Shown: in pieces, positions 1 through 64,000 of the stretch
Layout: the number at the start of each line of letters is the position of its first letter
How positions within the stretch are numbered: the stretch's first letter is position 1
NCBI RefSeq assembly: GCF_002854065.1
Contig: NZ_CP024147.1
Source: Escherichia coli
GTDB lineage: Bacteria; Pseudomonadota; Gammaproteobacteria; Enterobacterales; Enterobacteriaceae
Length of the DNA stretch: 64,000 nt
Direction: 5' to 3' (one strand)
The notes under the pieces: model-generated
What the model was told of the DNA's origin: nothing
What the model saw: the letters and a program-made list of their open reading frames with translations, nothing else
Databases searched by the model: none
Translations under genes and position numbers: made by a program

Positions 1-12000: not shown

Positions 12001-13338
12001 ATGCACTCTCAAATCTGGGTTGTGAGCACGCTGCTTATCAGCATCGTGTTAATTGTACTGACCATCGTGAAGTTCAAATTCCACCCGTTTCTGGCGCTGT
12101 TGCTGGCCAGCTTCTTCGTGGGAACGATGATGGGCATGGAGCCACTGGATATGGTAAATGCTATTGAAAGTGGAATTGGCGGAACGCTGGGGTTCCTTGC
12201 TGCGGTTATCGGCCTGGGCACGATACTGGGAAAAATGATGGAAGTATCCGGGGCCGCAGAAAGAATTGGTCTGACACTTCAACGCTGCCGCTGGCTTTCG
12301 GCTGATGTCATTATGGTGCTGGTTGGCCTGATTTGCGGCATCACGCTGTTTGTTGAAGTGGGCGTCGTGCTATTGATTCCTCTGGCTTTTTCAATTGCCA
12401 AAAAAACCAATACCTCATTGTTAAAGCTGGCTATTCCGCTGTGTACCGCATTGATGGCAGTGCACTGCGTGGTTCCCCCACATCCGGCTGCTTTATATGT
12501 TGCCAATAAGCTGGGCGCAGATATCGGTTCGGTGATCGTCTACGGTTTGCTGGTTGGGCTGATGGCATCACTGATCGGTGGCCCACTTTTCCTTAAATTT
12601 CTGGGTCAACGACTGCCCTTTAAACCTGTACCCACAGAGTTTGCCGATCTCAAAGTTCGCGATGAAAAAACACTACCGTCATTAGGAGCAACGTTATTGA
12701 CCATACTGCTACCCATTGCGCTGATGTTGGTGAAAACGATTGCCGAATTGAATATGGCGCGTGAGAGTGGTTTGTATATCTTGCTTGAGTTTATTGGCAA
12801 CCCTATCACTGCCATGTTTATCGCCGTGTTTGTCGCCTATTATGTGTTGGGTATACGCCAGCATATGAGCATGGGGACGATGCTCACACATACGGAAAAT
12901 GGCTTCGGTTCTATTGCTAATATTTTGCTGATTATCGGGGCCGGAGGCGCATTCAACGCCATTTTAAAAAACAGCAGTCTCGCTGATACGCTGGCAGTTA
13001 TTCTCTCCAATATGCATATGCACCCGATTCTTCTGGCCTGGTTAGTAGCTCTTATTCTGCATGCGGCAGTGGGCTCCGCTACCGTGGCAATGATGGGGGC
13101 AACGGCAATTGTTGCACCCATGCTGCCGCTGTATCCCGACATCAGCCCGGAAATTATTGCGATTGCTATCGGTTCAGGCGCGATTGGCTGCACGATCGTT
13201 ACGGACTCGCTTTTCTGGCTGGTGAAGCAATATTGCGGCGCTACGCTCAATGAAACATTTAAATACTATACGACAGCGACATTTATCGCTTCAGTCGTCG
13301 CTCTGGCGGGCACATTCCTGCTGTCATTTATCATCTAA
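12001..13338 (+). CDS. dsdX: D-serine/gluconate-family permease (GntP family)
   Basis: 445 aa polytopic membrane protein immediately upstream of dsdA. Confidence 0.9.
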
Positions 13339-13355
13339 GCGCAAAGAGACGTACT

Positions 13356-14684
13356 ATGGAAAACGCTAAAATGAACTCGCTCATCGCCCAGTATCCGTTG
13401 GTAAAGGATCTGGTTGCTCTTAAAGAAACCACCTGGTTTAATCCTGGCACGACCTCATTGGCTGAAGGTTTACCTTATGTTGGCCTGACCGAACAGGATG
13501 TTCAGGACGCCCATGCGCGCTTATCCCGTTTTGCACCCTATCTGGCAAAAGCATTTCCTGAAACTGCTGCCACTGGGGGGATTATTGAATCAGAACTGGT
13601 TGCCATTCCGGCTATGCAAAAACGGCTGGAAAAGGAATATCAACAACCGATCAGCGGGCAACTGTTACTGAAAAAAGATAGCCATTTGCCCATTTCCGGC
13701 TCCATAAAAGCACGCGGCGGGATTTATGAAGTCCTGGCACACGCAGAAAAACTGGCTCTGGAAGCGGGGTTGCTGACGCTTGATGATGACTACAGCAAAC
13801 TGCTTTCTCCGGAGTTTAAACAGTTCTTTAGCCAGTACAGCATTGCTGTGGGCTCAACCGGAAATCTGGGGTTATCAATCGGCATTATGAGCGCCCGCAT
13901 TGGCTTTAAGGTGACAGTGCATATGTCTGCTGATGCCCGGGCATGGAAAAAAGCGAAACTGCGCAGCCATGGCGTTACGGTCGTGGAATATGAGCAAGAT
14001 TATGGTGTTGCCGTCGAGGAAGGACGTAAAGCAGCGCAGTCTGACCCGAACTGTTTCTTTATTGATGACGAAAATTCCCGCACGTTGTTCCTTGGGTATT
14101 CCGTCGCTGGCCAGCGTCTTAAAGCGCAATTTGCCCAGCAAGGCCGTATCGTCGATGCTGATAACCCTCTGTTTGTCTATCTGCCGTGTGGTGTTGGCGG
14201 TGGTCCTGGTGGCGTCGCATTCGGGCTTAAACTGGCGTTTGGCGATCATGTTCACTGCTTTTTTGCCGAACCAACGCACTCCCCTTGTATGCTGTTAGGC
14301 ATCCATACAGGGTTACACGATCATATTTCTGTTCAGGATATTGGTATCGACAACCTTACCGCAGCGGATGGCCTTGCTGTTGGTCGCGCATCAGGCTTTG
14401 TCGGGCGGGCAATGGAGCGTCTGCTGGATGGCTTCTATACCCTTAGCGATCAAACCATGTATGACATGCTTGGCTGGCTGGCGCAGGAAGAAGGTATTCG
14501 TCTTGAACCTTCGGCACTGGCGGGTATGGCCGGACCTCAGCGCGTGTGTGCATCAGTAAGTTACCAACAGATGCACGGTTTCAGCGCAGAACAGCTGCGT
14601 AATGCCACTCATCTGGTGTGGGCGACGGGAGGTGGAATGGTGCCGGAAGAAGAGATGAATCAATATCTGGCAAAAGGCCGTTAA
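13356..14684 (+). CDS. dsdA: D-serine dehydratase (PLP-dependent)
   Basis: 442 aa with the PLP-lysine region ...SGSIKARGG.... Full-length, no disruption. Confidence 0.9.
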
Positions 14685-14791
14685 TAACGTTTCAACGCAG
14701 CATCGCCATCCTTTCCCTGGGTGAGCGATGCTGCCGATGGCGCAGACTTAAGATCCCCGGTCTTACCCGCTATAACCCCCTGCTTTTACCA

Positions 14792-16330
14792 TCACCCAAC
14801 GCCTTTCGCTGTAAACGGCGGTTTCGCAAACCAAACCAAAACCGTAAGTAAGATAAAAGCAATAGCCGCCATACGGAAAATCTCATTTGCAGAAATAGAA
14901 AGTGACTGCTGGGTTATTTCATTATTAATTTCATTAAGAACTCCTGAAAGCGAACCATAGTATTTATCCATAATTTGTGACGATGAATTAAACACGGGGT
15001 TAAATTGATCGATGGTTGCTGTCAACTGACTATGGTGTAACGATTCGCGTCGTCCCCACAGCGTCATTGTCAACGACGTACCAACGGATCCTGACAAGGT
15101 ACGAAAAAAATTACTCATACTCGAGGCATTGGCAAATTTATTATCTGGCAACCCTGAAAACGAAATCGTTGTTAAGGGTAAAAAGAAACAGGCAACGGCG
15201 AATCCCTGGAAAAACTGTGGCAAAATGATGCCTGTAAAATCAATCGTTGGCATAAATGTCACAGAACGCCAGTAATAGCAAACCGCATACATCAAAAAAC
15301 TAAATGTCACTAACAACCGCATGTCTATTTTGTTGCCATAACGTCCTATCAAAGGTGAAATTAATAGTGGCATGATGCCGATGGGCGCATAAGCAAGTCC
15401 GGCCCATATCGCATTATACCCCATCGTTTCCTGGAGTAACTGCGGCATAAGGACGATCGCTCCAGAGTAAAATAAATACGCGCATGTGATACTCACTATA
15501 CCAATGGTGAAGTTACGGGACTTAAACAAACTGAGATCAAGAATCGGGTTCTCTGAGGTCGACTCCCAAATGACTAAAGAGATCAGAGAAATAACTGATA
15601 CTACTGTTAATATTATTATTGTACTCGAGTTGAACCAATCCAGATCGCGCCCTTTATCAAGCATAATTTGCAAGCCACCAACACCGAGCACTAACAGGGT
15701 CAGTCCTGGTAGATTCATTTTGACCGGTGAAGTCTCAGTTTCTCTTCCTTTAAGTAAAGTTAAGCATAATGTCAGGACGATAATCCCCATAGGGACATTG
15801 ATTAAAAATATCCAACCCCAGCTAAAGTTATCACAAATATAACCGCCCAATATCGGCCCACATATCGGAGCGATAATCACGGTCATTGACCATAATGCCA
15901 GAGCAAATGTTCTTTTTTCTGGTGGATAATTCCTTAATAATAAACTCTGTGACAGTGGAATTAACGGCCCTGCCATTAACCCCTGAACGACTCTAAAAAA
16001 TATCAGCACATCAAGATTGGTCGATAAACTACACATTAAGGAAGACAGCGAAAAAAAAGTGACTGAAAGTAAAAATAACCTTAATTCGCCTATTCTTTGT
16101 GCCAGCCTGCCGGTAACAGGGATCGCAATGGCATTTGCTACGCCAAACGAGGTGATAACCCAGGTGCCTTCGTCTGTTGATGCTCCCAGAAAGCCAGATA
16201 TTGTCGGTATTGCGACGTTAGAAATAGTGGAATCCAACATTTGCATAAACGTCGCTAATGACAATGCAATAGTGACGCACCATAACGTCCCACCGGTTAA
16301 TGGTGCCGGAGTTGATTTAGTGATTGCCAT
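14792..16330 (-). CDS. emrY: MFS multidrug efflux transporter (EmrB paralog, 14 TMS)
   Basis: 512 aa hydrophobic MFS protein. Start overlaps the emrK stop. Confidence 0.9.
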   Translation of the reverse strand: MAITKSTPAPLTGGTLWCVTIALSLATFMQMLDSTISNVAIPTISGFLGASTDEGTWVITSFGVANAIAIPVTGRLAQRIGELRLFLLSVTFFSLSSLMCSLSTNLDVLIFFRVVQGLMAGPLIPLSQSLLLRNYPPEKRTFALALWSMTVIIAPICGPILGGYICDNFSWGWIFLINVPMGIIVLTLCLTLLKGRETETSPVKMNLPGLTLLVLGVGGLQIMLDKGRDLDWFNSSTIIILTVVSVISLISLVIWESTSENPILDLSLFKSRNFTIGIVSITCAYLFYSGAIVLMPQLLQETMGYNAIWAGLAYAPIGIMPLLISPLIGRYGNKIDMRLLVTFSFLMYAVCYYWRSVTFMPTIDFTGIILPQFFQGFAVACFFLPLTTISFSGLPDNKFANASSMSNFFRTLSGSVGTSLTMTLWGRRESLHHSQLTATIDQFNPVFNSSSQIMDKYYGSLSGVLNEINNEITQQSLSISANEIFRMAAIAFILLTVLVWFAKPPFTAKGVG

Positions 16331-17493
16331 TAAAGTTGTCCATTATGCGAAATAATGTTGCTAATTTCTTTTTCTATCGGACTGGTATCGATAACTAAAG
16401 CCTTACTGGTATAAGCCGGCATGGAGGTCACGGTTGAAGCCAGATCAGGCAGCTCAGCAATGTCTTCGTCCTTCGTATCAATAGTTGCAGTCATCGATAA
16501 ACCAATGCGCAAGGGGTGTTCCATGAGTTCTTTTGGATCAAGAGAAACTTCAACCGGTACACGCTGAACGATTTTGATCCAGTTCCCTGTCGCATTTTGT
16601 GCAGGTAATAAGGAGAACGCATTGCCGGTTCCCATATTGATCCCTGTCACCCGGCCATGAAACACAACATTCTCACCATAAAGATCGCTGATAATATTGA
16701 CCGATTGACCAATCCGTACATCCGTGAGTTGTGTTTCTTTAAAGTTAGCATTAACCCACATTTGACGTGCCGGTACGACAGCCATTAACGATTGTCCGGG
16801 ACTCACTGTTTCGCCGACCTGAACACTTCTCTGGGCAATATAGCCGGTAACCGGACTCTTAATATCCGTACGTTTAAGCGCCAACCAGGCTTCTTTGGTT
16901 GCATCCGCAGCTTCAACGACTTGTGGCTGACGGTTTAATGGTGTGTTCATTACTAAAGCTTTATTCGCTTTATAAGCCTGGATAGCGGCATTCAATGCCG
17001 CTTTGCTACTTATTAACGTATCTTTGGTATGCTCCAGCGTTTCTTTTGAAATAACCCCCTGCTTCGCTAAAGGCACACGACGGTTATAATCTTCTAAAGA
17101 TTGTTGATACTGAATACGTGCTGAAGCAACTTCGGCACTGTATTGTTTATCCTGTAAGTATAGTTTATTCGTTTGCCGAACAATATTTGCCAGATTATTT
17201 TTAGCTTTATTGAGTGCGATAGTGGCATCAGTTTTATCCAGTGAAACTAAAATGTCACCCTGTCGAACGTAGTTCGTATCTTTATGATTAACTACAGTGA
17301 CACTACCTGAGACTTGTGCAGAAATTGGATCTGCATTCCCCGTGACATAGGCGTCATCTGTACTAATCATGTCTTCTAATTCCATTGACCAATAGGCATA
17401 GGCACCTGAAAACGCAATAAATAAAACTACCGCCAATAAAGAAAAGTATTTTCTTCTGTTAGAATGTTTTTTATTTGAATTAATCTGTTCCAC
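16330..17493 (-). CDS. emrK: Membrane fusion (periplasmic adaptor) protein of the EmrKY efflux pump
   Basis: 387 aa with N-terminal TM anchor and coiled-coil/HlyD-like region, upstream of emrY. Confidence 0.9.
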   Translation of the reverse strand: MEQINSNKKHSNRRKYFSLLAVVLFIAFSGAYAYWSMELEDMISTDDAYVTGNADPISAQVSGSVTVVNHKDTNYVRQGDILVSLDKTDATIALNKAKNNLANIVRQTNKLYLQDKQYSAEVASARIQYQQSLEDYNRRVPLAKQGVISKETLEHTKDTLISSKAALNAAIQAYKANKALVMNTPLNRQPQVVEAADATKEAWLALKRTDIKSPVTGYIAQRSVQVGETVSPGQSLMAVVPARQMWVNANFKETQLTDVRIGQSVNIISDLYGENVVFHGRVTGINMGTGNAFSLLPAQNATGNWIKIVQRVPVEVSLDPKELMEHPLRIGLSMTATIDTKDEDIAELPDLASTVTSMPAYTSKALVIDTSPIEKEISNIISHNGQL

Positions 17494-17665
17494 TTTTATC
17501 TCTCATTTCGCATAGATGAAATTTATGAATTGAATGAAAAGAGTATTCATTCTTCATATCAAACACAGTGCATGTGTGCACATTATCCCAGGAACGTTGG
17601 AGGCCTAATTTAAATGAGGTGCAAAAAAAACAACAGAGGACTAAACCGTGGCTTTTGCAATACAA

Positions 17666-17683
17666 TTCTTACGCCTGTAGGAT
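17666..17683 (+). promoter_or_regulatory. Candidate EvgA box in the emrK-evgA divergent promoter region
   Basis: TTCTTACGCCTGTAGGAT, an imperfect inverted repeat resembling the EvgA consensus half-sites (TTCYTACA). Assigned from memory of the consensus. Confidence 0.35.
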
Positions 17684-17907
17684 TAGTGAGAAGACTTATA
17701 GTGCTAATGTGAAACTATAAATCATCGGTACAATCCCTGATTTTATTGTTGACATTTCATATATGCCGACTATTTATATGGTATACTTGTCGAATTATCT
17801 TAAAGGAAGCTCAAATTTTCTTATTTTTATTGAGAAAATGAGATGATGCCTTATGTCTGTATTACTACAGGGAGAAGGGAGATGCTTCATTGCAAAGGGA
17901 ATAATCT

Positions 17908-18522
17908 ATGAACGCAATAATTATTGATGACCATCCTCTTGCTATCGCAGCAATTCGTAATTTATTGATCAAAAACGATATTGAAATCTTAGCAGAGTTG
18001 ACTGAAGGCGGAAGTGCCGTTCAGCGGGTGGAAACACTTAAGCCTGATATCGTCATCATTGATGTCGATATCCCCGGAGTTAACGGTATCCAGGTGTTAG
18101 AAACGCTGAGGAAGCGCCAATATAGCGGAATTATTATTATCGTCTCCGCTAAAAATGACCATTTTTACGGGAAACATTGTGCTGATGCTGGCGCTAATGG
18201 TTTCGTGAGTAAAAAAGAAGGCATGAACAATATCATTGCGGCTATTGAAGCTGCAAAAAATGGCTACTGCTATTTCCCCTTCTCTCTCAACCGGTTTGTT
18301 GGAAGTTTAACGTCCGACCAGCAAAAACTCGACTCCTTATCGAAACAAGAAATTAGTGTCATGCGCTATATTCTTGATGGCAAGGATAATAATGACATTG
18401 CTGAAAAAATGTTCATCAGCAACAAAACTGTCAGCACGTATAAAAGTCGCCTGATGGAAAAATTAGAATGTAAATCACTGATGGATCTTTACACATTCGC
18501 ACAACGTAACAAAATCGGCTAA
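17908..18522 (+). CDS. evgA: Two-component response regulator (NarL/FixJ family)
   Basis: 204 aa with receiver domain (DD...D, K) and C-terminal LuxR-type HTH. Confidence 0.9.
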   Translation: MNAIIIDDHPLAIAAIRNLLIKNDIEILAELTEGGSAVQRVETLKPDIVIIDVDIPGVNGIQVLETLRKRQYSGIIIIVSAKNDHFYGKHCADAGANGFVSKKEGMNNIIAAIEAAKNGYCYFPFSLNRFVGSLTSDQQKLDSLSKQEISVMRYILDGKDNNDIAEKMFISNKTVSTYKSRLMEKLECKSLMDLYTFAQRNKIG

Positions 18523-18526
18523 CCAC

Positions 18527-21500
18527 ATGAAGTTTTTACCCTATATTTTTCTTCTCTGTTGTGGTCTTTGGTCGACCATAAGTTTCGCAGACGAAGATTA
18601 CATCGAATATCGTGGCATCAGTAGTAACAACCGTGTCACACTTGATCCACTACGTCTGAGCAACAAGGAATTACGTTGGTTAGCGAGCAAAAAAAATCTT
18701 GTGATTGCAGTACATAAGTCCCAAACGGCTACGTTGTTGCATACCGATTCGCAGCAACGGGTTCGTGGTATTAATGCTGATTATTTAAATCTTTTAAAAA
18801 GAGCGTTAAATATCAAATTAACACTCCGGGAATACGCCGATCACCAAAAAGCAATGGACGCGCTGGAAGAAGGTGAAGTCGATATAGTGTTATCACATTT
18901 AGTTGCTTCGCCGCCTCTTAATGATGACATTGCTGCAACCAAACCACTGATAATTACCTTTCCGGCGCTGGTCACCACCCTTCACGATTCAATGCGACCG
19001 CTTACCTCATCAAAACCAGTAAATATTGCTCGAGTAGCAAATTATCCCCCTGACGAGGTAATTCATCAATCATTTCCAAAAGCAACAATTATCTCTTTTA
19101 CAAATTTATATCAGGCATTAGCATCCGTCTCAGCCGGACAGAATGATTACTTTATTGGTAGTAACATCATTACCAGCAGTATGATTTCCCGCTATTTCAC
19201 TCACTCCTTAAATGTAGTGAAATATTATAACTCACCGCGTCAATATAATTTTTTCTTGACCAGAAAAGAATCTGTCGTTCTTAATGAAGTACTCAATCGA
19301 TTTGTTGATGCTTTGACAAATGAAGTTCGCTATGAAGTATCACAAAATTGGCTTGATACAGGAAACCTGGCCTTTCTGAACAAACCATTAGAACTCACTG
19401 AACATGAAAAACAGTGGATTAAGCAGCATCCCGATTTAAAGGTGCTGGAAAATCCTTACTCGCCCCCCTATTCTATGACGGATGAAAATGGCTCGGTTCG
19501 GGGCGTTATGGGGGACATTCTTAATATTATTACCTTGCAAACAGGTTTAAATTTTTCTCCGATCACCGTTTCACACAATATCCATGCTGGAACACAGCTG
19601 AATCCCGGCGGATGGGATATATTACCCGGTGCTATTTATAGTGAAGATAGAGAAAATAATGTTTTATTTGCTGAAGCCTTCATAACAACGCCTTACGTTT
19701 TTGTCATGCAAAAAGCGCCTGACAGTGAACAAACATTAAAAAAAGGAATGAAAGTTGCCATTCCATATTATTATGAGCTTCATTCGCAATTAAAAGAGAT
19801 GTATCCGGAGGTAGAGTGGATAAAAGTCGATAACGCCAGCGCTGCATTTCACAAGGTCAAGGAAGGCGAACTTGATGCTCTGGTCGCGACACAGTTAAAT
19901 TCACGTTACATGATCGACCATTACTATCCTAATGAACTTTATCATTTTCTTATTCCCGGCGTTCCGAATGCATCGCTTTCGTTCGCTTTTCCTCGCGGAG
20001 AACCGGAACTTAAGGATATTATTAATAAAGCACTGAATGCAATCCCCCCAAGCGAAGTTCTGCGCCTGACCGAAAAATGGATTAAAATGCCCAATGTGAC
20101 CATTGACACATGGGACCTCTATAGCGAGCAATTTTATATTGTTACGACATTATCCGTTTTATTAGTTGGCAGTAGCCTTTTATGGGGATTCTACCTGTTA
20201 CGCTCAGTTCGTCGTCGTAAAGTCATTCAGGGTGATTTAGAAAACCAAATATCATTCCGGAAAGCACTCTCGGATTCCTTACCGAATCCAACTTATGTTG
20301 TAAACTGGCAAGGTAATGTCATTAGTCATAATAGTGCTTTTGAACATTATTTCACTGCGGATTACTACAAAAATGCAATGTTACCATTAGAAAACAGTGA
20401 CTCCCCCTTTAAAGATGTTTTTTCTAATGCGCATGAAGTCACAGCAGAAACGAAAGAAAATCGAACAATATACACACAGGTATTTGAAATTGATAATGGC
20501 ATCGAGAAAAGATGCATTAATCACTGGCATACATTATGCAATCTGCCAGCCAGCGAACATGCTGTTTATATTTGTGGTTGGCAAGATATTACCGAGACGC
20601 GTGATTTAATTCATGCACTCGAAGTAGAGAGAAATAAAGCGATCAATGCAACTGTCGCAAAAAGCCAGTTTCTGGCAACAATGAGTCACGAAATAAGAAC
20701 ACCAATTAGCTCCATTATGGGCTTCCTGGAACTTCTGTCGGGTTCTGGTCTTAGCAAGGAGCAACGTGTGGAGGCGATTTCACTTGCCTACGCCACCGGA
20801 CAATCACTCCTCGGCTTAATTGGTGAAATCCTTGATGTCGACAAAATTGAATCGGGTAACTATCAACTTCAACCACAATGGGTCGATATTCCTACTTTAG
20901 TCCAGAACACTTGTCACTCTTTCGGTGCGATTGCTGCAAGCAAATCGATCGCATTAAGTTGCAGCAGTACGTTTCCTGAACATTACCTGGTTAAGATCGA
21001 CCCTCAGGCGTTTAAGCAGGTCTTATCAAATTTACTGAGTAATGCTCTCAAATTTACCACCGAGGGGGCAGTAAAAATTACGACCTCCCTGGTTCACATT
21101 GATGACAACCACGCTGTAATCAAAATGACGATTATGGATTCTGGAAGTGGATTATCACAGGAAGAACAACAACAACTGTTTAAACGTTATAGCCAAACAA
21201 GTGCAGGTCGTCAGCAAACAGGTTCTGGTTTAGGCTTAATGATCTGCAAAGAATTAATTAAAAACATGCAGGGTGATTTGTCATTAGAAAGTCATCCAGG
21301 CATAGGAACAACATTTACGATCACAATCCCGGTAGAAATTACCCAACAAGTGGCGGCTGTCGAGGCAAAAGCAGAACAACCTATCACACTACCTGAAAAG
21401 TTGAGCATATTAATCGCGGATGATCATCCGACCAACAGGCTATTACTCAAACGCCAGCTAAATCTATTAGGATATGATGTTGACGAAGCCACTGATGGTG

Positions 21501-22120
21501 TGCAAGCGCTACACAAAGTCAGTATGCAACATTATGATCTGCTTATTACTGACGTTAATATGCCGAATATGGATGGTTTTGAGTTGACTCGCAAACTCCG
21601 TGAGCAAAATTCGTCCTTACCCATCTGGGGGCTTACAGCCAACGCACAGGCTAACGAACGTGAAAAAGGGTTAAATTGCGGCATGAACTTATGTTTGTTC
21701 AAACCGTTGACCCTGGATGTACTGAAAACACATTTAAGTCAGTTACACCAGGTTGCGCATATTGCACCTCAGTATCGCCACCTTGATATCGAAGCCCTGA
21801 AAAATAATACGGCGAACGATCTACAACTGATGCAGGAGATTCTCATGACTTTCCAGCATGAAACGCATAAAGATCTACCCGCTGCGTTTCATGCACTAGA
21901 AGCTGGCGATAACAGAACTTTCCATCAATGTATTCATCGCATCCACGGTGCGGCTAACATCCTGAATTTGCAAAAGTTGATTAATATTAGCCATCAGTTA
22001 GAAATAACACCTGTTTCAGATGACAGTAAGCCTGAAATTCTTCAGTTGCTAAACTCTGTAAAAGAACACATTGCAGAGCTGGACCAGGAAATTGCTGTTT
22101 TCTGTCAGCAAAATGACTAA
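18527..22120 (+). CDS. evgS: Hybrid sensor histidine kinase (periplasmic tandem binding domains, HisKA/HATPase, receiver, HPt)
   Basis: 1197 aa with signal/TM, H-box (ATMSHEIRTPISSIMGF), receiver (ILIADDHPTNR...) and C-terminal HPt. Confidence 0.9.
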   Translation: MKFLPYIFLLCCGLWSTISFADEDYIEYRGISSNNRVTLDPLRLSNKELRWLASKKNLVIAVHKSQTATLLHTDSQQRVRGINADYLNLLKRALNIKLTLREYADHQKAMDALEEGEVDIVLSHLVASPPLNDDIAATKPLIITFPALVTTLHDSMRPLTSSKPVNIARVANYPPDEVIHQSFPKATIISFTNLYQALASVSAGQNDYFIGSNIITSSMISRYFTHSLNVVKYYNSPRQYNFFLTRKESVVLNEVLNRFVDALTNEVRYEVSQNWLDTGNLAFLNKPLELTEHEKQWIKQHPDLKVLENPYSPPYSMTDENGSVRGVMGDILNIITLQTGLNFSPITVSHNIHAGTQLNPGGWDILPGAIYSEDRENNVLFAEAFITTPYVFVMQKAPDSEQTLKKGMKVAIPYYYELHSQLKEMYPEVEWIKVDNASAAFHKVKEGELDALVATQLNSRYMIDHYYPNELYHFLIPGVPNASLSFAFPRGEPELKDIINKALNAIPPSEVLRLTEKWIKMPNVTIDTWDLYSEQFYIVTTLSVLLVGSSLLWGFYLLRSVRRRKVIQGDLENQISFRKALSDSLPNPTYVVNWQGNVISHNSAFEHYFTADYYKNAMLPLENSDSPFKDVFSNAHEVTAETKENRTIYTQVFEIDNGIEKRCINHWHTLCNLPASEHAVYICGWQDITETRDLIHALEVERNKAINATVAKSQFLATMSHEIRTPISSIMGFLELLSGSGLSKEQRVEAISLAYATGQSLLGLIGEILDVDKIESGNYQLQPQWVDIPTLVQNTCHSFGAIAASKSIALSCSSTFPEHYLVKIDPQAFKQVLSNLLSNALKFTTEGAVKITTSLVHIDDNHAVIKMTIMDSGSGLSQEEQQQLFKRYSQTSAGRQQTGSGLGLMICKELIKNMQGDLSLESHPGIGTTFTITIPVEITQQVAAVEAKAEQPITLPEKLSILIADDHPTNRLLLKRQLNLLGYDVDEATDGVQALHKVSMQHYDLLITDVNMPNMDGFELTRKLREQNSSLPIWGLTANAQANEREKGLNCGMNLCLFKPLTLDVLKTHLSQLHQVAHIAPQYRHLDIEALKNNTANDLQLMQEILMTFQHETHKDLPAAFHALEAGDNRTFHQCIHRIHGAANILNLQKLINISHQLEITPVSDDSKPEILQLLNSVKEHIAELDQEIAVFCQQND

Positions 22121-22160
22121 ATAGCGGCTCCCACAATGTTCAAATGTGGGAGCTATTTAC
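22121..22160 (+). terminator. Hairpin between convergent evgS and yfdE (candidate bidirectional terminator)
   Basis: Inverted repeat GCTCCCACA ... TGTGGGAGC directly after the evgS stop. Confidence 0.4.
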
Positions 22161-22175
22161 CAGCACATCTTACAT

Positions 22176-23321
22176 TTATGATGAGAACTCCTGGCGAATT
22201 TGCTCCCCATGCTGGTCGAGCGTTGCCGCTCCCGGCATAACATGCGGGTCCGCGCAGCCACTGATTTTTATCGGATTACCCGGCATCATTATTCCCCCGG
22301 CTTCAATCAACATATTTCTCGCCTGAGTTTGTGGCAAATTAATGGCCTCAGCCACACTTAATAACGGCGCGACGGGCACACCAACTTCATGTATTCTGGC
22401 TAACCAAACTTCAGCTGCCTGTGTTTTTAACGTCCGCTCAATATATTGTTTAAGAATAGCCTGGTTTTGTACGCGTAAAATATTGCTGCTAAATCTGGGA
22501 TCATTAACCAGTTCCGTAAGCTCCAGTGCCTGGCATAACGCAGAGAAAAGCTTGTCATTACCACAACAAATCGTAATCGGCTTATCCTGAGTATCGAAAA
22601 CATCAAAAGGTGCCATGTAGGGGTGGCGATTTCCCAAACGTTGTGGTGACTTCCCAGTCGCGATATATGCCATCAGCCCGTGCTCCAGAAAACTCAGCGT
22701 GGCATCAAACATCGCTATATCGACATGCGCCCCTCTCTGGCTCTTTTCGCGGCCATAAAGTGCACTCACTATTCCACTGAATAAATAGACACCGCCACAT
22801 AGATCCGCAAGAGAAGTACCAACGCGCACTGGCGGAGCATCAGGGTATCCCGTTTCCATCATTATCCCGCTCATTGCCTGAATGATGGTATCGTAGGCAG
22901 GAGCATCTTTTAGCGGACCGGTATGTCCGAAACCTGACGATGAAGCATATATGAGGCGCGGGTTGATTTCTTGTAACCTTTCCCATGAAAACCCCAGTTT
23001 TTCCATTGTACCTGGGCGAAAATTCTCAGCTAATACATCAGCTTGTTTAAGCATATTTATAAATATACTTTTATCGTGATCATTCTTTAAATCAAGAACC
23101 ACACTCTCTTTACCATGATTAATAAAACTGTAATAGAGTGACTGTCCATCCACATAGGGACCAAATGTGCGGGTATCATCACCATGACCTGGTGGCTCAA
23201 CTTTAATTACCCTTGCGCCCATATTACAAAGAAGTTGAGTTCCGAAAGGTCCATTAAGGACATGTGTCATATCGATAACTAATAAGCCTTCAAACGGCCC
23301 TTTGCTTTCATTATTTGTCAT
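22176..23321 (-). CDS. yfdE: CoA-transferase family III protein (acetyl-CoA:oxalate CoA-transferase)
   Basis: 381 aa from ATG at 23321 (MTNNESKGPFEGLLVIDMTHVLNGPFG...). Paralogous to frc. The ORF-track start at 23360 is an extension. Confidence 0.85.
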   Translation of the reverse strand: MTNNESKGPFEGLLVIDMTHVLNGPFGTQLLCNMGARVIKVEPPGHGDDTRTFGPYVDGQSLYYSFINHGKESVVLDLKNDHDKSIFINMLKQADVLAENFRPGTMEKLGFSWERLQEINPRLIYASSSGFGHTGPLKDAPAYDTIIQAMSGIMMETGYPDAPPVRVGTSLADLCGGVYLFSGIVSALYGREKSQRGAHVDIAMFDATLSFLEHGLMAYIATGKSPQRLGNRHPYMAPFDVFDTQDKPITICCGNDKLFSALCQALELTELVNDPRFSSNILRVQNQAILKQYIERTLKTQAAEVWLARIHEVGVPVAPLLSVAEAINLPQTQARNMLIEAGGIMMPGNPIKISGCADPHVMPGAATLDQHGEQIRQEFSS

Positions 23322-23394
23322 TTGCTTATGCCTTGAAAAAAGCCGAAGGTGAAAAGACACTTCGGCATTTATGTAAAATCAATAACATGATTAA

Positions 23395-24339
23395 TTATGA
23401 AACCAGTCGACTGACATAAATCCACAAGGGAGCCGTGACGACAAAGCCCAGTACGCTCACAGCCAATGACGCTGTACCAGTGCGGGTGTAGACATTAAAC
23501 CGGCTGGCAATAATGATTCCGGAGAATGCCGGCGGTAATGCGCCTGCCAGTACCATCATCTGCAAATGTTCGCTGTTCAAATGACATGCCATACCAACGA
23601 GAAGCAGCGCCAGTGGCATCAGAATCAGCTTCAGGAAGGTGTTATAAGCAATTTCGGCACTGAACTCGAATTTATGTGCAGCCAGAGTCAACCCCGCAGC
23701 GAATACCGCTACCCCTGAGTTAGCCTTCGCAATCAGATTAAAGGTTGGGTCCCATGCTGCCGGAATTTTTACCCCAACCAACACCAGGATCGTTGCCAGA
23801 ACAGGTGCCCATACTACTGGCTCCTTTGCCGCAGAAATTAATGCGCTCAGATTACTATTCTTCTTACCATCCGCTCCTGAGGAAGGATTCAGCAAATACA
23901 GACCAATAGGAATAGTAATTGCGTTAACAATAATAGAAATAATTGCTACCACTAAACCTGTTGATACGGAATCACCATAAATAGGATCGAGAACTGCAAA
24001 TCCCAGGAATCCAATAGTAGGTGAACCTGCAATTAATGCACATACAGCTGCTTCTGCATGAGTGCGTTTAAAAAATTTGTAGCAACCGAACCAGGAGAAA
24101 AAGAAACATCCGACAATAACCACAAGTGATACAAGGGTCAGACGAGTGTCCGCAAAAATCATTTCCCTGTTTGCCCGGGTAATAGATACAAATAGGGCTG
24201 CAGGAAGCGCGTAGTTTAATACCAGTTTATTAAATGCCCGAGCTTGATCTTCTGAAAAAGTTTCTCGTCTGCCGCTAAAATAACCCAACAGCATGATTAC
24301 GATAATAGGCAATAAATCGCCAATAAAAAATGTTAGCAT
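23395..24339 (-). CDS. yfdV: Auxin-efflux-carrier-family membrane transporter
   Basis: 314 aa polytopic membrane protein between oxc and yfdE. Confidence 0.85.
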
Positions 24340-24408
24340 AATAGTATTTCCGATAAGGGTCCCCTCACCATCGCATAATGAGTTGGCAAGAGGAGACGAT
24401 GTCAGTAT

Positions 24409-26103
24409 TTAATTACCAGCGACTTGTTTTGGGTTAAGTTTGGTAATATGGCCACTTTCAGTTCCTGCTGCTGGGTCGATTACCACATTAATAATGGTCG
24501 GTTTGCGCGACTGAATACCGGTGGTTAAAGCATGACGAAGTTCATCTGTCGTGGTGACGTTATAGCCAACGCCACGAAACGCATCCATTAATTTGTCATA
24601 CCTTGCATGGTGCAACAGATCTGTTGGTGATGGTGCACCAGCGCCACTGAGATCAACACCGTCTCCTCTGTAGATGCCGCCATTATTAAAAATAACGATC
24701 GTCACCGGCAGGTTATATCGACAAATTGTTTCAATCTCCATCCCACTGAAACCAAAAGCACTATCACCTTCAATGGCGACAACCGGAGAACCAGAGGTCA
24801 CGCTAGCACCGATGGCATAGCCCATACCGATGCCCATGACACCCCAGGTACCACAATCCAGACGACGACGTGGTTTATACATATCAATAATATTTCGTGC
24901 ATTATCCAGGGTATTTGCCCCTTCATTTACTAAATAAATATCCTGGTTCTCGCGCAATACATCGCGCACAGCACTTAATGCATTAAAGTAATTTAATGGT
25001 TGGGTATCTGTACTCAATTTTTCATGCATTTTTTGTGCATTTTGCTGCTTGTGGATATTTAAAATATCGCGCCATACCAGTGGAGTCGTAAATGTGTTTT
25101 GTTTCAGTTCTGCCAGCATACCTTGCATACTGGATGCAATATCGCCAACGACTGGCACAGCAATGGGGCGGTTGCTGTCAATTTCCTGCGGTTCAATATC
25201 CAGTTGAATAAACTGTGTATCTGCCGCCCATCCTTTTTTACCGTGTGCCAGTAACCAATTCAGTCGTGCACCAACAAGCATGACAACGTCAGCATTTGCC
25301 AGGGCAAACGAACGCGCAGCTGCCGCAGAAAGTGGATGCGTATCTTCGAGGATCCCTTTCGCCATAGACATTGGCAGGAATGGAATCTGGGCACTTTCAA
25401 TAAATTCACGAAGCTGTTCATCAGCTTGTGAATACGCCGCGCCTTTGCCAAGGATAACTAATGGTCGTTCAGCTTTTGCTAAAAGCGAAATTGCGCTAGC
25501 GACTGACTTCGGGCATGGCAATAATGCTGGCGACGGATTTTCAACTTTTACAATCGTGGTTAACGCTTCGTCTTTTTCCATCGTCGCGGCCAGGACATTT
25601 GCTGGCAAATCAAGATAAACTCCGCCAGGGCGACCCGATACTGAGACCCGGATAGCGCGTGCCAATGCAATGCCAAGATCCTGCGGCTGATTAACGCGAA
25701 ATGCTGCTTTGGCATACGGTTTTGCCGCATTCATTTGGTCCAGCTCTTCATAATCACCTTGCTGTAGGTCGACGATCGCGCGGTCGCTGGAGCCGCTAAT
25801 CATGATCATCGGAAAACCATTTACCGTTGCGTTGGCCAATGCGGTCAAACCATTGAGGAATCCTGGCGCAGACACTGTCAGGCAGATCCCCGGTTTTTGG
25901 GTAAGAAAACCGCTTGCCGCAGCGGCATAGCCTGCCGACTGCTCATGACGAAAACCAATATAACGAATGCCTTCCGCCTGGGCATGGCGTGCCATATCCG
26001 TCACAGGAATACCTACAACACCATAAATAGTGTCAATATTATTCTGTTTTAATGCTTCAACGATGATATGCATACCATCTGTCATTTGAAGTTGATCTGA
26101 CAT
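24409..26103 (-). CDS. oxc: Oxalyl-CoA decarboxylase (ThDP-dependent)
   Basis: 564 aa with a ThDP-binding fold (..GDSAFGFSGMEIETICRYNLP..). Confidence 0.9.
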   Translation of the reverse strand: MSDQLQMTDGMHIIVEALKQNNIDTIYGVVGIPVTDMARHAQAEGIRYIGFRHEQSAGYAAAASGFLTQKPGICLTVSAPGFLNGLTALANATVNGFPMIMISGSSDRAIVDLQQGDYEELDQMNAAKPYAKAAFRVNQPQDLGIALARAIRVSVSGRPGGVYLDLPANVLAATMEKDEALTTIVKVENPSPALLPCPKSVASAISLLAKAERPLVILGKGAAYSQADEQLREFIESAQIPFLPMSMAKGILEDTHPLSAAAARSFALANADVVMLVGARLNWLLAHGKKGWAADTQFIQLDIEPQEIDSNRPIAVPVVGDIASSMQGMLAELKQNTFTTPLVWRDILNIHKQQNAQKMHEKLSTDTQPLNYFNALSAVRDVLRENQDIYLVNEGANTLDNARNIIDMYKPRRRLDCGTWGVMGIGMGYAIGASVTSGSPVVAIEGDSAFGFSGMEIETICRYNLPVTIVIFNNGGIYRGDGVDLSGAGAPSPTDLLHHARYDKLMDAFRGVGYNVTTTDELRHALTTGIQSRKPTIINVVIDPAAGTESGHITKLNPKQVAGN

Positions 26104-26156
26104 GATTAATAACCTCGAAATTTTTATAAATTGGGAGCCAGAAGCTCCCGTTAATA

Positions 26157-27407
26157 TCAGATGGCGTGGTTTTGCTTCATTGCAGCAATTTCATCGTCGC
26201 TATAACCCAGCTCCCGCAATACCGCAGCGGTATGTTCACCTAATAGTGGCGCAGCTTTAATATCTGGCGTAAAGGCAGAGAATTTCATTGGACAACCAAC
26301 TGTCAGATATTTTCCACGCAACGGTTGTTCCACTTCGACAACACTGCCACTTTGGCGTAAAGAGGGATCAAGTGAAATTTCTTTCATACTTAAAACCGGT
26401 GCACAAGGAATATCAAACTGAGTCAAATAAGCCACTGCTTCATGTTTATCAATAGTGACAGTGTATTTTTCGATTTCAGCAAAAATATCGAAAATATGTG
26501 GCTGTCGGGCATGGGCTGTACTGTATGCCGGATCGGTAATCCATTCTGGTTTGCCGATGGCTTTACAGGTGTTTTCCCAGTTTTGCTCCTGAATAGTGAA
26601 ATAAATATAGGCGTTAGGATCTGTTTCCCAGCCTTTACATTTCAGGATCCATCCAGGCTGACCGCCACCACCCGCATTACCTCCGCGGGGAACTGCATCA
26701 CCAAATGTACCATTCGGATACTGCGGGTATTCTTCCAGATAACCCAATTTATCGAGACGCTGCTGGTCGCGTAATTTCACGCGGCAAAGGTTCAATACGG
26801 CATCCTGCATTGACATGGTGACTCGTTGCCCACGCCCCGTTTTTTCGCGATGCAGCAAAGCAGCAAGTAAACCGATCAGCAAATGCATTCCGGTGTTGCT
26901 GTCTCCTAACGCTGCAGCGCTTACCAGCGGCGGACCGTCCCAAAAACCCGTAGTGGATGCCGCGCCACCCGCTGCCTGAGCAACGTTTTCATAGGCTTTT
27001 ACATTCACATAAGGCGAACACTCATCAAACCCTTTGATCGAACCAAAAATCAGACGTGGATTGATTTCTTGAATATGCTCCCAGGTGAAACCCATGTGAT
27101 CAATGGCCCCTGGATGAAAGTTCTCGACTAAGATATCAGCTTCGCGGATCAGCTTTTCCATTACCTCTTTGCCTTCCGCTGTTTTGGTATTTAACTCAAT
27201 AGAACGTTTGTTACTGTTAAGCATGGTGAAGTAAAGCGCATCGATATCAGGAATATCTCGCAGCTGGTGACGCGTTACGTCACCAACGCCGGGGCGTTCA
27301 ATTTTAATGACGTCAGCGCCAAACCAGGCCAGCATTTGAGTACAAGATGGGCCAGATTGCACACCGGTGAAATCGAGAACTTTAATTCCTTGAAGTGGAG
27401 TTGACAT
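26157..27407 (-). CDS. frc: Formyl-CoA:oxalate CoA-transferase
   Basis: 416 aa family III CoA-transferase ([40 protein letters not shown]...). Confidence 0.9.
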
Positions 27408-27919
27408 AGCAATACCTATTAGTTAATTAAATATGTGTTAATTTAGCGTTTATTTAAGGCATAACGCCCTCTATAAATAATCCGCAAAATATCGTCGTAG
27501 CGGCACTCGATATTTTTAAATTCCCGTATCAAGTGCTGAAAATCATTTCATCGCCACTTCCAATTCCTTTCCGCATGGTAAGTAGTGAGGACGAAAAGAA
27601 GAATATGATAAATATTGGCTCGCGGTAATCAGAGAGAGCCGCGACATTTGTGATGTTATTCTTACAACTGTAAGAAGCGCCGGTGATTTACAAGCAAGGG
27701 TATGATTACGCTTTTTAAAGCGTACCATAAAACATAACATAATAAATGATTTGTGATGACACGGGATTATTGCGGTTTACTTTGAGGAATATAAAATGCG
27801 AGTTTATAGAACCGCGAGCGCCAAATAATTTTATGACCACAACCTGTCGTATTGTGGTCATAAAAAATTGTCGGCTGGAGGGAGTTAAATCCTTTACCTC
27901 AATATACTGCCTGTCAGCA

Positions 27920-28552
27920 TTAGTTCACAAACAGTGCTTCGCTATCGACGATGATTCCATCTTCCGCACCTTTAAGCGCCAGGTTTGCCTCGTAGTATTG
28001 CTTTTTATCAAGCAGTTTCTGCGCATCAGCAAGTGCATTACGAGTCTGTTTAAGCGGCATCAGATATTGGTTTTCCATTACACCAACACCGGCCAGGCGA
28101 AGCTCTTCCATTGCGCCCTTTTTATCCCCTTTCGCCATTTTTTCATTGGCAATTTTTATCGCGGCTTCTTTTTCGGGTGTTGCTACATAACTCTCAGAAA
28201 TTCCGACAGATGCATTAATGACAATATATTGGTCATCATTGAGATTGGTCTTTTTACCTGGCTTAGCGAACTTTGCCCATTCGGTACTGTCATCTGACAA
28301 CAAAGCGGAAGCTTCATTGGTCAGTTCTTTTGCCTTTTCCGGATCGCCATGAAACAGAGCCAGGCGCGCTACCTGCACGTCACGCATCGCATATAAACCT
28401 TGTTCAGAGATACGCTCTGCTGCTGCCGTTTTCTGGGTTTGCTGAACTTGCTGAGTTTGCTGTTGTGCCGCTACCGGTGCATTATCAGCAGCCCATACAG
28501 TTGAAGATGCCAGAATAGCTGTGACCATCGTAGCCATAATTAAACGTTTCAT
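27920..28552 (-). CDS. yfdX: Periplasmic YfdX-family protein (EvgA-regulated)
   Basis: 210 aa with signal peptide ([26 protein letters not shown]). Confidence 0.85.
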
Positions 28553-28847
28553 ACTTACCTCATTCTTTAACAGTTTTAGAAAACGCCGCCATCATATTGG
28601 GTGAGCATGAAATGAGAAATCAGAGAGCAACGGTCATTTTGAAAGGGTTATCTTACACTTGTAGTTATTACCGCAAGAAGTATTTTAGTCTTACAGTTGT
28701 AGGAATCTGCTTCCTGTCACAGAGAACTATTCTTATATACCACAAAGAGATGTCATTTATTATATCGATGTAAATACTGATTAATTATATGTAAATACAG
28801 CCATAACGTCGTAGGTTTTCAGTGAACCATTTTCAGGATAACTTTCT

Positions 28848-29123
28848 ATGAAAGTAAACTTAATGCTTTTTAGCTTATTTTTATTGGTCTCTATTATGGC
28901 ATGCAATGTTTTTGCATTTTCTATTTCTGGTGGTGGTAGTGAGGCGAGCTATAAAGAGACGGAAAAAACGTCAGCGATGACGACAACTCACTCTACAAAA
29001 TTTCAGCCATCACAGGCGATTTTGTTAAAAATGAGAGAAGATGCGCCACCATTAAACCTCACAGAAGAAATTCCGCCCCCTTTTCCGACAAAGGCGAATT
29101 ATCTTATTCATCCTGTGCGATAG
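28848..29123 (+). CDS. ypdI: Small secreted/lipoprotein-like protein
   Basis: 91 aa with N-terminal signal sequence and Cys (MKVNLMLFSLFLLVSIMACN...). Confidence 0.7.
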   Translation: MKVNLMLFSLFLLVSIMACNVFAFSISGGGSEASYKETEKTSAMTTTHSTKFQPSQAILLKMREDAPPLNLTEEIPPPFPTKANYLIHPVR

Positions 29124-29199
29124 CGTCTGTCACATGGCAGGTGAACAATCATGTCTGATGCTGATGTGAACACCTGCCCAAATGAGCCATCCTGACCCG

Positions 29200-29442
29200 C
29201 TATCGCCTGCCATACCCCACCATAAAGCGAATCATCAAGCCACAAGCCGGGGCAAGAAACATAAATATCCCCGTCACCAGTTCATTACCGCCAGTTAACC
29301 ACATGGTGAAGTAATAAATGAGTGCAGCGAGGATCACCATGCCGAAGAAAGAAGAGACCGCCGATACCACGTTCAGTACCTGACCGATGTAGCCGCTTAC
29401 GCAGACAATACACAGGGCGAGAAACATCCATAAATAAATCAT
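29200..29442 (-). CDS. yfdY: Small inner-membrane protein (DUF2545)
   Basis: 80 aa, two hydrophobic helices. Confidence 0.7.
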   Translation of the reverse strand: MIYLWMFLALCIVCVSGYIGQVLNVVSAVSSFFGMVILAALIYYFTMWLTGGNELVTGIFMFLAPACGLMIRFMVGYGRR

Positions 29443-29794
29443 AGCTCAACCTCCTGCCGCGCTAAAAAACCTGTAACTTCAGTCACTTTAATAGTAAGAC
29501 AATCCTTAACCTCTGGCAATTTTTGCTAAGCATCAATGAAAACAGCATGTTAAATGCAAGACTGTTGTGTACGGAAAAATATTTACTTTGCACGATTAAT
29601 AATCAGTAGCTGAAAGCAGTCAGCGAGTGATAAAGTACAGATACCGCATTCATGCTCCTCGTGGTTATGTCCTGACTAGTCTTTACACTCTTTACAGGAA
29701 CCATTGTCGTACATGATGGCCTAATCAATTGAGTGTACCGCTGTCGACATGGAATCTTCTGCGATACAACAATTCGTATCTACAGAAGGTAACT

Positions 29795-30715
29795 ATGTTT
29801 CCACAATGCAAATTTTCCCGCGAGTTTATGCATCCTCGCTACTGGCTCACATGGTTTGGGCTTGGTGTACTCTGGCTTTGGGTACAGCTTCCTTATCCTG
29901 TTCTCTGCTTTCTCGGCACGCGTATTGGCGCAATGGCGCGACCATTCCTGAAACGGCGTGAATCTATCGCCCGTAAAAACCTGGAACTTTGCTTCCCGCA
30001 GCATTCTGCGGAAGAACGCGAGAAGATGATTGCCGAAAACTTTCGTTCACTCGGCATGGCGTTGGTAGAAACCGGCATGGCGTGGTTCTGGCCAGACAGT
30101 CGCGTACGTAAATGGTTTGATGTTGAAGGGCTGGATAACCTTAAACGCGCACAAATGCAAAATCGCGGCGTAATGGTTGTCGGCGTCCATTTTATGTCGC
30201 TGGAACTGGGCGGCCGCGTGATGGGACTTTGTCAGCCAATGATGGCTACCTATCGTCCACATAATAATCAGCTGATGGAATGGGTGCAGACCCGTGGTCG
30301 CATGCGCTCTAACAAAGCGATGATCGGCAGAAATAATCTGCGCGGCATTGTCAGTGCACTGAAGAAAGGTGAAGCGGTATGGTTTGCTCCCGATCAGGAT
30401 TATGGTCGTAAAGGCAGCTCCTTCGCGCCGTTCTTTGCGGTAGAAAATGTCGCCACAACCAATGGCACCTATGTTCTCTCCCGTCTCTCTGGCGCAGCCA
30501 TGTTGACCGTAACGATGGTAAGAAAAGAGGATTACAGCGGATATCGTTTGTTCATCACCCCAGAGATGGAAGGCTACCCGGCAGATGAAAATCAAGCCGC
30601 TGCCTATATGAACAAGATTATCGAGAAAGAGATCATGCGCGCACCGGAGCAGTACCTCTGGATCCACCGTCGCTTTAAAACGCGCCCGGTGGGAGAATCG
30701 TCGTTATACATTTAA
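29795..30715 (+). CDS. lpxP: Lipid A palmitoleoyl acyltransferase (cold-induced LpxL paralog)
   Basis: 306 aa from ATG at 29795 (MFPQCKFSREFMHPRYWLTWFGLGVLWLWVQLPYP...). The ORF-track start at 29729 is an extension. Confidence 0.9.
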   Translation: MFPQCKFSREFMHPRYWLTWFGLGVLWLWVQLPYPVLCFLGTRIGAMARPFLKRRESIARKNLELCFPQHSAEEREKMIAENFRSLGMALVETGMAWFWPDSRVRKWFDVEGLDNLKRAQMQNRGVMVVGVHFMSLELGGRVMGLCQPMMATYRPHNNQLMEWVQTRGRMRSNKAMIGRNNLRGIVSALKKGEAVWFAPDQDYGRKGSSFAPFFAVENVATTNGTYVLSRLSGAAMLTVTMVRKEDYSGYRLFITPEMEGYPADENQAAAYMNKIIEKEIMRAPEQYLWIHRRFKTRPVGESSLYI

Positions 30716-31070
30716 CAAACTGCTCTGACTCTTTACCTCCTCACATAAGCCATAATAACCTCATGGTTTTTATGGCTTTTTTCTTAAGGTTTTTTCCTTC
30801 GCTGAATCTCTAATTATTACCGTCAGAAATTAAACTGTCGCCGATATGAGACACCTGTAAGTTACTAAAAGTAAATAAGAAAATGCCTCTTGTCTCGTTT
30901 CAGTTTTAGGCGTACATTAGCGCCGTCTCGAGCAGTTTAGCTCAGAATTCTGGGGTGATGCCCACGGTAAAATACAGGACTTTTAAGGTCGTTTTGCCCG
31001 GTGTCAACTCACTGTATCAGGTGTAATGAAGTCATTCAGGCGTAACAGCAATTACGCGGAGAGATGTAAA

Positions 31071-31142
31071 GTGAAATATTTCTTTATGGGCATTTCTTTT
31101 ATGGTCATCGTTTGGGCCGGTACTTTTGCCCTGATGATCTAA
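31071..31142 (+). CDS. ypdK: Very small membrane protein (23 aa, GTG start)
   Basis: GTG AAA TAT ... ATC TAA encodes (M)KYFFMGISFMVIVWAGTFALMI, recalled as K-12 YpdK. Below the ORF-track length cutoff. Confidence 0.6.
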   Translation: MKYFFMGISFMVIVWAGTFALMI

Positions 31143-31206
31143 AAGCAAACTGTGCAATGAAAAACAGGAGCCATCAGGCTCCTGTTTGCATTTCTGAGAT
31201 CGGTGT

Positions 31207-32445
31207 TTATTCCGCGTTTTCGTGAATATGTTTGCTGCTGGCGGGTAGTAAACCGTCGGCACGGAACATCGCTTTAATCCCACGAATCGCCTGACGAATA
31301 CGGTCGCGGTTTTCAATCAGTGCAAAGCGCACATGCGTATCACCATAGTCGCCAAAGCCAATCCCCGGAGAGACACAGACCTTCGCTTCGTTAAGCAATT
31401 TCTTGGCAAATTCCAGCGAGCCCATGGCAGCATACGGTTCCGGTATTTTCGCCCAGACATACATCGAAGCCTTCGGCATTTCGACCATCCAGCCCGCTTC
31501 ATGCAGCCCTTTAACCAATACATCACGGCGGCGTTTGTACTGTTCGGCAATGTCGCGCACGCACTGTTGATCGCCCTCGAGTGCCGCAATCGCCGCCACC
31601 TGCAACGGCGTAAAGGTGCCGTAATCGTGATAGCTTTTAATACGTGCCAGCGCACTGACCAGCGTTTTGTTGCCAACCATAAAGCCGATACGCCAGCCCG
31701 CCATGTTGTAGCTTTTCGACAGCGTAAAGAACTCGACCGCCACATCGCGTGCACCTGGCACCTGCATGATTGACGGCGCTTTCCAGCCATCGTAGACGAT
31801 GTCCGCATAGGCCAGGTCGTGGACCACCAGCACATCGTAGCGTTTCGCCAGCGCCACAACCTTTTCGAAGAACTCCAGTTCCACGCATTGCGCGGTTGGG
31901 TTCGACGGGAAGCCGAGGATCATCATCTTCGGTTTCGGATAACTTTCACGAATGGCGCGCTCCAGTTCGTTGAAGAAATCGACACCTTCCACCAGCGGCA
32001 CTGAGCGTACCTGCGCCCCGGCAATCACCGCGCCGTAAATATGAATCGGGTAGCTTGGATTAGGCACCAGCACCGTGTCGCCGTGGTCCAGCGTCGCCAG
32101 CATCAGATGCGCCAGCCCCTCTTTCGAGCCAATGGTGACGATGGCTTCTGATTCCGGGTCGATTTCAACGTCGTAGCGATCCTGATACCAACGGGAAATG
32201 GCGCGACGTAGCCGCGGAATGCCGCGTGAAGTGGAGTAACCATGCGTGTCCGGGCGCTGGGCCACAGTACATAATTTTTCGACGATATGCGGCGGAGTCG
32301 CACCGTCCGGGTTACCCATACTGAAATCGATAATATCTTCGCCGCGCCGACGCGCAGCCATTTTCAGTTCAGCGGTAATGTTAAAAACATAGGGCGGGAG
32401 ACGATCAATGCGCGTAAAGCGACGTTCAGGGCGAGTGTCAGCCAT
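31207..32445 (-). CDS. alaC: Glutamate-pyruvate aminotransferase (PLP-dependent class I aminotransferase)
   Basis: 412 aa with aminotransferase class I motifs (..[14 protein letters not shown]..). Confidence 0.9.
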
Positions 32446-32821
32446 AATTTCCTCAGATTAACGTTAGCGCCCGGACCGTCCGAGCGACGCTGCCACGATG
32501 GTGGCTGTTTTGAAAATAGCCTGATTAATTTCTGTCTGTCCAGCGTTTTAGAACATTTTTATTAATGACGTTAAATGAGGAACTCTGCTTTAAAAACAGG
32601 AAATTTATCTGCGCTAACAAGAAAATTACCACTCATTTTATTAACATAATAATTTCAATAAATTTACTAACCAGAAGTGCATTATCAAGAGATGCATTGC
32701 TAATACACTACTTATCTATCAATCCCCTTTTAAAATTGTGGTTTTTCCTCAAAAACGGCCTGCTGGTCATCAGCCTTCAGGTTACCTATCATAGAGGTTT
32801 AATCCTTATTCAGAGTCACCC

Positions 32822-34519
32822 GTGCACGAAATATTCAACATGCTGCTGGCGGTCTTCGATCGGGCAGCGTTAATGCTTATCTGCCTGTTCTTTCTCATCC
32901 GTATCCGCCTGTTTCGCGAACTGTTGCACAAGTCGGCACACTCACCGAAAGAGTTGCTCGCCGTTACCGCCATTTTCTCGCTGTTCGCCCTGTTCAGCAC
33001 CTGGTCCGGCGTTCCCGTAGAAGGCTCGCTGGTGAACGTACGTATTATCGCGGTGATGTCAGGCGGGATTCTGTTTGGCCCGTGGGTGGGCATCATTACC
33101 GGCGTGATTGCGGGTATTCATCGTTATTTAATTGATATCGGCGGCGTGACGGCGATCCCCTGCTTTATCACCAGCATTCTGGCGGGTTGTATATCGGGCT
33201 GGATCAACCTGAAAATCCCCAAAGCACAGCGCTGGCGCGTCGGTATTCTCGGCGGCATGTTGTGTGAAACGTTGACCATGATTCTGGTGATTGTCTGGGC
33301 ACCAACTACCGCGTTGGGGATCGATATCGTCTCTAAAATCGGGATTCCAATGATCCTCGGCAGCGTCTGTATCGGCTTTATTGTGCTTCTGGTGCAAAGC
33401 GTTGAGGGCGAAAAAGAGGCCAGCGCCGCGCGGCAGGCCAAGTTGGCGCTGGATATCGCCAACAAAACGCTACCTCTGTTTCGCCATGTCAATAGCGAGT
33501 CATTACGCAAAGTTTGTGAAATTATTCGCGATGACATTCACGCCGATGCGGTGGCGATTACCAATACCGATCATGTGCTGGCCTATGTTGGCGTGGGTGA
33601 ACATAACTATCAGAATGGCGATGACTTCATTAGCCCGACTACCCGTCAGGCGATGAATTACGGAAAAATCATCATTAAAAACAATGATGAAGCCCACCGC
33701 ACACCAGAGATTCATTCCATGCTGGTGATCCCATTGTGGGAGAAAGGCGTTGTGACCGGAACGCTGAAAATTTACTACTGCCACGCGCATCAGATAACCT
33801 CGTCATTACAGGAAATGGCGGTTGGTCTGTCGCAAATCATCTCCACGCAACTGGAGGTTTCACGCGCCGAGCAGCTACGTGAAATGGCAAATAAGGCAGA
33901 GCTTCGCGCCCTGCAAAGCAAAATTAATCCCCATTTCCTGTTTAACGCTTTGAACGCTATTTCATCGTCAATCCGTCTGAATCCTGATACTGCTCGACAG
34001 CTGATCTTTAATCTGTCGCGTTATCTGCGCTATAACATTGAATTAAAAGACGATGAGCAAATCGATATCAAAAAAGAGCTGTATCAAATTAAAGACTATA
34101 TTGCCATTGAGCAGGCCCGCTTTGGCGACAAGCTCACGGTTATCTATGATATTGATGAAGAGGTGAATTGCTGCATTCCCAGCCTGCTGATCCAGCCGTT
34201 GGTGGAGAATGCCATTGTCCACGGTATCCAGCCTTGCAAAGGTAAAGGCGTTGTCACCATCAGCGTTGCAGAGTGCGGCAATCGGGTACGCATTGCGGTG
34301 CGGGATACCGGGCACGGCATCGATCCAAAGGTGATTGAGCGGGTCGAAGCGAATGAAATGCCGGGCAATAAAATTGGCCTGCTGAATGTTCATCATCGCG
34401 TGAAGTTATTGTATGGCGAGGGGCTGCATATCCGCCGCCTGGAACCAGGAACGGAAATTGCGTTTTACATTCCTAACCAACGCACCCCAGTCGCCTCACA
34501 GGCTACGTTATTGCTTTGA
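32822..34519 (+). CDS. ypdA: LytS-family sensor histidine kinase (5TM receptor-LytS, GAF, HisKA_3/HATPase)
   Basis: 565 aa with an N-terminal multi-TM region and C-terminal kinase (..[10 protein letters not shown].. H-box). Confidence 0.9.
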
Positions 34520-34533
34520 GCCGGAGTGATATT

Positions 34534-35268
34534 GTGAAAGTCATCATTGTTGAAGACGAATTCCTGGCACAACAGGAACTGAGCTGGCTAATTAAAGAGC
34601 ACAGCCAGATGGAGATTGTCGGCACCTTTGACGACGGTCTGGACGTGTTGAAGTTTTTGCAGCATAACCGCGTCGACGCCATTTTTCTGGATATCAATAT
34701 TCCGTCGCTGGATGGTGTGTTGCTGGCACAAAACATCAGCCAGTTCGCCCATAAACCGTTTATTGTGTTCATCACCGCGTGGAAAGAACATGCGGTAGAA
34801 GCGTTTGAACTGGAGGCGTTTGACTACATTCTCAAACCGTATCAGGAGTCTCGCATTACCGGGATGCTGCAAAAACTGGAAGCGGCCTGGCAGCAACAGC
34901 AGACCAGCAGTACGCCTGCCGCGACGGTAACGCGTGAGAATGACACCATTAATCTGGTGAAAGATGAGCGAATAATCGTCACCCCCATTAACGATATCTA
35001 TTACGCCGAAGCGCACGAGAAAATGACCTTTGTCTATACGCGGCGTGAATCCTACGTAATGCCGATGAACATTACCGAATTTTGCAGCAAACTGCCGCCG
35101 TCGCATTTTTTCCGCTGCCATCGCTCATTTTGTGTCAATCTGAACAAAATCCGCGAAATCGAACCGTGGTTTAATAACACCTATATTCTGCGGCTGAAAG
35201 ATCTGGATTTTGAAGTGCCAGTCAGCCGCAGCAAAGTAAAAGAATTTCGCCAGTTAATGCATCTTTAA
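34534..35268 (+). CDS. ypdB: LytTR-family response regulator
   Basis: 244 aa from GTG at 34534 (MKVIIVEDEFLAQQ...) with receiver and LytTR DNA-binding domains. Confidence 0.85.
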   Translation: MKVIIVEDEFLAQQELSWLIKEHSQMEIVGTFDDGLDVLKFLQHNRVDAIFLDINIPSLDGVLLAQNISQFAHKPFIVFITAWKEHAVEAFELEAFDYILKPYQESRITGMLQKLEAAWQQQQTSSTPAATVTRENDTINLVKDERIIVTPINDIYYAEAHEKMTFVYTRRESYVMPMNITEFCSKLPPSHFFRCHRSFCVNLNKIREIEPWFNNTYILRLKDLDFEVPVSRSKVKEFRQLMHL

Positions 35269-35280
35269 TCGGGAACTTTC

Positions 35281-36138
35281 ATGAAAGCACCAGGCTTGCC
35301 CGCCGATCAACAATTTTTCGCCGATCTGTTCAGCGGCCTGGTGCTTAACCCGCAACTACTGGGGCGCGTCTGGTTTGCCAGCCAGCCTGCCTCGTTGCCG
35401 GTGGGCAGTTTATGTATTGATTTTCCCCGTCTGGATATCGTGCTGCGCGGCGAATACGGCAATCTGCTGGAAGCAAAGCAGCAACGTTTGGTGGAAGGAG
35501 AAATGCTGTTTATTCCGGCGCGCGCGGCTAATTTACCGGTCAACAACAAACCGGTGATGCTGTTAAGCCTGGTGTTCGCTCCGACCTGGCTTGGGTTATC
35601 GTTTTACGATAGCCGCACCACGTCGTTGTTGCATCCTGCTCGCCAGATCCAGCTTCCCAGCCTGCAACGCGGTGAAGGTGAAGCGATGCTTACCGCCCTC
35701 ACCCATCTTAGCCGTTCGCCGCTGGAGCAAAATATCATTCAGCCGCTGGTGTTAAGTTTGCTGCATCTTTGCCGTAACGTGGTGAATATGCCGCCGGGCA
35801 ATTCGCAGCCGCGCGGCGATTTTCTCTATCACAGCATTTGTAACTGGGTTCAGGATAATTATGCCCAGCCGCTCACCCGCGAGAGCGTGGCGCAGTTTTT
35901 TAATATCACGCCCAATCATCTGTCAAAACTGTTTGCTCAGCATGGAACGATGCGTTTTATCGAGTATGTGCGTTGGGTGCGAATGGCGAAGGCGAGGATG
36001 ATTTTGCAGAAATATCATCTGTCAATTCATGAAGTGGCACAGAGTTGCGGTTTTCCGGATAGCGACTATTTTTGTCGCGTTTTCCGGCGTCAGTTTGGTC
36101 TGACGCCGGGAGAGTACAGCGCCCGTTTTCAGGGCTAA
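35281..36138 (+). CDS. ypdC: AraC-family transcriptional regulator
   Basis: 285 aa with a C-terminal AraC HTH (..IHEVAQSCGFPDSDYFCRVFRRQFGLTPGEY..). Confidence 0.85.
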   Translation: MKAPGLPADQQFFADLFSGLVLNPQLLGRVWFASQPASLPVGSLCIDFPRLDIVLRGEYGNLLEAKQQRLVEGEMLFIPARAANLPVNNKPVMLLSLVFAPTWLGLSFYDSRTTSLLHPARQIQLPSLQRGEGEAMLTALTHLSRSPLEQNIIQPLVLSLLHLCRNVVNMPPGNSQPRGDFLYHSICNWVQDNYAQPLTRESVAQFFNITPNHLSKLFAQHGTMRFIEYVRWVRMAKARMILQKYHLSIHEVAQSCGFPDSDYFCRVFRRQFGLTPGEYSARFQG

Positions 36139-36140
36139 CG

Positions 36141-38636
36141 TCAGAAGGTTAATTCTGTTTCCAGCAGCGTCAGGATACTTTGTGCATCTTGCGCGGCAAA
36201 CAATGACTGGCGGAAGTTTTTATTCACCAGTTTACGCGCCAGCTGCGAGAAGACTTTCACATGATTCATCCCTTCGTTAGCACCCAGCGTCAGCATGATC
36301 ACCAGTTCGACTTCGCCCATTTCTGACTGCCAGTCAACCGGTTTCGCCAGCCGGGCAATGCTGATACTGGAATGACGGATCCACTGAGATTTGGTGTGCG
36401 GGATCGCCACGCCAAAACCAACGCCAGTGGTGACAATCTCTTCCCGCTGCCAGACATCCTCTTCCAGCTCGAACGGATGTTCAGTGCGCCCGTTAACGCC
36501 GAGGTTACCGCACAGGAACTGGATCGCCTGCTCTTTATTGCTAAAGGCCTGATCAACGAAGATATTCTCCAGCGCCAGCAGCGGGCGAACGTCTTCTTCC
36601 GGCGTAAAGGCGGTGAGTAACGCTTCAATTTCCTGCGCGCTGCGGCATTCACACGCCTGACGTGCCAGTTCCCGACACGCCTCGCTATCCAATTGACGAA
36701 GCTGGCTTTTCACCGCCGGAATGCGCGGGCTACTCATACTCAGCTCATCCAGGCCCAGCCCAAGCAGTAGCGGCAGATAACGGCTTTCACCGCCCAGTTC
36801 ACCGCAAATGCCTACCCATTTGCCCCGCTGATGCGCAGTGGTAACTATTTGCTGCAACATGCGCAGGAACGATGGCGTAATCGGGTTATATAGCGGCGAT
36901 ACGCGCGGGTTATTACGATCGACCGCATACAGATACTGGGTCATATCGTTGGAGCCGATACTGAAGAAATCGACCTCATCGCAGAAGTGATCGATGATGT
37001 AGCACACCGACGGCACTTCCACCATGATACCCAGCGTAATCGTCTCTGCATGACGCAGGCCATCGCGCTTAAGCTCAACGATCGCTTTTTGGATCTCGCC
37101 CTTCACCCATAAGATCTGATCGAGGCTGTGGACCATCGGGATCATCAACTGGGCGTTGCCGAAACTGGCGGCGCGCAAAATGGCCCGCAGTTGAGTGCGG
37201 AACAGGCCAGCAAATTCCGGGTAAATACGTACCGCGCGATAGCCGAGGAACGGGTTCTCTTCCTGGGGAATATTCAGATAAGGAATGCTTTTATCGCCTC
37301 CGATGTCCATTGTGCGGAAGATAATCGGCTTGTCGCCCGCTGCCAGTAGCACCTGCTGGTAGGCTTCAAATTGCTCCTGCTCGTCCGGCGCGCTGTCGCG
37401 ATCCATATAGAGCATTTCGGTACGGAACAGCCCGACGCCTTCCGCGCCGTTGGCAAACGCGCCAGGCGCTTCCAGAGCGGTGCCAATATTCGCCGCGATA
37501 TCAATACGCTTGTTATCACGGGAATAAGCCAGCTGCGCGGCAGCCTGCGCCTGTTGTTTTTGGCGTTTATCCGCCAGCGTCTGCGCGACCTGATAATAAC
37601 CGCTCACCGCGTCATTCGGGTTAATCGCCAGCACGCCGCACTGGGCGTCAAGCACTGCAGGTTGCCCGGCATAACGGGCAATCGCATCCAGCGGCAGGCC
37701 GCTCAGTACCGGGATCGCCGAGGCGCGGGCCAGAATCAGGGTATGCGAGGTGCGCCCGGTTTTCTCCAGAATCATACCCGCAAGATTTTTTAAATCCAGG
37801 CTTAAAAACTGGCTTGGGGTTAAATCCTCGGCCACCAGAATAGTCGGTTTTTCCAGCACCAGATTGTTGCGCGGCTTCAGTTCCGGCCAGGTAATATGCA
37901 GCAACTGTTCGCTAATATCGCGAATGTCGCTAACACGTTCGCGCAGATAATCGCTGGCAGAAGCAGAAAGTTTGGCGCAAACCTGCTCCATATTGCTGAT
38001 GATCGCCGCCCCCAGCCCCTGATGCTGTTCTGTCATCAGGCGACGGATATTGCCTGCAAATTCATCATCCTGAATCAGCGACAAATGGGCGCTGAGGATA
38101 GTTTTGCTTTCGCCGTCACGCTCACGCAATTGCTGGTTCAGTTGCTCGGCAAGCGTTGCCAGGCTGTGCTCCAGCCGGGTGGAATCTTGCGCACTGGCGG
38201 GGATTGCCCGATAACTGTCGAGGCTGTCGCTTTGTAACAGGGTCAGCGTACCCACGCCGACGCCGCTTGCCAGCACATTGCCGTACAGTAAATCCGGGTT
38301 AAGGCGGCTTAATGAACGCGGCAGCGGATGCGCCGTCAGTTCTGCCTGCGTAGGCTGAACGCTGTCGCTGTCGATAAAGCGCACCTGGATGTACTCTTCC
38401 AGCACGCGCCGCGCCTGCTCTTCATCGCTGCCGCTAATGTTCAGGCTGCAACTGTCATTAAATAGGGTGCCGGTGCCAATCAGCGCCAGCGAGCTTTTGG
38501 CATCGGCCTTTGCGTTCTGGCGATGGTTAATAAAAGTGATTTCGCTTTGCCACTGGCTGCACTGTTCTTTAAGTTCCCACGCCGGACGAGCATGTAGACC
38601 GTTAGGCAAAGGACAGAGAAATTGAATCGTTAACAT
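36141..38636 (-). CDS. fryA: Multiphosphoryl transfer protein (HPr - Enzyme I - EIIA fusion) of a fructose-like PTS
   Basis: 831 aa with an EI PEP-utilising domain and fused HPr/EIIA-like domains. Confidence 0.9.
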   Translation of the reverse strand: MLTIQFLCPLPNGLHARPAWELKEQCSQWQSEITFINHRQNAKADAKSSLALIGTGTLFNDSCSLNISGSDEEQARRVLEEYIQVRFIDSDSVQPTQAELTAHPLPRSLSRLNPDLLYGNVLASGVGVGTLTLLQSDSLDSYRAIPASAQDSTRLEHSLATLAEQLNQQLRERDGESKTILSAHLSLIQDDEFAGNIRRLMTEQHQGLGAAIISNMEQVCAKLSASASDYLRERVSDIRDISEQLLHITWPELKPRNNLVLEKPTILVAEDLTPSQFLSLDLKNLAGMILEKTGRTSHTLILARASAIPVLSGLPLDAIARYAGQPAVLDAQCGVLAINPNDAVSGYYQVAQTLADKRQKQQAQAAAQLAYSRDNKRIDIAANIGTALEAPGAFANGAEGVGLFRTEMLYMDRDSAPDEQEQFEAYQQVLLAAGDKPIIFRTMDIGGDKSIPYLNIPQEENPFLGYRAVRIYPEFAGLFRTQLRAILRAASFGNAQLMIPMVHSLDQILWVKGEIQKAIVELKRDGLRHAETITLGIMVEVPSVCYIIDHFCDEVDFFSIGSNDMTQYLYAVDRNNPRVSPLYNPITPSFLRMLQQIVTTAHQRGKWVGICGELGGESRYLPLLLGLGLDELSMSSPRIPAVKSQLRQLDSEACRELARQACECRSAQEIEALLTAFTPEEDVRPLLALENIFVDQAFSNKEQAIQFLCGNLGVNGRTEHPFELEEDVWQREEIVTTGVGFGVAIPHTKSQWIRHSSISIARLAKPVDWQSEMGEVELVIMLTLGANEGMNHVKVFSQLARKLVNKNFRQSLFAAQDAQSILTLLETELTF

Positions 38637-38660
38637 AACCGCTCCGGGTTAATCAGGAGA

Positions 38661-39698
38661 TCATCTGAAATCCGTCAGTTGAACAACCGTCTCACGCGTA
38701 AGACGTTGAATAAGGGCAGATAAAAGTTGCTCCATCTGCAAAATGTCGCGGCAATCGGCAATCGACGCGGCGCAATGTCCGTGGCGGGTGGCAGGCCCCA
38801 TCACCACTGTGGGTACGCCGGTACCGGTTAAGTGCACCGCTCCACCGTCCGTGCCGCCGTTACTGAACATATCCGCCTGTAACGGCACGCCAATTTCTGC
38901 CGCCACGGTTTCAATCCAGGCGGTGAGTTTTGGCGGCGCAATCAGTGACTTGTCGCTTAACACCAGCATCGGGCCGTTACCAATCTGGCGATGGTTAGCC
39001 GCGCCATAATCAAAGTTTTTCGCCCAGCAGGCGGTATCAAGGACAATGGCGACGTCCGGCGACACCGCGCGGGTGGCAGTTTGCCCGCCGCGTAACCCCA
39101 CCTCTTCGCTGGAACTGGCCACCAGCCACACTTCCGCAGGCAGTTCGGCGTCGTGCAGCTCACGTAGTAACGTCACCAGCAGATAGCAACCGAGGCGGTC
39201 ATCAAAGGCTTTCCCCATCACTCGCTGGTGGGGGAGAACCTGAAAAGTGGTATCGAACGTGACGCGATCGCCTGGACGAATTCCCGCCTGCATCACTTCG
39301 TCATACGAGCGCGCGCCAATATCCACGCGCATGGCGCTGACGTCATTCCCCTGCCGGTCGCCGTCAAGCAGGCCGGGAATTTTGCACTCTTCACGGGTGG
39401 TGATGCGCACCGGCTGCAGCTGGCGGGCAGCCATGCGTACGTTGCCAACCGGCAGTACATCAATCGCCCCTTCGCGGGAGATGCTGCGCACCATAAATCC
39501 CACTTCATCCATATGCGCACAGATCATCACCTTCGGACCTGTCGATTCATTGAGGCGGATCAGCACCGATCCCAGACCATCAAATCGCACTTCTTTTTGC
39601 AGGCGATCCGCTTCTTCCAGCAGGATCTGCCGTACTTCCTGTTCCGAGGAGGCGATCGCATCTGCCTCGCTCAACGCTTTTAATAGCGATAAATCCAT
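38661..39698 (-). CDS. ypdE: M42-family aminopeptidase
   Basis: 345 aa metallopeptidase. Confidence 0.85.
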
Positions 39699-40783
39699 TA
39701 TGCCTCTCCCGTGAGCAACACTGTTTTCGGCATGGCGTAGAGCACTTCTGCGCCTTGCGGGGTGACCAGCACAACATCTTCGATGCGCACGCCCCCTTGC
39801 CCTGGCAAATAAATCCCCGGCTCCACGGTCAGTAACATGCCTGGCTGTAGCGTCGTGGTGTCCCGCGGTGAAAAACGCGGATCTTCATGAACTTCAATGC
39901 CGATAGCATGACCGGTGTTATGACCGAAATAGTGGCTAAAACCTGCCTCGGTAATCACCCGACGCGCGGCTTCGTCAACCTGCTGGCAGCGCACGCCGGG
40001 GCGAATTGCAGAGATTGCTGCGAGCTGTGCCTGCAAAACAATCTGATAGACGTTAAACAGCGGGTGAGATTCGGCGCTCACCCCTTCGCCATTCACCAGC
40101 AAGGTGCGCGTCATATCAGAGCAGTAGCCCTGATAGAGCGCACCGAAATCGAGAGTGACAAACTCGCCCGCTGCAACAATCTTGTCGCTGGCTTTGCCGT
40201 GCGGCAGCGCCCCACGCCAGCCACTGGCGACAATGGTGTCAAAAGAGGTTTTTTCTGCGCCCTGCTGGCGCATAAACCACTCCAGTTCAGCGGCTATCTC
40301 GCGCTCGCTCATCCCCGCCTGAATAAAGCGGCGAATATGCTCTGCACCGCGATCGGCAATCCCACAGGCAAGGCGGATTTTCTCCACCTCCTCTGGCGTT
40401 TTGATTTGCCGCAGCACATCCGGCGTGGCGCTAACCAGTTTCGCATTGAGTTCAGACTGCCAGCGGTGCGCGGTTTCCCAACTCACCTGCTGGCCTTCAA
40501 AACCGAGCGTTTGCAACTGCTCATCGGCAATGATTTGCCTGGCGATGGTTGTAAGCGTGTGCGTCGCGTCAAGCAAATGCAGCTGGTAACCTTGCGTGCG
40601 GGCTTCTACATCCGCGTAATAGCGCGAGTCCACCAGAATGTGCGCACTTTCACGGCTAATCAGCACATAGCCTGATCCGGTGGAGATCCCCAGATGCGGC
40701 TGTTTGTTCTGCCGTGAGGAGAGAAGCACCGCATCCAGTTGTTGCGCCTTAAGCCAGTCACGCAGCGAAGCGAGTAATGTCAT
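39698..40783 (-). CDS. ypdF: Xaa-Pro aminopeptidase (M24 family)
   Basis: 361 aa with M24 pita-bread fold motifs (..GHGIGIEVHE..). Confidence 0.85.
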
Positions 40784-40797
40784 CTGGATTATCCTTC

Positions 40798-42045
40798 TTA
40801 CAGGCTATCGATTAACAATTTGCCTTTACGGAACATCATCAGACGCAGGAACACCACCATCAGCGCAGTAATGACTGCCCCCAGCGCGATCCCCGCCATG
40901 TAGACGCCGAGGTTAGTGACCAGTGGCCATGCCCAGATAGCGGACTCCGGGAACCATTGCACTGCGCCCAGCCAGACAGCTGCGGTTGAGCCGACAATCG
41001 CGCCAACCATATAGGACGGAATGGCGGTGATGGGGCTTTCCAGTGCAAACGGAATCGCACCCTCACTAATCCCCATAAACGCCAGGAACATAGCGGTTTT
41101 ACCCTGCGGATAAAGCTGAGCACTGAACAGACGTTTGCCGGTTAAACGGCGGTCGATAATGGTCGCCAGACCCAGACCAATCGGCGGAATAACAATAGCG
41201 ATAGAACGAGCGGTGACCGGTAATACGTGGTCAGTGGTAAAGCTGAAGGCAACGAAACCTGCGGCTTTGTTGATCGGGCCACCAAGGTCGATTGCTGTCG
41301 CCGCGGCGATCCCCATTGCGTACATCAGCGCGCCCTTCTCACCTGCGGCAGTCAGCACAGTACGGATACCGCCGTTGATCCAGCCCCCAAAGGGGGTGAT
41401 GACGTAGTACATCGCCAGCATGACAAAAATAGCGGAAAGAATCGGTAGCAAAAATGTGGTTTTGAACGCTAACAGGAAATCCGGTAACTGGATTTTCTGG
41501 TTCATCCATTTCACAAGGTAACCAGCAACGATAGATATAATCAGCGCACCAATGAAGGTGGACGGCACCGGCGAAGAGGTCGCCCATTGCATAGTGCTGG
41601 GATCGAAGTTCAGCAGTTGCGTCGGCTGGGTAGACATCAAGCCGCCGATAAAACCAGCCGGAAACGCCAGTTTGCCACCGATAGAGTTCGCAACAAAAGC
41701 AGCAAACATCGGAATGGCAAAACCAAACAACACGCCGCCGAAGGACTGCGACAACCAGGCAAATTTCAGTAAGGAGAGGTCGAAACCGGAGAATTTCCCG
41801 CTATTAAGAGCATCCATGATGCCGATCTCAGCAGGAATTTTAAGCCAGCTATAAGCAATCAGCTGGCTGAAAGCGAGGATCACACCGCCCATAATTAAGG
41901 TCGGCACCATGCGTGAAATCCCTGACATCACATGCTGCGGGAGTTCACCCCAGAAGCTGCTTTTAGAGGCCTGCGGATTCTTAACTGCCGCTGCCGCACC
42001 GGATGCGCCAGGCACAACGGTTGCACTGCGTTTTTTAATGGCCAT
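40798..42045 (-). CDS. fryC: PTS fructose-like EIIC permease
   Basis: 415 aa polytopic membrane protein. Confidence 0.85.
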
Positions 42046-42066
42046 AACAATTATCCCTGTCGAATA

Positions 42067-42393
42067 TTACTGTTGTTCAGAGGCAATCATCTCTTCGATT
42101 TCTTTGATGATGCCCGCAGCGTTTTTAATTGCGTCCTGCAAAGTGATTTCATAAACGTCGCGTGATTCGAAACGTTCGTTATCTTCCGGGGTAACTGCCA
42201 CGGAATGGATGATGATGGTCGCTTCGGCGATATCCTGCGCCGTCAGGCGATTCTGGATACCGTCCGCGCCCTGGGTTTCAATTTTCACTTCATAACCGGC
42301 TTCTACCGCTGCTTCTTCCAGCGCCTGAGCGGCCATAAAGGTGTGAGCCAGGCCCATCGGGCAGGCACATAAGGCAATCAGTTTCTTACTCAT
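42067..42393 (-). CDS. fryB: PTS fructose-like EIIB component
   Basis: 108 aa from ATG at 42393 (MSKKLIALCACPMGLAHTFMAA...) with the active-site Cys motif. The ORF-track start at 42444 is an extension. Confidence 0.85.
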   Translation of the reverse strand: MSKKLIALCACPMGLAHTFMAAQALEEAAVEAGYEVKIETQGADGIQNRLTAQDIAEATIIIHSVAVTPEDNERFESRDVYEITLQDAIKNAAGIIKEIEEMIASEQQ

Positions 42394-42611
42394 CGTTAAT
42401 TCCTCGTTCAGTGATAGTTGACGAGTGAAATTATGAACGTGCAAAACAAATCGCCGTTACCAGACAAATAATGCATTTACTGGAGAATTAATCCCGCTGT
42501 ACGGAAGTGTGACGCAGGTCGGCCTTGTGAGGGGACACAAAGAAAAATTGAATTAACTGTATGATTTAAAAGATTATCGGGAGAGTTACCTCCCGATATA
42601 ACAGGAAGGAT

Positions 42612-43577
42612 TTACAGAATGTGACCTAAGGTCTGGCGTAAATGTGCACCGGAACCGAGAAGACCTGGATTGTCATGGACGATGAGATACACCGGAATAT
42701 CATGGACATATTCTTTAAAGCGCCCTTTATCTTCAAATGCGGCACGGAAACCAGAGGCTTTGAAGAACTCAAGGAAGCGCGGCACGATACCGCCCGCAAT
42801 AAACACGCCGCCAAATGTCCCGAGATTGAGCGCCAGATTGCCGCCAAAACGGCCCATAATGACGCAAAACAGCGACAACGCACGGCGGCAATCGGTGCAG
42901 CTGTCAGCCAGCGCGCGTTCGGTAATATCTTTTGGCTTGAGATTTTCTGGCAGGCGGTTGTCGGCTTTCACAATTGCGCGATACAAATTCACCAGCCCAG
43001 GGCCAGAAAGCACACGTTCCGCCGAAACATGACCAATTTCCGCACGCAATATTTCGAGGATAATGGCCTCTTCTTCACTATTCGGCGCAAAATCAACGTG
43101 ACCGCCTTCGCCTGGCAAGCTTACCCAACGCTTATCGACATGGACCAGATGCGCAACCCCAAGCCCCGTTCCGGCACCGTAAACCGCAATAGGCTTACCT
43201 TCTACCGGTTCTGCGCCACCAAACTGAATCAGATGCTCTTTTTTCAGCATCGGGATCGCCATCGATACAGCGGTAAAATCGTTAATAATTTCCAGATGGC
43301 TAAAACCGAGATTCTTTTTCATTTCGGCAATTGAGAACGCCCAGGTATGGTTGGTCATTGCCACCCAGTCACCGGTAATTGGGCAAGCGATGGCAATACA
43401 GCCGTCTTTCACCTCGACCTTATGTTCTTCAAGATAAACGCGAATGACCGCTTCGAGGCTGGGGTAATCAAGCCCTGAATAGGTCTTAGCCTGCGAGATT
43501 TCACCACTGGCAATATCACACAGAGCAAGACGTGCGTTGGTGCCGCCCACATCACCGACTAATGCATACTTTGTCAT
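42612..43577 (-). CDS. glk: Glucokinase
   Basis: 321 aa ([21 protein letters not shown]...). Confidence 0.9.
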
Positions 43578-43780
43578 TCTTCAACTGCTCCGCTAAAGTC
43601 AAAATAATTCTTTCTCACACTGTAAATACCTGGGGGCATAACAACAACGCCGGAAAGGCAGGCTCCCTGTAAATATCGATCTGGGTCACACAATTACTTT
43701 ATCGTTTCAGCACCAATTGCAGCGATGCCTTTTTGCAAGCTGGGCAAACTAAGTATCTGACCCCGCATAAGGAATAGAAC

Positions 43781-45037
43781 ATGCTCCATCCGCGAGCCAG
43801 AACCATGTTGTTATTATCGCTCCCCGCCGTGGCAATTGGGATTGCGTCCAGTCTTATTCTGATTGTGGTGATGAAAATCGCCTCGGTATTACAGAATTTG
43901 CTCTGGCAACGACTGCCGGGAACTCTGGGGATAGCCCAGGATTCACCTTTCTGGATCATCGGTGTATTAACGCTAACGGGTATTGCGGTGGGGTTGGTTA
44001 TCCGTTTCAGCCAGGGTCATGCCGGACCAGACCCCGCCTGTGAACCGCTGATCGGCGCACCGGTTCCGCCCTTTGCGCTACCTGGACTTATCGTAGCATT
44101 AATTCTCGGTCTTGCTGGCGGCGTCAGCCTGGGGCCGGAACATCCGATCATGACCGTCAATATCGCCCTTGCGGTTGCCATTGGCGCTCGTCTGTTACCG
44201 CGCGTCAACCGAATGGAGTGGACTATTTTAGCCTCTGCCGGAACCATCGGCGCGCTGTTTGGTACACCTGTTGCGGCGGCGTTGATATTTTCGCAAACCT
44301 TAAATGGCAGTAGTGAAGTTCCGCTATGGGATCGTCTTTTTGCGCCGTTAATGGCGGCAGCAGCTGGTGCACTTACTACCGGATTATTTTTCCATCCCCA
44401 TTTTTCACTGCCCATTGCGCATTACGGACAGATGGAAATGACCGATATTCTCAGCGGTGCAATTGTCGCGGCGATTGCCATCGCAGCAGGGATGGTCGCC
44501 GTATGGTGCTTACCACGGTTGCACGCGATGATGCATCAAATGAAAAATCCGGTGCTCGTGCTGGGTATTGGCGGATTTATTCTCGGTATTCTGGGGGTTA
44601 TTGGTGGACCAGTTTCGCTGTTTAAAGGGCTGGATGAGATGCAGCAGATGGTGGCAAATCAGGCTTTCAGCACCAGCGATTACTTTTTGCTGGCGGTAAT
44701 TAAACTTGCCGCCCTGGTCGTTGCTGCCGCCAGTGGCTTTCGCGGTGGACGAATCTTCCCGGCAGTGTTTGTCGCCGTGGCATTAGGGTTGATGCTGCAT
44801 GAGCACGTTCCCGCCGTACCAGCGGCAATAACCGTTTCCTGCGCTATTCTCGGCATCGTGCTGGTGGTAACACGCGATGGCTGGTTAAGTCTTTTTATGG
44901 CGGCAGTCGTTGTACCCAATACCACATTGCTACCGCTGCTCTGTATCGTCATGCTTCCGGCATGGCTGTTATTAGCAGGTAAGCCGATGATGATGGTCAA
45001 TCGTCCGAAGCAACAGCCACCCCACGATAACGTTTAG
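43781..45037 (+). CDS. yfeO: ClC-type voltage-gated chloride/ion channel family protein
   Basis: 418 aa polytopic membrane protein. Confidence 0.85.
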
Positions 45038-45151
45038 CAAAAAATGCTCTCCTTTATGATTTAAGAGTTATGGCGATGATACGGGGCTTTACCTCCCCGT
45101 AATATTGCGTTAACAGGCCGCTGACGGCTTCGATCGTGAAGGAGAATAACA

Positions 45152-45478
45152 ATGTTCAGGTCACTGTTTCTGGCGGCCGCCCTGATGGCATTTACCCCGC
45201 TTGCAGCAAACGCAGGCGAAATCACCCTACTGCCATCAATCAAATTACAAATTGGCGATCGCGATCATTACGGTAATTACTGGGACGGTGGTCACTGGCG
45301 CGACCGTGACTACTGGCATCGCAATTATGAATGGCGTAAAAACCGCTGGTGGCGTCATGATAATGGCTACCACCGTGGCTGGGATAAGCGTAAAGCGTAT
45401 GAGCGTGGCTATCGTGAAGGCTGGCGCGATCGTGACGATCATCGCGGAAAAGGCCGCGGACATGGACACCGCCATTAA
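45152..45478 (+). CDS. ypeC: Small secreted protein rich in W/R/D/H/Y (DUF2502)
   Basis: 108 aa with signal peptide and a repetitive RDxDYWHR-type composition. Confidence 0.8.
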
Positions 45479-45502
45479 ACACATTCGCCAATGGAGCACA
45501 AT

Positions 45503-45612
<110 letters not shown>

Positions 45613-45618
45613 ATTCAA

Positions 45619-46866
<1,248 letters not shown>

Positions 46867-46868
46867 CT

Positions 46869-46890
46869 AAAACATAGCCTTTGCTATGTT
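46869..46890 (-). promoter_or_regulatory. Candidate MntR operator palindrome in the mntH promoter
   Basis: AAACATAGC-CTTT-GCTATGTTT, a perfect 9-bp inverted repeat immediately upstream of the mntH start. Confidence 0.5.
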
Positions 46891-46906
46891 TCATGCTATT
46901 CCAAAC

Positions 46907-46928
46907 GAGAATGATTATCAAATTCATT
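46907..46928 (-). promoter_or_regulatory. Candidate Fur box in the mntH promoter
   Basis: GAGAATGATTATCAAATTCATT resembles the Fur consensus GATAATGATAATCATTATC. Confidence 0.35.
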
Positions 46929-47192
46929 TAAATGGGTTGTGGTGATTTCTCTGATAGACCAGGATTATGACTACGAAAAGATTGATGACTTGAATGTTAT
47001 GGTTATGTTTAATGTTAGCACATTTACATAACTTTCAGCTTCCATACACAACATAGCAGAAATGTATGACAGCTCACTATTTTTGAAGCTTGTCACAGGA
47101 CGTCATTATAGTGTGTGTCAGATCTCGTTTTCCTTAACCATGTTACATAGAATGTGCACGGAAATTTAACCTGCCTCATATTTGGAGCAAAT

Positions 47193-48395
47193 ATGGACCG
47201 CGTCCTTCATTTTGTACTGGCACTTGCCGTTGTTGCGATTCTCGCACTGCTGGTAAGCAGCGACCGCAAAAAAATTCGTATCCGTTATGTTATTCAACTG
47301 CTTGTTATCGAAGTGTTACTGGCGTGGTTCTTCCTGAACTCCGACGTTGGTTTAGGCTTCGTGAAAGGCTTCTCCGAAATGTTCGAAAAACTGCTCGGAT
47401 TTGCCAACGAAGGGACTAACTTCGTCTTTGGTAGCATGAATGATCAAGGCCTGGCATTCTTCTTCCTGAAAGTGCTGTGCCCAATCGTCTTTATCTCTGC
47501 ACTGATCGGTATTCTCCAGCACATTCGCGTGTTGCCGGTGATTATCCGCGCAATTGGTTTCCTGCTCTCCAAAGTCAACGGCATGGGCAAACTGGAATCC
47601 TTTAACGCCGTCAGCTCCCTGATTCTGGGTCAGTCTGAAAACTTTATTGCCTATAAAGATATCCTCGGCAAAATCTCCCGTAATCGTATGTACACCATGG
47701 CTGCCACGGCAATGTCCACCGTGTCGATGTCCATCGTTGGTGCATACATGACCATGCTGGAACCAAAATACGTCGTTGCAGCGCTGGTACTGAACATGTT
47801 CAGCACCTTTATCGTGCTGTCGCTGATCAACCCTTACCGTGTTGATGCCAGTGAAGAAAACATTCAGATGTCCAACCTGCACGAAGGTCAGAGCTTCTTC
47901 GAAATGCTGGGTGAATACATTCTGGCAGGTTTCAAAGTTGCCATTATCGTTGCCGCGATGCTGATCGGCTTTATCGCCCTGATCGCCGCGCTGAACGCAC
48001 TGTTTGCCACCGTGACTGGCTGGTTTGGCTACAGCATCTCCTTCCAGGGCATCCTGGGCTACATCTTCTATCCGATTGCATGGGTGATGGGTGTTCCTTC
48101 CAGTGAAGCACTGCAAGTGGGCAGTATCATGGCGACCAAACTGGTTTCCAACGAGTTCGTTGCGATGATGGATCTGCAGAAAATTGCCTCTACACTCTCT
48201 CCGCGTGCTGAAGGCATCATCTCTGTGTTCCTGGTTTCCTTCGCTAACTTCTCTTCAATCGGAATTATTGCAGGTGCAGTTAAGGGCCTGAATGAAGAGC
48301 AAGGTAACGTGGTTTCTCGCTTCGGTCTGAAACTGGTTTACGGCTCTACCCTGGTGAGTGTGCTGTCTGCGTCAATCGCAGCACTGGTGCTGTAA
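47193..48395 (+). CDS. nupC: Concentrative nucleoside:H+ symporter
   Basis: 400 aa from ATG at 47193 ([37 protein letters not shown]...). The ORF-track start at 47154 is an extension. Confidence 0.9.
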
Positions 48396-48404
48396 GACCA
48401 TACA

Positions 48405-48438
48405 TAAAAAAGCCGGGGATAATTCCCCGGCTTTTTTA
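48405..48438 (+). terminator. Bidirectional rho-independent terminator between nupC and yfeA
   Basis: AAAAAAGCCGGGGA-TAATT-CCCCGGCTTTTTT, a perfect GC-rich hairpin flanked by an A-run and a T-run. Confidence 0.8.
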
Positions 48439-48444
48439 CGCCTG

Positions 48445-50634
48445 TTAATCAGCTAATGGCTGCGGGCGACCAATCAAATACCCTTGCAGATATTGCACCC
48501 CGAGCTTATGCAATAGCGCCTGCTGCTGTTGCGTCTCAACAAACTCCGCAACCACACTCAATGACTTCGCTTTCGCCAGATCGGTAATTGATCTCACAAT
48601 CATCGCATCCAGCGTATTCGTGACGATATCTTTCACAAAGACGCCATCAATTTTGATGATATCAGCCTGCAAACGCTTTAACCGTTCGTAGTTGGCATAT
48701 CCGGTGCCAAAGTCATCAATCGCAATCCGGAAACCAAACTTATGCAGCTGCTCGATGTTGTACATGCTGCTTTCTGCGTTCGAAAACGCCTGCTCCTCGG
48801 TGATCTCAAGAATGACCGCCTGCGGGGAGATGTGATAACGCTTAAATAGACGAATAATCCGCCCGGCAATATTCTTTTGCAGCAGCGTGAGCGGCATTAA
48901 ATTAACTGAAAAGCGCGGGCCTTTTTTGTCGCAAGGGTGTGTTGCCAGCCACTTCAACAAGGATTCCAGCACTTGCAAATCAAAACGCGCGCTAAGGTTA
49001 AACTGAGCAATAAGGGGCAGAAACTTATCCGGGGTCATAATGCCGCCGTCATATTTCAGTCGCGCGAGGATCTCATCATAACCTTCACCCTCTTTGTTGC
49101 GAATTGGCTGGGCGTAGAGCAGCAAATCCCCCTGATCTAACGCCGTGCGAATGGTATTCAGCAATAGCACTTGTTTAGTGGTCTGCCCGGAAACCATCTC
49201 CTCTCGGCTATCCAGCGCCAGCACATGATGATGTGCGCAGGATTGCTCCGCCAGCCAGCTTAACTGCCCCAACAAGGGTTGCAGGGTTTCCTGATTTCCA
49301 TCAAAACGCCCCCAGGCAGCACCATAGCCCATATCCAGCCCGGTATTGTTCCAGTGAATTTGCCGACTATTCAGGATGTTAACCATATGCTGGAGTCGCC
49401 CTTCCGTTTCCGGCCCGCTCAGCACTAACAGCAGTTCACTACCCGGCAATTGATATAACTTTTCGTTTTCCTGCATCAACGGCAGCAGCGTACGGTAGAT
49501 TGAGCGGATACAGTGAACGCGCATCATTAAGCCGTAATGACGACTCATAAACTCAAGATTATCAATGCGCAGGCAGCAAAAACTCTTGCCCGCCTCTTGC
49601 TCCGGCGCTTGTTCCAACGCACGAAAATTGGGTAGGAGCGTTAACGGATCGGTCAGCGCCTGCAAATGCCAGCGGCGATTAAGCCATTCACTGCGATGAT
49701 AAATGCGCACCATATAGAGCAGGCAAACGCTAAAGGAAATCAGCACCGCGAGAATAAATGCCAGCGAATATTCGGTTTCCACCCCTTGCAAAAAGTTCTG
49801 GTTGTAATTCAGCAGGCAAAGCGTTGAAACAGCCCAAGTGAGATTTAAAAACGGATAGCGAAGCTTACCGACCCCGAGGGTAAAGATGATGAAGAAAACG
49901 GGTACCAGGTAACCGGCAATAAAGTCGTTTTCATAAGGTGTGCACAACAGAAGTAGCAGCACGCTTAACGCTGCCAGCCAGCTTAAGGTAAATGCGCGTT
50001 TCTCTTTGCCCAACGACGGAGCGATATCCCTGCGCCACAATATCTGCGCAAAGTGGGGACTTACAATCATGCGAGTGAGATAGTAGAAAAGCATGTTGTA
50101 AATCAGAACAGCGGTGAAAAGGCTTAGCAAATCAACGACCGTGAAAATGGCATCCGCATCGCCGAAAAAGGTGGATATCTTTAGCGGGAAATCAAAGAAG
50201 CTCCCCACAAGATACATGCTGCATTTGATGCCGATCGGCGTCACCAAACCAAGCCAGAACAGACGTTGCCAGACATATCGGCTGGTCAATCCATAACGCC
50301 AACGCGTCCCCAGCTGCCAGCGTAATATTGCGCAGGCACACAACACGACAAACGTCTGGCTGCCGAGCATGACCGCAGTCTGTAAAAAAGAGAGATGAAA
50401 GTTCCACAGATTGGTGCAAAACATCCCGCATAAAACGGGAACGACACCGCGCCAGCCAAAGATAAACAAGATTGACAGCATTACGCACAGTGGCATCCAC
50501 GCCAGAAAGATATAACTGGAATGGATAATGGCAAGTGGCGAAATAAAACGGGATAGCTGAATAAGTACCACGGTGAGCGTAAACGCTAGTGTGAATATCT
50601 TGATATTTTTTATCAGGTTATGCTCCACAAACAT
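48445..50634 (-). CDS. yfeA: Membrane-anchored GGDEF/EAL-domain protein (c-di-GMP phosphodiesterase-like)
   Basis: 729 aa from ATG at 50634 (MFVEHNLIKN...) with an N-terminal MASE-type membrane domain and C-terminal EAL motifs (..EITE.., ..DDFGTGYANY..). Confidence 0.85.
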   Translation of the reverse strand: MFVEHNLIKNIKIFTLAFTLTVVLIQLSRFISPLAIIHSSYIFLAWMPLCVMLSILFIFGWRGVVPVLCGMFCTNLWNFHLSFLQTAVMLGSQTFVVLCACAILRWQLGTRWRYGLTSRYVWQRLFWLGLVTPIGIKCSMYLVGSFFDFPLKISTFFGDADAIFTVVDLLSLFTAVLIYNMLFYYLTRMIVSPHFAQILWRRDIAPSLGKEKRAFTLSWLAALSVLLLLLCTPYENDFIAGYLVPVFFIIFTLGVGKLRYPFLNLTWAVSTLCLLNYNQNFLQGVETEYSLAFILAVLISFSVCLLYMVRIYHRSEWLNRRWHLQALTDPLTLLPNFRALEQAPEQEAGKSFCCLRIDNLEFMSRHYGLMMRVHCIRSIYRTLLPLMQENEKLYQLPGSELLLVLSGPETEGRLQHMVNILNSRQIHWNNTGLDMGYGAAWGRFDGNQETLQPLLGQLSWLAEQSCAHHHVLALDSREEMVSGQTTKQVLLLNTIRTALDQGDLLLYAQPIRNKEGEGYDEILARLKYDGGIMTPDKFLPLIAQFNLSARFDLQVLESLLKWLATHPCDKKGPRFSVNLMPLTLLQKNIAGRIIRLFKRYHISPQAVILEITEEQAFSNAESSMYNIEQLHKFGFRIAIDDFGTGYANYERLKRLQADIIKIDGVFVKDIVTNTLDAMIVRSITDLAKAKSLSVVAEFVETQQQQALLHKLGVQYLQGYLIGRPQPLAD

Positions 50635-50841
50635 GAGTACACTACTCTCACTGATCGGGGTTTTCAGGCACACAAATAATAAGTTTATTCGCATCGCGAA
50701 GCAAACAGGGGCCAGCCTGTTGCCGATTTTTCATCCAATGATGCTTTCACCAGGCGGCGCTAACCCGGACGTAGACTGTATTACAAAAGCGGCAAAAAGC
50801 AGAGACAAAAAACCCCCGCTTTGCAGCGAGGGTTGGAAATT

Positions 50842-50917
<76 letters not shown>

Positions 50918-50956
50918 ACGATGCGTTTACGTACCAAATTTGCTGGGTGCAAAATT

Positions 50957-51032
<76 letters not shown>

Positions 51033-51252
51033 GTCACGTAAAGCTTGTCGAGTTGACGGGCGGCATCATATGAATTCCGCCCGAATGTGTCAACGGCAAA
51101 TTGCAGCGTGTAGTTTCAATCGCTGAAAAATCAGGCAAATGAACAATTTTGGAAAACCGCTCGCATTCAGTAGTTATTCATGTCACGGTTTCCTGTAAAG
51201 TGGTGTTATAAAATGAACTACTAATAGACCCACATACATTCAGGGAATTGTT

Positions 51253-51612
51253 ATGTTCAAGGAGAGGATGACGCCAGATGAACTTGCCAGACTGACCGGC
51301 TATAGCCGCCAGACCATTAATAAATGGGTACGCAAGGAAGGCTGGACGACGTCACCAAAACCAGGCGTCCAGGGTGGCAAAGCCCGACTGGTTCACGTCA
51401 ATGAACAGGTTCGTGAATATATTCGTAATGCTGAACGTCCAGAAGGTCAGGGAGAAGCGCCTGCCCTTTCTGGTGATGCGCCGCTTGAAGTATTGCTGGT
51501 GACACTGGTGAAAGAGATGACGCCAGTTGAACAAAAACAGTTTACATCCTTGCTTCTGCGGGAAGGGATTATCGGATTGTTACAACGCTTAGGGATTCGC
51601 GATAGCAAATAA
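51253..51612 (+). CDS. yfeC: Small putative DNA-binding protein (YfeC family)
   Basis: 119 aa ORF with HTH-like N-terminus (..ELARLTGYSRQTINKWVRKEGW..). Paralogous to the adjacent yfeD. True start may be a few codons downstream. Confidence 0.75.
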   Translation: MFKERMTPDELARLTGYSRQTINKWVRKEGWTTSPKPGVQGGKARLVHVNEQVREYIRNAERPEGQGEAPALSGDAPLEVLLVTLVKEMTPVEQKQFTSLLLREGIIGLLQRLGIRDSK

Positions 51613-51613
51613 T

Positions 51614-52006
51614 ATGAAAAGATTACGCAATAAAATGACCACCGAAGAACTGGCTGAATGCCTCGGTGTGGCTAAACAAACTGTTAACCGTTGGATCAGA
51701 GAAAAAGGCTGGAAAACGGAAAAATTTCCCGGCGTGAAAGGCGGTCGTGCCAGACTTATTCTGGTCGATACGCAAGTTTGCGAGTTTATTCAGAACACGC
51801 CAGCCTTCCATAACACACCGATGCTTCTGGAAGCCGAAGAACCCCTTGCCGAATACGCACCGGGGATTCGCACTCCTGCTTATCGGCAAATCATAAGCGC
51901 AATAGACAACATGACTCACAGTGAGCAGGAAAAAGTTGCGCAATTTTTGTCACGCGAAGGAATTCGTAATTTCCTTGCTCGTCTCGACATAGATGAATCA
52001 GCTTGA
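51614..52006 (+). CDS. yfeD: Small putative DNA-binding protein (YfeD family)
   Basis: 130 aa (..ELAECLGVAKQTVNRWIREKGW..), paralog of yfeC. Confidence 0.75.
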   Translation: MKRLRNKMTTEELAECLGVAKQTVNRWIREKGWKTEKFPGVKGGRARLILVDTQVCEFIQNTPAFHNTPMLLEAEEPLAEYAPGIRTPAYRQIISAIDNMTHSEQEKVAQFLSREGIRNFLARLDIDESA

Positions 52007-52045
52007 CATCCTCCACGCCCTGAATGACGAGGATCCCTGCTACGT

Positions 52046-53254
52046 TCAGGCTGTCGCCTGAATCATTTCGGTGGGTTCCTGCTTCAACGAGTGGCCTGAC
52101 TGCACCATCTCTCCACAGGCAAGAACGGCGTGCCCCGCCGCTAAAATGTTACGAGCGCCGTTTACATCGGCGTTCGCTGTATATCCACATACCTGGCATC
52201 TGAATTTACTTTGTGACAGGCGATTTTCTTTCGCTGTATGACCACAGCACGCGCAACGCTGGCTTGTGTACGCTGGCGGAACAGCAAGCACCTGACCGCC
52301 TCGCCAGAGCTGCTTGTACTCAAGCTGGCGGCGCATTTCATACCAGCCCTGATCCAGTATCGAACGGTTTAAACCTGATTTTGCCCGGACATTGCGCCCC
52401 GGCTGGCTGACCGTACCCGCTGCTGACTTTGACATGTTGCTGACCTTCAAATCCTCAATGACTATCATTGCGTGGTTTTTGCTGACGGTCGTTGTGACTT
52501 TGTGAAGGTAGTCTCTGCGGATATTTGCGGTACAGGAATGCAGTCGCTGTATTTTGCGTTTCTGCTTCTGCCAGTTATTGCTGAATTTGACCTTGCGGCT
52601 TAACTGTCGCTGAAGTCTCGCCAGCTTCTTCTGGTTTTTCTGAAAACTGTTTACAGGCTCAAAGACTGTGCCATCTGACAGCGTGGCGAGTTTAGCCACG
52701 CCAGCATCCAGTCCGACCATTGATGCTGAAGGGTGAACCGGAGTTGATACTTCACTTTCTGTCTGAATACTGATGTACCACTTACCGCAGGACTGGCTGA
52801 CAGTGACATTTTTCACAACACCCGTGACCTGACGGCTGTTCCGGTAGCGCATCCAGCCAAGTTTCGGCAGAAAAATACGGCTGTTTTCCTGATCGAGCTT
52901 AACGCCCTGCGGGTAGCGGAATGCATCATTCTGTCCCCGCTTTTTGAATCGGGGAAAAGCAGCCCGCTTCCGGAAGAAGTTTTTGTAAGCCCGCTCAAGG
53001 TCTTTCAGTGACTGTTGCAATGGCTGTGAGGGCGAATCTTTAAGCCATTGCGTTTCAGTGGCATTTTTCCACTCAACCAGCCAGGAAGCCATTTTCCCGT
53101 AAGGGATGTATTTATTACCGGCCTCATGATTCTCATTCTGACGTGCCAGAGCACGATTGAAAACGAAACGACATGCGCCTGCGAAGCGCCTCATTTCACG
53201 CTCCTGTTGACCAGCGGGTCTTAACTGGAATTTAAATGCCTGTAGTCGTTTCAC
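52046..53254 (-). CDS. tnpB: TnpB (OrfB) RuvC-like nuclease of IS200/IS605 family, putative RNA-guided
   Basis: 402 aa with RuvC-I (..[10 protein letters not shown]..), RuvC-II (..[10 protein letters not shown]..), a zinc finger (CACCGH...CQVCGY) and RuvC-III (..[10 protein letters not shown]..). Confidence 0.85.
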
Positions 53255-53261
53255 AGGCCAA

Positions 53262-53804
53262 ATGATACTTTGGTCTATGAATAAAGAAACCGATATCCGA
53301 CGGGGAAGGCATTGTGTTTTCCTGATGCATGTTCATCTGGTCTTTGTCACCAGATACCGACGTCAGATTTTTGACTATGACGCGACAGAAAAACTACGCA
53401 CTTACTTTTCAAATGTATGTGCTGATTTTGAAGCTGAACTGGTTGAAATGGATGGCGAACCAGATCACGTCCATTTGTTAATTAACTATCCTCCCAAACT
53501 GGCGATATCCAGTCTGGTAAACAGCCTCAAAGGCGTATCGGGTAGGTTACTGCGACGAGATCGACCAGATATTGCAGTCAGGTATTACTACAAAGGCGTT
53601 TTGTGGAGTCCTGGCTATTTTGCCAGTAGCTGCGGAGGTGCGCCAATATCCGTCATCCGCCAATACATTGAACAACAGCAAACACCTGGTCAGGTGGAAA
53701 ACCGCGCCTTATATCCCCGCCCTGAAGGACGGGGTTTTACGGCGCACCGGATAAATAAAAAACGGCAGGGGTATCTCTCCTGCCGTTTATCTTTTATGCG
53801 CTAA
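53262..53804 (+). CDS. tnpA: TnpA (Y1 HUH transposase) of IS200/IS605 family, with C-terminal tail reading into flanking DNA
   Basis: IS200-like core (..HCVFLMHVHLVFVTRYRRQIF.., HUH motif DHVHLLINY, Tyr region ..RQYIEQQ..). Likely start is MNKE at 53277. The ORF continues to 53804, across the presumed gltX terminator. Confidence 0.75.
   Translation: MILWSMNKETDIRRGRHCVFLMHVHLVFVTRYRRQIFDYDATEKLRTYFSNVCADFEAELVEMDGEPDHVHLLINYPPKLAISSLVNSLKGVSGRLLRRDRPDIAVRYYYKGVLWSPGYFASSCGGAPISVIRQYIEQQQTPGQVENRALYPRPEGRGFTAHRINKKRQGYLSCRLSFMR
53755..53787 (-). terminator. Candidate gltX rho-independent terminator
   Basis: On the minus strand a hairpin (ACGGCAGG ... CCTGCCGT) is followed by a U-run (A-run 53755..53762 on plus), immediately after the gltX stop. 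Confidence 0.5.
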
Positions 53805-55220
53805 TTACTGCTGATTTTCGCGTTCCGCAATAAAAGCCAGCGCTTTGTTGATACGCTCGATACTGCGGGTCTTACCGATTGCGTGAACGGTAACATCCAG
53901 TGCTGGAGACTGCCCCGCACCGGTTACGGCGACACGCAGCGGCATACCAACTTTACCCATACCCACTTCCAGCTCATCCGCCGTCGCCTGAATAGCGTGA
54001 TGAACGTTTTCAGCGGTCCAGTCAGTAATCGCGGCCAGTTTGTCACGAACCACTTCCAGCGGCTGACGCGCTACCGGACGCAGATGTTTTTTCGCCGCAT
54101 CGGCATCGAACTCAGCAAAATCTTCGTAGAAATAACGGCAGCTCTGTGCCATCTCTTTCAGCGTCTTGCAGCGTTCGCCCAGCAGTTTCACCAGATCAGC
54201 CAGCTGCGGGCCGTTACGGGTATCGATATTTTCCTGCTCAATGTGCCACTGTAAGTGAGTAGCAACATACTCCGGCGGCAGCGCGTTAATGTAGTGATGG
54301 TTCAGCCACAGCAGCTTGTCGGTGTTGAACGCACTGGCAGATTTGCTGACGGCATTCAAAGTGAAGTATTTGATCATCTCTTCACGAGTGAAGATTTCCT
54401 GATCGCCGTGGGACCAGCCCAGACGCACCAGATAGTTCAGCAGTGCTTCTGGCAAATAACCGTCATCACGATACTGCATTACGCTGACTGCCCCGTGACG
54501 TTTGGACAGTTTTTTGCCGTCATCGCCGTTGATCATAGAAACGTGCGCGTAAACCGGTACCGGCGCTTTCAGGGCTTTAAGAATATTGATCTGGCGTGGC
54601 GTGTTGTTGATATGGTCTTCGCCACGGATAACGTGGGTGATTTCCATATCCCAGTCATCGACAACCACACAGAAGTTATAGGTTGGGGAACCATCGGTAC
54701 GGCGGATAATAAGATCGTCCAGTTCCTGGTTGCTGAACTCGATCGGACCACGGATCTGATCGTCAAAAACAACAGAACCTTCCTGCGGGTTAGCAAAACG
54801 TACGACACACGGCTCATCATCAGCGTGATGCTCATGACTGTGGCGGCAGCGACCGTCATAACGCGGCTTCTCACCTTTCGCCATTTGCTCTTCGCGCAGC
54901 GCTTCCAGGCGCTCTTTAGAGCAATAGCATTTATAAGCAGTGCCCTCTTCCAGCATCTGATCGATCACCGCGTTGTAGCGATCAAAACGTTTGGTCTGGA
55001 AGTACGGACCTTCATCCCACTCCAGGCTCAGCCAGTTCATGCCATCCATAATGGCTTCGATAGCTTCCGGCGTGGAACGCTCAAGATCGGTGTCTTCAAT
55101 ACGCAGCACGAACTCACCGCCGTGATTACGTGCAAAAAGCCAGGAGTAAAGAGCAGTACGCGCGCCGCCAACGTGCAGATAGCCTGTTGGGCTTGGCGCG
55201 AAGCGAGTTTTGATTTTCAT
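53805..55220 (-). CDS. gltX: Glutamyl-tRNA synthetase
   Basis: 471 aa class I aaRS with HIGH-type (..[12 protein letters not shown]..) and KMSKS-type (..KLSKR..) motifs. Confidence 0.95.
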
Positions 55221-55478
55221 GAAATGGCCTTACGTTTAGAAAGATGCCGACAACCGGCAAATCCTGGAAAAATTGAGTGGGCGATATTCTATCACTCCCG
55301 CCTGATTCCTCAATGTAGTTCGGGTTGCAACCTTACGCATTATTGTTTTCGTTGACAAATTGCGCAACACGGTCTGTTTTGCGATCATCTTGCTTAAATT
55401 TACGACGAACGAACAATTTCTTTAGAAAATGCGTTGACTCATTTTGAACTCTCCCTATAATGCGACTCCACACAGCGG

Positions 55479-55554
55479 GGGTGATTAGCTCAGCTGGGAG
55501 AGCACCTCCCTTACAAGGAGGGGGTCGGCGGTTCGATCCCGTCATCACCCACCA
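55479..55554 (+). tRNA. valU: tRNA-Val (anticodon UAC)
   Basis: GGGTGATTAGCTCAGCTGGGAGAGCACCTCCCTTACAAGGAGGGGGTCGGCGGTTCGATCCCGTCATCACCCACCA (76 nt). Confidence 0.9.
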
Positions 55555-55598
55555 ACTGCTTTATGTAGTCTCCGCCGTGTAGCAAGAAATTGAGAAGT

Positions 55599-55674
55599 GG
55601 GTGATTAGCTCAGCTGGGAGAGCACCTCCCTTACAAGGAGGGGGTCGGCGGTTCGATCCCGTCATCACCCACCA
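55599..55674 (+). tRNA. valX: tRNA-Val (anticodon UAC), copy 2
   Basis: Identical 76-nt sequence. Confidence 0.9.
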
Positions 55675-55720
55675 CTTTCTCACCAGCTAAATTTCTTGTA
55701 AAAATGTGAAGTACCGAAGT

Positions 55721-55796
55721 GGGTGATTAGCTCAGCTGGGAGAGCACCTCCCTTACAAGGAGGGGGTCGGCGGTTCGATCCCGTCATCACCCACCA
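55721..55796 (+). tRNA. valY: tRNA-Val (anticodon UAC), copy 3
   Basis: Identical 76-nt sequence. Confidence 0.9.
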
Positions 55797-55800
55797 CTTC

Positions 55801-55876
55801 GGGTCGTTAGCTCAGTTGGTAGAGCAGTTGACTTTTAATCAATTGGTCGCAGGTTCGAATCCTGCACGACCCACCA
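55801..55876 (+). tRNA. lysV: tRNA-Lys (anticodon UUU)
   Basis: GGGTCGTTAGCTCAGTTGGTAGAGCAGTTGACTTTTAATCAATTGGTCGCAGGTTCGAATCCTGCACGACCCACCA (76 nt), 4 bp after valY. Confidence 0.9.
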
Positions 55877-55879
55877 ATG

Positions 55880-55908
55880 TAAAAAAGCGCCCTAAAGGCG
55901 CTTTTTTG
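55880..55908 (+). terminator. Rho-independent terminator of the valU-valX-valY-lysV tRNA operon
   Basis: AAAAAAGCGCC-CTAAA-GGCGCTTTTTT. Confidence 0.8.
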
Positions 55909-55940
55909 CTATCTGCGATTTGTATGATTGATTTTTCTTC

Positions 55941-55967
55941 TCAAGTTCCTTGTTCTTCTACCGATAT
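55941..55967 (+). promoter_or_regulatory. Candidate sigma-28 (FliA) promoter upstream of the FlxA-like gene
   Basis: TCAAGTTC-N11-ACCGATAT compared with the consensus TAAAGTTT-N11-GCCGATAA (6/8 and 6/8 matches, correct spacing), ending 29 bp before the ATG. Confidence 0.4.
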
Positions 55968-55995
55968 TACCTCGTACAGTGACGAGGACTGAACA

Positions 55996-56337
55996 ATGGC
56001 CACTATCTCTTCAACTTCAATTCCTTCCATACAAACACAGAGTAGTAACAGGGCATCACAAGGTAGCGATGTTGCTTCACAAATCGCGCGGATAAGTCAG
56101 CAAATCATCAAACTCACTCAACAAATTAAAGAGATTGTAGATACTAGCGGCAGTGCTGAAGACAAGCAAAAACAGGCCGAATTGATTCAACAGCAAATCA
56201 CCCTACTGGAAACACAACTGGCGCAGTTGCAGAGACAGCAGGCAGAAAAGGCGCAGGAGAAAGAGCAGCGTTTGTCTCTGAATGTATCCCTTCTAAATCC
56301 TGTTGAAAATACGACTCATATCGATATCTATATCTGA
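55996..56337 (+). CDS. FlxA-like coiled-coil protein (113 aa)
   Basis: [15 protein letters not shown]...[20 protein letters not shown]...[31 protein letters not shown]...HIDIYI. Same architecture and C-terminal ...D(I/V)YI ending as the prophage-encoded FliA-dependent FlxA. Confidence 0.7.
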
Positions 56338-57254
56338 TACAACGGATCCCCTTCCCGACCAGCCATTAGCGCATTGCCCTGGTCTCGTACCACGTCCCAT
56401 AACGCTTCAGCGGCGGTGGAAAGTGAACGGTTCTTCCTGCGCACCAGCATCAACTGGCGTTCAACAACCGGCGTAATGCGCTTTACCACCAGCGGGCTAC
56501 CTTCAGGCAATGGTAGCGCCAGTGCGGGAAGAATACTGATGCCGATGCCTGCGGCTACCATCGGGAACAGCGTCGCCGGATGTCCAATCTCCTGCACAAT
56601 ATTCGCCTGAATACCATTGCGCGCCAGCGCTGCGTCAATCAGCGGTCGGCTGCCTGACGCGTAATCCTGCAACACCAATTTCGCTCCCTGTAATGCCTGC
56701 CAGGGTACATAATCTTCCACGGTCAAAGCGCTATCGCGATGGCAAAGCAGAAAGAAAGGCTCGGAAAGAATCGCTTCACATTGCAGATCGCCCACTGGGC
56801 CTGGATCGATGACGATGCCAAAGTCGACATCTCCCTGGCGAATACTTTCCATCACCCACTGCTGCGGACGATCGTGCAGGACAAACTGAATATCTGGATA
56901 GCGGCGATGGCTTTCAGCAATGCATTGCGGAATAAGATGCGCGGAAATGGTCTGGCTGGCAGCGACCCGAACTTTTCCGCTCAGTTGTTGCCCCATACGC
57001 CCGGTATCGCGCAACGTGCTGTTAAGTTCATCCAGCAGTCGCTCAAGACGCAAAGCCAACTGCTGCCCTGCATCTGTAAGCACCACTTCACGCGTGGTTC
57101 TGTCCAGCAGGCGAACACCAGTATGATTTTCCAGCTCCTTCACACTGTGACTTACTGCCGACTGGCTCAGGCCGATACGCTCTCCTGCACGACTAAAACT
57201 TTTCTCCTGCGCTACTGTGACGAAAACCTTTAATTGTTTTAAAGAATAATTCAT
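56328..57254 (-). CDS. yfeR: LysR-family transcriptional regulator
   Basis: 308 aa with N-terminal LysR HTH ([42 protein letters not shown]...). Its 3' end overlaps the FlxA-like gene by 10 bp, convergently. Confidence 0.85.
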
Positions 57255-57343
57255 CTGTTTTCTTCATGAATGGATGCAATAAATCAATTTTATTTCTCAA
57301 ACTGGAAGAAGCACAATAGAACCATCGATCATCTGGAGTCTTT

Positions 57344-58342
57344 ATGAAACTTTTTCGTATCCTCGATCCTTTCACCTTAACCCTGATCACGGTGGTGTTG
57401 CTGGCCTCTTTCTTTCCGGCCAGAGGCGATTTCGTCCCCTTCTTTGAAAATCTGACCACCGCAGCTATTGCCCTGCTGTTCTTTATGCACGGCGCGAAGT
57501 TGTCGCGTGAGGCGATTATTGCTGGCGGTGGTCACTGGCGACTGCATTTGTGGGTAATGTGCAGCACCTTCGTGCTGTTTCCGATTCTGGGTGTACTGTT
57601 TGCCTGGTGGAAACCGGTAAATGTCGACCCGATGCTCTACTCCGGTTTTCTCTACTTGTGCATTCTCCCGGCTACCGTGCAGTCTGCAATCGCCTTCACG
57701 TCAATGGCGGGCGGTAACGTCGCGGCGGCGGTTTGTTCTGCGTCAGCATCCAGCCTGCTGGGGATTTTCCTTTCACCATTGCTGGTTGGTCTGGTGATGA
57801 ATGTTCACGGTGCAGGGGGCAGCCTTGAGCAAGTCGGTAAAATTATGCTGCAACTGCTGCTGCCGTTTGTGTTGGGGCATCTTTCCCGGCCGTGGATTGG
57901 TGACTGGGTGTCGCGCAATAAAAAATGGATTGCGAAAACTGACCAGACGTCCATTCTGTTAGTGGTTTATACAGCGTTCAGCGAAGCCGTCGTTAATGGT
58001 ATCTGGCATAAAGTTGGCTGGGGATCATTGCTGTTTATCGTGGTGGTCAGCTGCGTTCTTCTGGCTATCGTGATTGTAGTTAACGTCTTTATGGCACGCC
58101 GACTGGGCTTCAATAAAGCAGATGAAATTACTATCGTCTTTTGTGGTTCGAAAAAGAGTCTGGCAAATGGCATCCCGATGGCAAACATTCTGTTCCCCAC
58201 ATCGGTGATCGGTATGATGGTGCTGCCCCTGATGATTTTCCATCAGATCCAATTGATGGTCTGTGCGGTGCTGGCGCGTCGATACAAACGCCAGACCGAA
58301 CAGTTACAGGCGCAGCAGGAAAGCAGCACCGATAAAGCTTAA
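57344..58342 (+). CDS. yfeH: Bile acid:sodium symporter (BASS) family membrane protein
   Basis: 332 aa polytopic membrane protein. Confidence 0.85.
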   Translation: MKLFRILDPFTLTLITVVLLASFFPARGDFVPFFENLTTAAIALLFFMHGAKLSREAIIAGGGHWRLHLWVMCSTFVLFPILGVLFAWWKPVNVDPMLYSGFLYLCILPATVQSAIAFTSMAGGNVAAAVCSASASSLLGIFLSPLLVGLVMNVHGAGGSLEQVGKIMLQLLLPFVLGHLSRPWIGDWVSRNKKWIAKTDQTSILLVVYTAFSEAVVNGIWHKVGWGSLLFIVVVSCVLLAIVIVVNVFMARRLGFNKADEITIVFCGSKKSLANGIPMANILFPTSVIGMMVLPLMIFHQIQLMVCAVLARRYKRQTEQLQAQQESSTDKA

Positions 58343-58557
58343 AGCGGACGCTTCAGGGGCTGGACCAGTTGCGTCAGCCCCTCGGTTTTAATCAGCAGCG
58401 TGATTTGCATTAGCTCACCGAGCTTCCCTGCCGGGAACTCATCTTTGCGGGCAAACCACAGCAGATACTCCTCCGGCAGGTCGATTAAGCGACGCCCTTT
58501 GTATTTGCCAAACGGCATTATCGTATTGGCTATTTCAATCAGCTGCTCTTTTTCCAT
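58339..58557 (-). CDS. ypeB: Small DUF3820 protein
   Basis: 72 aa from ATG at 58557 (MEKEQLIEIANTIMPFGKYKGRRLIDLPEEYLLWF...), immediately downstream of ligA. The ORF-track start at 58650 is an extension inside ligA. Confidence 0.75.
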   Translation of the reverse strand: MEKEQLIEIANTIMPFGKYKGRRLIDLPEEYLLWFARKDEFPAGKLGELMQITLLIKTEGLTQLVQPLKRPL

Positions 58558-58558
58558 C

Positions 58559-60583
<2,025 letters not shown>

Positions 60584-64000: not shown

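Follow-up and report, generated by a model that had tools for sequence, protein, structure and literature searches.

Comparison with Known Systems

EvgS is a membrane-bound hybrid kinase with two periplasmic Venus-flytrap (VFT) domains, a cytoplasmic PAS domain, and a His721-Asp1009-His1137 phosphorelay. It is activated by mild acidity (pH about 5.5-5.7) and alkali metals under oxidizing conditions, and then phosphorylates EvgA. The same architecture, that is, two VFT domains, PAS, kinase, receiver, and HPt, is found in BvgS of Bordetella, whose partner BvgA is likewise of the NarL/FixJ type, and the periplasmic structure of BvgS (4Q0C) aligns over EvgS residues 43-538 (E = 2e-48). The two systems differ in signals and regulons, which concern virulence in Bordetella versus acid and efflux in E. 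coli, and the sequence identity between EvgS and BvgS is about 29% (PMC5573083).

The locus considered here, positions 14792-28552 of a 64,000-nucleotide stretch of E. coli DNA (hereafter, the window), is the well-known acid-response cluster of this species, comprising EvgS/EvgA, the EmrKY efflux pump, and the genes of oxalate breakdown. The initial annotation had recorded it as known biology of low interest, and rightly so. Taken as a whole, the region very likely (with a probability of about 0.93) represents the standard, functional-looking core of the E. coli EvgS/EvgA regulon, a view that no observation contradicts. It is collinear with the emrY-emrK / evgA-evgS / yfdE-yfdV-oxc-frc / yfdX region of K-12 MG1655 (b2367-b2375, b4781) at 98.2% nucleotide identity, and collinearity at the same identity extends over 19.4 kb. 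Gene order and orientation are shared, EvgA, EmrY, and YfdV are identical, and four EvgA boxes, the leader gene evgL, four leader GGA motifs, and three hairpins occupy orthologous positions. The two genomes differ upstream of dsdC, where an IS-rich island in the window replaces the CPS-53 prophage of K-12. At a coverage of at least 80%, the cluster is present in 5384 of 5426 complete E. coli genomes.

The nine open reading frames correspond one-to-one to K-12 emrY, emrK, evgA, evgS, yfdE, yfdV, oxc, frc, and yfdX. They retain the K-12 starts, stops, and lengths, with the exception of the length of YfdX, contain no internal stops, and encode proteins 98.2-100% identical to those of K-12. The NCBIfam equivalog models for EvgA, EvgS, YfdE, YfdV, Oxc, Frc, and YfdX match end-to-end with scores well over the cut-offs, and the Pfam domain architectures are as expected. 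The genes are under purifying selection relative to K-12 (dN/dS 0-0.10); the value for evgS, 0.078, agrees with the published estimate of about 0.1. Alignment with K-12, proposed in the initial annotation as the way to refute its claim that all these genes are full length, showed all nine to be free of frameshifts, truncations, and premature stops, and together with the equivalog models it bears the claim out. Integrity had, however, been equated with function. Intact genes do not prove an acid response: in phylogroup B2, naturally occurring EvgS alleles are intact and yet acid-blind in reporter assays (Roggiani et al. 2017, PMC5706723).

The GC content of the cluster is 42.9%, versus 49.8% in the remainder of the window. 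The intergenic regions had been described as AT-rich, which holds for the three promoter-bearing spacers, emrK-evgA (33.8% GC), frc-yfdX (37.5%), and yfdX-ypdI (34.2%), but not for the dsdA-emrY (55.1%) and evgS-yfdE (43.6%) spacers.

Genes of the Cluster

The emrY gene (14792..16330, minus strand), annotated under that name in RefSeq genomes, encodes a DHA2-type MFS efflux permease of 512 amino acids that is 100% identical to K-12 EmrY and has the same start and stop. Its MFS_1 domain spans residues 23-418, and TIGR00711 gives 572 bits against a cut-off of 230. The adjacent emrK gene (16330..17493, minus strand) encodes the periplasmic adaptor of the EmrKY-TolC system, a protein of 387 amino acids that is 99.2% identical to its K-12 counterpart (three substitutions, unchanged GTG start) and scores 487 bits with the EmrA/EmrK subfamily model TIGR00998 (cut-off 391). 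Both proteins remain under the EmrB- and EmrA-specific cut-offs, as paralogs should. The two genes overlap by one base at 16330, and the combination of a DHA2 MFS permease with an HlyD-family adaptor, encoded by overlapping genes of one operon, is that of an EmrAB-type tripartite pump. The TolC partner is encoded outside the window.

The response regulator gene evgA (17908..18522, plus strand) encodes 204 amino acids, 100% identical to K-12, and the same protein (WP_000991370.1) was found in every genome compared. With an N-terminal receiver (Response_reg, 4-114), a C-terminal GerE/LuxR helix-turn-helix domain (GerE, 142-198), and orthology to K-12, EvgA is a NarL/FixJ-type regulator; it scores 438 bits with the equivalog NF007419 (cut-off 251) and matches the full-length structures 5F64 and 8ZWN (PDB) over residues 1-204. 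The evgS gene (18527..22120, plus strand) encodes a full-length unorthodox hybrid histidine kinase of 1197 amino acids, matched by the equivalog NF007420 over 1-1197 of 1197 residues (2897 bits, cut-off 1995). Pfam identifies two SBP_bac_3 domains, HisKA (711-777), HATPase_c (825-937), Response_reg (961-1070), and Hpt (1104-1186), and gives no call for the PAS domain at E <= 1e-3. The domain order is that of BvgS, from two VFT domains to HPt in one chain of about 1200 residues. The protein differs from K-12 EvgS by 21 substitutions, none of which is private to this strain or falls at a residue known to matter. H721, D1009, and H1137, which we take to be the phosphorelay residues in this numbering, are present in the window allele and in 11 comparison alleles. 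Also retained, among the residues of experimental importance (PMC5573083, PMC8174306, PMC5706723), are L152, H226, and P522, which are needed for induction, F577, S600, and the redox cysteines C671 and C683 (PMC5573083, PMC8174306). The downstream partners in acid resistance, safA-ydeO, ydeP, and gadE, are located outside the window.

The oxalate module combines two class III CoA-transferases, Frc and YfdE, with a TPP-dependent decarboxylase and an AEC transporter, all of which cover their whole profiles. The yfdE gene (22176..23321, minus strand) encodes acetyl-CoA:oxalate CoA-transferase (function as in PMC3720670), a protein of 381 amino acids with 99.2% identity to K-12 and an equivalog score of 885 bits (cut-off 522) over 1-381 of 381 residues. 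A GTG start at 23360, given in a mechanical list of reading frames, was rejected in favor of the ATG at 23321, which agrees with the K-12 and RefSeq start and with the extent of the NCBIfam match. Next in coordinate order are yfdV (23395..24339, minus strand), a Mem_trans transporter of the AEC family (314 amino acids, 100% identity, 714 bits versus 404); oxc, or yfdU (24409..26103, minus strand), encoding oxalyl-CoA decarboxylase with all three TPP domains (564 amino acids, 99.6% identity, 1067 bits versus 557); and frc, or yfdW (26157..27407, minus strand), encoding formyl-CoA:oxalate CoA-transferase (416 amino acids, 99.8% identity, TIGR03253 784 bits versus 504). EmrK, YfdE, Oxc, and Frc each carry one to three substitutions relative to K-12. 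Thus, as had been claimed, the oxalate-degradation genes are not pseudogenized, all four being full length with 99.2-100% amino-acid identity. Finally, yfdX (27920..28552, minus strand) encodes a periplasmic protein with the Pfam YfdX domain (equivalog 376 bits, cut-off 256). It has 210 amino acids versus 211 in K-12 owing to an in-frame loss of A43 in an alanine run, which is harmless, and the same protein (WP_000825604.1) is encoded in two other genomes.

Predicted EvgA-Binding Sites

Candidate sites were sought with the 18-bp consensus TTCYTACANNTGTARGAA (TTCYTACA-NN-TGTARGAA), which is said to go back to Masuda and Church in 2003 and was cross-validated here empirically only. With up to three mismatches allowed, the window contains four matches, whereas chance would give 0.51, and in 100 shuffles the count always stayed below four. 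All four lie within the three promoter-bearing spacers of the cluster, 1.2 kb in total, beside known EvgA-activated genes. The pattern also matches upstream of K-12 safA and ydeP, and in an independent matrix built from these two sites alone, both outside the locus, the four boxes occupy ranks 1-4 of 63,983 positions.

The predicted site in the emrKY promoter region (17666..17683, TTCTTACGCCTGTAGGAT) has two mismatches to the consensus, lies 181 bp upstream of the emrK start codon, and reproduces base for base the K-12 sequence at the orthologous position. It ranks second with the safA/ydeP matrix, at 19.7 bits versus 11.8 for the best background position, and so passes both the consensus scan and a leave-one-out version of the matrix scan that had been suggested as a check. 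A predicted site upstream of frc (27659..27676, TTCTTACAACTGTAAGAA), 260 bp from the gene, is a perfect consensus, self-complementary at 16 of 18 positions, has the highest score in every matrix scan, and is the same in K-12. Two further predicted sites upstream of yfdX (28650..28705) were found by the consensus and matrix scans, one at 28650-28667 with three mismatches and one at 28688-28705 with a single mismatch; they lie 106 and 144 bp upstream of the gene with centers 38 bp apart, and differ from K-12 solely at the unconstrained central NN. The initial annotation had listed the first of these four boxes, at the correct coordinates and as a candidate EvgA box, and missed the other three; its description as an inverted repeat fits less well, as shown below. 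The emrK promoter (PemrK) is directly regulated by EvgA (PMC5706723), and EvgA-binding inverted repeats precede yfdX and yfdWUVE (PMC3720670); between them, these two papers report that EvgA directly controls emrK, yfdX, and yfdWUVE, and the boxes are located upstream of these genes.

The emrK-evgA spacer, whose coordinates (17494..17907) had been given exactly, measures 414 bp versus 415 bp in K-12 and is 97.3% identical to it. The missing base, at 17576/17577, belongs to the emrK leader and falls inside the loop of a small hairpin. A transcription start for emrK was sought in the sequence without success, and a simple sigma-70 scan of the minus strand gave no convincing promoter immediately downstream of the emrK box.

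The evgA Promoter and Leader

The core promoter of evgA (17779..17794, plus strand) contains the motif TGgTATACT at 17779-17787, a likely extended -10 element. In K-12 the evgA leader extends from -114 to +7 relative to the ATG, and the evgL start codon occupies leader positions 89-91 (PMC11210196); mapped onto the window, both landmarks place the evgA transcription start at 17794. The resulting leader (17794..17907, plus strand; 114 nt) contains GGA motifs, predicted to be CsrA-binding sites, at 17805, 17871, 17878, and 17898 (leader +12, +78, +85, and +105), in the same number and layout as the four described in K-12 (PMC11210196; PMC11052181). Neither of its two base differences from K-12 falls inside a GGA motif. 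The leader gene evgL (17882..17911, plus strand), omitted from the initial annotation, probably controls evgA translation; it is a nine-codon reading frame (MLHCKGNNL*) whose stop overlaps the evgA start (ATGA), and its K-12 ortholog is annotated as b4781. Translational coupling of evgL and evgA has been demonstrated (PMC11210196), and the nine-codon frame, the ATGA overlap, and the four GGA motifs suggest the same control here.

Proposed Regulation

We infer that the EvgA sites of this strain are bound and that its sensor is acid-responsive. Phospho-EvgA, as a NarL/FixJ-type dimer, would bind the 18-bp TTCYTACA-NN-TGTARGAA sites, as the sequence matches suggest. Occupation of the emrK box would turn on the EmrKY-TolC efflux pump, and that of the perfect frc box would turn on frc-oxc-yfdV-yfdE, providing proton-consuming oxalyl-CoA decarboxylation and thereby oxalate-dependent acid tolerance; the two remaining putative sites lie upstream of yfdX. 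The evgA-evgS genes would be transcribed from the extended -10 promoter, which lies some 119 bp away from the box of emrK, and evgA translation would depend on evgL and be repressed by CsrA at the four GGA motifs.

Alternative Interpretations

The 18-mer at 17666 could be a chance resemblance in AT-rich DNA, bound by no protein. It is a poor palindrome, self-complementary at just 10 of 18 positions and thus weak when judged by its symmetry alone, and it was not among the hits when the emrK-evgA spacer was searched for inverted repeats in general. Its invariance in 12 of 12 E. coli alleles from diverse lineages is weak evidence and by itself not significant, as 18 bp would remain unchanged with a probability of about 0.25 at 7.4% variable columns. 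Nevertheless, the excess of consensus matches over expectation and shuffles, their confinement to 1.2 kb of promoter spacers, a score 8 bits over the best background in the two-site matrix, and the identity of the box to that of K-12, whose PemrK is a standard direct EvgA reporter (PMC5706723), make a coincidence highly improbable. A far more serious possibility, with odds only slightly short of even, is that the box serves emrKY alone, whereas evgAS is expressed near-constitutively from the extended -10 promoter and controlled mainly post-transcriptionally by evgL and CsrA; in that case emrK and evgA would not share an EvgA-dependent divergent promoter in this spacer. The mapped evgA start lies 119.5 bp downstream of the box center, and in the matrix scan the spacer showed only this complete box, without additional paired half-sites. 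An activator acting from about -120 would be unusual yet possible, and Tanabe et al. reportedly described positive autoregulation of evgAS in 1998. However, in Shigella infecting macrophages, emrK expression depended strongly on EvgA, with no significant change in that of evgA (PMC6393483), and post-transcriptional control of evgA is documented (PMC11210196; PMC11052181). A distance of about 119 bp is long for evgA to be activated directly, so that the label "emrK-evgA divergent promoter" given to the box in the initial annotation may overstate its role at evgA.

The cluster might also be intact but signal-blind, with an EvgS that, as in most phylogroup B2 strains, is expressed and catalytically competent but does not respond to mild acid, so that the regulon stays silent under classical induction. 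Acid-blindness has been shown for full-length EvgS alleles with 96.6-96.7% identity to K-12, the defect is not mappable to a single domain (Roggiani et al., PMC5706723), and such alleles are not recognizable from single residues (PMC5706723). At 20 of its 21 differences from K-12, the window EvgS carries the residue of three alleles that are 38-41 substitutions away from K-12, which is the distance that paper reports for B2 alleles, and one of the three comes from an ST131 strain. On the other hand, it differs by only eight residues (I251V, E625D, T635A, D818E, I939T, V1015M, V1080A, and N1197D) from an allele of O157:H7 (phylogroup E), with which it has 19 of the 21 differences in common, and has none of the 22 further substitutions that separate it from the ST131 (B2) allele. 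The O157:H7 allele is as divergent from K-12 as that of EDL933 (26/1197, 97.83% identity), and every strain not belonging to B2 responded to acid, with 8- to 60-fold induction (PMC5706723). The O157:H7 and B2 proteins have 1197 amino acids, as in the window, and keep all relay and sensor-critical residues; preservation of L152, H226, and P522 in the window allele argues for a responsive sensor. The sole histidine change, H205Q, presumably lies within VFT1. Changes of the His-to-Gln class in VFT1 are reported to be tolerated (PMC5573083). By sequence comparison, the allele of this strain is nearest to the responsive O157:H7 type, and we consider a signal-blind sensor unlikely.

Hairpins and Insertion Elements

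Three hairpins were found around the genes. A GC-rich hairpin between the convergent dsdA and emrY genes (14697..14734), with 100% complementary 10-bp arms GCAGCATCGC/GCGATGCTGC, is probably a shared terminator; this spacer is 97% identical to K-12. Another, between the convergent evgS and yfdE genes (22127..22153), has perfect 9-bp arms GCTCCCACA/TGTGGGAGC in a spacer 100% identical to K-12 and is probably a bidirectional terminator, although, lacking a T-run, it escaped a simple terminator scan. The scan identified a terminator-like hairpin with a 15-bp stem just 3' of yfdX (27829..27865, minus strand), the same as in K-12.

The closest sequenced genome, CUWW06 (NZ_CP182139.1), is 100% identical over 14792-28552 and has one to four mismatches per approximately 10-20 kb elsewhere in the window. 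In this genome, one IS1 has inserted into the frc-yfdX spacer, where it separates the yfdX terminator hairpin from the frc EvgA box (target duplication corresponding to window 27799-27807), and a second IS1 lies upstream of dsdC (duplication corresponding to window 10754-10762). Both are absent from the window, which therefore shows the uninterrupted state.

Integrity of the emrKY-evgAS-yfd Locus

From the list of open reading frames and a megablast search covering 5,426 complete genomes of E. coli, window positions 14792-28552 were identified as the emrY-emrK / evgA-evgS / yfdE-yfdV-oxc-frc / yfdX locus, which is present at a coverage of at least 80% in 5384 genomes. In the RefSeq annotations of K-12 MG1655 and of one 99.9%-identical genome, the nine genes recur with unchanged order and orientation, and the alignment of positions 10740-30150 with K-12 shows 98.2% identity and three gaps. 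Every gene begins and ends with the same codon as in K-12, emrK starting with GTG in both, and every gene but yfdX has the K-12 length; gene-by-gene comparison with K-12 revealed no internal stops in any of the nine. The EmrY, EvgA, and YfdV proteins are unchanged, EmrK, YfdE, Oxc, and Frc carry 1-3 substitutions each, and EvgS carries 21. YfdX has 210 amino acids versus 211 in K-12, owing to the in-frame loss of A43 (codon 43, region 28424-28426), one alanine of an AAAA run that follows the signal sequence; two other genomes encode this form (WP_000825604.1) according to their annotation, and 210 positions is also the length of the NCBIfam YfdX profile.

The Pfam domain architectures of the cluster proteins are as expected, and the NCBIfam equivalog models of EvgA, EvgS, YfdE, YfdV, Oxc, Frc, and YfdX give full-length matches far above the curated cut-offs. 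The dN/dS ratio relative to K-12 is 0-0.10 for every gene; the value for evgS, 0.078, agrees with the published estimate of about 0.1 (PMC5706723). Rfam and tRNA scans of 14792-28552 produced no matches. The initial annotation, which described a known system with all genes full length, is thus confirmed as an observation and supported in its interpretation: alignment to the reference proteins revealed no frameshift, truncation, or premature stop, and the oxalate-degradation genes yfdE, yfdV, oxc, and frc, said to be free of pseudogenization, are K-12-like in length. The locus can be labeled confidently with nine genes, the leader ORF evgL, four EvgA boxes, CsrA sites, and three hairpins. The locus is a known system in its usual form, and beyond annotation quality its significance is small, the gain being a complete coordinate-level annotation and a caution about integrity versus acid responsiveness.

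The intergenic regions had been described as AT-rich. This holds for the three promoter-bearing spacers (33.8%, 37.5%, and 34.2% GC) but not for some short ones, the dsdA-emrY spacer, with a GC-rich hairpin, having 55% GC; moreover, the remark understates the GC-poverty of the whole island, 42.9% GC versus 49.8% in the rest of the window.

The lineage is rarely sampled: across the cluster, an identity of 99% or higher is reached by just 25 of 5447 matching records. Outside the lineage, the nearest evgAS sequences are those of O55:H7 and O157:H7 (98.9%). The closest sequenced genome, CUWW06 (NZ_CP182139.1), is 100% identical across the cluster but, unlike the window, has two IS1 elements: the first separates the terminator hairpin of yfdX from the EvgA box of frc, within the frc-yfdX spacer, and the second lies upstream of dsdC. 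Their 9-bp target duplications correspond to window positions 27799-27807 and 10754-10762, respectively, and the window can be used as an uninterrupted reference for this genome.

Predicted EvgA-Binding Sites

The EvgA site pattern TTCYTACA-NN-TGTARGAA, reportedly described by Masuda and Church in 2003, was validated empirically on K-12 sites and by matrix scans. The genes safA and ydeP, located elsewhere on the K-12 chromosome, are classical direct targets of EvgA, and the pattern has matches upstream of both, with one and two mismatches, respectively. With up to three mismatches allowed, the window contains four matches where 0.51 would be expected; this count was not reached in any of 100 shuffles. 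When the window was scanned with a symmetrized matrix constructed from just the two sites of safA and ydeP, the same four sites ranked 1-4 among 63,983 positions, and leave-one-out matrices had the same outcome.

One of these sites, TTCTTACGCCTGTAGGAT at 17666-17683 in the emrK-evgA spacer (17494-17907), had been proposed as an EvgA-like inverted repeat. Its assignment as a predicted EvgA site stands, with rank 2 and 19.7 bits in the matrix scan, where no background position exceeds 11.8 bits, but as an inverted repeat it is poor: 10 of 18 positions are self-complementary, and it was not among the results of a generic search for inverted repeats in the spacer. What makes this emrK box significant is its agreement with the EvgA pattern, not palindromy. 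The 18-mer coincides with the K-12 sequence and is unchanged in all 12 aligned alleles, including K-12, O157:H7, O111, and ST131, an invariance that is not significant by itself, as 7.4% of the spacer columns are variable. When the 5,426 genomes were queried by megablast with 48 bp spanning the box, two flanking polymorphic sites fell within the query, so that conservation of the box is not separable in that search. In a scan of species-representative genomes, the exact 18-mer had four matches, all at chance level and in unrelated taxa (Polynucleobacter, Pseudobdellovibrio, and Bacteroidetes), with about nine expected by chance; Escherichia records were absent from these matches although the 18-mer occurs in every E. 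coli allele read, which may stem from how the collection is composed or indexed. The emrK promoter has served as a direct EvgA reporter in published work (PMC5706723).

The three other EvgA boxes were missing from the initial annotation. A perfect-consensus candidate lies 260 bp upstream of frc (27659-27676), and two predicted boxes with centers 38 bp apart precede yfdX (28650-28667 and 28688-28705), departing from K-12 solely at the first of the two unconstrained central positions (NN). Their locations fit the EvgA-binding inverted repeats preceding yfdX and yfdWUVE (PMC3720670) and, for yfdX, the use of its promoter as a direct reporter of phosphorylated EvgA (PMC5706723). A hairpin with a 15-bp stem follows yfdX (27829-27865), between this gene and the frc box, and is consistent with two transcription units.

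The evgA Leader and the emrK Upstream Region

In K-12 the evgA leader is defined as positions -114 to +7 relative to the evgA ATG, and evgL starts at nucleotide 89 of this leader (PMC11210196). By this definition the evgA transcription start maps to 17794 and is preceded by a probable extended -10 element, TGgTATACT. The 114-nt leader contains four GGA motifs and the 9-codon ORF evgL (MLHCKGNNL*, 17882-17911, plus strand), which is annotated in K-12 and whose stop overlaps the evgA ATG; the initial annotation included neither. The emrK box is situated 119.5 bp upstream of the mapped evgA start, and judging from this spacing it is best seen as a candidate activator site of emrKY.

A simple sigma-70 scan for the emrK promoter yielded one minus-strand match upstream of the emrK box and none convincing downstream. 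A possible extended -10 element, TGGGATAAT, lies on the minus strand at 17590-17582. Compared with K-12, the emrK upstream/leader region has a 1-bp deletion at 17576/17577, in the loop of the small hairpin GTGCA-TGTG-TGCAC (17568-17581); the deletion occurs in two of the 12 alleles compared, those of the window and strain 100416, and the B2 alleles have yet a different loop variant.

Acid Responsiveness of the EvgS Allele

An intact reading frame of EvgS is no guarantee of acid responsiveness: in most B2 strains the protein is full length but unresponsive to mild acid, the defect being spread over the protein (Roggiani et al., PMC5706723), and the window allele could likewise be intact and acid-blind. 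In a comparison with 11 other alleles, each of the 21 residues by which it departs from K-12 recurs in at least one of them. In 20 of these cases the window residue is that of the ST131 allele and of two others equally far from K-12, so that most of the divergence is on the side of the K-12, A and B1 lineage. The window protein is 8 residues from the O157:H7 allele and 22 from the ST131 one; the O157:H7 allele compared differs from K-12 by 26 residues, and its 97.83% identity is the figure listed for EDL933. The window allele retains L152, H226, P522, F577, S600, C671, C683, and H721, D1009, and H1137, the last three being the relay residues. Among them, L152, H226, and P522 matter for induction and C671 and C683 for redox control (PMC5573083, PMC8174306), and mutations of F577 and S600 make EvgS constitutive (PMC5573083, PMC8174306, PMC5706723); thus every residue shown to matter is kept. 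All non-B2 strains studied were inducible (PMC5706723). The substitution G856V in the ATPase domain was considered as a kinase defect and rejected, as V856 occurs in O157:H7, O111, and other alleles and is the common state outside K-12 and B2, which have G856. Given the closeness to O157:H7, the retained residues, and the commonness of V856, acid blindness of the window allele is improbable.

There is also a slim chance that this allele responds to acid differently from K-12, in degree or kind, in view of the rarity of the lineage, the distances from the K-12 and O157:H7 proteins, and the lineage-specific deletion in the emrK leader hairpin. If true, the cluster would exemplify once more how a conserved sensor can be rewired in nature, as in B2 strains. 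The output genes safA-ydeO, ydeP, and gadE lie outside the window.

Other Features of the Window

An internal evgS piece of 219 bp (window approximately 18951-19169) recurs with 98% identity on plasmids of E. coli; 25 plasmid places came up in the evgAS search. In the one inspected, NZ_CP100957.1, it is a partial "histidine kinase" between a Tn3-bla remnant and IS1, and resembles a chromosomal fragment picked up through IS activity.

Homology with K-12 begins at position 10740, the end of the K-12 prophage CPS-53. Positions 1-10740 are occupied instead by a different, IS-rich island encoding, by the collinear CUWW06 record, an autotransporter of 1165 amino acids (961-4458), pieces of IS2, IS30, and IS911, and JAB-domain (RadC-like), DUF987, and YeeU-family antitoxin genes. 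An IS200/IS605-type element between yfeD and gltX (52046-53804), also present in CUWW06, carries a minus-strand ORF for a 402-aa InsQ/TnpB protein of the RNA-guided endonuclease family and a second ORF where the CUWW06 record annotates a truncated tnpA; to our knowledge, K-12 has no such element at this locus. Two tRNA clusters, one of two tRNA-Ala(GGC) genes (50842-51032) and the other of three tRNA-Val(UAC) and one tRNA-Lys(UUU) (55479-55876), are the same at collinear positions of CUWW06, presumably have the same arrangement in K-12, and appear ordinary.

What the first reader, a model, noticed from the sequence alone, without database searches (positions are those of the whole stretch)
31071..31142. 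Tiny GTG-initiated membrane ORF between lpxP and alaC
A 23-codon hydrophobic ORF ((M)KYFFMGISFMVIVWAGTFALMI) lies in the intergenic region. It is below the 60-aa cutoff of the supplied ORF track, so automated calls would miss it. It matches the small protein YpdK as I recall it.
Basis: partly seen in the sequence, partly recalled or inferred. Interest (0 to 1): 0.2.

Follow-up and report, generated by a model that had tools for sequence, protein, structure and literature searches.

The report
Known small membrane protein gene ypdK
The 23-codon GTG-started ORF is real and is ypdK, an E. coli small membrane-protein gene already annotated in essentially every complete E. coli genome, so the finding is correct but not new.

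Summary
The ORF is at window 31071-31142 (+) exactly as described: GTG, 22 codons, TAA, encoding (M)KYFFMGISFMVIVWAGTFALMI. It is ypdK (b4680). RefSeq annotates the same coordinates as 'membrane protein YpdK' (WP_010723117.1). The DNA is present in 5422 of 5426 complete E. coli genomes. The peptide scores 57.5 bits against NCBIfam NF033437 (cutoff 30).

Selection acts on the protein. 75 of 80 loci anchored on AlaC, from Enterobacteriaceae, Erwiniaceae and Serratia, carry the ORF convergent to alaC. Third codon positions vary most, and pN/pS is 0.28 against 1.1 and 2.2 in the other frames. The start codon is GTG in all 76 loci.

Published K-12 data show a transcript starting about 148 nt upstream, a 3' end just after a terminator shared with alaC, and low ribosome occupancy.

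I also found a conserved promoter-like element and a roughly 146-nt leader with hairpins supported by covariation. It has no Rfam match.

The protein's function is unknown. The most likely mode of action is a single-pass inner-membrane peptide that binds a larger membrane protein.

Verdict: already known, low interest.

The parts
30890..30918 (+). Predicted sigma-70-type promoter of ypdK. -35 TTGTCT (30890-30895), 17-nt spacer, -10 TACATT (30913-30918), with an A/T-rich stretch upstream.
   Evidence: Read from the sequence. The core GTA(C/A/G)ATTAGC and the upstream TTGT are conserved across Enterobacteriaceae, with related forms in Erwiniaceae and Serratia. It matches 8 of 12 consensus positions, so it fell below the 9-of-12 threshold of the scan. 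It has not been mapped experimentally here.
30925..31070 (+). Predicted ypdK leader (5' UTR), about 146 nt, with three hairpins. H1 is 30926-30946. H2 pairs 30952-30962 with 31000-31010. H3 is 31040-31057 and directly abuts the Shine-Dalgarno sequence.
   Evidence: A tiling-array transcript starts 148 nt upstream of ypdK in K-12 (PMC3009722 file S3). H2 and H3 have 96% of cells paired, 7 of 15 pairs with compensatory changes, and 0 of 500 shuffles reach the observed values. An H3 stem of at least 5 bp abuts GGAG in 43 of 47 distinct Enterobacteriaceae leaders, with many different arm sequences. H1 is a 5'-proximal hairpin with dG of -5 kcal/mol or lower in 83% of 65 leaders, with differing arm sequences. 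No Rfam family matches.
31058..31061 (+). Shine-Dalgarno GGAG, 9 nt upstream of the GTG.
   Evidence: CGGAG is invariant in the 36-sequence alignment. GCGGAG or AGGAG is visible in every locus.
31071..31142 (+). ypdK coding sequence: GTG start, 23 aa, TAA stop.
31162..31187 (.). Bidirectional intrinsic terminator hairpin shared by the convergent genes ypdK and alaC (AAACAGGAGCC-AUCA-GGCUCCUGUUU). The ypdK mRNA 3' end is at about 31190.
   Evidence: Both strands fold, with z-scores -4.3 and -3.4. Term-seq lists a 'primary' 3' end for ypdK at K-12 2497040, which is 48 nt after the stop and corresponds to window 31190 (PMC7815308 supplementary file 1). The hairpin is conserved across genera.

Best explanation
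This is ypdK, a genuine, monocistronic, protein-coding small gene of Enterobacterales.

Shown here:
- The 23-codon frame, its GTG start and its Shine-Dalgarno sequence are conserved under purifying selection on the amino-acid sequence.
- The gene ends at an intrinsic terminator shared with the convergent alaC.
- In K-12 the transcript exists and carries ribosomes at a low level.

Inferred:
- The gene has its own sigma-70-type promoter about 146 nt upstream.
- Its leader folds into three conserved hairpins, the last ending exactly at the Shine-Dalgarno sequence.
- This leader, the invariant weak GTG start and the low measured translation efficiency (0.04-0.23) together suggest that synthesis is deliberately kept low or gated after transcription.

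Inferred for the protein: one lysine at position 2 is followed by an uncharged hydrophobic stretch of about 20 residues. That fits a single transmembrane helix with the N-terminus in the cytoplasm. The invariant residues (Y3, M6, G7, S9, G17, T18, F19; W15 and M22 nearly so) include small residues suited to helix-helix packing.

My best guess for the mechanism is that YpdK binds a larger inner-membrane protein within the bilayer and modulates it, as other E. coli small membrane proteins do. I put this at about 50%. The partner is unknown.
For: Identity:
- RefSeq annotates the CDS as ypdK at the same bases.
- The region is present in 5422 of 5426 complete E. coli genomes.
- NCBIfam NF033437 scores 57.5 bits against a cutoff of 30 over 23 of 23 positions.
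- The exact peptide is named YpdK by NCBI and UniRef.
- The sequence is the same as K-12 b4680.

Coding selection:
- 75 of 80 AlaC-anchored loci carry the ORF.
- There are 69 distinct nucleotide versions but only 40 distinct proteins.
- Entropy at codon positions 1, 2 and 3 is 0.58, 0.19 and 1.13.
- G7, S9, G17 and T18 are invariant, yet each is encoded by all four codons.
- pN/pS is 0.28, against 1.14 and 2.22 in the shifted frames.
- GTG is the start in 76 of 76 loci, and 30 of them have an in-frame stop at -6.

Expression in K-12:
- Ribosome footprints are 1.6-14 RPKM, with translation efficiency 0.04-0.23.
- mRNA rises by 1.55 log2 units at pH 5.8 without a rise in footprints (PMC10746267 Tables S3 and S8).
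- A 3' end lies 48 nt after the stop (PMC7815308).
- A transcript starts 148 nt upstream and is induced by UV, log2 +1.06 (PMC3009722).
- That same paper cites ypdK as one of the 18 small ORFs of Hemm et al. 2008.

Leader structure.

Hydrophobicity: GRAVY 1.73, and K2 is the only charged residue.
Against: - No function, partner, localisation or phenotype could be found in the papers available to me. The primary papers (Hemm 2008 and 2010) are not held.
- Ribosome occupancy is low.
- The only stable genomic neighbour is alaC, a soluble enzyme. The upstream neighbour differs between genera. Gene context therefore does not point to a partner.
- The conserved residues do not fall on one clean helical face.
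- The promoter and transcription start are predictions, supported only by a tiling-array boundary.
Confidence: 0.9

Rival explanations
1. YpdK is a type I toxin-like peptide: a small hydrophobic membrane-damaging peptide whose translation is held down by a long structured leader and an antisense RNA, like Ibs, Ldr, TisB or ShoB.
For: It is very short and hydrophobic. It has a long structured leader. Translation efficiency is low. The transcript is induced by UV, as tisB and dinQ are.
Against: - It is single-copy, with a median of one place per genome.
- It sits at one syntenic position across three families, which looks like vertical inheritance rather than the patchy, repeated distribution typical of type I systems.
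- No antisense or divergent small RNA overlapping ypdK is annotated in K-12.
- The only minus-strand promoter-like site lies 230 nt upstream and points away from the gene.
- I did not see a LexA-box-like sequence by eye.
Confidence: 0.05
2. The conserved element works mainly as RNA, and the ORF is incidental. It could be a small RNA, or a transcript whose role is to terminate or antisense-regulate alaC.
For: The leader and terminator have conserved structure. The terminator is shared with alaC, and the two 3' ends overlap by about 30 nt.
Against: Within the ORF the substitution pattern is that of a protein. Variation is concentrated at third positions, invariant residues use all four codons, and pN/pS is 0.28 only in this frame. 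The start codon and Shine-Dalgarno sequence are invariant. No Rfam family matches. Ribosome footprints are present.
Confidence: 0.03
3. The ORF is a leader peptide (upstream ORF) that controls a downstream gene by attenuation.
For: Its size and intergenic position resemble those of leader peptides.
Against: No co-directional gene follows it. A strong terminator and a mapped 3' end come 48 nt after the stop, and the next gene, alaC, is convergent. The peptide sequence itself is conserved, rather than only its length or particular regulatory codons.
Confidence: 0.01

Closest known systems
YpdK of E. coli K-12 (b4680, YP_002791250.1; NCBIfam NF033437)
   Same: The 72-nt coding sequence is identical, with the same GTG start, TAA stop and position between lpxP and alaC. 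The window's gene is this gene.
   Different: Nothing in the coding sequence differs. The window's intergenic DNA differs from K-12 at a few bases.
Small single-pass membrane regulators of E. coli (MgrB, AcrZ, MgtS, PmrR, KdpF, CydX). Comparison is from general knowledge.
   Same: It is under 50 aa and consists essentially of one hydrophobic helix. Like mgrB it starts with GTG (mgrB start codon from PMC10746267 Table S8). This is the class whose mode of action I propose for YpdK.
   Different: No partner is known for YpdK. It is not encoded in an operon with a membrane complex, unlike kdpF and cydX. At 23 aa it has almost no soluble tail with which to contact a partner outside the bilayer.
Type I toxins (Ibs, Ldr, TisB, ShoB). 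Comparison is from general knowledge.
   Same: It is a tiny hydrophobic peptide with a long structured leader and low translation.
   Different: It is single-copy, syntenic across three families, and has no cognate antisense RNA annotated.

Membership tests
YpdK (NCBIfam NF033437, equivalog) | The profile HMM score exceeds the curated cutoff over the full length. | tested here: met
   57.5 bits against a cutoff of 30, E = 9.4e-16, residues 1-23 matched to profile positions 1-23 of 23.
YpdK (NCBIfam NF033437, equivalog) | Orthologous position: between lpxP and alaC in Escherichia, convergent to alaC. | tested here: met
   RefSeq feature tables agree. The convergent pairing with alaC is kept in 75 of 80 loci.
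YpdK (NCBIfam NF033437, equivalog) | The reading frame and start codon are conserved under purifying selection. | tested here: met
   GTG in 76 of 76 loci. pN/pS is 0.28, against 1.14 and 2.22 in the other frames.
YpdK (NCBIfam NF033437, equivalog) | The protein is made and sits in the membrane. | not testable with these tools
   Published Ribo-seq gives 1.6-14 RPKM. The tagging experiments of Hemm et al. 2008 are cited by PMC3009722, but that paper is not held. Membrane location is inferred from hydrophobicity only.
Type I toxin-antitoxin | A cognate antisense or overlapping small RNA antitoxin. | tested here: inconclusive
   None is annotated in K-12 over ypdK. tpke70 lies further upstream, antisense to the end of lpxP. 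No minus-strand promoter-like site lies within or just downstream of ypdK. No strand-specific read data were examined.
Type I toxin-antitoxin | Multicopy or patchy, horizontally scattered distribution. | tested here: not met
   There is one place per genome at the median. The locus is syntenic across Enterobacteriaceae, Erwiniaceae and Serratia.
Type I toxin-antitoxin | Toxic when overexpressed. | not testable with these tools
   This needs an experiment.
Leader peptide / attenuator uORF | A regulated gene lies downstream on the same strand in the same transcript. | tested here: not met
   A terminator hairpin and a Term-seq 3' end lie 48 nt after the stop, and the next gene is convergent.
Known RNA families (Rfam 15) | A covariance-model match for the leader. 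| tested here: not met
   Only two sub-threshold chance hits (a plastid 3' UTR and a snoRNA) were found in 30500-31400.

The most novel reading that the evidence does not exclude
The conserved, structured leader of about 146 nt, the hairpin that ends exactly at the Shine-Dalgarno sequence and the never-replaced GTG start together form a previously undescribed post-transcriptional switch. This switch would gate YpdK synthesis in response to a signal. The rise in mRNA without a rise in footprints at pH 5.8 and the UV induction hint at stress control. YpdK would in turn tune a conserved inner-membrane protein, possibly linked to the neighbouring pyruvate genes alaC and pyrSR.
Probability: 0.15. 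Interest if true: 0.4.

Novelty: already known. Interest (0 to 1): 0.1.

Why it matters
The finding itself adds nothing new. ypdK has been catalogued since 2008 and current pipelines annotate it.

It is a useful positive control, because a reader working from raw sequence recognised a real 23-codon gene.

The side results may help whoever studies this still-uncharacterised protein. These are an invariant GTG start across three bacterial families, a tight pairing with alaC, and a conserved structured leader with no Rfam match.

Tried and rejected
- The search for homologous proteins refuses queries under 40 aa. The representative search and structure prediction need at least 30 aa. The family's breadth was therefore assessed only through loci anchored on AlaC.
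- Pfam has no family for the peptide. Rfam has none for the region.
- The primary papers and initiation-profiling papers are not held: Hemm 2008 and 2010, Weaver 2019, Meydan 2019, Thomason 2015.
- The Salmonella small-protein census supplements do not list ypdK.
- The consensus scan missed both the promoter and the terminator. The promoter matches only 8 of 12 positions, and I assume the terminator's T-tract fell short of the scan's rule.
- RNAalifold proposed a long-range pairing of GTACATTAGCGCC with the Shine-Dalgarno region. I rejected it because every one of those pairs is invariant, so there is no covariation. In addition, the 5' partner coincides with the predicted -10 element and would lie upstream of the transcript start.
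- I first read the proximal conserved TCAGCTCTCTATACTCAG as a second promoter. Its 5' part (TCAGCTC) is better explained as the 3' arm of hairpin H2, which shows compensatory changes.
- The 38-aa version starting at ATG 31026 is rejected as the conserved product.
- Linkage with pyrS (ypdA) is frequent but not specific, and it is confounded by phylogeny.

Full report
OBSERVATION. Window 31071-31142 (+) reads GTG followed by 22 sense codons and TAA. It encodes (M)KYFFMGISFMVIVWAGTFALMI. It lies in the 491-nt gap between lpxP (ends 30715, +) and alaC (31207-32445, -). A GGAG lies 9 nt upstream of the GTG. The mechanical ORF list shows the frame open upstream to an ATG at 31026, which gives a 38-aa ORF.

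IDENTITY. The 651 bases around the ORF match 5422 of 5426 complete E. coli genomes, and all 15 records listed annotate lpxP, ypdK and alaC there. In the best hit the CDS 'ypdK, membrane protein YpdK, WP_010723117.1' occupies exactly the bases that correspond to window 31071-31142. The 72-nt ORF alone is at least 99% identical in 4771 records and 95-99% identical in 652, and is annotated ypdK in all 8 records listed. The peptide matches the NCBIfam equivalog NF033437 'YpdK' over 23 of 23 positions, at 57.5 bits against a curated cutoff of 30. The exact sequence is named YpdK by NCBI and UniRef. K-12 MG1655 carries it as b4680 at 2496921-2496992, with the same 72 nucleotides. There is no Pfam family.

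IS IT MORE THAN CHANCE? A short ORF proves nothing on its own. The window contains 364 ORFs of 20-30 aa, although only two are as hydrophobic as this one. I therefore fetched 80 loci from one-genome-per-species contigs, using the neighbouring AlaC protein as the query, so the sample was not selected for ypdK.
- 75 of the 80 loci carry a YpdK-like ORF. In nearly all it lies about 50-90 nt beyond the alaC stop and is convergent to alaC.
- One locus ends before the site. Four lack the ORF: Erwinia endophytica, Symbiopectobacterium, Lonsdalea, and a record labelled Pseudomonas resinovorans.
- The carriers span Enterobacteriaceae, Erwiniaceae (Pantoea, Erwinia, Mixta) and Serratia.
- Among 69 distinct nucleotide versions there are only 40 distinct proteins.
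- Mean entropy at codon positions 1, 2 and 3 is 0.58, 0.19 and 1.13.
- G7, S9, G17 and T18 never change, yet each is encoded by all four synonymous codons.
- Pooled pN/pS is 0.28 in this frame, against 1.14 and 2.22 in the two shifted frames.

This is selection on a protein, not on an RNA.

START CODON. The start is GTG in all 76 loci. A single G-to-A change would give a stronger start, and it is never seen. In 30 loci an in-frame TGA lies 6 nt upstream. The Escherichia-specific ATG at -45 therefore cannot be the conserved start.

EXPRESSION, FROM PUBLISHED K-12 DATA.
- A tiling-array study lists ypdK among the 18 small ORFs of Hemm et al. 2008 and calls it a putative single-transmembrane peptide (PMC3009722). 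Its file S3 shows a plus-strand transcript that begins 148 nt upstream of ypdK and is induced by UV, log2 +1.06.
- Term-seq lists a 'primary' 3' end for ypdK at 2497040, 48 nt after the stop (PMC7815308). The entry occurs once among three growth conditions. By its position in the file it is probably in the M63-glucose sheet, which is my inference.
- Ribo-seq lists ypdK among 'previously known sORFs', with 1.6-14 RPKM of footprints and translation efficiency of 0.04-0.23. At pH 5.8 the mRNA rises by 1.55 log2 units (padj 0.003) while footprints do not rise. Translation efficiency changes by -2.6 log2 units (padj 0.09) (PMC10746267).

ANATOMY AROUND THE ORF. Downstream, both strands fold into an 11-bp hairpin at 31162-31187 with U-rich tails, with z-scores -4.3 and -3.4. 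It is conserved across genera. The mapped 3' end corresponds to window 31190. It is a bidirectional terminator shared with alaC, so ypdK is monocistronic and cannot be a leader peptide for another gene.

Upstream, the neighbouring gene differs between genera. It is lpxP in Escherichia, Salmonella, some Citrobacter and Enterobacter. Elsewhere there are unrelated ORFs that I did not identify by family search. In Pantoea and Erwinia it is what looks by eye like an MFS transporter plus membrane-fusion protein pair.

Nevertheless a block about 150-160 nt upstream of the GTG is strongly conserved. It consists of an A/T-rich stretch, TTGT, and then 17 nt later GTACATTAGCGCC. I read this as a sigma-70-type promoter: TTGTCT at 30890, a 17-nt spacer, TACATT at 30913. 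That predicts a start near 30925 and a 146-nt leader, which agrees with the array boundary at -148.

The leader contains three hairpins.
- H1 (30926-30946) is a 5'-proximal hairpin. It is found with dG of -5 kcal/mol or lower in 83% of 65 distinct leaders, with quite different arm sequences.
- H2 (30952-30962 pairing with 31000-31010) encloses a variable insert.
- H3 (31040-31057) has a 3' arm that ends at the base before GGAG. 43 of 47 distinct Enterobacteriaceae leaders have a stem of at least 5 bp there, with arms such as GCGTA/TACGC, GCATA/TATGC, GCGCG/CGCGC and GCACG/CGTGC.

On a 15-genus alignment, H2 and H3 together have 96% of cells paired. 7 of 15 pairs show compensatory changes, no shuffle out of 500 reaches the observed values, and slid controls give 28-49% pairing. 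Erwiniaceae and Serratia keep the promoter-like motif and the 5' hairpin but not H3. Rfam has no match. This leader is the only part of the analysis that I could not find described.

MECHANISM. What is shown: this is a conserved, translated, monocistronic small gene.

What is inferred for expression: the invariant weak start, the hairpin abutting the ribosome-binding site, the low translation efficiency, and the uncoupling of mRNA from footprints at pH 5.8 together suggest that output is restrained or gated after transcription.

What is inferred for the protein: its only charged residue is K2, and the rest is hydrophobic. The simplest model is a single transmembrane helix with the N-terminus inside the cell. 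Invariant small and polar residues (G7, S9, G17, T18) and aromatic residues (Y3, W15, F19) would be available for helix packing. By analogy with other E. coli small membrane proteins, I consider binding and modulation of a larger inner-membrane protein the most likely action, at about 50%. Nothing here identifies the partner. The tight pairing with alaC may simply reflect how little DNA separates the two genes.

RIVALS. A type I toxin is the most serious alternative, given the tiny hydrophobic peptide, long leader, low translation and UV induction. However, the gene is single-copy and syntenic across three families, and no antisense RNA is annotated over it. An RNA-only function is contradicted by the codon pattern. 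A leader-peptide role is excluded by the terminator and the convergent neighbour.

VERDICT. The feature is already known and routinely annotated. Interest is low.

Noticed in passing
window 30890-31070: Upstream of ypdK there is a conserved promoter-like element and a leader of about 146 nt with three hairpins supported by covariation. The last hairpin ends exactly at the Shine-Dalgarno sequence. The leader has no Rfam match and I found no description of it in the papers I could search.
   Followed up: yes
window 31064-31069: In Escherichia an ATG is immediately followed by TAA (a 'start-stop') between the Shine-Dalgarno sequence and the GTG, out of frame with ypdK. The GGAG is only 2 nt from this ATG, so it is probably not used. 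Other genera have GATGA here, which supplies the in-frame TGA at -6.
   Followed up: partly
window 31026-31070: An in-frame ATG 45 nt upstream would give a 38-aa, positively charged N-terminal extension of YpdK. It occurs in Escherichia only. Whether E. coli uses it could be settled by initiation profiling.
   Followed up: partly
window 30790-30925, minus-strand site 30841 to 30813: The DNA upstream of the ypdK promoter is unusually conserved between E. coli and Salmonella. It holds a minus-strand promoter-like site (GCGACA, 17 nt, AATAAT) pointing towards lpxP. In K-12 the putative small RNA tpke70 is annotated antisense to the end of lpxP (Term-seq tables of PMC7815308). This site could be its promoter.
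   Followed up: no
L002 about 4400-4487 (minus strand), compared with window 30963-30998: The E. coli strain representing the species in the genome collection lacks about 33 nt of the H2 insert. K-12 and the window both retain those bases. The apical part of H2 is therefore dispensable or variable within the species.
   Followed up: partly
L058 4554-7190 and L075 4448-7140 (minus strand): In Pantoea and Erwinia, ypdK lies 100-200 nt downstream of, and co-directional with, two ORFs that look by eye like an MFS transporter followed by a membrane-fusion (HlyD/EmrA-like) protein. No family search was run on them. A TGTGA-N6-TCTCA sequence resembling a CRP site precedes the ypdK promoter motif in Erwiniaceae and Serratia.
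   Followed up: no
window about 32457 (K-12 2498307, minus strand): Term-seq tables list a very abundant 'orphan' 3' end 12 nt upstream of the alaC start codon (39,893 and 64,902 average reads in two sheets). This suggests a processed or terminated RNA in the alaC leader.
   Followed up: no
L079: A contig labelled Pseudomonas resinovorans DSM 21078 encodes an AlaC 91% identical to the E. coli protein. That would be unexpected for a Pseudomonas and may reflect contamination or mislabelling.
   Followed up: no
window 29729-30715: The mechanical ORF for lpxP starts at a TTG and is 328 aa. RefSeq annotates 306 aa starting at the ATG at 29795.
   Followed up: no

Follow-up and report, generated by a model that had tools for sequence, protein, structure and literature searches.

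An unoccupied IS186 target in the predicted terminator hairpin between nupC and pdeA of an Escherichia coli strain

The closest described counterpart of the locus analyzed here is found in E. coli K-12 MG1655, where the NC_000913.3 record has 'insertion sequence:IS186C' (2514273..2515617), which contains insL3 (b2394), between nupC (b2393) and pdeA (b2395). The target preference of this element is also documented, because Lee et al. (2016) mapped 59 new IS186 insertions to the target 5'-GGGG(N6/N7)CCCC-3', a sequence that occurs at only 54 sites in MG1655 (PMC5009759). A literature search combining IS186 with nupC returned nothing, and searches on yfeA, pdeA and insL3 yielded only a passing mention, insL3-pdeA being named among convergent overlaps. 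Here we compare this interval with the corresponding one in a 64,000-nucleotide stretch of E. coli DNA (the window). An initial sequence-only reading of the window had placed an IS186 copy between nupC and yfeA (the old name of pdeA) in K-12 MG1655, and the annotation of NC_000913.3 shows this to be correct.

The convergent locus and its spacer hairpin

The features of the locus are as follows.

47193..48395, + strand: nupC, an open reading frame with ATG at 47193 and TAA at 48393..48395 (400 aa plus stop), annotated nupC in strain CUWW06 and in K-12; the product is a nucleoside:H+ symporter of the concentrative nucleoside transporter family.
48396..48444, no strand: convergent intergenic spacer of 49 bp, read from the sequence.
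48405..48438, no strand: perfect hairpin AAAAAAGCCGGGGA-TAAT-TCCCCGGCTTTTTT, a predicted bidirectional intrinsic terminator on the basis of folding and the A6/T6 flanks.
48415..48428, no strand: IS186 target motif GGGG(N6)CCCC, here GGGGATAATTCCCC, unoccupied (pattern match with exact N6).
48417..48426, no strand: GGATAATTCC, the 10 bp duplicated around IS186 when the site is occupied (K-12, H2 and 100416 junctions).
48445..50634, - strand: pdeA (yfeA), stop codon at 48445..48447, 729 aa as annotated; the product is a c-di-GMP phosphodiesterase with the domain order MASE1, degenerate GGDEF, EAL.

Both gene assignments agree with the Pfam profiles. In NupC the Nucleos_tra2_N, Gate and Nucleos_tra2_C domains all scored above their cut-offs, with E-values down to 2e-62, and in PdeA the MASE1 (3e-67, 227 bits) and EAL (2e-59, 201 bits) domains enclosed a GGDEF domain that reached 20.4 bits against a cut-off of 23.8 and is therefore regarded as degenerate. 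The gene ends facing the spacer and its length of 49 bp were as first read, and only the end coordinate calls for a remark. The position 50694 initially given corresponds to the most upstream in-frame ATG of the pdeA frame (749 aa), whereas the start codon annotated by RefSeq is at 50634 (729 aa) for the near-identical CUWW06 as well as for K-12 MG1655. An Rfam scan of 46000..52000 returned nothing except two tRNA-Ala genes.

The spacer is largely filled by a hairpin with a perfect stem of 15 bp and a loop of 4 nt, which lies 9 nt from the stop codon of nupC and 6 nt from that of pdeA. A simple terminator scan missed it on the - strand and, on the + strand, picked a short, sub-optimal register, and for this reason the hairpin was evaluated by folding. 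As RNA, the two strands folded with -25.0 kcal/mol (+) and -30.8 kcal/mol (-), at z-scores of about -7.5 on both strands, and none of 200 shuffled sequences was equally stable. On the + strand an A6 run precedes the stem and a T6 run follows it, so that each strand would present the hairpin followed by a U-run. The two hallmarks of an intrinsic terminator, i.e. a stable GC-rich stem-loop and a U-run 3' of the stem, were thus found on both strands, and the bidirectional terminator proposed at first sight is a fair description of the anatomy. Most likely, therefore, this hairpin acts as a shared bidirectional terminator of nupC and pdeA transcription.

The stem core of the hairpin reads GGGG-ATAATT-CCCC and matches the published IS186 target, suggesting that the terminator stem itself is a preferred target of the IS186 transposase. 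Two matches to the motif were found in the 64-kb window against 0.57 expected, an excess that is not significant on its own. The second match, GGGGGATATGGCCCC at 1669..1683, fits both the N6 and the N7 readings; it falls within an autotransporter gene, and no IS186 copy occupies it either.

Comparison with K-12 MG1655

The IS186C copy of K-12 is 1339 bp long, has terminal inverted repeats of 23 bp and is flanked by a 10-bp target duplication, GGATAATTCC; counting the terminal C/G as target sequence rather than as part of the IS extends the duplication to 12 bp, GGGATAATTCCC. The junctions read ...GCCGG GGATAATTCC / CATAAGCGCTAACTTAAGGGTTG ... CAACCCTTAAGTTAGCGCTTATG / GGATAATTCC CCGGT..., and the duplication corresponds to the loop and the inner stem of the spacer hairpin. 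When the 1339-bp IS and one copy of the duplication were removed, K-12 was colinear with the window from 47193 over 3509 bp without gaps, including the spacer at 48396..48444 whose alignment to the K-12 interval had been proposed as a check, and the two sequences differed at 36 positions (1.03%). Because the K-12 element lies inside the same hairpin and is bordered by the GGATAATTCC duplication, the window represents the empty-site configuration, as had been claimed. In agreement with this assignment, the 10-mer GGATAATTCC is present in the window as a single copy with no IS186 footprint at the site, and no IS186 23-bp terminal repeat was found anywhere in the 64 kb even when up to 3 mismatches were allowed. 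What is expected of an empty IS186 target was all observed: the motif, occupancy with a duplication in other genomes, and neither IS nor footprint in the window.

The consequences of the insertion for the hairpin were analyzed by folding the K-12 junctions, which gave only -10.4 and -8.9 kcal/mol with z-scores of about 0. These values suggest that both nupC and pdeA have lost their intrinsic terminator in K-12. The listing of insL3-pdeA among the convergent transcriptional overlaps of an MG1655 RNA-seq survey (PMC12288877) is consistent with such a loss, although as evidence it is weak, since reads from the IS map to several of its copies.

The absence of the IS had also been taken as further evidence that the strain is not K-12. 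The conclusion is right, but it follows from the sequence divergence; the missing IS is itself weak evidence, since 82% of the complete E. coli genomes lack it. Neither an IS186C between nupC and pdeA nor near-identity to MG1655 was found in the window, and the 36 mismatches in 3509 bp exclude K-12. We accordingly dismiss the idea that the window derives from a K-12 strain that lost IS186C: it has the shared gene order in its favor and nothing more, and it conflicts not only with this divergence but also with the presence between yfeD and gltX of an IS200/IS605-type element that MG1655 lacks, and with the ranking of its matches, in which a wastewater isolate comes first and O157:H7-like genomes (99.1%) come next. 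The empty nupC-pdeA site can serve as a strain marker, telling that IS186C is missing and that the locus is not MG1655-like. The yfeD-gltX interval presents the reverse of the nupC-pdeA situation, with an IS here and none in K-12. The element spans 52046..53687 and consists of insQ/TnpB (52046..53254, - strand) and a truncated tnpA (53277..53687, + strand), and the corresponding spacer of MG1655 has only 51 bp and no IS.

The wastewater isolate is E. coli CUWW06 (Thailand; NZ_CP182139.1), which differs from the window by 1 SNP in 16 kb; the next best genomes, O157:H7 included, reach 99.1%. CUWW06 carries IS1B copies at L006 9210..9977 and 27032..27798 that are absent from the window at about 10754..10762 and 27799..27807, and the window therefore comes from a very close relative rather than from CUWW06 itself. 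A search of the CUWW06 chromosome with a 500-bp internal segment of IS186 gave no match. Upstream of dsdC, at approximately 5460..9400 of the window (mapped from L006 3893..7817), transposase genes or fragments of IS2, IS30 and a partial IS911 adjoin a JAB/DUF987/YeeU-antitoxin module, and this cluster looks like an island remnant.

Occupancy of the site across E. coli

The distribution of the two configurations was determined in 5426 complete E. coli genomes, where a site was called empty when a 651-bp query spanning the spacer was matched over 80% or more of its length. By this measure the site is empty in 4459 genomes (82%, about four in five), among them O157:H7, O26, O111 and O104:H4 strains. 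An orientation-blind query detected an IS terminal repeat directly next to the pdeA flank in 956 of the 5426. The nupC-IS186 junction in the K-12 orientation accounted for 472 genomes, and a practically equal number (465, including E. coli C, ATCC 8739 and H2) carried the element at the same position and with the same duplication but in the opposite orientation. IS186 was detected anywhere in the genome in 2214 cases, and the nupC-pdeA site is thus filled in about 43% of the IS186-bearing complete genomes. The GGATAATTCC duplication was found at the occupied junctions of K-12, H2, 100416 and 14EC047.

The 3' arm of the stem differs between the window, which has C (CCCCGGC), and K-12, which has T (CCCCGGT), and the window's variant was found in seven occupied genomes. 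A causal or linked relation between the K-12 change and the insertion was rejected, given that T is present at many empty sites and C at these seven occupied ones; the K-12 T is a lineage polymorphism. One of the seven genomes is that of 100416, an isolate from human stool in Gambia. Compared with the window, one of its flanks is identical over 1234 positions and the other has 1 mismatch in 2200, and its IS186 has the same duplication but the orientation opposite to that of K-12. Since these flanks match the window, the copy represents an independent insertion on the window's own haplotype, and 100416 shows that the window's site is a live IS186 target. Taken together, the occupied genomes indicate that the nupC-pdeA site has been hit in at least three separate insertion events.

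The two orientations found on the K-12-type haplotype might instead have arisen by inversion of the IS in place. K-12 and H2 are identical in the IS and its immediate flanks despite the opposite orientation of the element, which agrees with an inversion, and the junctions themselves fit either origin. Independent insertion is favored over inversion, since the lon hot spot offers a documented precedent and 100416 provides a case on another haplotype.

Several further observations concern this locus. MG1655 and H2 show 43 differences in mntH plus the first two-thirds of nupC but none from the 3' end of nupC onward, across the IS186 copies, which have opposite orientations, and over 1.6 kb of pdeA; this suggests a recombination boundary inside nupC. 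At the occupied site of 14EC047 (L009, about 660..2035) the two copies of the duplication are one base apart (GGATCATTCC versus GGATAATTCC), and the IS, of 1336 bp, has a frameshifted transposase, reflecting either a decaying copy or a sequencing error. In EC42405 (L004 597..724) the spacer has 128 bp and contains the terminator hairpin twice, the second time in degenerate form, on either side of the REP-like palindrome GCCTGATAAGCGTAGCGCATCAGGC; it is a different rearrangement of the same site. Finally, in ST2747 (L005, about 3990..4010) a deletion has removed nupC together with the spacer and the 3' end of pdeA, and the nupC leader is fused directly to an internal part of pdeA.

An empty site could also be the product of a precise excision of IS186 that restored the hairpin. 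A restored site would read the same as one that was never occupied, and close relatives such as 100416 do carry the element. Nevertheless, the empty state is that of the majority (82%) and is spread across distant lineages, the chromosome of the nearest genome, CUWW06, is devoid of any IS186, the hairpin is perfectly symmetric with no footprint, and among 857 IS events recorded in mutation-accumulation lines a single one was an excision (PMC5009759). A previous occupancy of the site is thus very improbable. Still less credible is a collapse of an IS186 copy during assembly. Although IS copies are classic places of assembly error, here the junction is seamless with one copy of the duplicated 10-mer, the same form is present in 4459 independently finished genomes, and the surrounding 16 kb match a complete genome with one SNP.

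We consider it very probable that IS186 has never occupied the nupC-pdeA spacer of the window, a polymorphic site for this element, and that the spacer retains an intact, predicted shared convergent terminator. Since the CUWW06 chromosome has no IS186 match and the window has no terminal repeat, the simplest reading is that IS186 is absent from the window's own genome, its lineage having presumably never carried the element and the site never having been hit. According to this explanation, nupC and pdeA would converge on one stem-loop with a U-run for each strand that ends both transcripts, and the IS186 transposase would target the stem core GGGG-ATAATT-CCCC. Where IS186 is active, it would insert into the loop and inner stem, duplicating GGATAATTCC, and would part the two arms by 1.3 kb so that the hairpin is lost for both genes, as in K-12. 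The strain analyzed here would have kept its terminator intact, probably because its lineage is without IS186.

Significance and comparison with known systems

At this annotated IS site of K-12, the empty state is the common, and presumably the ancestral, allele. All of its components were already known, and the target preference behind it has been described in the literature. The finding is correct but ordinary, and it illustrates in textbook fashion how an IS186 target can lie within a predicted terminator hairpin. Two aspects are mildly useful. The site is recurrently hit in nature, in both orientations and in 956 of 5426 complete genomes. The predicted nupC/pdeA terminator, intact in most wild strains, is disrupted in K-12, the strain that serves as reference for most E. 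coli transcriptomics. A more far-reaching proposal, which we regard as unlikely, is that the nupC-pdeA terminator is a main natural landing site of IS186 whose occupancy is selected through a changed expression of nupC or pdeA (c-di-GMP) or through read-through from nupC into the transposase; if that were true, the window would represent the wild-type control allele.

Compared with the IS186C site of K-12, the window shares the locus, the flanking genes and the target bases, and the K-12 flanks rejoin into its spacer; the difference is that the window contains no IS. The nupC-pdeA site also resembles the published IS186 targets in its G4-N6-C4 sequence, in the repeated independent hits at one base and in the use of both orientations. 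In contrast to those targets, however, it lies in the predicted terminator hairpin of two convergent genes and not in a promoter, and the evidence for it comes from natural genomes and not from laboratory selection. Finally, it is like the bidirectional intrinsic terminators of convergent E. coli genes in consisting of a single GC-rich hairpin between an A-run and a T-run, and it differs from the terminators that have been measured in being known from its sequence anatomy and folding.

Follow-up and report, generated by a model that had tools for sequence, protein, structure and literature searches.

The peel-and-paste elements IS608 and IS605 of Helicobacter pylori encode a Y1 HUH transposase, carry subterminal hairpins, lack inverted repeats, and insert 3' of a tetranucleotide without duplicating it; for IS608 this tetranucleotide is TTAC, and its right end finishes in TCAA. 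In Deinococcus radiodurans, the TnpB nuclease of ISDra2 (PDB 8bf8, 8exa, 8h1j) works with a guide RNA that comes from the 3' end of tnpB and the right end of the element, with a guide derived from the flank, and its TAM, TTGAT, is the target site of the element. Members of the family are known to encode omega-RNAs at this position (PMC11061315; bioRxiv 10.1101/2023.03.14.532601), and the mechanism of TnpB homing has been described (bioRxiv 10.1101/2023.03.14.532601). Closest to the locus analysed here is the K-12-derived IS609 (insQ/tnpA, between ydcO and ydcL), a 1748-bp element with a TTAT left flank and divergent tnpA and tnpB. TTAT is listed as the TAM of IS609 TnpB in Table S2 of PMC12781874, and the same source describes the purification of an 'IS609' TnpB and its assay for trans-cleavage with this TAM.

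We analysed a stretch of 64 kb of Escherichia coli DNA (the window), in which a divergent tnpA/tnpB pair of the IS605 type had been predicted between yfeD and gltX. Profile matches to both TnpA and TnpB bore this out, and the element and its surroundings were resolved into the following features:

51614..52006, plus strand: yfeD, with its stop codon (52004..52006) inside the right end of the element.
52003..52045, minus strand: right end, 43 nt, with the cleavage motif TCAA (52006..52003) at its finish.
52046..53254, minus strand: tnpB (insQ), 402 aa, GTG start.
53277..53804 (alternative start 53262), plus strand: tnpA, encoding a Y1 HUH transposase, divergent from tnpB and with a 37-aa read-through tail.
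53700..53750, minus strand: left end, with the subterminal hairpin CCCCGTCC-TTCA-GGGCGGGG at 53734..53715.
53751..53754, minus strand: target site and predicted TAM, 5'-TTAT (plus strand ATAA), directly 5' of the left end.
53760..53788, no strand assigned: terminator hairpin common to yfeD and gltX, found by a terminator scan as a stem of 12 bp with a T run after it.

From its sequence, the 1748-bp segment 52003..53750 on the minus strand is a complete member of the IS200/IS605 family, IS609-like and arranged in the tnpB orientation as left end, tnpA (reversed), tnpB and right end. It has a Y1 TnpA, it is inserted at TTAT without duplication, and it carries subterminal imperfect hairpins at both ends, terminal inverted repeats being absent. 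Alignment of the occupied yfeD-gltX site with the empty one placed the junctions exactly at 52003 and 53750, with zero target duplication; the original prediction had located the element correctly, but its limits of 52010..53810 give way to these ends. The same ends recur at other sites in six other copies of 1746-1748 bp, one IS3-interrupted copy and four tnpA-less derivatives, and this comparison of copies, which had been suggested for defining the ends and the target motif, found TTAT flanking 12 of 12 independent insertions.

The element is 100% identical to a region of E. coli CUWW06 in which the PGAP annotation has insQ/TnpB together with an IS200/IS605 tnpA, and about 98% identical at the DNA level to the K-12 copy of IS609, whose length, ends, left flank, gene arrangement and PGAP product names it shares (the tnpA of some sister copies is labelled 'IS609 family'). 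The two copies differ in their insertion site, in tnpA, which has an internal stop in K-12 and none here, and in the right-end hairpin, where the yfeD-gltX copy has two extra substitutions. With IS608 the element has in common the type of transposase, the subterminal hairpins, the mode of insertion and the TCAA finish of the right end, but it targets TTAT, its tnpA is reversed relative to that of IS608 (as in IS605), and its TnpA is extended by the loss of a stop codon.

The left end had been suspected of being unusual or eroded, and this part of the prediction did not hold. Twelve insertions at different sites all begin CCGGTGCGCC... immediately 3' of TTAT, and the left-end hairpin, which is kept across copies, folds as single-stranded DNA at -14.1 kcal/mol (z = -2.7); R1, the covariance model of the omega-RNA described below, also matches weakly at 53713..53734. 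The weakened end of this copy is the right, not the left. The right-end hairpin (52032..52013) resembles the left-end hairpin in sequence, but in the yfeD-gltX copy (CCTCGTCA...) it contains two mismatches, T-T and A-G, and its stability as single-stranded DNA, -3.1 kcal/mol (z = -0.08), does not exceed that of shuffled sequence, in contrast to the -7.7 kcal/mol (z = -2.6) of the K-12-type copy (CCACGTCC...).

The insertion point lies after TTAT, between yfeD and gltX, with TTAT overlapping the yfeD stop codon. The expected overlap of the right end with the stop region of yfeD was found: the occupied gene ends in GCT TGA, in which the last base of the Ala codon and the stop come from the right end, in place of the GCA TAA of the empty site, and the protein is unchanged (WP_000826499.1 at both occupied and empty sites). 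The shared terminator is now split from yfeD by the element. A junction survey with a 600-nt query counted 4890 uninterrupted and about 535 split junctions, resolving the approximately 3200 genomes that earlier 100-nt junction queries had left unclassified. About 10% of the complete genomes of E. coli have the insertion; O157:H7 and EDL933 are among the carriers, and O157:H7, O145 and other strains have a 100% identical junction.

The product of tnpB is a predicted intact RuvC-type RNA-guided DNA endonuclease, as had been proposed from its D-E-D residues and zinc finger. In a residue-level alignment with ISDra2 TnpB (PDB 8bf8; E=1.3e-54), the ISDra2 residues D191/E278/D361 correspond to D183/E267/D363 (codons 52706..52708, 52454..52456 and 52166..52168), with no substitution of the RuvC catalytic residues, and the CxxC...CxxC zinc finger consists of C334, C337, C353 and C356. 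The protein scores 382.3 bits against the NCBIfam model guided_TnpB (NF040570; cut-off 100) and falls below the cut-offs of the narrower models IS200_TnpB (306.8 vs 425) and IS607_TnpB (193.5 vs 350); PGAP names it 'RNA-guided endonuclease InsQ/TnpB family protein'. Fold family, length, catalytic triad, zinc finger, the predicted origin of the guide RNA and the identity of TAM and target site are thus those of ISDra2, whereas the differences are a TAM of TTAT instead of TTGAT, a divergent tnpA, a RAGATH-18-like helix base in the scaffold, and an activity that is here predicted from sequence. To judge from its dN/dS (0.06-0.16 against relatives, and about 0.14-0.16 even between close copies), tnpB is under purifying selection, and the seven chromosomal copies examined all have it intact.

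TnpA matches the NCBIfam model transpos_IS200 with 144.5 bits (cut-off 55), and the match spans positions 2-126 of 126. The protein has its HUH motif at H64-V-H66, and Y130 is its catalytic tyrosine. Its ORF does run past the left end into the gltX terminator hairpin, as the original prediction had noted; it continues 54 nt beyond the element and crosses the hairpin. The overrun stems from the loss of the ancestral stop, TAG, which is now CAG (53691..53693), and the reading frame now closes in the flank, with TAA (53802..53804). Related proteins terminate after ...QTPG, QTPI or ETPS, for example in ...YIEQQQTPG followed by TAG. An overrun as a general feature of the family was considered and rejected, since the TAG stop is kept in relatives and in one E. 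coli copy (L016). Because the stop codon is lost, PGAP labels tnpA a pseudogene 'missing C-terminus', and it does so in every E. coli chromosomal copy examined. The stop-loss variant is found at five or more chromosomal loci (yfeD-gltX, ydcO, yedK, yeaQ and ytfB-yjfZ), and yeaQ (L014) also has the weakened right-end variant; since the same variants sit at several loci, they moved, or were copied, after they arose.

These results bear on the alternative that the insertion is an inert relic, that is, a vertically inherited and immobile fossil whose TnpA is disabled by the 37-aa tail, whose right-end hairpin does not form, and whose TnpB and omega-RNA are unexpressed or idle without excision. The preservation of tnpB in seven of seven copies with the dN/dS given above, the presence of both variants at more than one locus, and a tnpA frame that is otherwise open, with HUH and Y130 in place, all argue against such a relic, even though the pseudogene calls, the stop loss, a right-end hairpin that folds like shuffled sequence and a junction identical across strains, as vertical descent predicts, are what it would leave behind. 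We regard it as unlikely, if still worth serious consideration. Since tnpA has lost its stop and the right-end hairpin is weakened, the mobility of the yfeD-gltX copy is probably low.

An omega-RNA had been predicted on the minus strand, over the 3' end of tnpB and the right end, within 51990..52250. The covariance-model search proposed as a check found its scaffold there; the predicted range contains the scaffold core and most of the guide, but a 20-nt guide (to 51983) would extend a few bases beyond it. The predicted RNA consists of:

52003..52141, minus strand: scaffold core, 139 nt with four helices, made up of ~95 nt at the 3' end of the tnpB ORF together with the 43-nt right end.
52140..52126, minus strand: helix P0, within the tnpB ORF.
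52119..52078, minus strand: helix P1, within the tnpB ORF, its base resembling the base of Rfam RAGATH-18.
52066..52042, minus strand: helix P2, straddling the tnpB stop codon.
52032..52013, minus strand: helix P3, the same as the right-end hairpin.
52012..52003, minus strand: scaffold tail AGGATGTCAA, the scaffold finishing in ...GGAGGAUGUCAA.
51983..52002, minus strand: predicted guide of 16-20 nt, 5'-GCTGATTCATCTATGTCGAG, from the 3' end of yfeD (GCTGATTCATCTATGT...) and antisense to it.

The covariance model R1 represents 24 distant RNAs only, and any TnpB found beside these is 30-62% identical; 17 of the RNAs lie at the 3' end of a TnpB homologue, and for the other seven no adjoining TnpB ORF was detectable, although some of these loci may be truncated. 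R1 has a single strong match in the window: 52003..52141 of the minus strand, at 108.1 bits (rough E=1.3e-25). When 52 sequences were aligned, RNAalifold recovered P0, P1 and P3, with both sides altered in 13 of 21 pairs; 96.8% of the cells were paired, compared with 81% after shuffling and 42-54% in slid controls, and the covariation score was 0.396, compared with 0.108 for shuffles (0 of 500 reached it) and 0.05-0.09 for slid controls. P2 was not recovered by the MAFFT and RNAalifold alignment, its sequence being too variable to align; in per-sequence folds, which carry no formal covariation statistic, a hairpin with a conserved bulged A occupies the same position in most of 39 distinct sequences. 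The invariance of the outer helix of P1 is uninformative, since the pattern by which the relatives were collected already prescribed this helix. Covariation in P3 may stem from the DNA hairpin required by TnpA. The two non-pairs of P3 in the yfeD-gltX copy could impair not only the DNA end but also the RNA.

It could be argued that there is no functional RNA, and that the conservation of the tnpB 3' end reflects only coding constraint and the DNA hairpin required by TnpA. P0 and P1 do lie inside the ORF, P3 is the hairpin recognised by TnpA, and the single-sequence fold of the 157-nt scaffold region is not unusually stable (z = -1.07). Coding constraint, however, does not account for both sides of pairs changing together in P0 and in the inner part of P1, partly by paired synonymous changes (for example GCG...CAC to GCA...CAT), nor for P2, which spans the stop codon, has no known role for TnpA, and recurs as described above. 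Moreover, the dS of tnpB drops about three-fold exactly over the scaffold overlap (0.56-0.76, vs 1.9-2.5 elsewhere), with third-codon-position identity climbing to 0.7-0.95 from about 52144, and the seven distant RNAs with no detectable TnpB ORF beside them, as well as the omega-RNAs established at this position in the family, also speak against it. We consider this alternative very improbable. A conserved, structured omega-RNA over the tnpB 3' end and the right end, finishing at the element boundary, is what the comparison points to: the relatives all retain ...GGAGGATGTCAA and then diverge at once. An IS609 omega-RNA scaffold collinear with 52208..52003 is also given in PMC12781874 (2026), in a design that reaches 5' to about 52208.

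Rfam searches at permissive and gathering thresholds found no family at threshold over the scaffold, and weak matches to HgcC, mir-6579 and SOX2OT were dismissed as chance. RAGATH-18 (RF03064), reported only with IS607 TnpB (PMC11061315), matched 52076..52119 with 29.5 bits, below its gathering score of 44.9, and at the gathering threshold it matched none of 11 related loci, even those with longer inner stems. Its consensus is followed nearly base for base at the base of P1 (CCUGUGGAG...CG(A/U)UGAAGCAGGAA), whereas the inner stem has 17 nt in P1 and 44 in RAGATH-18. In contrast to RAGATH-18 reRNAs, the IS609-like RNA overlaps an ORF, and its partner is a Y1 enzyme rather than an IS607 serine recombinase. 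The relation is one of resemblance, not membership.

As expected, the predicted guide derives from flanking host sequence, and at every other copy the guide is also identical to the flank. In the window its sequence occurs once, preceded by TCAA and not by TTAT; TTAT followed by a perfect match to the guide does exist, as the empty yfeD-gltX site of other strains. The target in the K-12 haplotype differs from the guide at guide positions 9, 12 and 15. We think it likely that the locus as a whole is an IS609-like insertion sequence with an intact TnpB, a scaffold with a flank-derived guide, and TTAT-dependent homing. The element would have inserted as single-stranded DNA directly 3' of the TTAT overlapping the yfeD stop, and transcription running from the scaffold into the flank would yield a 16-20 nt guide, GCUGAUUCAUCUAUGU..., antisense to the yfeD 3' end. 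If TnpB acts here by its established mechanism, its complex with the omega-RNA would cut DNA where TTAT directly abuts the guide sequence, that is, at the scarless donor joint left after TnpA excision and also at the empty yfeD-gltX allele of matching haplotype, and homologous recombination with an occupied copy would subsequently bring the element back. Protection of the resident copy would come from the TCAA, in place of TTAT, that precedes its guide match. For the yfeD-gltX copy itself, we infer expression, omega-RNA processing, cleavage and homing from these comparisons; the 'IS609' TnpB of PMC12781874 is only 85% identical to the one encoded here. That TnpB and the omega-RNA have instead been domesticated as a regulator of yfeD or gltX (a TldR-type repressor or an antisense RNA) is a reading we disfavour as extremely unlikely: the guide and any read-through are antisense to the yfeD 3' end, and the insertion parts yfeD from its terminator and is stable in about 10% of genomes, but the catalytic triad is intact, unlike that of TldR proteins, the guide is merely flank, as in all other copies, the element is multi-copy with ordinary ends, and the YfeD protein is unchanged.

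A more speculative view, which we find doubtful, concerns the IS609 lineage that lost the tnpA stop: each copy would be translated through the left-end hairpin into a distinct, flank-encoded C-terminal tail, the extended TnpA might be an active and naturally site-variable transposase, and the RAGATH-18-like scaffold module may form a link between IS605-type and IS607-type guide RNAs. That the extended TnpA is still active is conceivable because the variant occupies at least five loci.

Existing annotation or publications already cover the element as well as the nuclease and the guide RNA that it encodes. Among transposon-encoded RNA-guided nucleases this one is a standard case, and it matters little beyond its correct annotation. 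What is added are its exact ends, the TTAT target, the coordinates of the omega-RNA helices and the predicted guide, all of which are usable for testing the homing of a native E. coli TnpB, while the sub-threshold resemblance to RAGATH-18 hints at a module common to IS605-type and IS607-type guide RNAs.

The 2-kb region between yfeD and gltX is 100% identical to E. coli CUWW06 and 99% identical to O157:H7 EDL933, where PGAP gives the gene order yfeD, 'RNA-guided endonuclease InsQ/TnpB family protein', 'IS200/IS605 family transposase', gltX. Both ORFs of the divergent tnpA/tnpB pair were found, confirming the earlier observation of an IS605-type element:

52003..53750: element, 1748 bp, from occupied versus empty-site comparison
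52046..53254, minus strand: tnpB, 402 aa, GTG start
53262/53277..53804, plus strand: tnpA ORF, divergent from tnpB

These limits, and the absence of a target duplication, follow from comparing the empty yfeD-gltX site of the insertion-free E. coli L001 (...GATGAATCAGC / ATAAATAAAAAACGG) with the occupied site in the window (...GATGAATCAGC / TTGACATCC...[element]...GCGCACCGG / ATAAATAAAAAACGG). The ends were compared across 12 insertions at different sites, all set in tnpB orientation, comprising chromosomal E. coli loci (yfeD-gltX, ydcO, ytfB-yjfZ, yedK, yeaQ and yidH) and plasmids from Salmonella, Klebsiella, Enterobacter and E. coli. All 12 have TTAT immediately 5' of CCGGTGCGCC... and the right terminus ...GGAGGATGTCAA, beyond which the flanking DNA is without relation. 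The common ends and TTAT are the signature of IS200/IS605 transposition, with TTAT serving as target site and target-adjacent motif (TAM) and TCAA as the right-end cleavage motif; TTAT is also given as the TAM of 'IS609' TnpB in PMC12781874 (Table S2).

Four plasmid copies from Salmonella, Enterobacter and E. coli (L006, L008, L017 and L018) are tnpA-less derivatives of 1332-1336 bp, all TTAT-flanked and with tnpB intact, their left end situated some 84 nt upstream of tnpB and their right end normal; they are non-autonomous elements of tnpB and omega-RNA only. At the yedK locus of E. coli O22:H8 strain 154 (L005), an IS3-family element sits within tnpA of the IS609 copy, giving 3084 bp end to end.

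The tnpA ORF had been described as running through the presumed left end into the terminator hairpin, suggesting an unusual or eroded left end. It does continue into that hairpin (53760..53788), but the left end itself is intact, so erosion was rejected. TnpA matches the IS200 TnpA profile over its full length, with the HUH motif and Y130 both present. In a Klebsiella plasmid, several viral contigs and the E. coli copy L016, where the stop codon is TAG, the protein terminates ...YIEQQQTPG-stop; in the window tnpA the stop position reads CAG (53691..53693), making the protein 37 residues longer, with host DNA encoding 17 of these. The identical stop loss occurs in copies at five different loci and explains why tnpA carries a PGAP pseudogene flag, 'missing C-terminus', in CUWW06 and EDL933.

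It is the right end that appears damaged: compared with the K-12-type copy, its hairpin has T-T and A-G mismatches and, as single-stranded DNA, folds at -3.1 kcal/mol (z = -0.08), on par with shuffled sequence, whereas the K-12-type hairpin reaches -7.7 kcal/mol (z = -2.6). Since the weakened variant is also found at the yeaQ locus (L014, strain GPEC617), it is not necessarily immobile. Just 5' of this hairpin (52033..52038, minus strand, AGGGAT), GGGATCC occurs in 7 of 52 aligned sequences, including the E. coli chromosomal copies in the window, L003, L004, L005 and L014, and GGAATCC in the others; by analogy with IS608, GAAT would be the DNA guide pairing with the TCAA cleavage site.

TnpB was proposed to be apparently intact, and this held: it aligns to the solved ISDra2 TnpB over residues 3-379 (E=1.3e-54), none of the catalytic residues is substituted (ISDra2 D191/E278/D361 correspond to D183/E267/D363), both zinc-finger CxxC pairs are kept (C334/C337 and C353/C356), it scores 382 bits against NCBIfam guided_TnpB (cut-off 100), and dN/dS against relatives is 0.06-0.16. 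In L014 the tnpB annotation is shorter (1149 nt, 382 aa) and has no pseudogene flag.

An alignment of tnpB 3' ends from plasmid relatives (protein identity 55-98%) showed conservation extending as far as the element boundary. Scanning viral contigs for a pattern of two conserved P1 strands yielded at least 120 loci, from which 52 distinct sequences with the common terminus ...GGAGGA(N)GTCAA formed the covariation set. The predicted scaffold has these helices:

52140..52126, minus strand: P0 (RNAalifold)
52119..52078, minus strand: P1 with inner stem (RNAalifold)
52066..52042, minus strand: P2, with conserved bulged A (per-sequence folds)
52032..52013, minus strand: P3 (RNAalifold)

On the RNAalifold structure, 96.8% of cells are paired (81% in shuffles, 42-54% in slid controls), 13 of 21 pairs show two-sided change, and covariation scores 0.396, compared with 0.108 in shuffles (0/500 as high) and 0.05-0.09 in slid controls, with the P1 outer helix preset by the search pattern and P3 doubling as the DNA hairpin required by TnpA. 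P2 is too variable to appear in the MAFFT alignment; folding 39 distinct sequences singly placed it at a constant position in most. The single-sequence fold of the scaffold is unremarkable (z = -1.07).

A covariance model built from 24 distant sequences only, 17 of which adjoin the 3' end of a TnpB homologue (30-62% identical), gave a single strong match in the 64-kb window, at 52003..52141 on the minus strand (108.1 bits, rough E 1.3e-25). Against Klebsiella and Enterobacter copies, dS falls about 3-fold, from 1.9-2.5 elsewhere in tnpB to 0.56-0.76 in the last 54 codons, and third-codon-position identity climbs to 0.7-0.95 from about 52144 on, coinciding with P0. A conserved RNA structure is present at the tnpB 3' end, where the omega-RNA had been predicted. 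Viral contig L068 has a HEARO RNA (Rfam RF02033, 98 bits, 10642..10883) 1.7 kb away from an IS609-like omega-RNA; HEARO RNAs are the guides of IscB. The published 'IS609 omega-RNA scaffold' (PMC12781874) is collinear with window 52208..52003 and has the same GGAGGAUGUCAA terminus; that study's TnpB and the window TnpB share 85% identity.

No omega-RNA family scored at the scaffold in an Rfam scan of the window, the sole relevant match being a sub-threshold RAGATH-18 (52076..52119, minus strand, 29.5 bits; gathering score 44.9). The P1 basal helix and flanking consensus agree with RAGATH-18 almost base for base; relatives with long P1 inner stems (viral loci such as L026, L036, L043 and L094) still did not reach its threshold. 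RAGATH-18 is the core of IS607 TnpB guide RNAs and is reported to accompany IS607 TnpB only (PMC11061315); the look-alike here lies within an ORF-overlapping guide RNA of an element with a Y1 transposase.

As anticipated, the guide derives from flanking host sequence, the yfeD 3' end directly adjoining the right end:

52002..51983, minus strand: predicted guide GCTGATTCATCTATGTCGAG, the flank directly 3' of the right end

The guide runs antisense to the final yfeD codons. Its one occurrence in the window is preceded by TCAA instead of TTAT, so the resident copy is no TnpB target. The empty site of L001 offers TTAT and a perfect match, and that of the K-12 haplotype (L139, MG1655) has mismatches at guide positions 9, 12 and 15. 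Since these three fall in the first 16 guide nucleotides, only the other haplotype would be a good target; over 600 nt, the two empty-site haplotypes share about 91% and 98-100% identity with L001. In related elements, the donor joint is left without a scar when TnpA excises the element; TnpB cuts this joint, and the element is regained by recombination (bioRxiv 10.1101/2023.03.14.532601). Here, excision by TnpA would likewise leave a scarless yfeD-gltX donor joint, which TnpB would cut, and recombination would bring the element back. We infer that the predicted role of TnpB-omega-RNA would be retention or homing at yfeD-gltX.

The insertion splits yfeD codon 130 (the last Ala) and the stop, GCA TAA, at 52002..52006. 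Since T+TGA from the right end makes yfeD terminate GCT TGA, YfeD is unchanged, and one and the same protein accession is annotated with and without the insertion. The element now leaves 1.75 kb between yfeD and its terminator, and any transcript reading past the end of yfeD would run antisense to tnpB and the omega-RNA. The tandem genes yfeC and yfeD are MerR-like paralogues, and tRNA gene arrays lie either side of the locus: two genes upstream of yfeC (50845..51032, minus strand; tRNA-Ala per annotation of an identical genome) and four past gltX (55479..55873, plus strand).

Among 5426 complete E. coli genomes the yfeD-gltX junction is uninterrupted in 4890 and occupied in about 535, O157:H7 and O145 strains among them; a near-full-length copy at any locus is present in 4307. 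The original prediction is correct in its interpretation, the eroded left end excepted. The element is nothing new in kind, since IS609 is catalogued, existing annotation already names its TnpB an RNA-guided endonuclease, and scaffold and TAM are published. What is added is small: a helix map, the stop loss that accounts for tnpA being called a pseudogene, the weakening of the right end and the resemblance to RAGATH-18.

What the first reader, a model, noticed from the sequence alone, without database searches (positions are those of the whole stretch)
55479..55876. Three identical tandem tRNA-Val genes as recombination substrate next to a variable locus
Three perfect 76-nt copies with 44-bp and 46-bp spacers, followed by lysV, sit immediately upstream of the locus that differs from K-12. 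tRNA clusters are classic integration and deletion hotspots, which may explain the local gene-content difference.
Basis: partly seen in the sequence, partly recalled or inferred. Interest (0 to 1): 0.1.

Follow-up and report, generated by a model that had tools for sequence, protein, structure and literature searches.

The report
Known valU tRNA operon beside swappable locus
This is the well-studied E. coli tRNA operon valU-valX-valY-lysV; its three identical valine genes do gain and lose copies between strains, but that does not explain why the neighbouring genes differ from K-12.

Summary
There are three identical 76-nt tRNA-Val(UAC) genes with 44- and 46-bp spacers, then tRNA-Lys(UUU) and a strong terminator. 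This is the characterised valU-valX-valY-lysV operon of E. coli.

The locus downstream is variable. Of 5,426 complete E. coli genomes, 1,316 carry the window's 404-bp cassette, a FlxA-family gene. Another 4,099 carry the 4.4-kb xapR-xapB-xapA-yfeN cassette seen in K-12. No genome showed strong matches to both.

The Val genes do act as recombination substrates, but only locally. Junction-specific searches found arrays of 1, 2, 3 and 4 Val genes. About 8-9% of genomes depart from the canonical array. K-12 laboratory lineages carry 3, 2 or 1 copies.

- The cassette breakpoints lie 46 bp after lysV and at the yfeR stop codon, not in the Val genes.
- Val copy number varies independently of cassette type.
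- There is no integrase and no tRNA-end repeat flanking the cassette.
- Both cassettes sit at the same site in Pseudocitrobacter, with lower synonymous divergence than the flanking genes.

This pattern fits allelic replacement by homologous recombination in conserved flanks. Overall the biology is ordinary and largely known, so interest is low.

The parts
53805..55220 (-). gltX (glutamate-tRNA ligase), the conserved left flank, transcribed divergently from the tRNA operon
   Evidence: 471-aa ORF; annotated gltX in the 100%-identical strain 100416 and in K-12
55434..55461 (+). sigma-70 promoter of the valU operon (TTGACT, 16 nt, TATAAT). The transcription start is inferred at about 55470.
   Evidence: 11 of 12 consensus matches. 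PMC4176162 places the start 9 nt upstream of mature valU. The position in the window is inferred from that.
55479..55554 (+). valU, tRNA-Val(UAC), copy 1
55555..55598 (+). spacer 1 (44 nt). It marks which recombination event made a variant array.
55599..55674 (+). valX, tRNA-Val(UAC), copy 2, identical to copy 1
55675..55720 (+). spacer 2 (46 nt)
55721..55796 (+). valY, tRNA-Val(UAC), copy 3, identical to copies 1 and 2
55801..55876 (+). lysV, tRNA-Lys(UUU), 4 nt (CTTC) after valY
   Evidence: the CUUC spacer is described in PMC4176162
55879..55909 (+). Rho-independent terminator of the operon (13-bp stem including A6/U6 tracts, 5-nt loop)
   Evidence: Free energy -19.1 kcal/mol, z = -6.5 against shuffles. 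PMC4176162 shows this terminator is removed first by RNase P.
55910..55922 (.). Last bases shared with K-12 (..CTATCTGCGATTTG). The left breakpoint of the variable cassette is at 55922/55923.
55923..56326 (+). Window-type cassette (404 bp, 42.6% GC) that replaces the 4.4-kb xapR-DUF1427-xapB-xapA-yfeN cassette of K-12
55941..55967 (+). sigma-28 (FliA)-like promoter TCAAGTTC-N11-ACCGATAT upstream of the FlxA-like gene (a lead, not shown to function)
   Evidence: Both motif halves are invariant while the spacer varies across E. coli and Pseudocitrobacter. K-12 flxA has TAAAGATT-N11-GCCGATAG. The motif alone is not above chance in the window: 3 found against about 2.3 that I calculated as expected.
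55996..56337 (+). FlxA-like family gene (113 aa). Its stop codon overlaps the 3' end of yfeR by 10 nt.
   Evidence: Pfam FlxA PF14282, 52.2 bits against a cut-off of 26.3. 43% identity to K-12 FlxA over 74 aa. The ORF is intact in Pseudocitrobacter at 81-88% amino-acid identity.
56328..57254 (-). yfeR (LysR-family regulator), the conserved right flank. The right breakpoint of the cassette is at its stop codon.

Best explanation
The feature is the housekeeping valU-valX-valY-lysV tRNA operon of E. coli. One sigma-70 promoter drives a transcript of about 440 nt that ends at a strong intrinsic terminator. In K-12, RNase P processes this transcript from the 3' end towards the 5' end.

The three Val genes are identical direct repeats 120-122 bp apart. 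They therefore undergo unequal homologous recombination or replication slippage. This adds or removes whole Val-plus-spacer units, giving arrays of 1-4 genes in the species. Occasionally the array also exchanges sequence with the paralogous lysT tRNA operon.

A separate process explains the neighbouring difference from K-12. The lysV-yfeR interval exists as two alternative cassettes. One is a FlxA-family gene, probably sigma-28 controlled. The other is the xanthosine-utilisation cluster xapRBA plus yfeN. I infer that these are swapped as alleles by homologous recombination in the conserved flanks: the tRNA operon and gltX on the left, yfeR and yfeH on the right. Such swaps appear to include transfer between enterobacterial genera.

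Shown here: the anatomy, the copy-number variants and their junctions, the breakpoints, the mutual exclusivity of the cassettes, and their presence in other genera. Inferred: the recombination mechanism, the anchoring role of the tRNA operon, and sigma-28 control.
For: Anatomy and identity:
- Searches give the genes, promoter and terminator.
- The operon is 99.2% identical to K-12 over 55001-55919.
- Its processing is described in PMC4176162.

Copy-number variation, counted with junction-specific queries at strict E-values in 5,426 complete genomes:
- The spacer1-Val-CTTC-Lys junction (valX x valY deletion) occurs in 213 genomes. An identity-band count gave 252.
- The leader-Val-spacer2 or leader-Val-CTTC-Lys junction occurs in 159 genomes.
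- The spacer1-Val-spacer1 or spacer2-Val-spacer2 junction occurs in 139 genomes.

Loci read directly (sequences):
- 4 copies: ECONIH5, ETEC-2264 and strain 138.
- 3 copies with spacer 2 twice: type strain ATCC 11775.
- 2 copies keeping spacer 1: 2013C-4974, an O111:H8 strain and HH97. The hit tables add O157:H7, O121 and O103 strains.
- 2 copies keeping spacer 2: the BW25113 derivative AML001_ev02. BW25113 and J53 assemblies give the same 2-copy match in the hit tables.
- 1 copy: TG1 and AVS0713.
- 118UI has Val-Lys-51nt-Val-Lys. Its 51-nt spacer is the single-copy Lys-Val spacer that 5,338 genomes carry at a different chromosomal position, which I take to be the lysT operon.

Cassette alleles:
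- 1,316 genomes carry the FlxA-like cassette and 4,099 carry the xap cassette, 5,415 of 5,426 in total.
- Val copy number is independent of cassette type.
- Pseudocitrobacter faecalis and a Pseudocitrobacter MAG carry the FlxA-like cassette. P. vendiensis carries xap plus yfeN. Citrobacter sp. MGH106 carries xapRBA. All are at the same site.
- Synonymous divergence (dS) between E. coli and Pseudocitrobacter is 0.24 for xapB, 0.58 for yfeN, 0.64 for xapA, 0.47-0.73 for yfeR and 0.11-0.58 for flxA-like. For the flanks it is 1.2-1.7 (yfeH), 1.0-1.3 (ligA) and about 2 or more (cysZ).
- The tRNA operon, spacers included, is 96-99% identical between genera, while the intergenic DNA just upstream is 53% identical.
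Against: - The recombination mechanism (RecA-dependent exchange or slippage) was not tested.
- Some variant arrays could be assembly errors. The TG1 one-copy state rests on a single assembly.
- RefSeq complete genomes are clonally redundant, with many BW25113 and J53 derivatives, so the percentages are not population frequencies.
- Only eight outgroup loci were recovered, one of them a MAG contig that could be chimeric.
- gltX (0.8) and cysK (0.8) also have lowish dS, probably from codon bias, and xapR dS is 1.25. The transfer signal is therefore mosaic rather than clean.
- High conservation of the tRNA operon spacers could reflect processing constraints rather than transfer.
- The sigma-28 motif is not statistically significant on its own.
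Confidence: 0.85

Rival explanations
1. The tandem tRNA genes are an integration or deletion hotspot. The difference from K-12 arose by site-specific integration of an island at the tRNA, or by deletion driven by the Val repeats.
For: tRNA genes are classic island integration sites (general knowledge). In K-12 the last 16-18 nt of lysV plus the terminator are duplicated 156 bp downstream in the RtT-like unit, which looks superficially like an att duplication. The FlxA-like cassette has lower GC than the window (42.6% against 48.3%).
Against: No integrase or other mobility gene lies in or beside either cassette. The lysV 3'-end repeat lies only on the lysV side, never at the yfeR end. RtT units number 0, 1 or 2 with either cassette. 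Neither breakpoint is in a Val gene. A deletion cannot create the FlxA-like gene, which xap-type genomes lack. Val copy number is uncoupled from cassette type.
Confidence: 0.05
2. This is a differential-loss model. An ancestor carried both the flxA-like gene and the xap/yfeN genes between lysV and yfeR, and lineages then lost one or the other.
For: Strain HH97 has a 1.2-kb scrambled interval with both a xapB fragment (84% identity) and degenerate flxA-like pieces. Both cassettes are old enough to be found in several genera.
Against: No intact locus with both cassettes was seen in 5,426 E. coli genomes or 8 outgroup loci. xap-type loci show no flxA remnant and flxA-type loci show no xap remnant at blastn/tblastn sensitivity. 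Independent losses would have to produce the same breakpoints each time. Lower dS in the cassettes than in the flanks argues for exchange rather than vertical descent with loss.
Confidence: 0.1

Closest known systems
valU-valX-valY-lysV operon of E. coli K-12 (Agrawal, Mohanty and Kushner 2014, PMC4176162)
   Same: Same genes, order, spacer lengths (44, 46 and 4 nt), promoter, terminator and position next to gltX. The sequences are 99.2% identical.
   Different: There is one SNP in each spacer relative to K-12. The window lacks the 156-bp RtT-like unit that follows lysV in K-12.
Tandem tRNA gene arrays with variable copy number, such as the glyV/W/X/Y array present in three or four copies in E. 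coli (PMC4539685), and tRNA gene duplication in Pseudomonas fluorescens (PMC7661048, PMC10954465)
   Same: Identical direct repeats gain and lose whole units. Copy number differs between strains of one species.
   Different: Here the unit is only 120-122 bp and the range is 1-4 copies. The P. fluorescens events are large, kilobase-to-megabase duplications.
tRNA-associated genomic islands and integrative elements
   Same: A variable gene cassette sits directly 3' of a tRNA gene.
   Different: There is no integrase, no flanking repeat of the tRNA 3' end and no mobility genes. The two states are alternative cassettes with identical breakpoints, not presence or absence of an element.
FlxA of the Qin prophage (K-12), a sigma-28-regulated protein of unknown function
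   Same: Same Pfam family, 43% identity over 74 aa, similar size, and a TAAAG-type/CCGATA motif pair with 11-nt spacing upstream.
   Different: This gene is chromosomal and not in a prophage. tblastn found no match in 50,697 phage records. Regulation by FliA was not tested.
xapABR xanthosine catabolism cluster (Seeger et al. 1995, cited in PMC9602453)
   Same: It occupies the same lysV-yfeR interval in K-12-type genomes. Pangenome work reports it at partial prevalence that differs between phylogroups.
   Different: It is absent from this window. Within E. coli it exists as two haplotypes about 7% apart.

Membership tests
valU tRNA operon (valU-valX-valY-lysV) | Three tRNA-Val(UAC) genes followed by tRNA-Lys(UUU), all on one strand | tested here: met
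   ARAGORN and Rfam
valU tRNA operon (valU-valX-valY-lysV) | Synteny: divergent from gltX, with yfeR-yfeH-ligA downstream | tested here: met
valU tRNA operon (valU-valX-valY-lysV) | A single promoter upstream of valU and a Rho-independent terminator after lysV | tested here: met
   Promoter with 11 of 12 consensus matches. Hairpin of -19.1 kcal/mol. Both match the published operon. Transcription itself was not measured here.
valU tRNA operon (valU-valX-valY-lysV) | RNase P-dependent processing from the 3' end towards the 5' end | not testable with these tools
   Known for K-12 (PMC4176162). Assumed here because the sequences are near-identical.
Tandem-repeat copy-number variation by unequal homologous recombination | Identical direct repeats long enough for recombination | tested here: met
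   Three identical 76-nt copies
Tandem-repeat copy-number variation by unequal homologous recombination | Variants differ by whole units, with junctions inside the repeat and the predicted spacer combinations | tested here: met
   Arrays of 1, 2 (either spacer), 3 (spacer 2 twice) and 4 copies (spacer 1 or spacer 2 doubled) (sequences)
Tandem-repeat copy-number variation by unequal homologous recombination | Recurrence in independent lineages | tested here: met
   Within K-12, DH10B has 3 copies, BW25113 and J53 have 2, and TG1 has 1. Within O157:H7, different strains have 2, 3 or 4. Variants occur with both cassette types.
Tandem-repeat copy-number variation by unequal homologous recombination | Dependence on RecA or on replication slippage | not testable with these tools
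   Requires genetics
tRNA-targeting genomic island / integrative element | Integrase gene next to the tRNA | tested here: not met
   None in the ORF list or in annotations of either allele
tRNA-targeting genomic island / integrative element | Direct repeat of the tRNA 3' end at the distal boundary | tested here: not met
   The lysV 3'-end motif is found only at lysV and in the adjacent RtT unit
tRNA-targeting genomic island / integrative element | Atypical base composition | tested here: inconclusive
   The FlxA-like cassette is 42.6% GC, the xap cassette 47.4% and the window 48.3%
FlxA family (Pfam PF14282), for the adjacent gene | Score above the Pfam gathering threshold | tested here: met
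   52.2 bits against 26.3
FlxA family (Pfam PF14282), for the adjacent gene | Sigma-28-dependent expression, as for K-12 flxA | tested here: inconclusive
   The motif is conserved across genera but is not significant on its own

The most novel reading that the evidence does not exclude
The lysV-yfeR interval may be a long-lived two-state locus: a sigma-28-type FlxA-like gene versus xanthosine utilisation plus a Tsx/OmpK-like channel. It would be shared across Escherichia, Pseudocitrobacter and Citrobacter, and repeatedly swapped between strains and genera by homologous recombination. The left anchor would be the near-invariant tRNA operon (about 480 bp at 96-99% identity between genera). On this reading, conserved tRNA operons act as portable homology arms for inter-genus allele replacement without any integrase.
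Probability: 0.3. Interest if true: 0.35.

Novelty: already known. Interest (0 to 1): 0.12.

Why it matters
It matters little for new biology. The operon is characterised, variable copy number in tandem tRNA arrays is a known phenomenon, and pangenome work already reports xapABR at partial, phylogroup-dependent prevalence.

Two practical points follow:
- Common laboratory K-12 lineages differ in Val(UAC) gene number at this locus. DH10B has 3, BW25113 and J53 have 2, and one TG1 assembly has 1. This is relevant to work on tRNA dosage and to reference-based variant calling.
- "Next to a tRNA" does not by itself imply site-specific integration. Here the evidence favours plain homologous replacement of alternative cassettes.

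Tried and rejected
- Counting copy-number variants by query coverage failed. The search tool joins overlapping pieces, so 3-copy genomes also reach 100% coverage. I replaced this with junction-specific synthetic queries at strict E-value limits.
- I first read AML001_ev02 as a laboratory-evolved deletion. Its parent and the BW25113 lineage already have 2 copies, so the event predates that experiment.
- The Stbl4 locus looked like a rearrangement through the tRNA repeats. It is a truncated IS1 fused into the middle of valY, so it is IS-mediated and not Val-Val recombination.
- An Rfam search of 50500-57500 at E<=1 found no RtT unit in the window. The unit is present in K-12 and other strains only.
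- tblastn of the FlxA-like protein against the phage collection found nothing. A prophage origin is therefore not supported.
- The scan of species-representative genomes with YfeR returned only 8 loci, too few to infer the ancestral state.
- The sigma-28 motif search in the window gave 3 hits, against about 2.3 that I calculated as expected. I keep the motif only as a lead, supported by its conservation.
- Literature searches for a published note on the BW25113 valX/valY deletion found nothing in the held library.

Full report
**Observation**

ARAGORN finds tRNA-Val(UAC) at 55479-55554, 55599-55674 and 55721-55796, and tRNA-Lys(UUU) at 55801-55876, all on the + strand. Rfam agrees, with 65.9 bits for each Val gene and 79.2 bits for Lys. 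The three Val genes are identical base for base. The spacers are 44 nt, 46 nt and CTTC.

A near-consensus sigma-70 promoter (TTGACT, 16 nt, TATAAT, 55434-55461) lies upstream. A 13-bp hairpin with a U-tract (55879-55909, -19.1 kcal/mol, z = -6.5) lies downstream.

**Identity**

The window is E. coli. The stretch 55300-59300 is 100% identical to strain 100416. The stretch 55001-55919 is 99.2% identical to K-12 DH10B. Synteny is the same as at about 54 min on the K-12 map: alaX/alaW, yfeC, yfeD, gltX, the tRNA operon, then yfeR, yfeH, ypeB, ligA, zipA, cysZ and cysK.

This is the valU-valX-valY-lysV operon. PMC4176162 reports the following for K-12:
- The transcript is about 438 nt and starts 9 nt upstream of valU.
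- RNase P first removes the terminator and then releases the pre-tRNAs from the 3' end towards the 5' end.
- All five type-I Val tRNA genes of K-12 are identical.

**What differs from K-12**

Homology to K-12 ends at window 55922, which is 46 bp after lysV and just past the terminator. It resumes at 56327, the yfeR stop codon.
- The window has 404 bp here, encoding a 113-aa FlxA-family protein. The Pfam score is 52.2 bits against a cut-off of 26.3. The protein is 43% identical to K-12 FlxA.
- K-12 has a 156-bp RtT-like unit, which repeats the last 16-18 nt of lysV plus the terminator. It is followed by xapR, a DUF1427 gene, xapB, xapA and yfeN, 4.4 kb in all.

Among 5,426 complete E. coli genomes, 1,316 carry the FlxA-like segment and 4,099 carry the xap cassette. 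Together that is 5,415 genomes, so the two states are effectively mutually exclusive alleles. Three further points:
- The xap cassette itself has two haplotypes. 2,435 genomes are at least 99% identical to K-12 and 1,642 are 90-95% identical, while the flanks of the latter are about 98% identical.
- One strain, HH97, has a scrambled 1.2-kb interval containing a xapB fragment and degenerate flxA pieces.
- RtT units number 0 (window), 1 (K-12) or 2 (MLI023K2, which has the FlxA-like cassette).

Pangenome work already reports xapABR at partial prevalence that differs between phylogroups (PMC9602453).

**Are the Val genes recombination substrates?**

Yes, locally. A spread sample showed some 2-copy arrays. 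I then built synthetic junction queries and set E-value limits that only a contiguous junction can pass.

| Junction searched | What it indicates | Genomes | Call |
|---|---|---|---|
| spacer1-Val-CTTC-Lys | valX x valY deletion | 213 (252 by identity band) | 60 (31) |
| leader-Val-spacer2 or leader-Val-CTTC-Lys | first unit lost, or a single copy | 159 | 37 |
| spacer1-Val-spacer1 or spacer2-Val-spacer2 | a duplicated unit | 139 | 38 |

Reading individual loci confirmed the structures below (sequences).

| Val copies | Structure | Examples read directly |
|---|---|---|
| 4 | spacers 1, 2, 2 | ECONIH5 |
| 4 | spacers 1, 1, 2 | ETEC-2264, strain 138 |
| 3 | spacers 2, 2 | type strain ATCC 11775 |
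| 2 | spacer 1 kept | 2013C-4974, an O111:H8 strain, HH97 |
| 2 | spacer 2 kept | AML001_ev02, a BW25113 derivative |
| 1 | none | TG1, AVS0713 |

The hit tables extend the 2-copy, spacer-1 form to O157:H7, O121 and O103 strains. They extend the spacer-2 form to BW25113 and J53 assemblies.

Strain 118UI has Val-Lys-51nt-Val-Lys. Its 51-nt spacer is the single-copy Lys-Val spacer that 5,338 genomes carry at a different chromosomal position, which I take to be the lysT operon. Only about 11 genomes have a second copy. This indicates ectopic exchange between the two paralogous tRNA operons.

Allowing for overlap between the junction sets, roughly 8-9% of complete genomes depart from the canonical array. 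There are two caveats: RefSeq is clonally redundant, and single assemblies such as TG1 could be wrong.

**Does this explain the neighbouring gene-content difference?**

The evidence says no.
- Neither cassette breakpoint lies in a Val gene.
- FlxA-type loci occur with 2, 3 and 4 Val genes and with the Val-Lys-Val-Lys form. xap-type loci occur with 1, 2 and 3.
- Neither allele has an integrase or other mobility gene.
- The lysV 3'-end motif recurs only in the adjacent RtT unit, never at the yfeR end.
- A deletion cannot create the FlxA-like gene.

**How the cassettes probably move (inference)**

A scan of species-representative genomes with YfeR returned eight loci. The same dimorphism appears at the same site:
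- Pseudocitrobacter faecalis and a Pseudocitrobacter MAG carry the FlxA-like gene.
- P. vendiensis carries xapR-DUF1427-xapB-xapA-yfeN.
- Citrobacter sp. MGH106 carries xapRBA without yfeN.

Synonymous divergence (dS) between E. coli and Pseudocitrobacter is lower in the cassettes and yfeR than in most flanking genes.

| Gene | dS |
|---|---|
| xapB | 0.24 |
| yfeN | 0.58 |
| xapA | 0.64 |
| yfeR | 0.47-0.73 |
| flxA-like | 0.11-0.58 |
| yfeH (flank) | 1.2-1.7 |
| ligA (flank) | 1.0-1.3 |
| cysZ (flank) | about 2 or more |

xapR (1.25) and the codon-biased gltX and cysK (about 0.8) blur this picture.

The tRNA operon, spacers included, is 96-99% identical between E. coli and P. faecalis. The intergenic DNA just upstream is only 53% identical.

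The simplest reading is allelic replacement by homologous recombination in conserved flanks, sometimes between genera. The tRNA operon would supply an unusually good left homology arm.

**The FlxA-like gene**

The ORF is intact at 81-88% amino-acid identity in Pseudocitrobacter. Its dN is well below its dS.

Upstream lies TCAAGTTC-N11-(A/G)CCGATAT. Both halves are invariant across genera while the spacer varies. This mirrors TAAAGATT-N11-GCCGATAG upstream of K-12 flxA. The motif alone is not above chance in the window, so sigma-28 control remains a lead. No phage homologue was found.

**Verdict**

The feature is already known and of low interest.

Noticed in passing
window 52046-53804: An IS200/IS605-family element lies between yfeD and gltX. 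It has a 402-aa TnpB/InsQ gene (52046-53254, - strand) and a tnpA gene that is annotated as partial in the identical strain 100416. K-12 lacks it at this site. There is a weak, sub-threshold Rfam RAGATH-18 hit at 52076-52119 (29.5 bits against a gathering score of 44.9).
   Followed up: no
window 51614-52006 (yfeD): yfeD is far more diverged from K-12 than its neighbours. Its dS is 0.43, against 0.02-0.05 for yfeC, gltX, yfeR, yfeH, ligA, cysZ and cysK. This suggests an imported recombination tract next to the IS element.
   Followed up: no
L001 3431-3556 (K-12 DH10B); L003 5737-6018 (MLI023K2): 156-bp RtT-like units follow lysV. Each ends with a copy of the last 16-18 nt of lysV plus the terminator. 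They occur 0, 1 or 2 times depending on the strain, with either cassette type. The window has none.
   Followed up: partly
L021 780-1142 (strain 118UI): The valU locus here reads Val-Lys-51nt-Val-Lys. The 51-nt spacer is otherwise single-copy at a different chromosomal position in 5,338 genomes, which I take to be the lysT tRNA operon. About 11 genomes have a second copy, which implies ectopic exchange between the two tRNA operons.
   Followed up: partly
L005 4923-5519 (Pseudocitrobacter MAG contig): Here the FlxA-like gene is followed by a Lys-Val-Lys-Lys-Lys array rather than Val-Val-Val-Lys. This could be a real exchange with a lysT-type operon or a chimeric metagenome assembly through the identical tRNA and terminator sequences.
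   Followed up: no
L013 8301-9520 (strain HH97): This is a third, scrambled allele of the lysV-yfeR interval. It has an RtT unit, a xapB fragment at 84% identity annotated as a hypothetical protein, and duplicated degenerate flxA-like pieces. Only about two genomes fall in this identity band.
   Followed up: partly
L016 6300-6800 (strain Stbl4): In this laboratory strain a truncated IS1 is fused into the middle of valY. This places lysV-xapR next to rpsT, with valU and valX missing from the junction. It is an IS1-mediated rearrangement ending inside the tRNA array.
   Followed up: yes
L010 10924-17843 (record titled E. coli SCPM-O-B-8794; species-representative genome): This locus has an enlarged xap-type cassette. 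It contains yfeN, an extra XapB paralogue (61% identity) and about 1.2 kb of further sequence, then xapA, xapB and xapR that are only 79-89% identical to K-12 proteins. The flanks are 98-99% identical at the protein level.
   Followed up: no
window 50842-50917 and 50957-51032: A second tandem tRNA pair, alaX/alaW (tRNA-Ala GGC), lies on the - strand with a 39-bp spacer, 4.4 kb upstream of the Val array. I did not examine it for copy-number variation.
   Followed up: no
E. coli genomes record NZ_CP026085.1 (labelled DH5alpha): A 4.83-Mb genome labelled DH5alpha carries the FlxA-like cassette, whereas the K-12 derivatives examined here carry xap. The record is probably mislabelled or is not a K-12 strain.
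   Followed up: no

Follow-up and report, generated by a model that had tools for sequence, protein, structure and literature searches.

A FlxA-family gene with a predicted FliA promoter between the valU-valX-valY-lysV tRNA operon and yfeR of Escherichia coli

Gene content of the interval between lysV and yfeR

The window, a stretch of 64,000 nucleotides from Escherichia coli contig NZ_CP024147.1, carries a single short ORF between a tRNA operon and yfeR. A first-pass annotation had placed a 113-aa ORF directly after the valU-valX-valY-lysV terminator, converging on yfeR with a 10-bp overlap; the ORF was located at 55996–56337 (+ strand), and the coordinates give an overlap of exactly 10 nt. 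The features of the interval were as follows.

55479–55876: three tRNA-Val genes and one tRNA-Lys gene (valU-valX-valY-lysV)
55801–55876, + strand: lysV, tRNA-Lys (UUU), the final gene of the valU-valX-valY-lysV operon (ARAGORN; Rfam tRNA, 79 bits)
about 55879–55909, + strand: intrinsic terminator of the tRNA operon, AAAAAAGCGCC-CTAAA-GGCGCTTTTTT (fold of a 13-bp hairpin)
55923–56326: haplotype-specific segment of 404 bp, comprising the promoter and nearly the whole CDS (alignments against the K-12-type locus)
55941–55968, + strand: predicted FliA (sigma-28) class-3 promoter (ChIP-seq-derived FliA matrix, conservation across genera)
55984–55988, + strand: Shine–Dalgarno sequence GAGGA, 7 nt 5' of the ATG (direct reading)
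55996–56337, + strand: FlxA-like gene, 113 aa, ATG start, RefSeq WP_000201414.1 (ORF list, Pfam, BLASTP, AlphaFold2, family alignment)
56328–56337: tail-to-tail overlap of the FlxA-like and yfeR frames over 10 nt, CTATATCTGA (ORF coordinates)
56328–57254, − strand: yfeR, LysR-type regulator, 308 aa, intact, convergent with the FlxA-like gene (ORF list, RefSeq annotation)

The terminator of the tRNA operon shields the FlxA-like gene from tRNA read-through. Its hairpin had a folding energy of −19.1 kcal/mol (z = −5.3), and none of 200 shuffled sequences was equally stable; a consensus terminator scan missed it because the T-run belongs to the stem. An AGG or GAGG block was present in the orthologues at the position equivalent to the Shine–Dalgarno sequence. 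A hairpin in the 5'-UTR (CCUCGU/ACGAGG, 55970–55987) that might occlude the ribosome-binding site was rejected, as it was not significant (z = −0.9) and transcription probably starts downstream of its 5' arm.

The gene is already annotated, as ‘FlxA-like family protein’ in RefSeq and as flxA (ECs_3279) in O157:H7 Sakai, and hence is no new gene; for the window alone it is an ordinary one. A literature search for the gene and its locus tags (e.g. ECs3279) returned nothing.

Family membership and ancestry of the FlxA-like gene

The proposed FlxA-like identity held in a profile search, in which residues 15–92 of the ORF matched positions 4–82 of the 101 positions of the Pfam FlxA model (PF14282; E = 9.1e-14, 51.8 bits), and in a BLASTP comparison with K-12 FlxA (E = 2e-12, 43 % identity over 74 aa), with which the product shares the terminal motif IDIY[IV]. 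The family as a whole had 80 representatives among 1.8 billion proteins. NCBIfam holds no model for it and returned only sub-threshold coiled-coil noise. Many weak coiled-coil matches in Pfam and NCBIfam accompanied the FlxA match, every NCBIfam model falling below its cut-off, as would be seen if the ORF were a chance frame in a low-complexity Q/A/L-rich stretch and its Pfam match reflected coiled-coil composition alone. That reading is extremely improbable, and conservation has already refuted it: the FlxA match was ten orders of magnitude better than the runner-up Pfam family (E = 7.7e-4), the orthologues have kept the length, frame, start context and a C-terminal motif that is not coiled coil, and dN/dS was 0.13–0.16 (0.16 against Pseudocitrobacter faecalis), the protein being under purifying selection with conserved motifs. 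That the ORF is a real FlxA-family gene is practically certain.

The founding member of PF14282, K-12 FlxA (b1566, encoded in the Qin cryptic prophage), is similar in length (110 aa, compared with 113 aa here), has the same Ser/Thr-rich N-terminus, central coiled coil and C-terminal IDIY[IV], and is likewise assigned to a monocistronic gene, here by prediction. The two genes differ in that no DNA similarity between them is detectable, and in that K-12 flxA is prophage cargo (PHROG 11044, present in 1200 of 5426 genomes at at least 99 % identity), whereas the gene studied here is chromosomal and syntenic beside yfeR. K-12 flxA is a distant paralogue of the FlxA-like gene.

Genomic context was compared at 40 related loci of other genera among the matches listed, which were found with a 9-sequence subset of the alignment and are uninformative on absence from Salmonella, Klebsiella and other Escherichia species. 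The gene lay in the interval between gltX and ligA at 38 of the 40, representing more than 15 genera, and was convergent, tail-to-tail, with yfeR at 35 of them. Since the same interval and the same convergence on yfeR recur across these loci, the FlxA-like gene is very probably an ancestral resident of the site; it is a chromosomal, vertically inherited member of the family, lying tail-to-tail with yfeR throughout the Enterobacteriaceae.

The locus had been put forward as a typical insertion/deletion hotspot next to a tRNA cluster. This stood insofar as it differs from that of K-12 and is polymorphic within E. coli, but an insertion of the FlxA-like gene beside the tRNA genes was not borne out. 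Several observations might suggest that the gene arrived by horizontal transfer, as an islet or as the remnant of a prophage integrated by the tRNA cluster: the tRNA operon adjoins the gene, only 24 % of complete E. coli genomes carry it, its GC content (43 %) and GC3 (0.42) are below the values of its neighbours (GC3 0.55–0.61), and K-12 FlxA is itself prophage-borne. In addition, one Pseudocitrobacter MAG contained a near-identical copy with a dS of 0.11, compared with 0.70–1.19 for the flanking genes, so some lateral exchange of a small segment has taken place. Such an origin is nevertheless very unlikely, being largely refuted by the synteny at 38 of the 40 loci among the matches listed. 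The 404-bp segment contained only the promoter and the ORF, with no integrase or mobility gene; no flanking direct repeat of the tRNA 3' end (att) was found, a 14-nt match of 86 % inside yfeR being a chance pair; and the protein had no match in the phage collection, where K-12 FlxA itself occurred in one phage record only. Two ‘plasmid’ matches were set aside, the records being of chromosome size (4.8–4.9 Mb) and probably mislabelled chromosomes. The FlxA-like gene has diverged from its P. faecalis counterpart in step with the genes on either side (dS 0.58, compared with 0.73–0.78 for yfeR and gltX), and GC3 below that of yfeR was also found in the orthologues, at 30 of 35 loci among the matches listed.

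Comparison of the locus across E. coli confirmed the polymorphism: about 24 % of complete genomes retain the FlxA-like gene, and the remainder, including K-12, have xapR-xapB-xapA-yfeN, as the first-pass annotation had stated for K-12. The K-12-type haplotype (lysV–RtT-like repeat–xapR-xapB-xapA-yfeN–yfeR) resembles the present one in lying between gltX with the tRNA operon and yfeR-yfeH-ypeB-ligA, with about 99 % identity outside the variable segment. It differs in that about 4.4 kb, made up of the RtT-like repeat, the xanthosine utilization operon and the gene for an OmpK/Tsx-like porin, replaces the 404-bp segment with the FlxA-like gene, and in that a hairpin lies between yfeN and yfeR. 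Homology stops after GCTATCTGCGATTTG on the left and restarts on the right at CTATATCTGATACAACGG, the yfeR stop; the megablast break fell at query position 928, which corresponds to 56327 in the window. Citrobacter and some Enterobacter have the order lysV-xapRBA-flxA-like-yfeR, and the movable part of the locus is the xapRBA(-yfeN) block. The E. coli polymorphism reflects loss or replacement of an ancestral gene and not its insertion, K-12-type strains having lost the flxA-like gene together with its promoter, the loss ending exactly at the stop codon of yfeR. The K-12 xapA–yfeN spacer showed no homology to the region upstream of the flxA-like gene, and no FliA site was found upstream of K-12 yfeN (best score 5.0 bits). 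A further apparent haplotype in NZ_CP116925.1, with an MFS transporter gene and a FlxA-like pseudogene, came from a homopolymer-ridden, low-quality assembly and was not used.

Predicted sigma-28 promoter and overlap with yfeR

The putative promoter comprises a −35-like element, TCAAGTTC (55941–55948), an 11-nt spacer and a −10 element, ACCGATAT (55960–55967), from which transcription would start near 55974–55977. The layout is that of a class-3 promoter (TAAAGTTT-like −35, 11-nt spacer, GCCGATAA-like −10, placed correctly relative to the gene), with two departures, the −10 beginning with A and not G and the −35 reading TCAAG and not TAAAG. Against a matrix built from 52 ChIP-seq-defined FliA sites (PMC4183435 Table 2), the site scored 15.5 bits, which was the top match in the window, equalled the median of the 52 sites and exceeded the leave-one-out scores of fliC, ycgR, aer and trg. 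The chance of such a score is 2.4e-6 per position, giving an expectation of 0.31 per window over both strands, and 30 of 100 dinucleotide shuffles of the window contained a match of equal or better score. Restricted to the 16 positions on the correct strand and at the correct distance 5' of the ATG, the expectation was 3.9e-5. By itself the score is weak evidence for a promoter.

Comparison across genera made the case for the FliA-type promoter that had been proposed from the sequence. With a matrix from which K-12 flxA was omitted, a site of 13–23 bits ending 25–33 nt before the ATG was present at 37 of 40 orthologous or related loci of other genera among the matches listed, the 99.9th percentile of 2972 background windows being 14.3 bits. 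In diverged upstream spacers only a CAAG block, a GCCGATA block and the ribosome-binding site were conserved. Conservation of the promoter extended over the whole family and over different genomic contexts; a FliA site, of 20.3 bits, also preceded a distant homologue with unrelated neighbours (rpoD-dnaG-folB). K-12 flxA has a FliA-type promoter just upstream, TAAAGATT-N11-GCCGATAG, which there is ChIP-bound and FliA-dependent and here is predicted only; K-12 flxA is bound by FliA, and deletion of fliA brings it from 280 down to 2 (PMC4183435); it changes −28-fold in other data (PMC1935009). Stand-alone genes outside the flagellar clusters with a promoter of the TAAAG-N-GCCGATAA type are familiar from the non-flagellar FliA regulon (ynjH, yjcZ/yjdA, modA, ves, ycgR, pdeH/yhjH; PMC4183435 Table 2), the proteins of which are unrelated to FlxA. 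On the conserved promoter sequence, the FlxA-like gene is likely to be FliA-dependent, and it would be transcribed monocistronically by FliA (sigma-28) RNA polymerase. A class-3 FliA promoter would confine expression to the stage after FlgM export, so that the gene would be switched on only once the hook–basal body is complete and FlgM has left the cell.

The FlxA-like and yfeR frames overlapped by 10 nt (23 loci) or 4 nt (11 loci) at 34 of 35 loci of other genera among the matches listed, and therefore no space remains there for an intergenic terminator. In K-12, YfeR raises c-di-GMP and biofilm formation through fnr and napA (PMC11227560). It might be supposed that selection maintains the sigma-28 promoter mainly for a regulatory RNA and not for the protein: a transcript without a terminator would run into yfeR and, by antisense pairing or transcriptional interference, lower the biofilm-promoting YfeR during motility. 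For the motility sigma factor to oppose such a regulator would be a logical arrangement, the overlap excludes an intervening terminator, and in the window no notable RNA structure was found downstream of either stop codon (z = +0.9). A cross-genus terminator scan of 36 loci missed both of its positive controls, the lysV and gltX terminators, so its counts were not used and absence of a terminator across genera is not established. This function for the promoter is nonetheless quite unlikely: it is the protein that is under purifying selection with conserved motifs, the FliA promoter is kept in FlxA-family genes with no adjoining yfeR (the Qin prophage and loci L050, L053 and L037–L039), a hairpin lies about 20 nt past the stop codon in some genera, and constraint on both C-termini could alone preserve the overlap. 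Hardly less improbable is a wider form, in which the overlap would be a regulatory device, FliA-dependent antisense transcription damping yfeR as a small motile-versus-sessile switch lost in K-12, with a protein that may also be exported.

FlxA has counted among the members of the flagellar regulon of E. coli since 1997, and has usually been dismissed as cargo of the Qin prophage. The present results change this picture to that of a chromosomal, vertically inherited gene across the Enterobacteriaceae, with a family-wide predicted sigma-28 promoter and a 3' end locked into the overlap with yfeR. Together, the chromosomal ancestry, the conserved promoter sequence and the overlap argue that the gene has a genuine, conserved part in the late flagellar programme.

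Protein architecture and possible export of the product

The product conforms to a layout seen in a 29-sequence alignment, in 39 orthologues and in the AlphaFold2 model, namely about 100–120 aa with a variable Ser/Thr-rich N-terminus, a central heptad region and a C-terminal [IV]D[IV]Y[IV]. In the AlphaFold2 model, disordered ends surround a helical hairpin formed by helices 24–49 and 54–99. The N-terminus (residues 1–22; pLDDT below 50) is Ser/Thr-rich and predicted to be disordered, and the conserved C-terminal tail, of the type GVNxPxxxxQIDIYI, ends in IDIYI. Residues 2–25 contained 48 % Ser+Thr and 5 % charged residues in the 39 orthologues among the matches listed, compared with 13 % and 19 %, respectively, in 42 control ORFs; over the N-terminal 25 residues this composition was kept across the orthologues and the sequence was not. 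No signal peptide or transmembrane segment was predicted in the FlxA-like protein.

From these predictions, translation would yield a 113-aa protein whose disordered, Ser/Thr-rich N-terminus carries almost no charge and is followed by an antiparallel hairpin of helices and by the conserved C-terminal tail. Most plausibly this protein would, like FlgM, be a late substrate with no structural part in the flagellum, taken up by the flagellar type III export apparatus and released outside. The N-terminal features are compatible with an export signal and are not specific to export. That the protein is a flagellar export substrate we consider possible rather than probable. The whole chain, of a FlxA-family gene under FliA control at an ancestral site and with an exported product, is held tentatively, at slightly less than even confidence.

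The experimental hints of export all come from the paralogue with 43 % identity, K-12 FlxA. In E. coli DH5alpha, this protein was found in the 0.22-µm cell-free filtrate, where it rose together with the export substrates FlgK, FliD, FliC, FlgL, FlgM and FlgE (PMC6391000 Table 1); the same exoproteome, which had no export-mutant control, also included cytoplasmic proteins, CheY among them. FlxA protein and mRNA changed in opposite senses, with the directions not stated, at 42 °C, a temperature at which FlgM is exported inefficiently (PMC6551532).

FlgM, the anti-sigma-28 factor and the model of a small non-structural late export substrate, offers a parallel in mode of working only: both proteins have about 100 aa and largely disordered ends, lack a Sec signal and have a class-3 promoter, the promoter and the disorder being predictions in the present case, and K-12 FlxA and FlgM occur together in the cell-free exoproteome (PMC6391000). 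The two differ in that there is no relationship of sequence or family between them, a Pfam scan of the FlxA-like protein having returned no anti-sigma (FlgM-type) family.

The same gene under the same sigma-28 control might instead encode a cytoplasmic protein, a small coiled-coil accessory factor or regulator of the late flagellar or motile programme, the C-terminal tail of which could bind, for example, a flagellar chaperone, a motor/switch component or a signalling protein. YcgR and PdeH are non-structural products of the FliA regulon that act in the cytoplasm, a precedent for such a role. A helical hairpin as conserved core is found in many cytoplasmic adaptor proteins, the lack of a signal peptide or transmembrane segment is in keeping with a cytoplasmic location, YcgR and PdeH are documented FliA targets (PMC4183435), and CheY shows that cytoplasmic proteins reached the exoproteome in which FlxA was seen (PMC6391000). 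An N-terminus that keeps its composition and not its sequence, however, is easier to reconcile with an export signal than with a binding surface. FlxA co-varied in the cell-free filtrate with six or seven export substrates and, CheY apart, the abundant cytoplasmic class-3 proteins were not on the list. A cytoplasmic role is accordingly a reading that we regard as somewhat doubtful.

K-12 FlxA is reportedly dispensable for flagellum formation and motility, and the FlxA-like protein would by analogy be dispensable for motility as well. If export proves true, the protein would add a non-structural member to the known flagellar secretion substrates of enteric bacteria. O157:H7, E24377A, Enterobacter and Citrobacter are better test organisms for the gene than K-12.

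Layout of the locus and identity of the ORF

The FlxA-like ORF lies between a tRNA operon and yfeR, and its neighbourhood comprises the following features.

52046–53254 (−), insQ/TnpB-like ORF of IS609, 402 aa
53262–53804 (+), transposase ORF of IS609, 180 aa
53805–55220 (−), gltX
55479–55876 (+), valU-valX-valY-lysV
about 55879–55909, strong terminator hairpin (−19.1 kcal/mol, z=−5.3)
55941–55967 (+), promoter motif: TCAAGTTC at 55941–55948, an 11-nt spacer and ACCGATAT at 55960–55967
55996–56337 (+), FlxA-like ORF, 113 aa, with GAGGA 7 nt 5′ of the ATG
56328–57254 (−), yfeR, followed by yfeH

Reading of the sequence placed the motif exactly where the first-pass annotation had put it, and the ORF coordinates agreed with its description of a 113-aa ORF after the tRNA terminator that overlaps yfeR by 10 nt.

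The proposed homology to FlxA was borne out by BLASTP against K-12 FlxA (b1566, Qin prophage; 43 % identity over 74 aa, E=2e-12) and by Pfam (FlxA, PF14282, E=9.1e-14); the next Pfam family scored E=7.7e-4 and the remainder was coiled-coil noise, whilst NCBIfam contained no model for the FlxA family. An exhaustive HMMER search gave 80 family representatives at E≤1e-3, almost all of about 105–120 aa; a 29-sequence alignment of the family showed a variable N-terminus rich in Ser, Thr, Gln and Gly, a conserved centre (ASQIxxIxxQIxxLTxQLK ... KQQELIQxQIxxLQAQLAQLQxxQAE) and a conserved tail, G(V/I)NxPxxxxxIDIYI; the ending IDIY[IV] is common to the ORF product and K-12 FlxA. The dN/dS ratio was 0.16 against Pseudocitrobacter faecalis and 0.13–0.15 against Kluyvera and Enterobacter. 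The ORF is a real protein-coding gene, and it has all the sequence-testable features of the FlxA family. It is nevertheless not the orthologue of K-12 flxA, because DNA similarity is absent, the context is different and PHROG 11044 matches only weakly. The gene is already annotated, as ‘FlxA-like family protein’ in RefSeq (WP_000201414.1) and as ‘flxA’ in O157:H7 Sakai (ECs_3279), and is an uncharacterised member of the family; what appears modestly new from sequence comparison is a family-wide conserved sigma-28 promoter, an ancestral chromosomal position and a conserved overlap with yfeR.

The window was colinear with Sakai (99.26 % identity over 11 kb). IS609 (IS200/IS605 family; about 52002–53749), between yfeD and gltX, abuts the gltX stop codon; its insertion site is identical to that in Sakai, and K-12 has no element there. 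In yfeR of Sakai (retrieved locus L049:6445–7371), a Trp codon is replaced by a premature stop, which makes the gene a pseudogene; the window's copy, with 12 nucleotide differences, is intact (308 aa). The upstream tRNA operon differs among genera: the valU-valX-valY-lysV cluster is tandem-duplicated in ‘Klebsiella sp.’ BIGb0407 (L032:2040–3336), and an uncultured Pseudocitrobacter MAG (L005:40–636) combines a single tRNA-Val gene with four for tRNA-Lys.

The candidate sigma-28 promoter

The 52 ChIP-seq-defined motifs listed by Fitzgerald et al. 2014 (PMC4183435, Table 2) served to build a FliA position weight matrix. The candidate 28-mer scored 15.5 bits, the top match on both strands of the 64-kb window. 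Set among the leave-one-out scores of the known sites it ranked 21st of 53, ahead of fliC, ycgR, aer and trg. Taken alone, this score is weak evidence: a match of 15.5 bits has P=2.4e-6 per position, the expectation per window is 0.31, and an equally good match turned up in 30 of 100 dinucleotide shuffles. Counting only the 16 positions upstream of the ATG with suitable strand and spacing, the chance expectation is 3.9e-5.

The decisive support for the putative promoter is comparative. With a matrix lacking K-12 flxA, 37 of 40 listed FlxA-like loci of other genera had a 13–23-bit FliA site ending 25–33 nt before the ATG, and one more had an 18.9-bit site 51 nt before it (background of 2972 windows: 99th percentile 11.8 bits, 99.9th 14.3 bits). 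When the spacers were aligned on the ATG, conservation was confined to a CAAG block, a GCCGATA block and the ribosome-binding site, and the remainder had diverged. A 20.3-bit site also lies 37 nt upstream of a distant homologue (38 % identity) whose gene neighbourhood is unrelated (rpoD-dnaG-rpsU-tsaD-plsY-folB, FlxA, integrase-like). K-12 flxA itself is FliA-bound and drops from 280 to 2 when fliA is deleted (PMC4183435), and it changes −28-fold in another study (PMC1935009). Together, the conserved sites and the K-12 data make sigma-28 control of the FlxA-like gene very likely. The FliA-type promoter proposed at first pass is thus upheld as a prediction, with every sequence-testable feature of class 3; the stretch from the terminator to the ATG yielded no sigma-70-like promoter.

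A potential RBS-occluding hairpin (CCUCGU/ACGAGG, 55970–55987 (+), −8.6 kcal/mol) was rejected as not significant against shuffles (z=−0.9); its 5′ arm is probably upstream of the transcription start. Elsewhere in the window, TCAACTTCAACCACAATGGGTCGATATT at 20863–20890 (+) scored 13.7 bits and matched in 27 of 28 bases an intragenic FliA ChIP-seq site inside evgS of K-12 (PMC4183435 Table 2), so this weak site is conserved in the window's genome. Other matches of 13.3–13.9 bits, at 18538 (−), 63529 (+) and 38351 (+), were at or below chance level for the window size.

Ancestry of the gene and the two E. coli haplotypes

The FlxA-like arrangement was found in 1305–1317 of 5426 complete E. coli genomes (24 %), among them O157:H7, E. 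coli B and E24377A; the remaining genomes have lysV-(RtT-like repeat)-xapR-xapB-xapA-yfeN-yfeR, so that the K-12 gene order given at first pass was correct. Homology between the haplotypes stops after GCTATCTGCGATTTG (55922) and restarts at the yfeR stop codon (56327), and the specific segment is therefore 404 bp in the window versus about 4.4 kb in K-12. No FliA site was kept upstream of yfeN in K-12-type genomes.

The first-pass annotation had taken the gene for an occupant of a tRNA-adjacent insertion/deletion hotspot, a view that the comparison did not sustain. The gene lay in the gltX...ligA interval in 38 of the 40 listed loci, whose genera include Pseudocitrobacter, Kluyvera, Pluralibacter, Citrobacter, Enterobacter, Leclercia, Lelliottia, Cedecea, Buttiauxella, Superficieibacter, Kosakonia, Phytobacter, Siccibacter and Pantoea, and was convergent with yfeR in 35 of the 40; an additional homologue was located between gltX and ypeB-ligA without yfeR. 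Six listed loci (three Citrobacter, three Enterobacter) had the order lysV-xapRBA-flxA-like-yfeR, so the FlxA-like gene can coexist with the xap operon, and among the loci compared yfeN takes the place of the FlxA-like gene only in K-12-type E. coli. The E. coli–P. faecalis dS was 0.58 for the FlxA-like gene, 0.73 for yfeR and 0.78 for gltX, values that fit vertical descent. GC3 was 0.42 versus 0.55–0.61 in the neighbours, and in 30 of 35 loci the orthologue, too, was lower in GC3 than yfeR. The segment contained neither an integrase nor an att-like repeat, plasmid and phage collections held no copy of the gene, and it does not qualify as a tRNA-linked island. Synteny, dS and the lack of mobility traits indicate that the FlxA-like gene is very probably the ancestral occupant of the site, with the xapRBA(-yfeN) block as the variable element.

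One copy departs from this pattern. In the Pseudocitrobacter MAG (L005:637–1100, CAJYVI010000110.1), gene and promoter had about 93 % DNA identity with the E. coli copy, with dS of 0.11 for the FlxA-like gene, 0.70 for yfeR and 1.19 for yfeH. Either this small segment alone was recently exchanged laterally, which would imply occasional exchange, or the MAG contig is chimeric.

An RtT-like repeat follows lysV in K-12-type E. coli and P. faecalis, with a second lysV 3′ end and terminator (L002:2400–2560, L006:3720–3900). At 55877–55925 the window has a single terminator copy, and Rfam finds no RtT; some FlxA-like-carrying E. coli genomes (matches H3, H6 and H8) do have an RtT copy. An apparent third haplotype, in E. 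coli MLI104K2 (NZ_CP116925.1, L004:2300–3450), was discounted: the lysV-yfeR stretch, whose annotation lists ‘MFS transporter’ and ‘FlxA-like’ pseudogenes, abounds in long G and C homopolymers and resembles poor-quality assembly.

Overlap with yfeR and possible function

The 10-nt overlap is not peculiar to the window's genome. The stop codons of the two genes overlapped in 34 of 35 loci, by 10 nt in 23 (...TATATCTGA) and by 4 nt in 11 (e.g. TTAA). No terminator-like structure was found beyond either stop codon on either strand of the window, and the two transcripts are therefore predicted to overlap. In K-12, YfeR has recently been reported to favour anaerobic biofilm: it represses fnr, with the effect of lowering NO and raising c-di-GMP (PMC11227560). 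Sigma-28 transcription into yfeR would then be regulatorily sensible, and one might speculate on a motile-versus-sessile logic; FlxA-family genes, however, retain the FliA promoter where yfeR is absent.

An AlphaFold2 model built on a 29-sequence alignment (mean pLDDT 68, about 80–89 in helices) gave an antiparallel helical hairpin (residues 24–49 and 54–99) between disordered ends (1–22 and 96–113). Residues 2–25 of 39 orthologues were 48 % Ser+Thr and 5 % charged, compared with 13 and 19 % in 42 control ORFs; this composition was kept, the sequence was not. FlxA has been described as having no obvious role (PMC4183435), as poorly characterised (PMC6551532) and as uncharacterised (PMC11551758). 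K-12 FlxA was quantified in 0.22-µm cell-free filtrate of DH5alpha, where it rose alongside FlgK, FliD, FliC, FlgL, FlgM and FlgE (PMC6391000 Table 1), and at 42 °C, a temperature of inefficient FlgM export, its protein and mRNA were regulated oppositely, the paper being silent on which went up (PMC6551532); both studies were made without export mutants. These observations, both on the prophage paralogue, fit flagellar type III export. A cytoplasmic accessory role is almost as probable; as the most likely mechanism we tentatively propose that the FlxA-like protein may be a late, non-structural substrate of the flagellar type III export apparatus.
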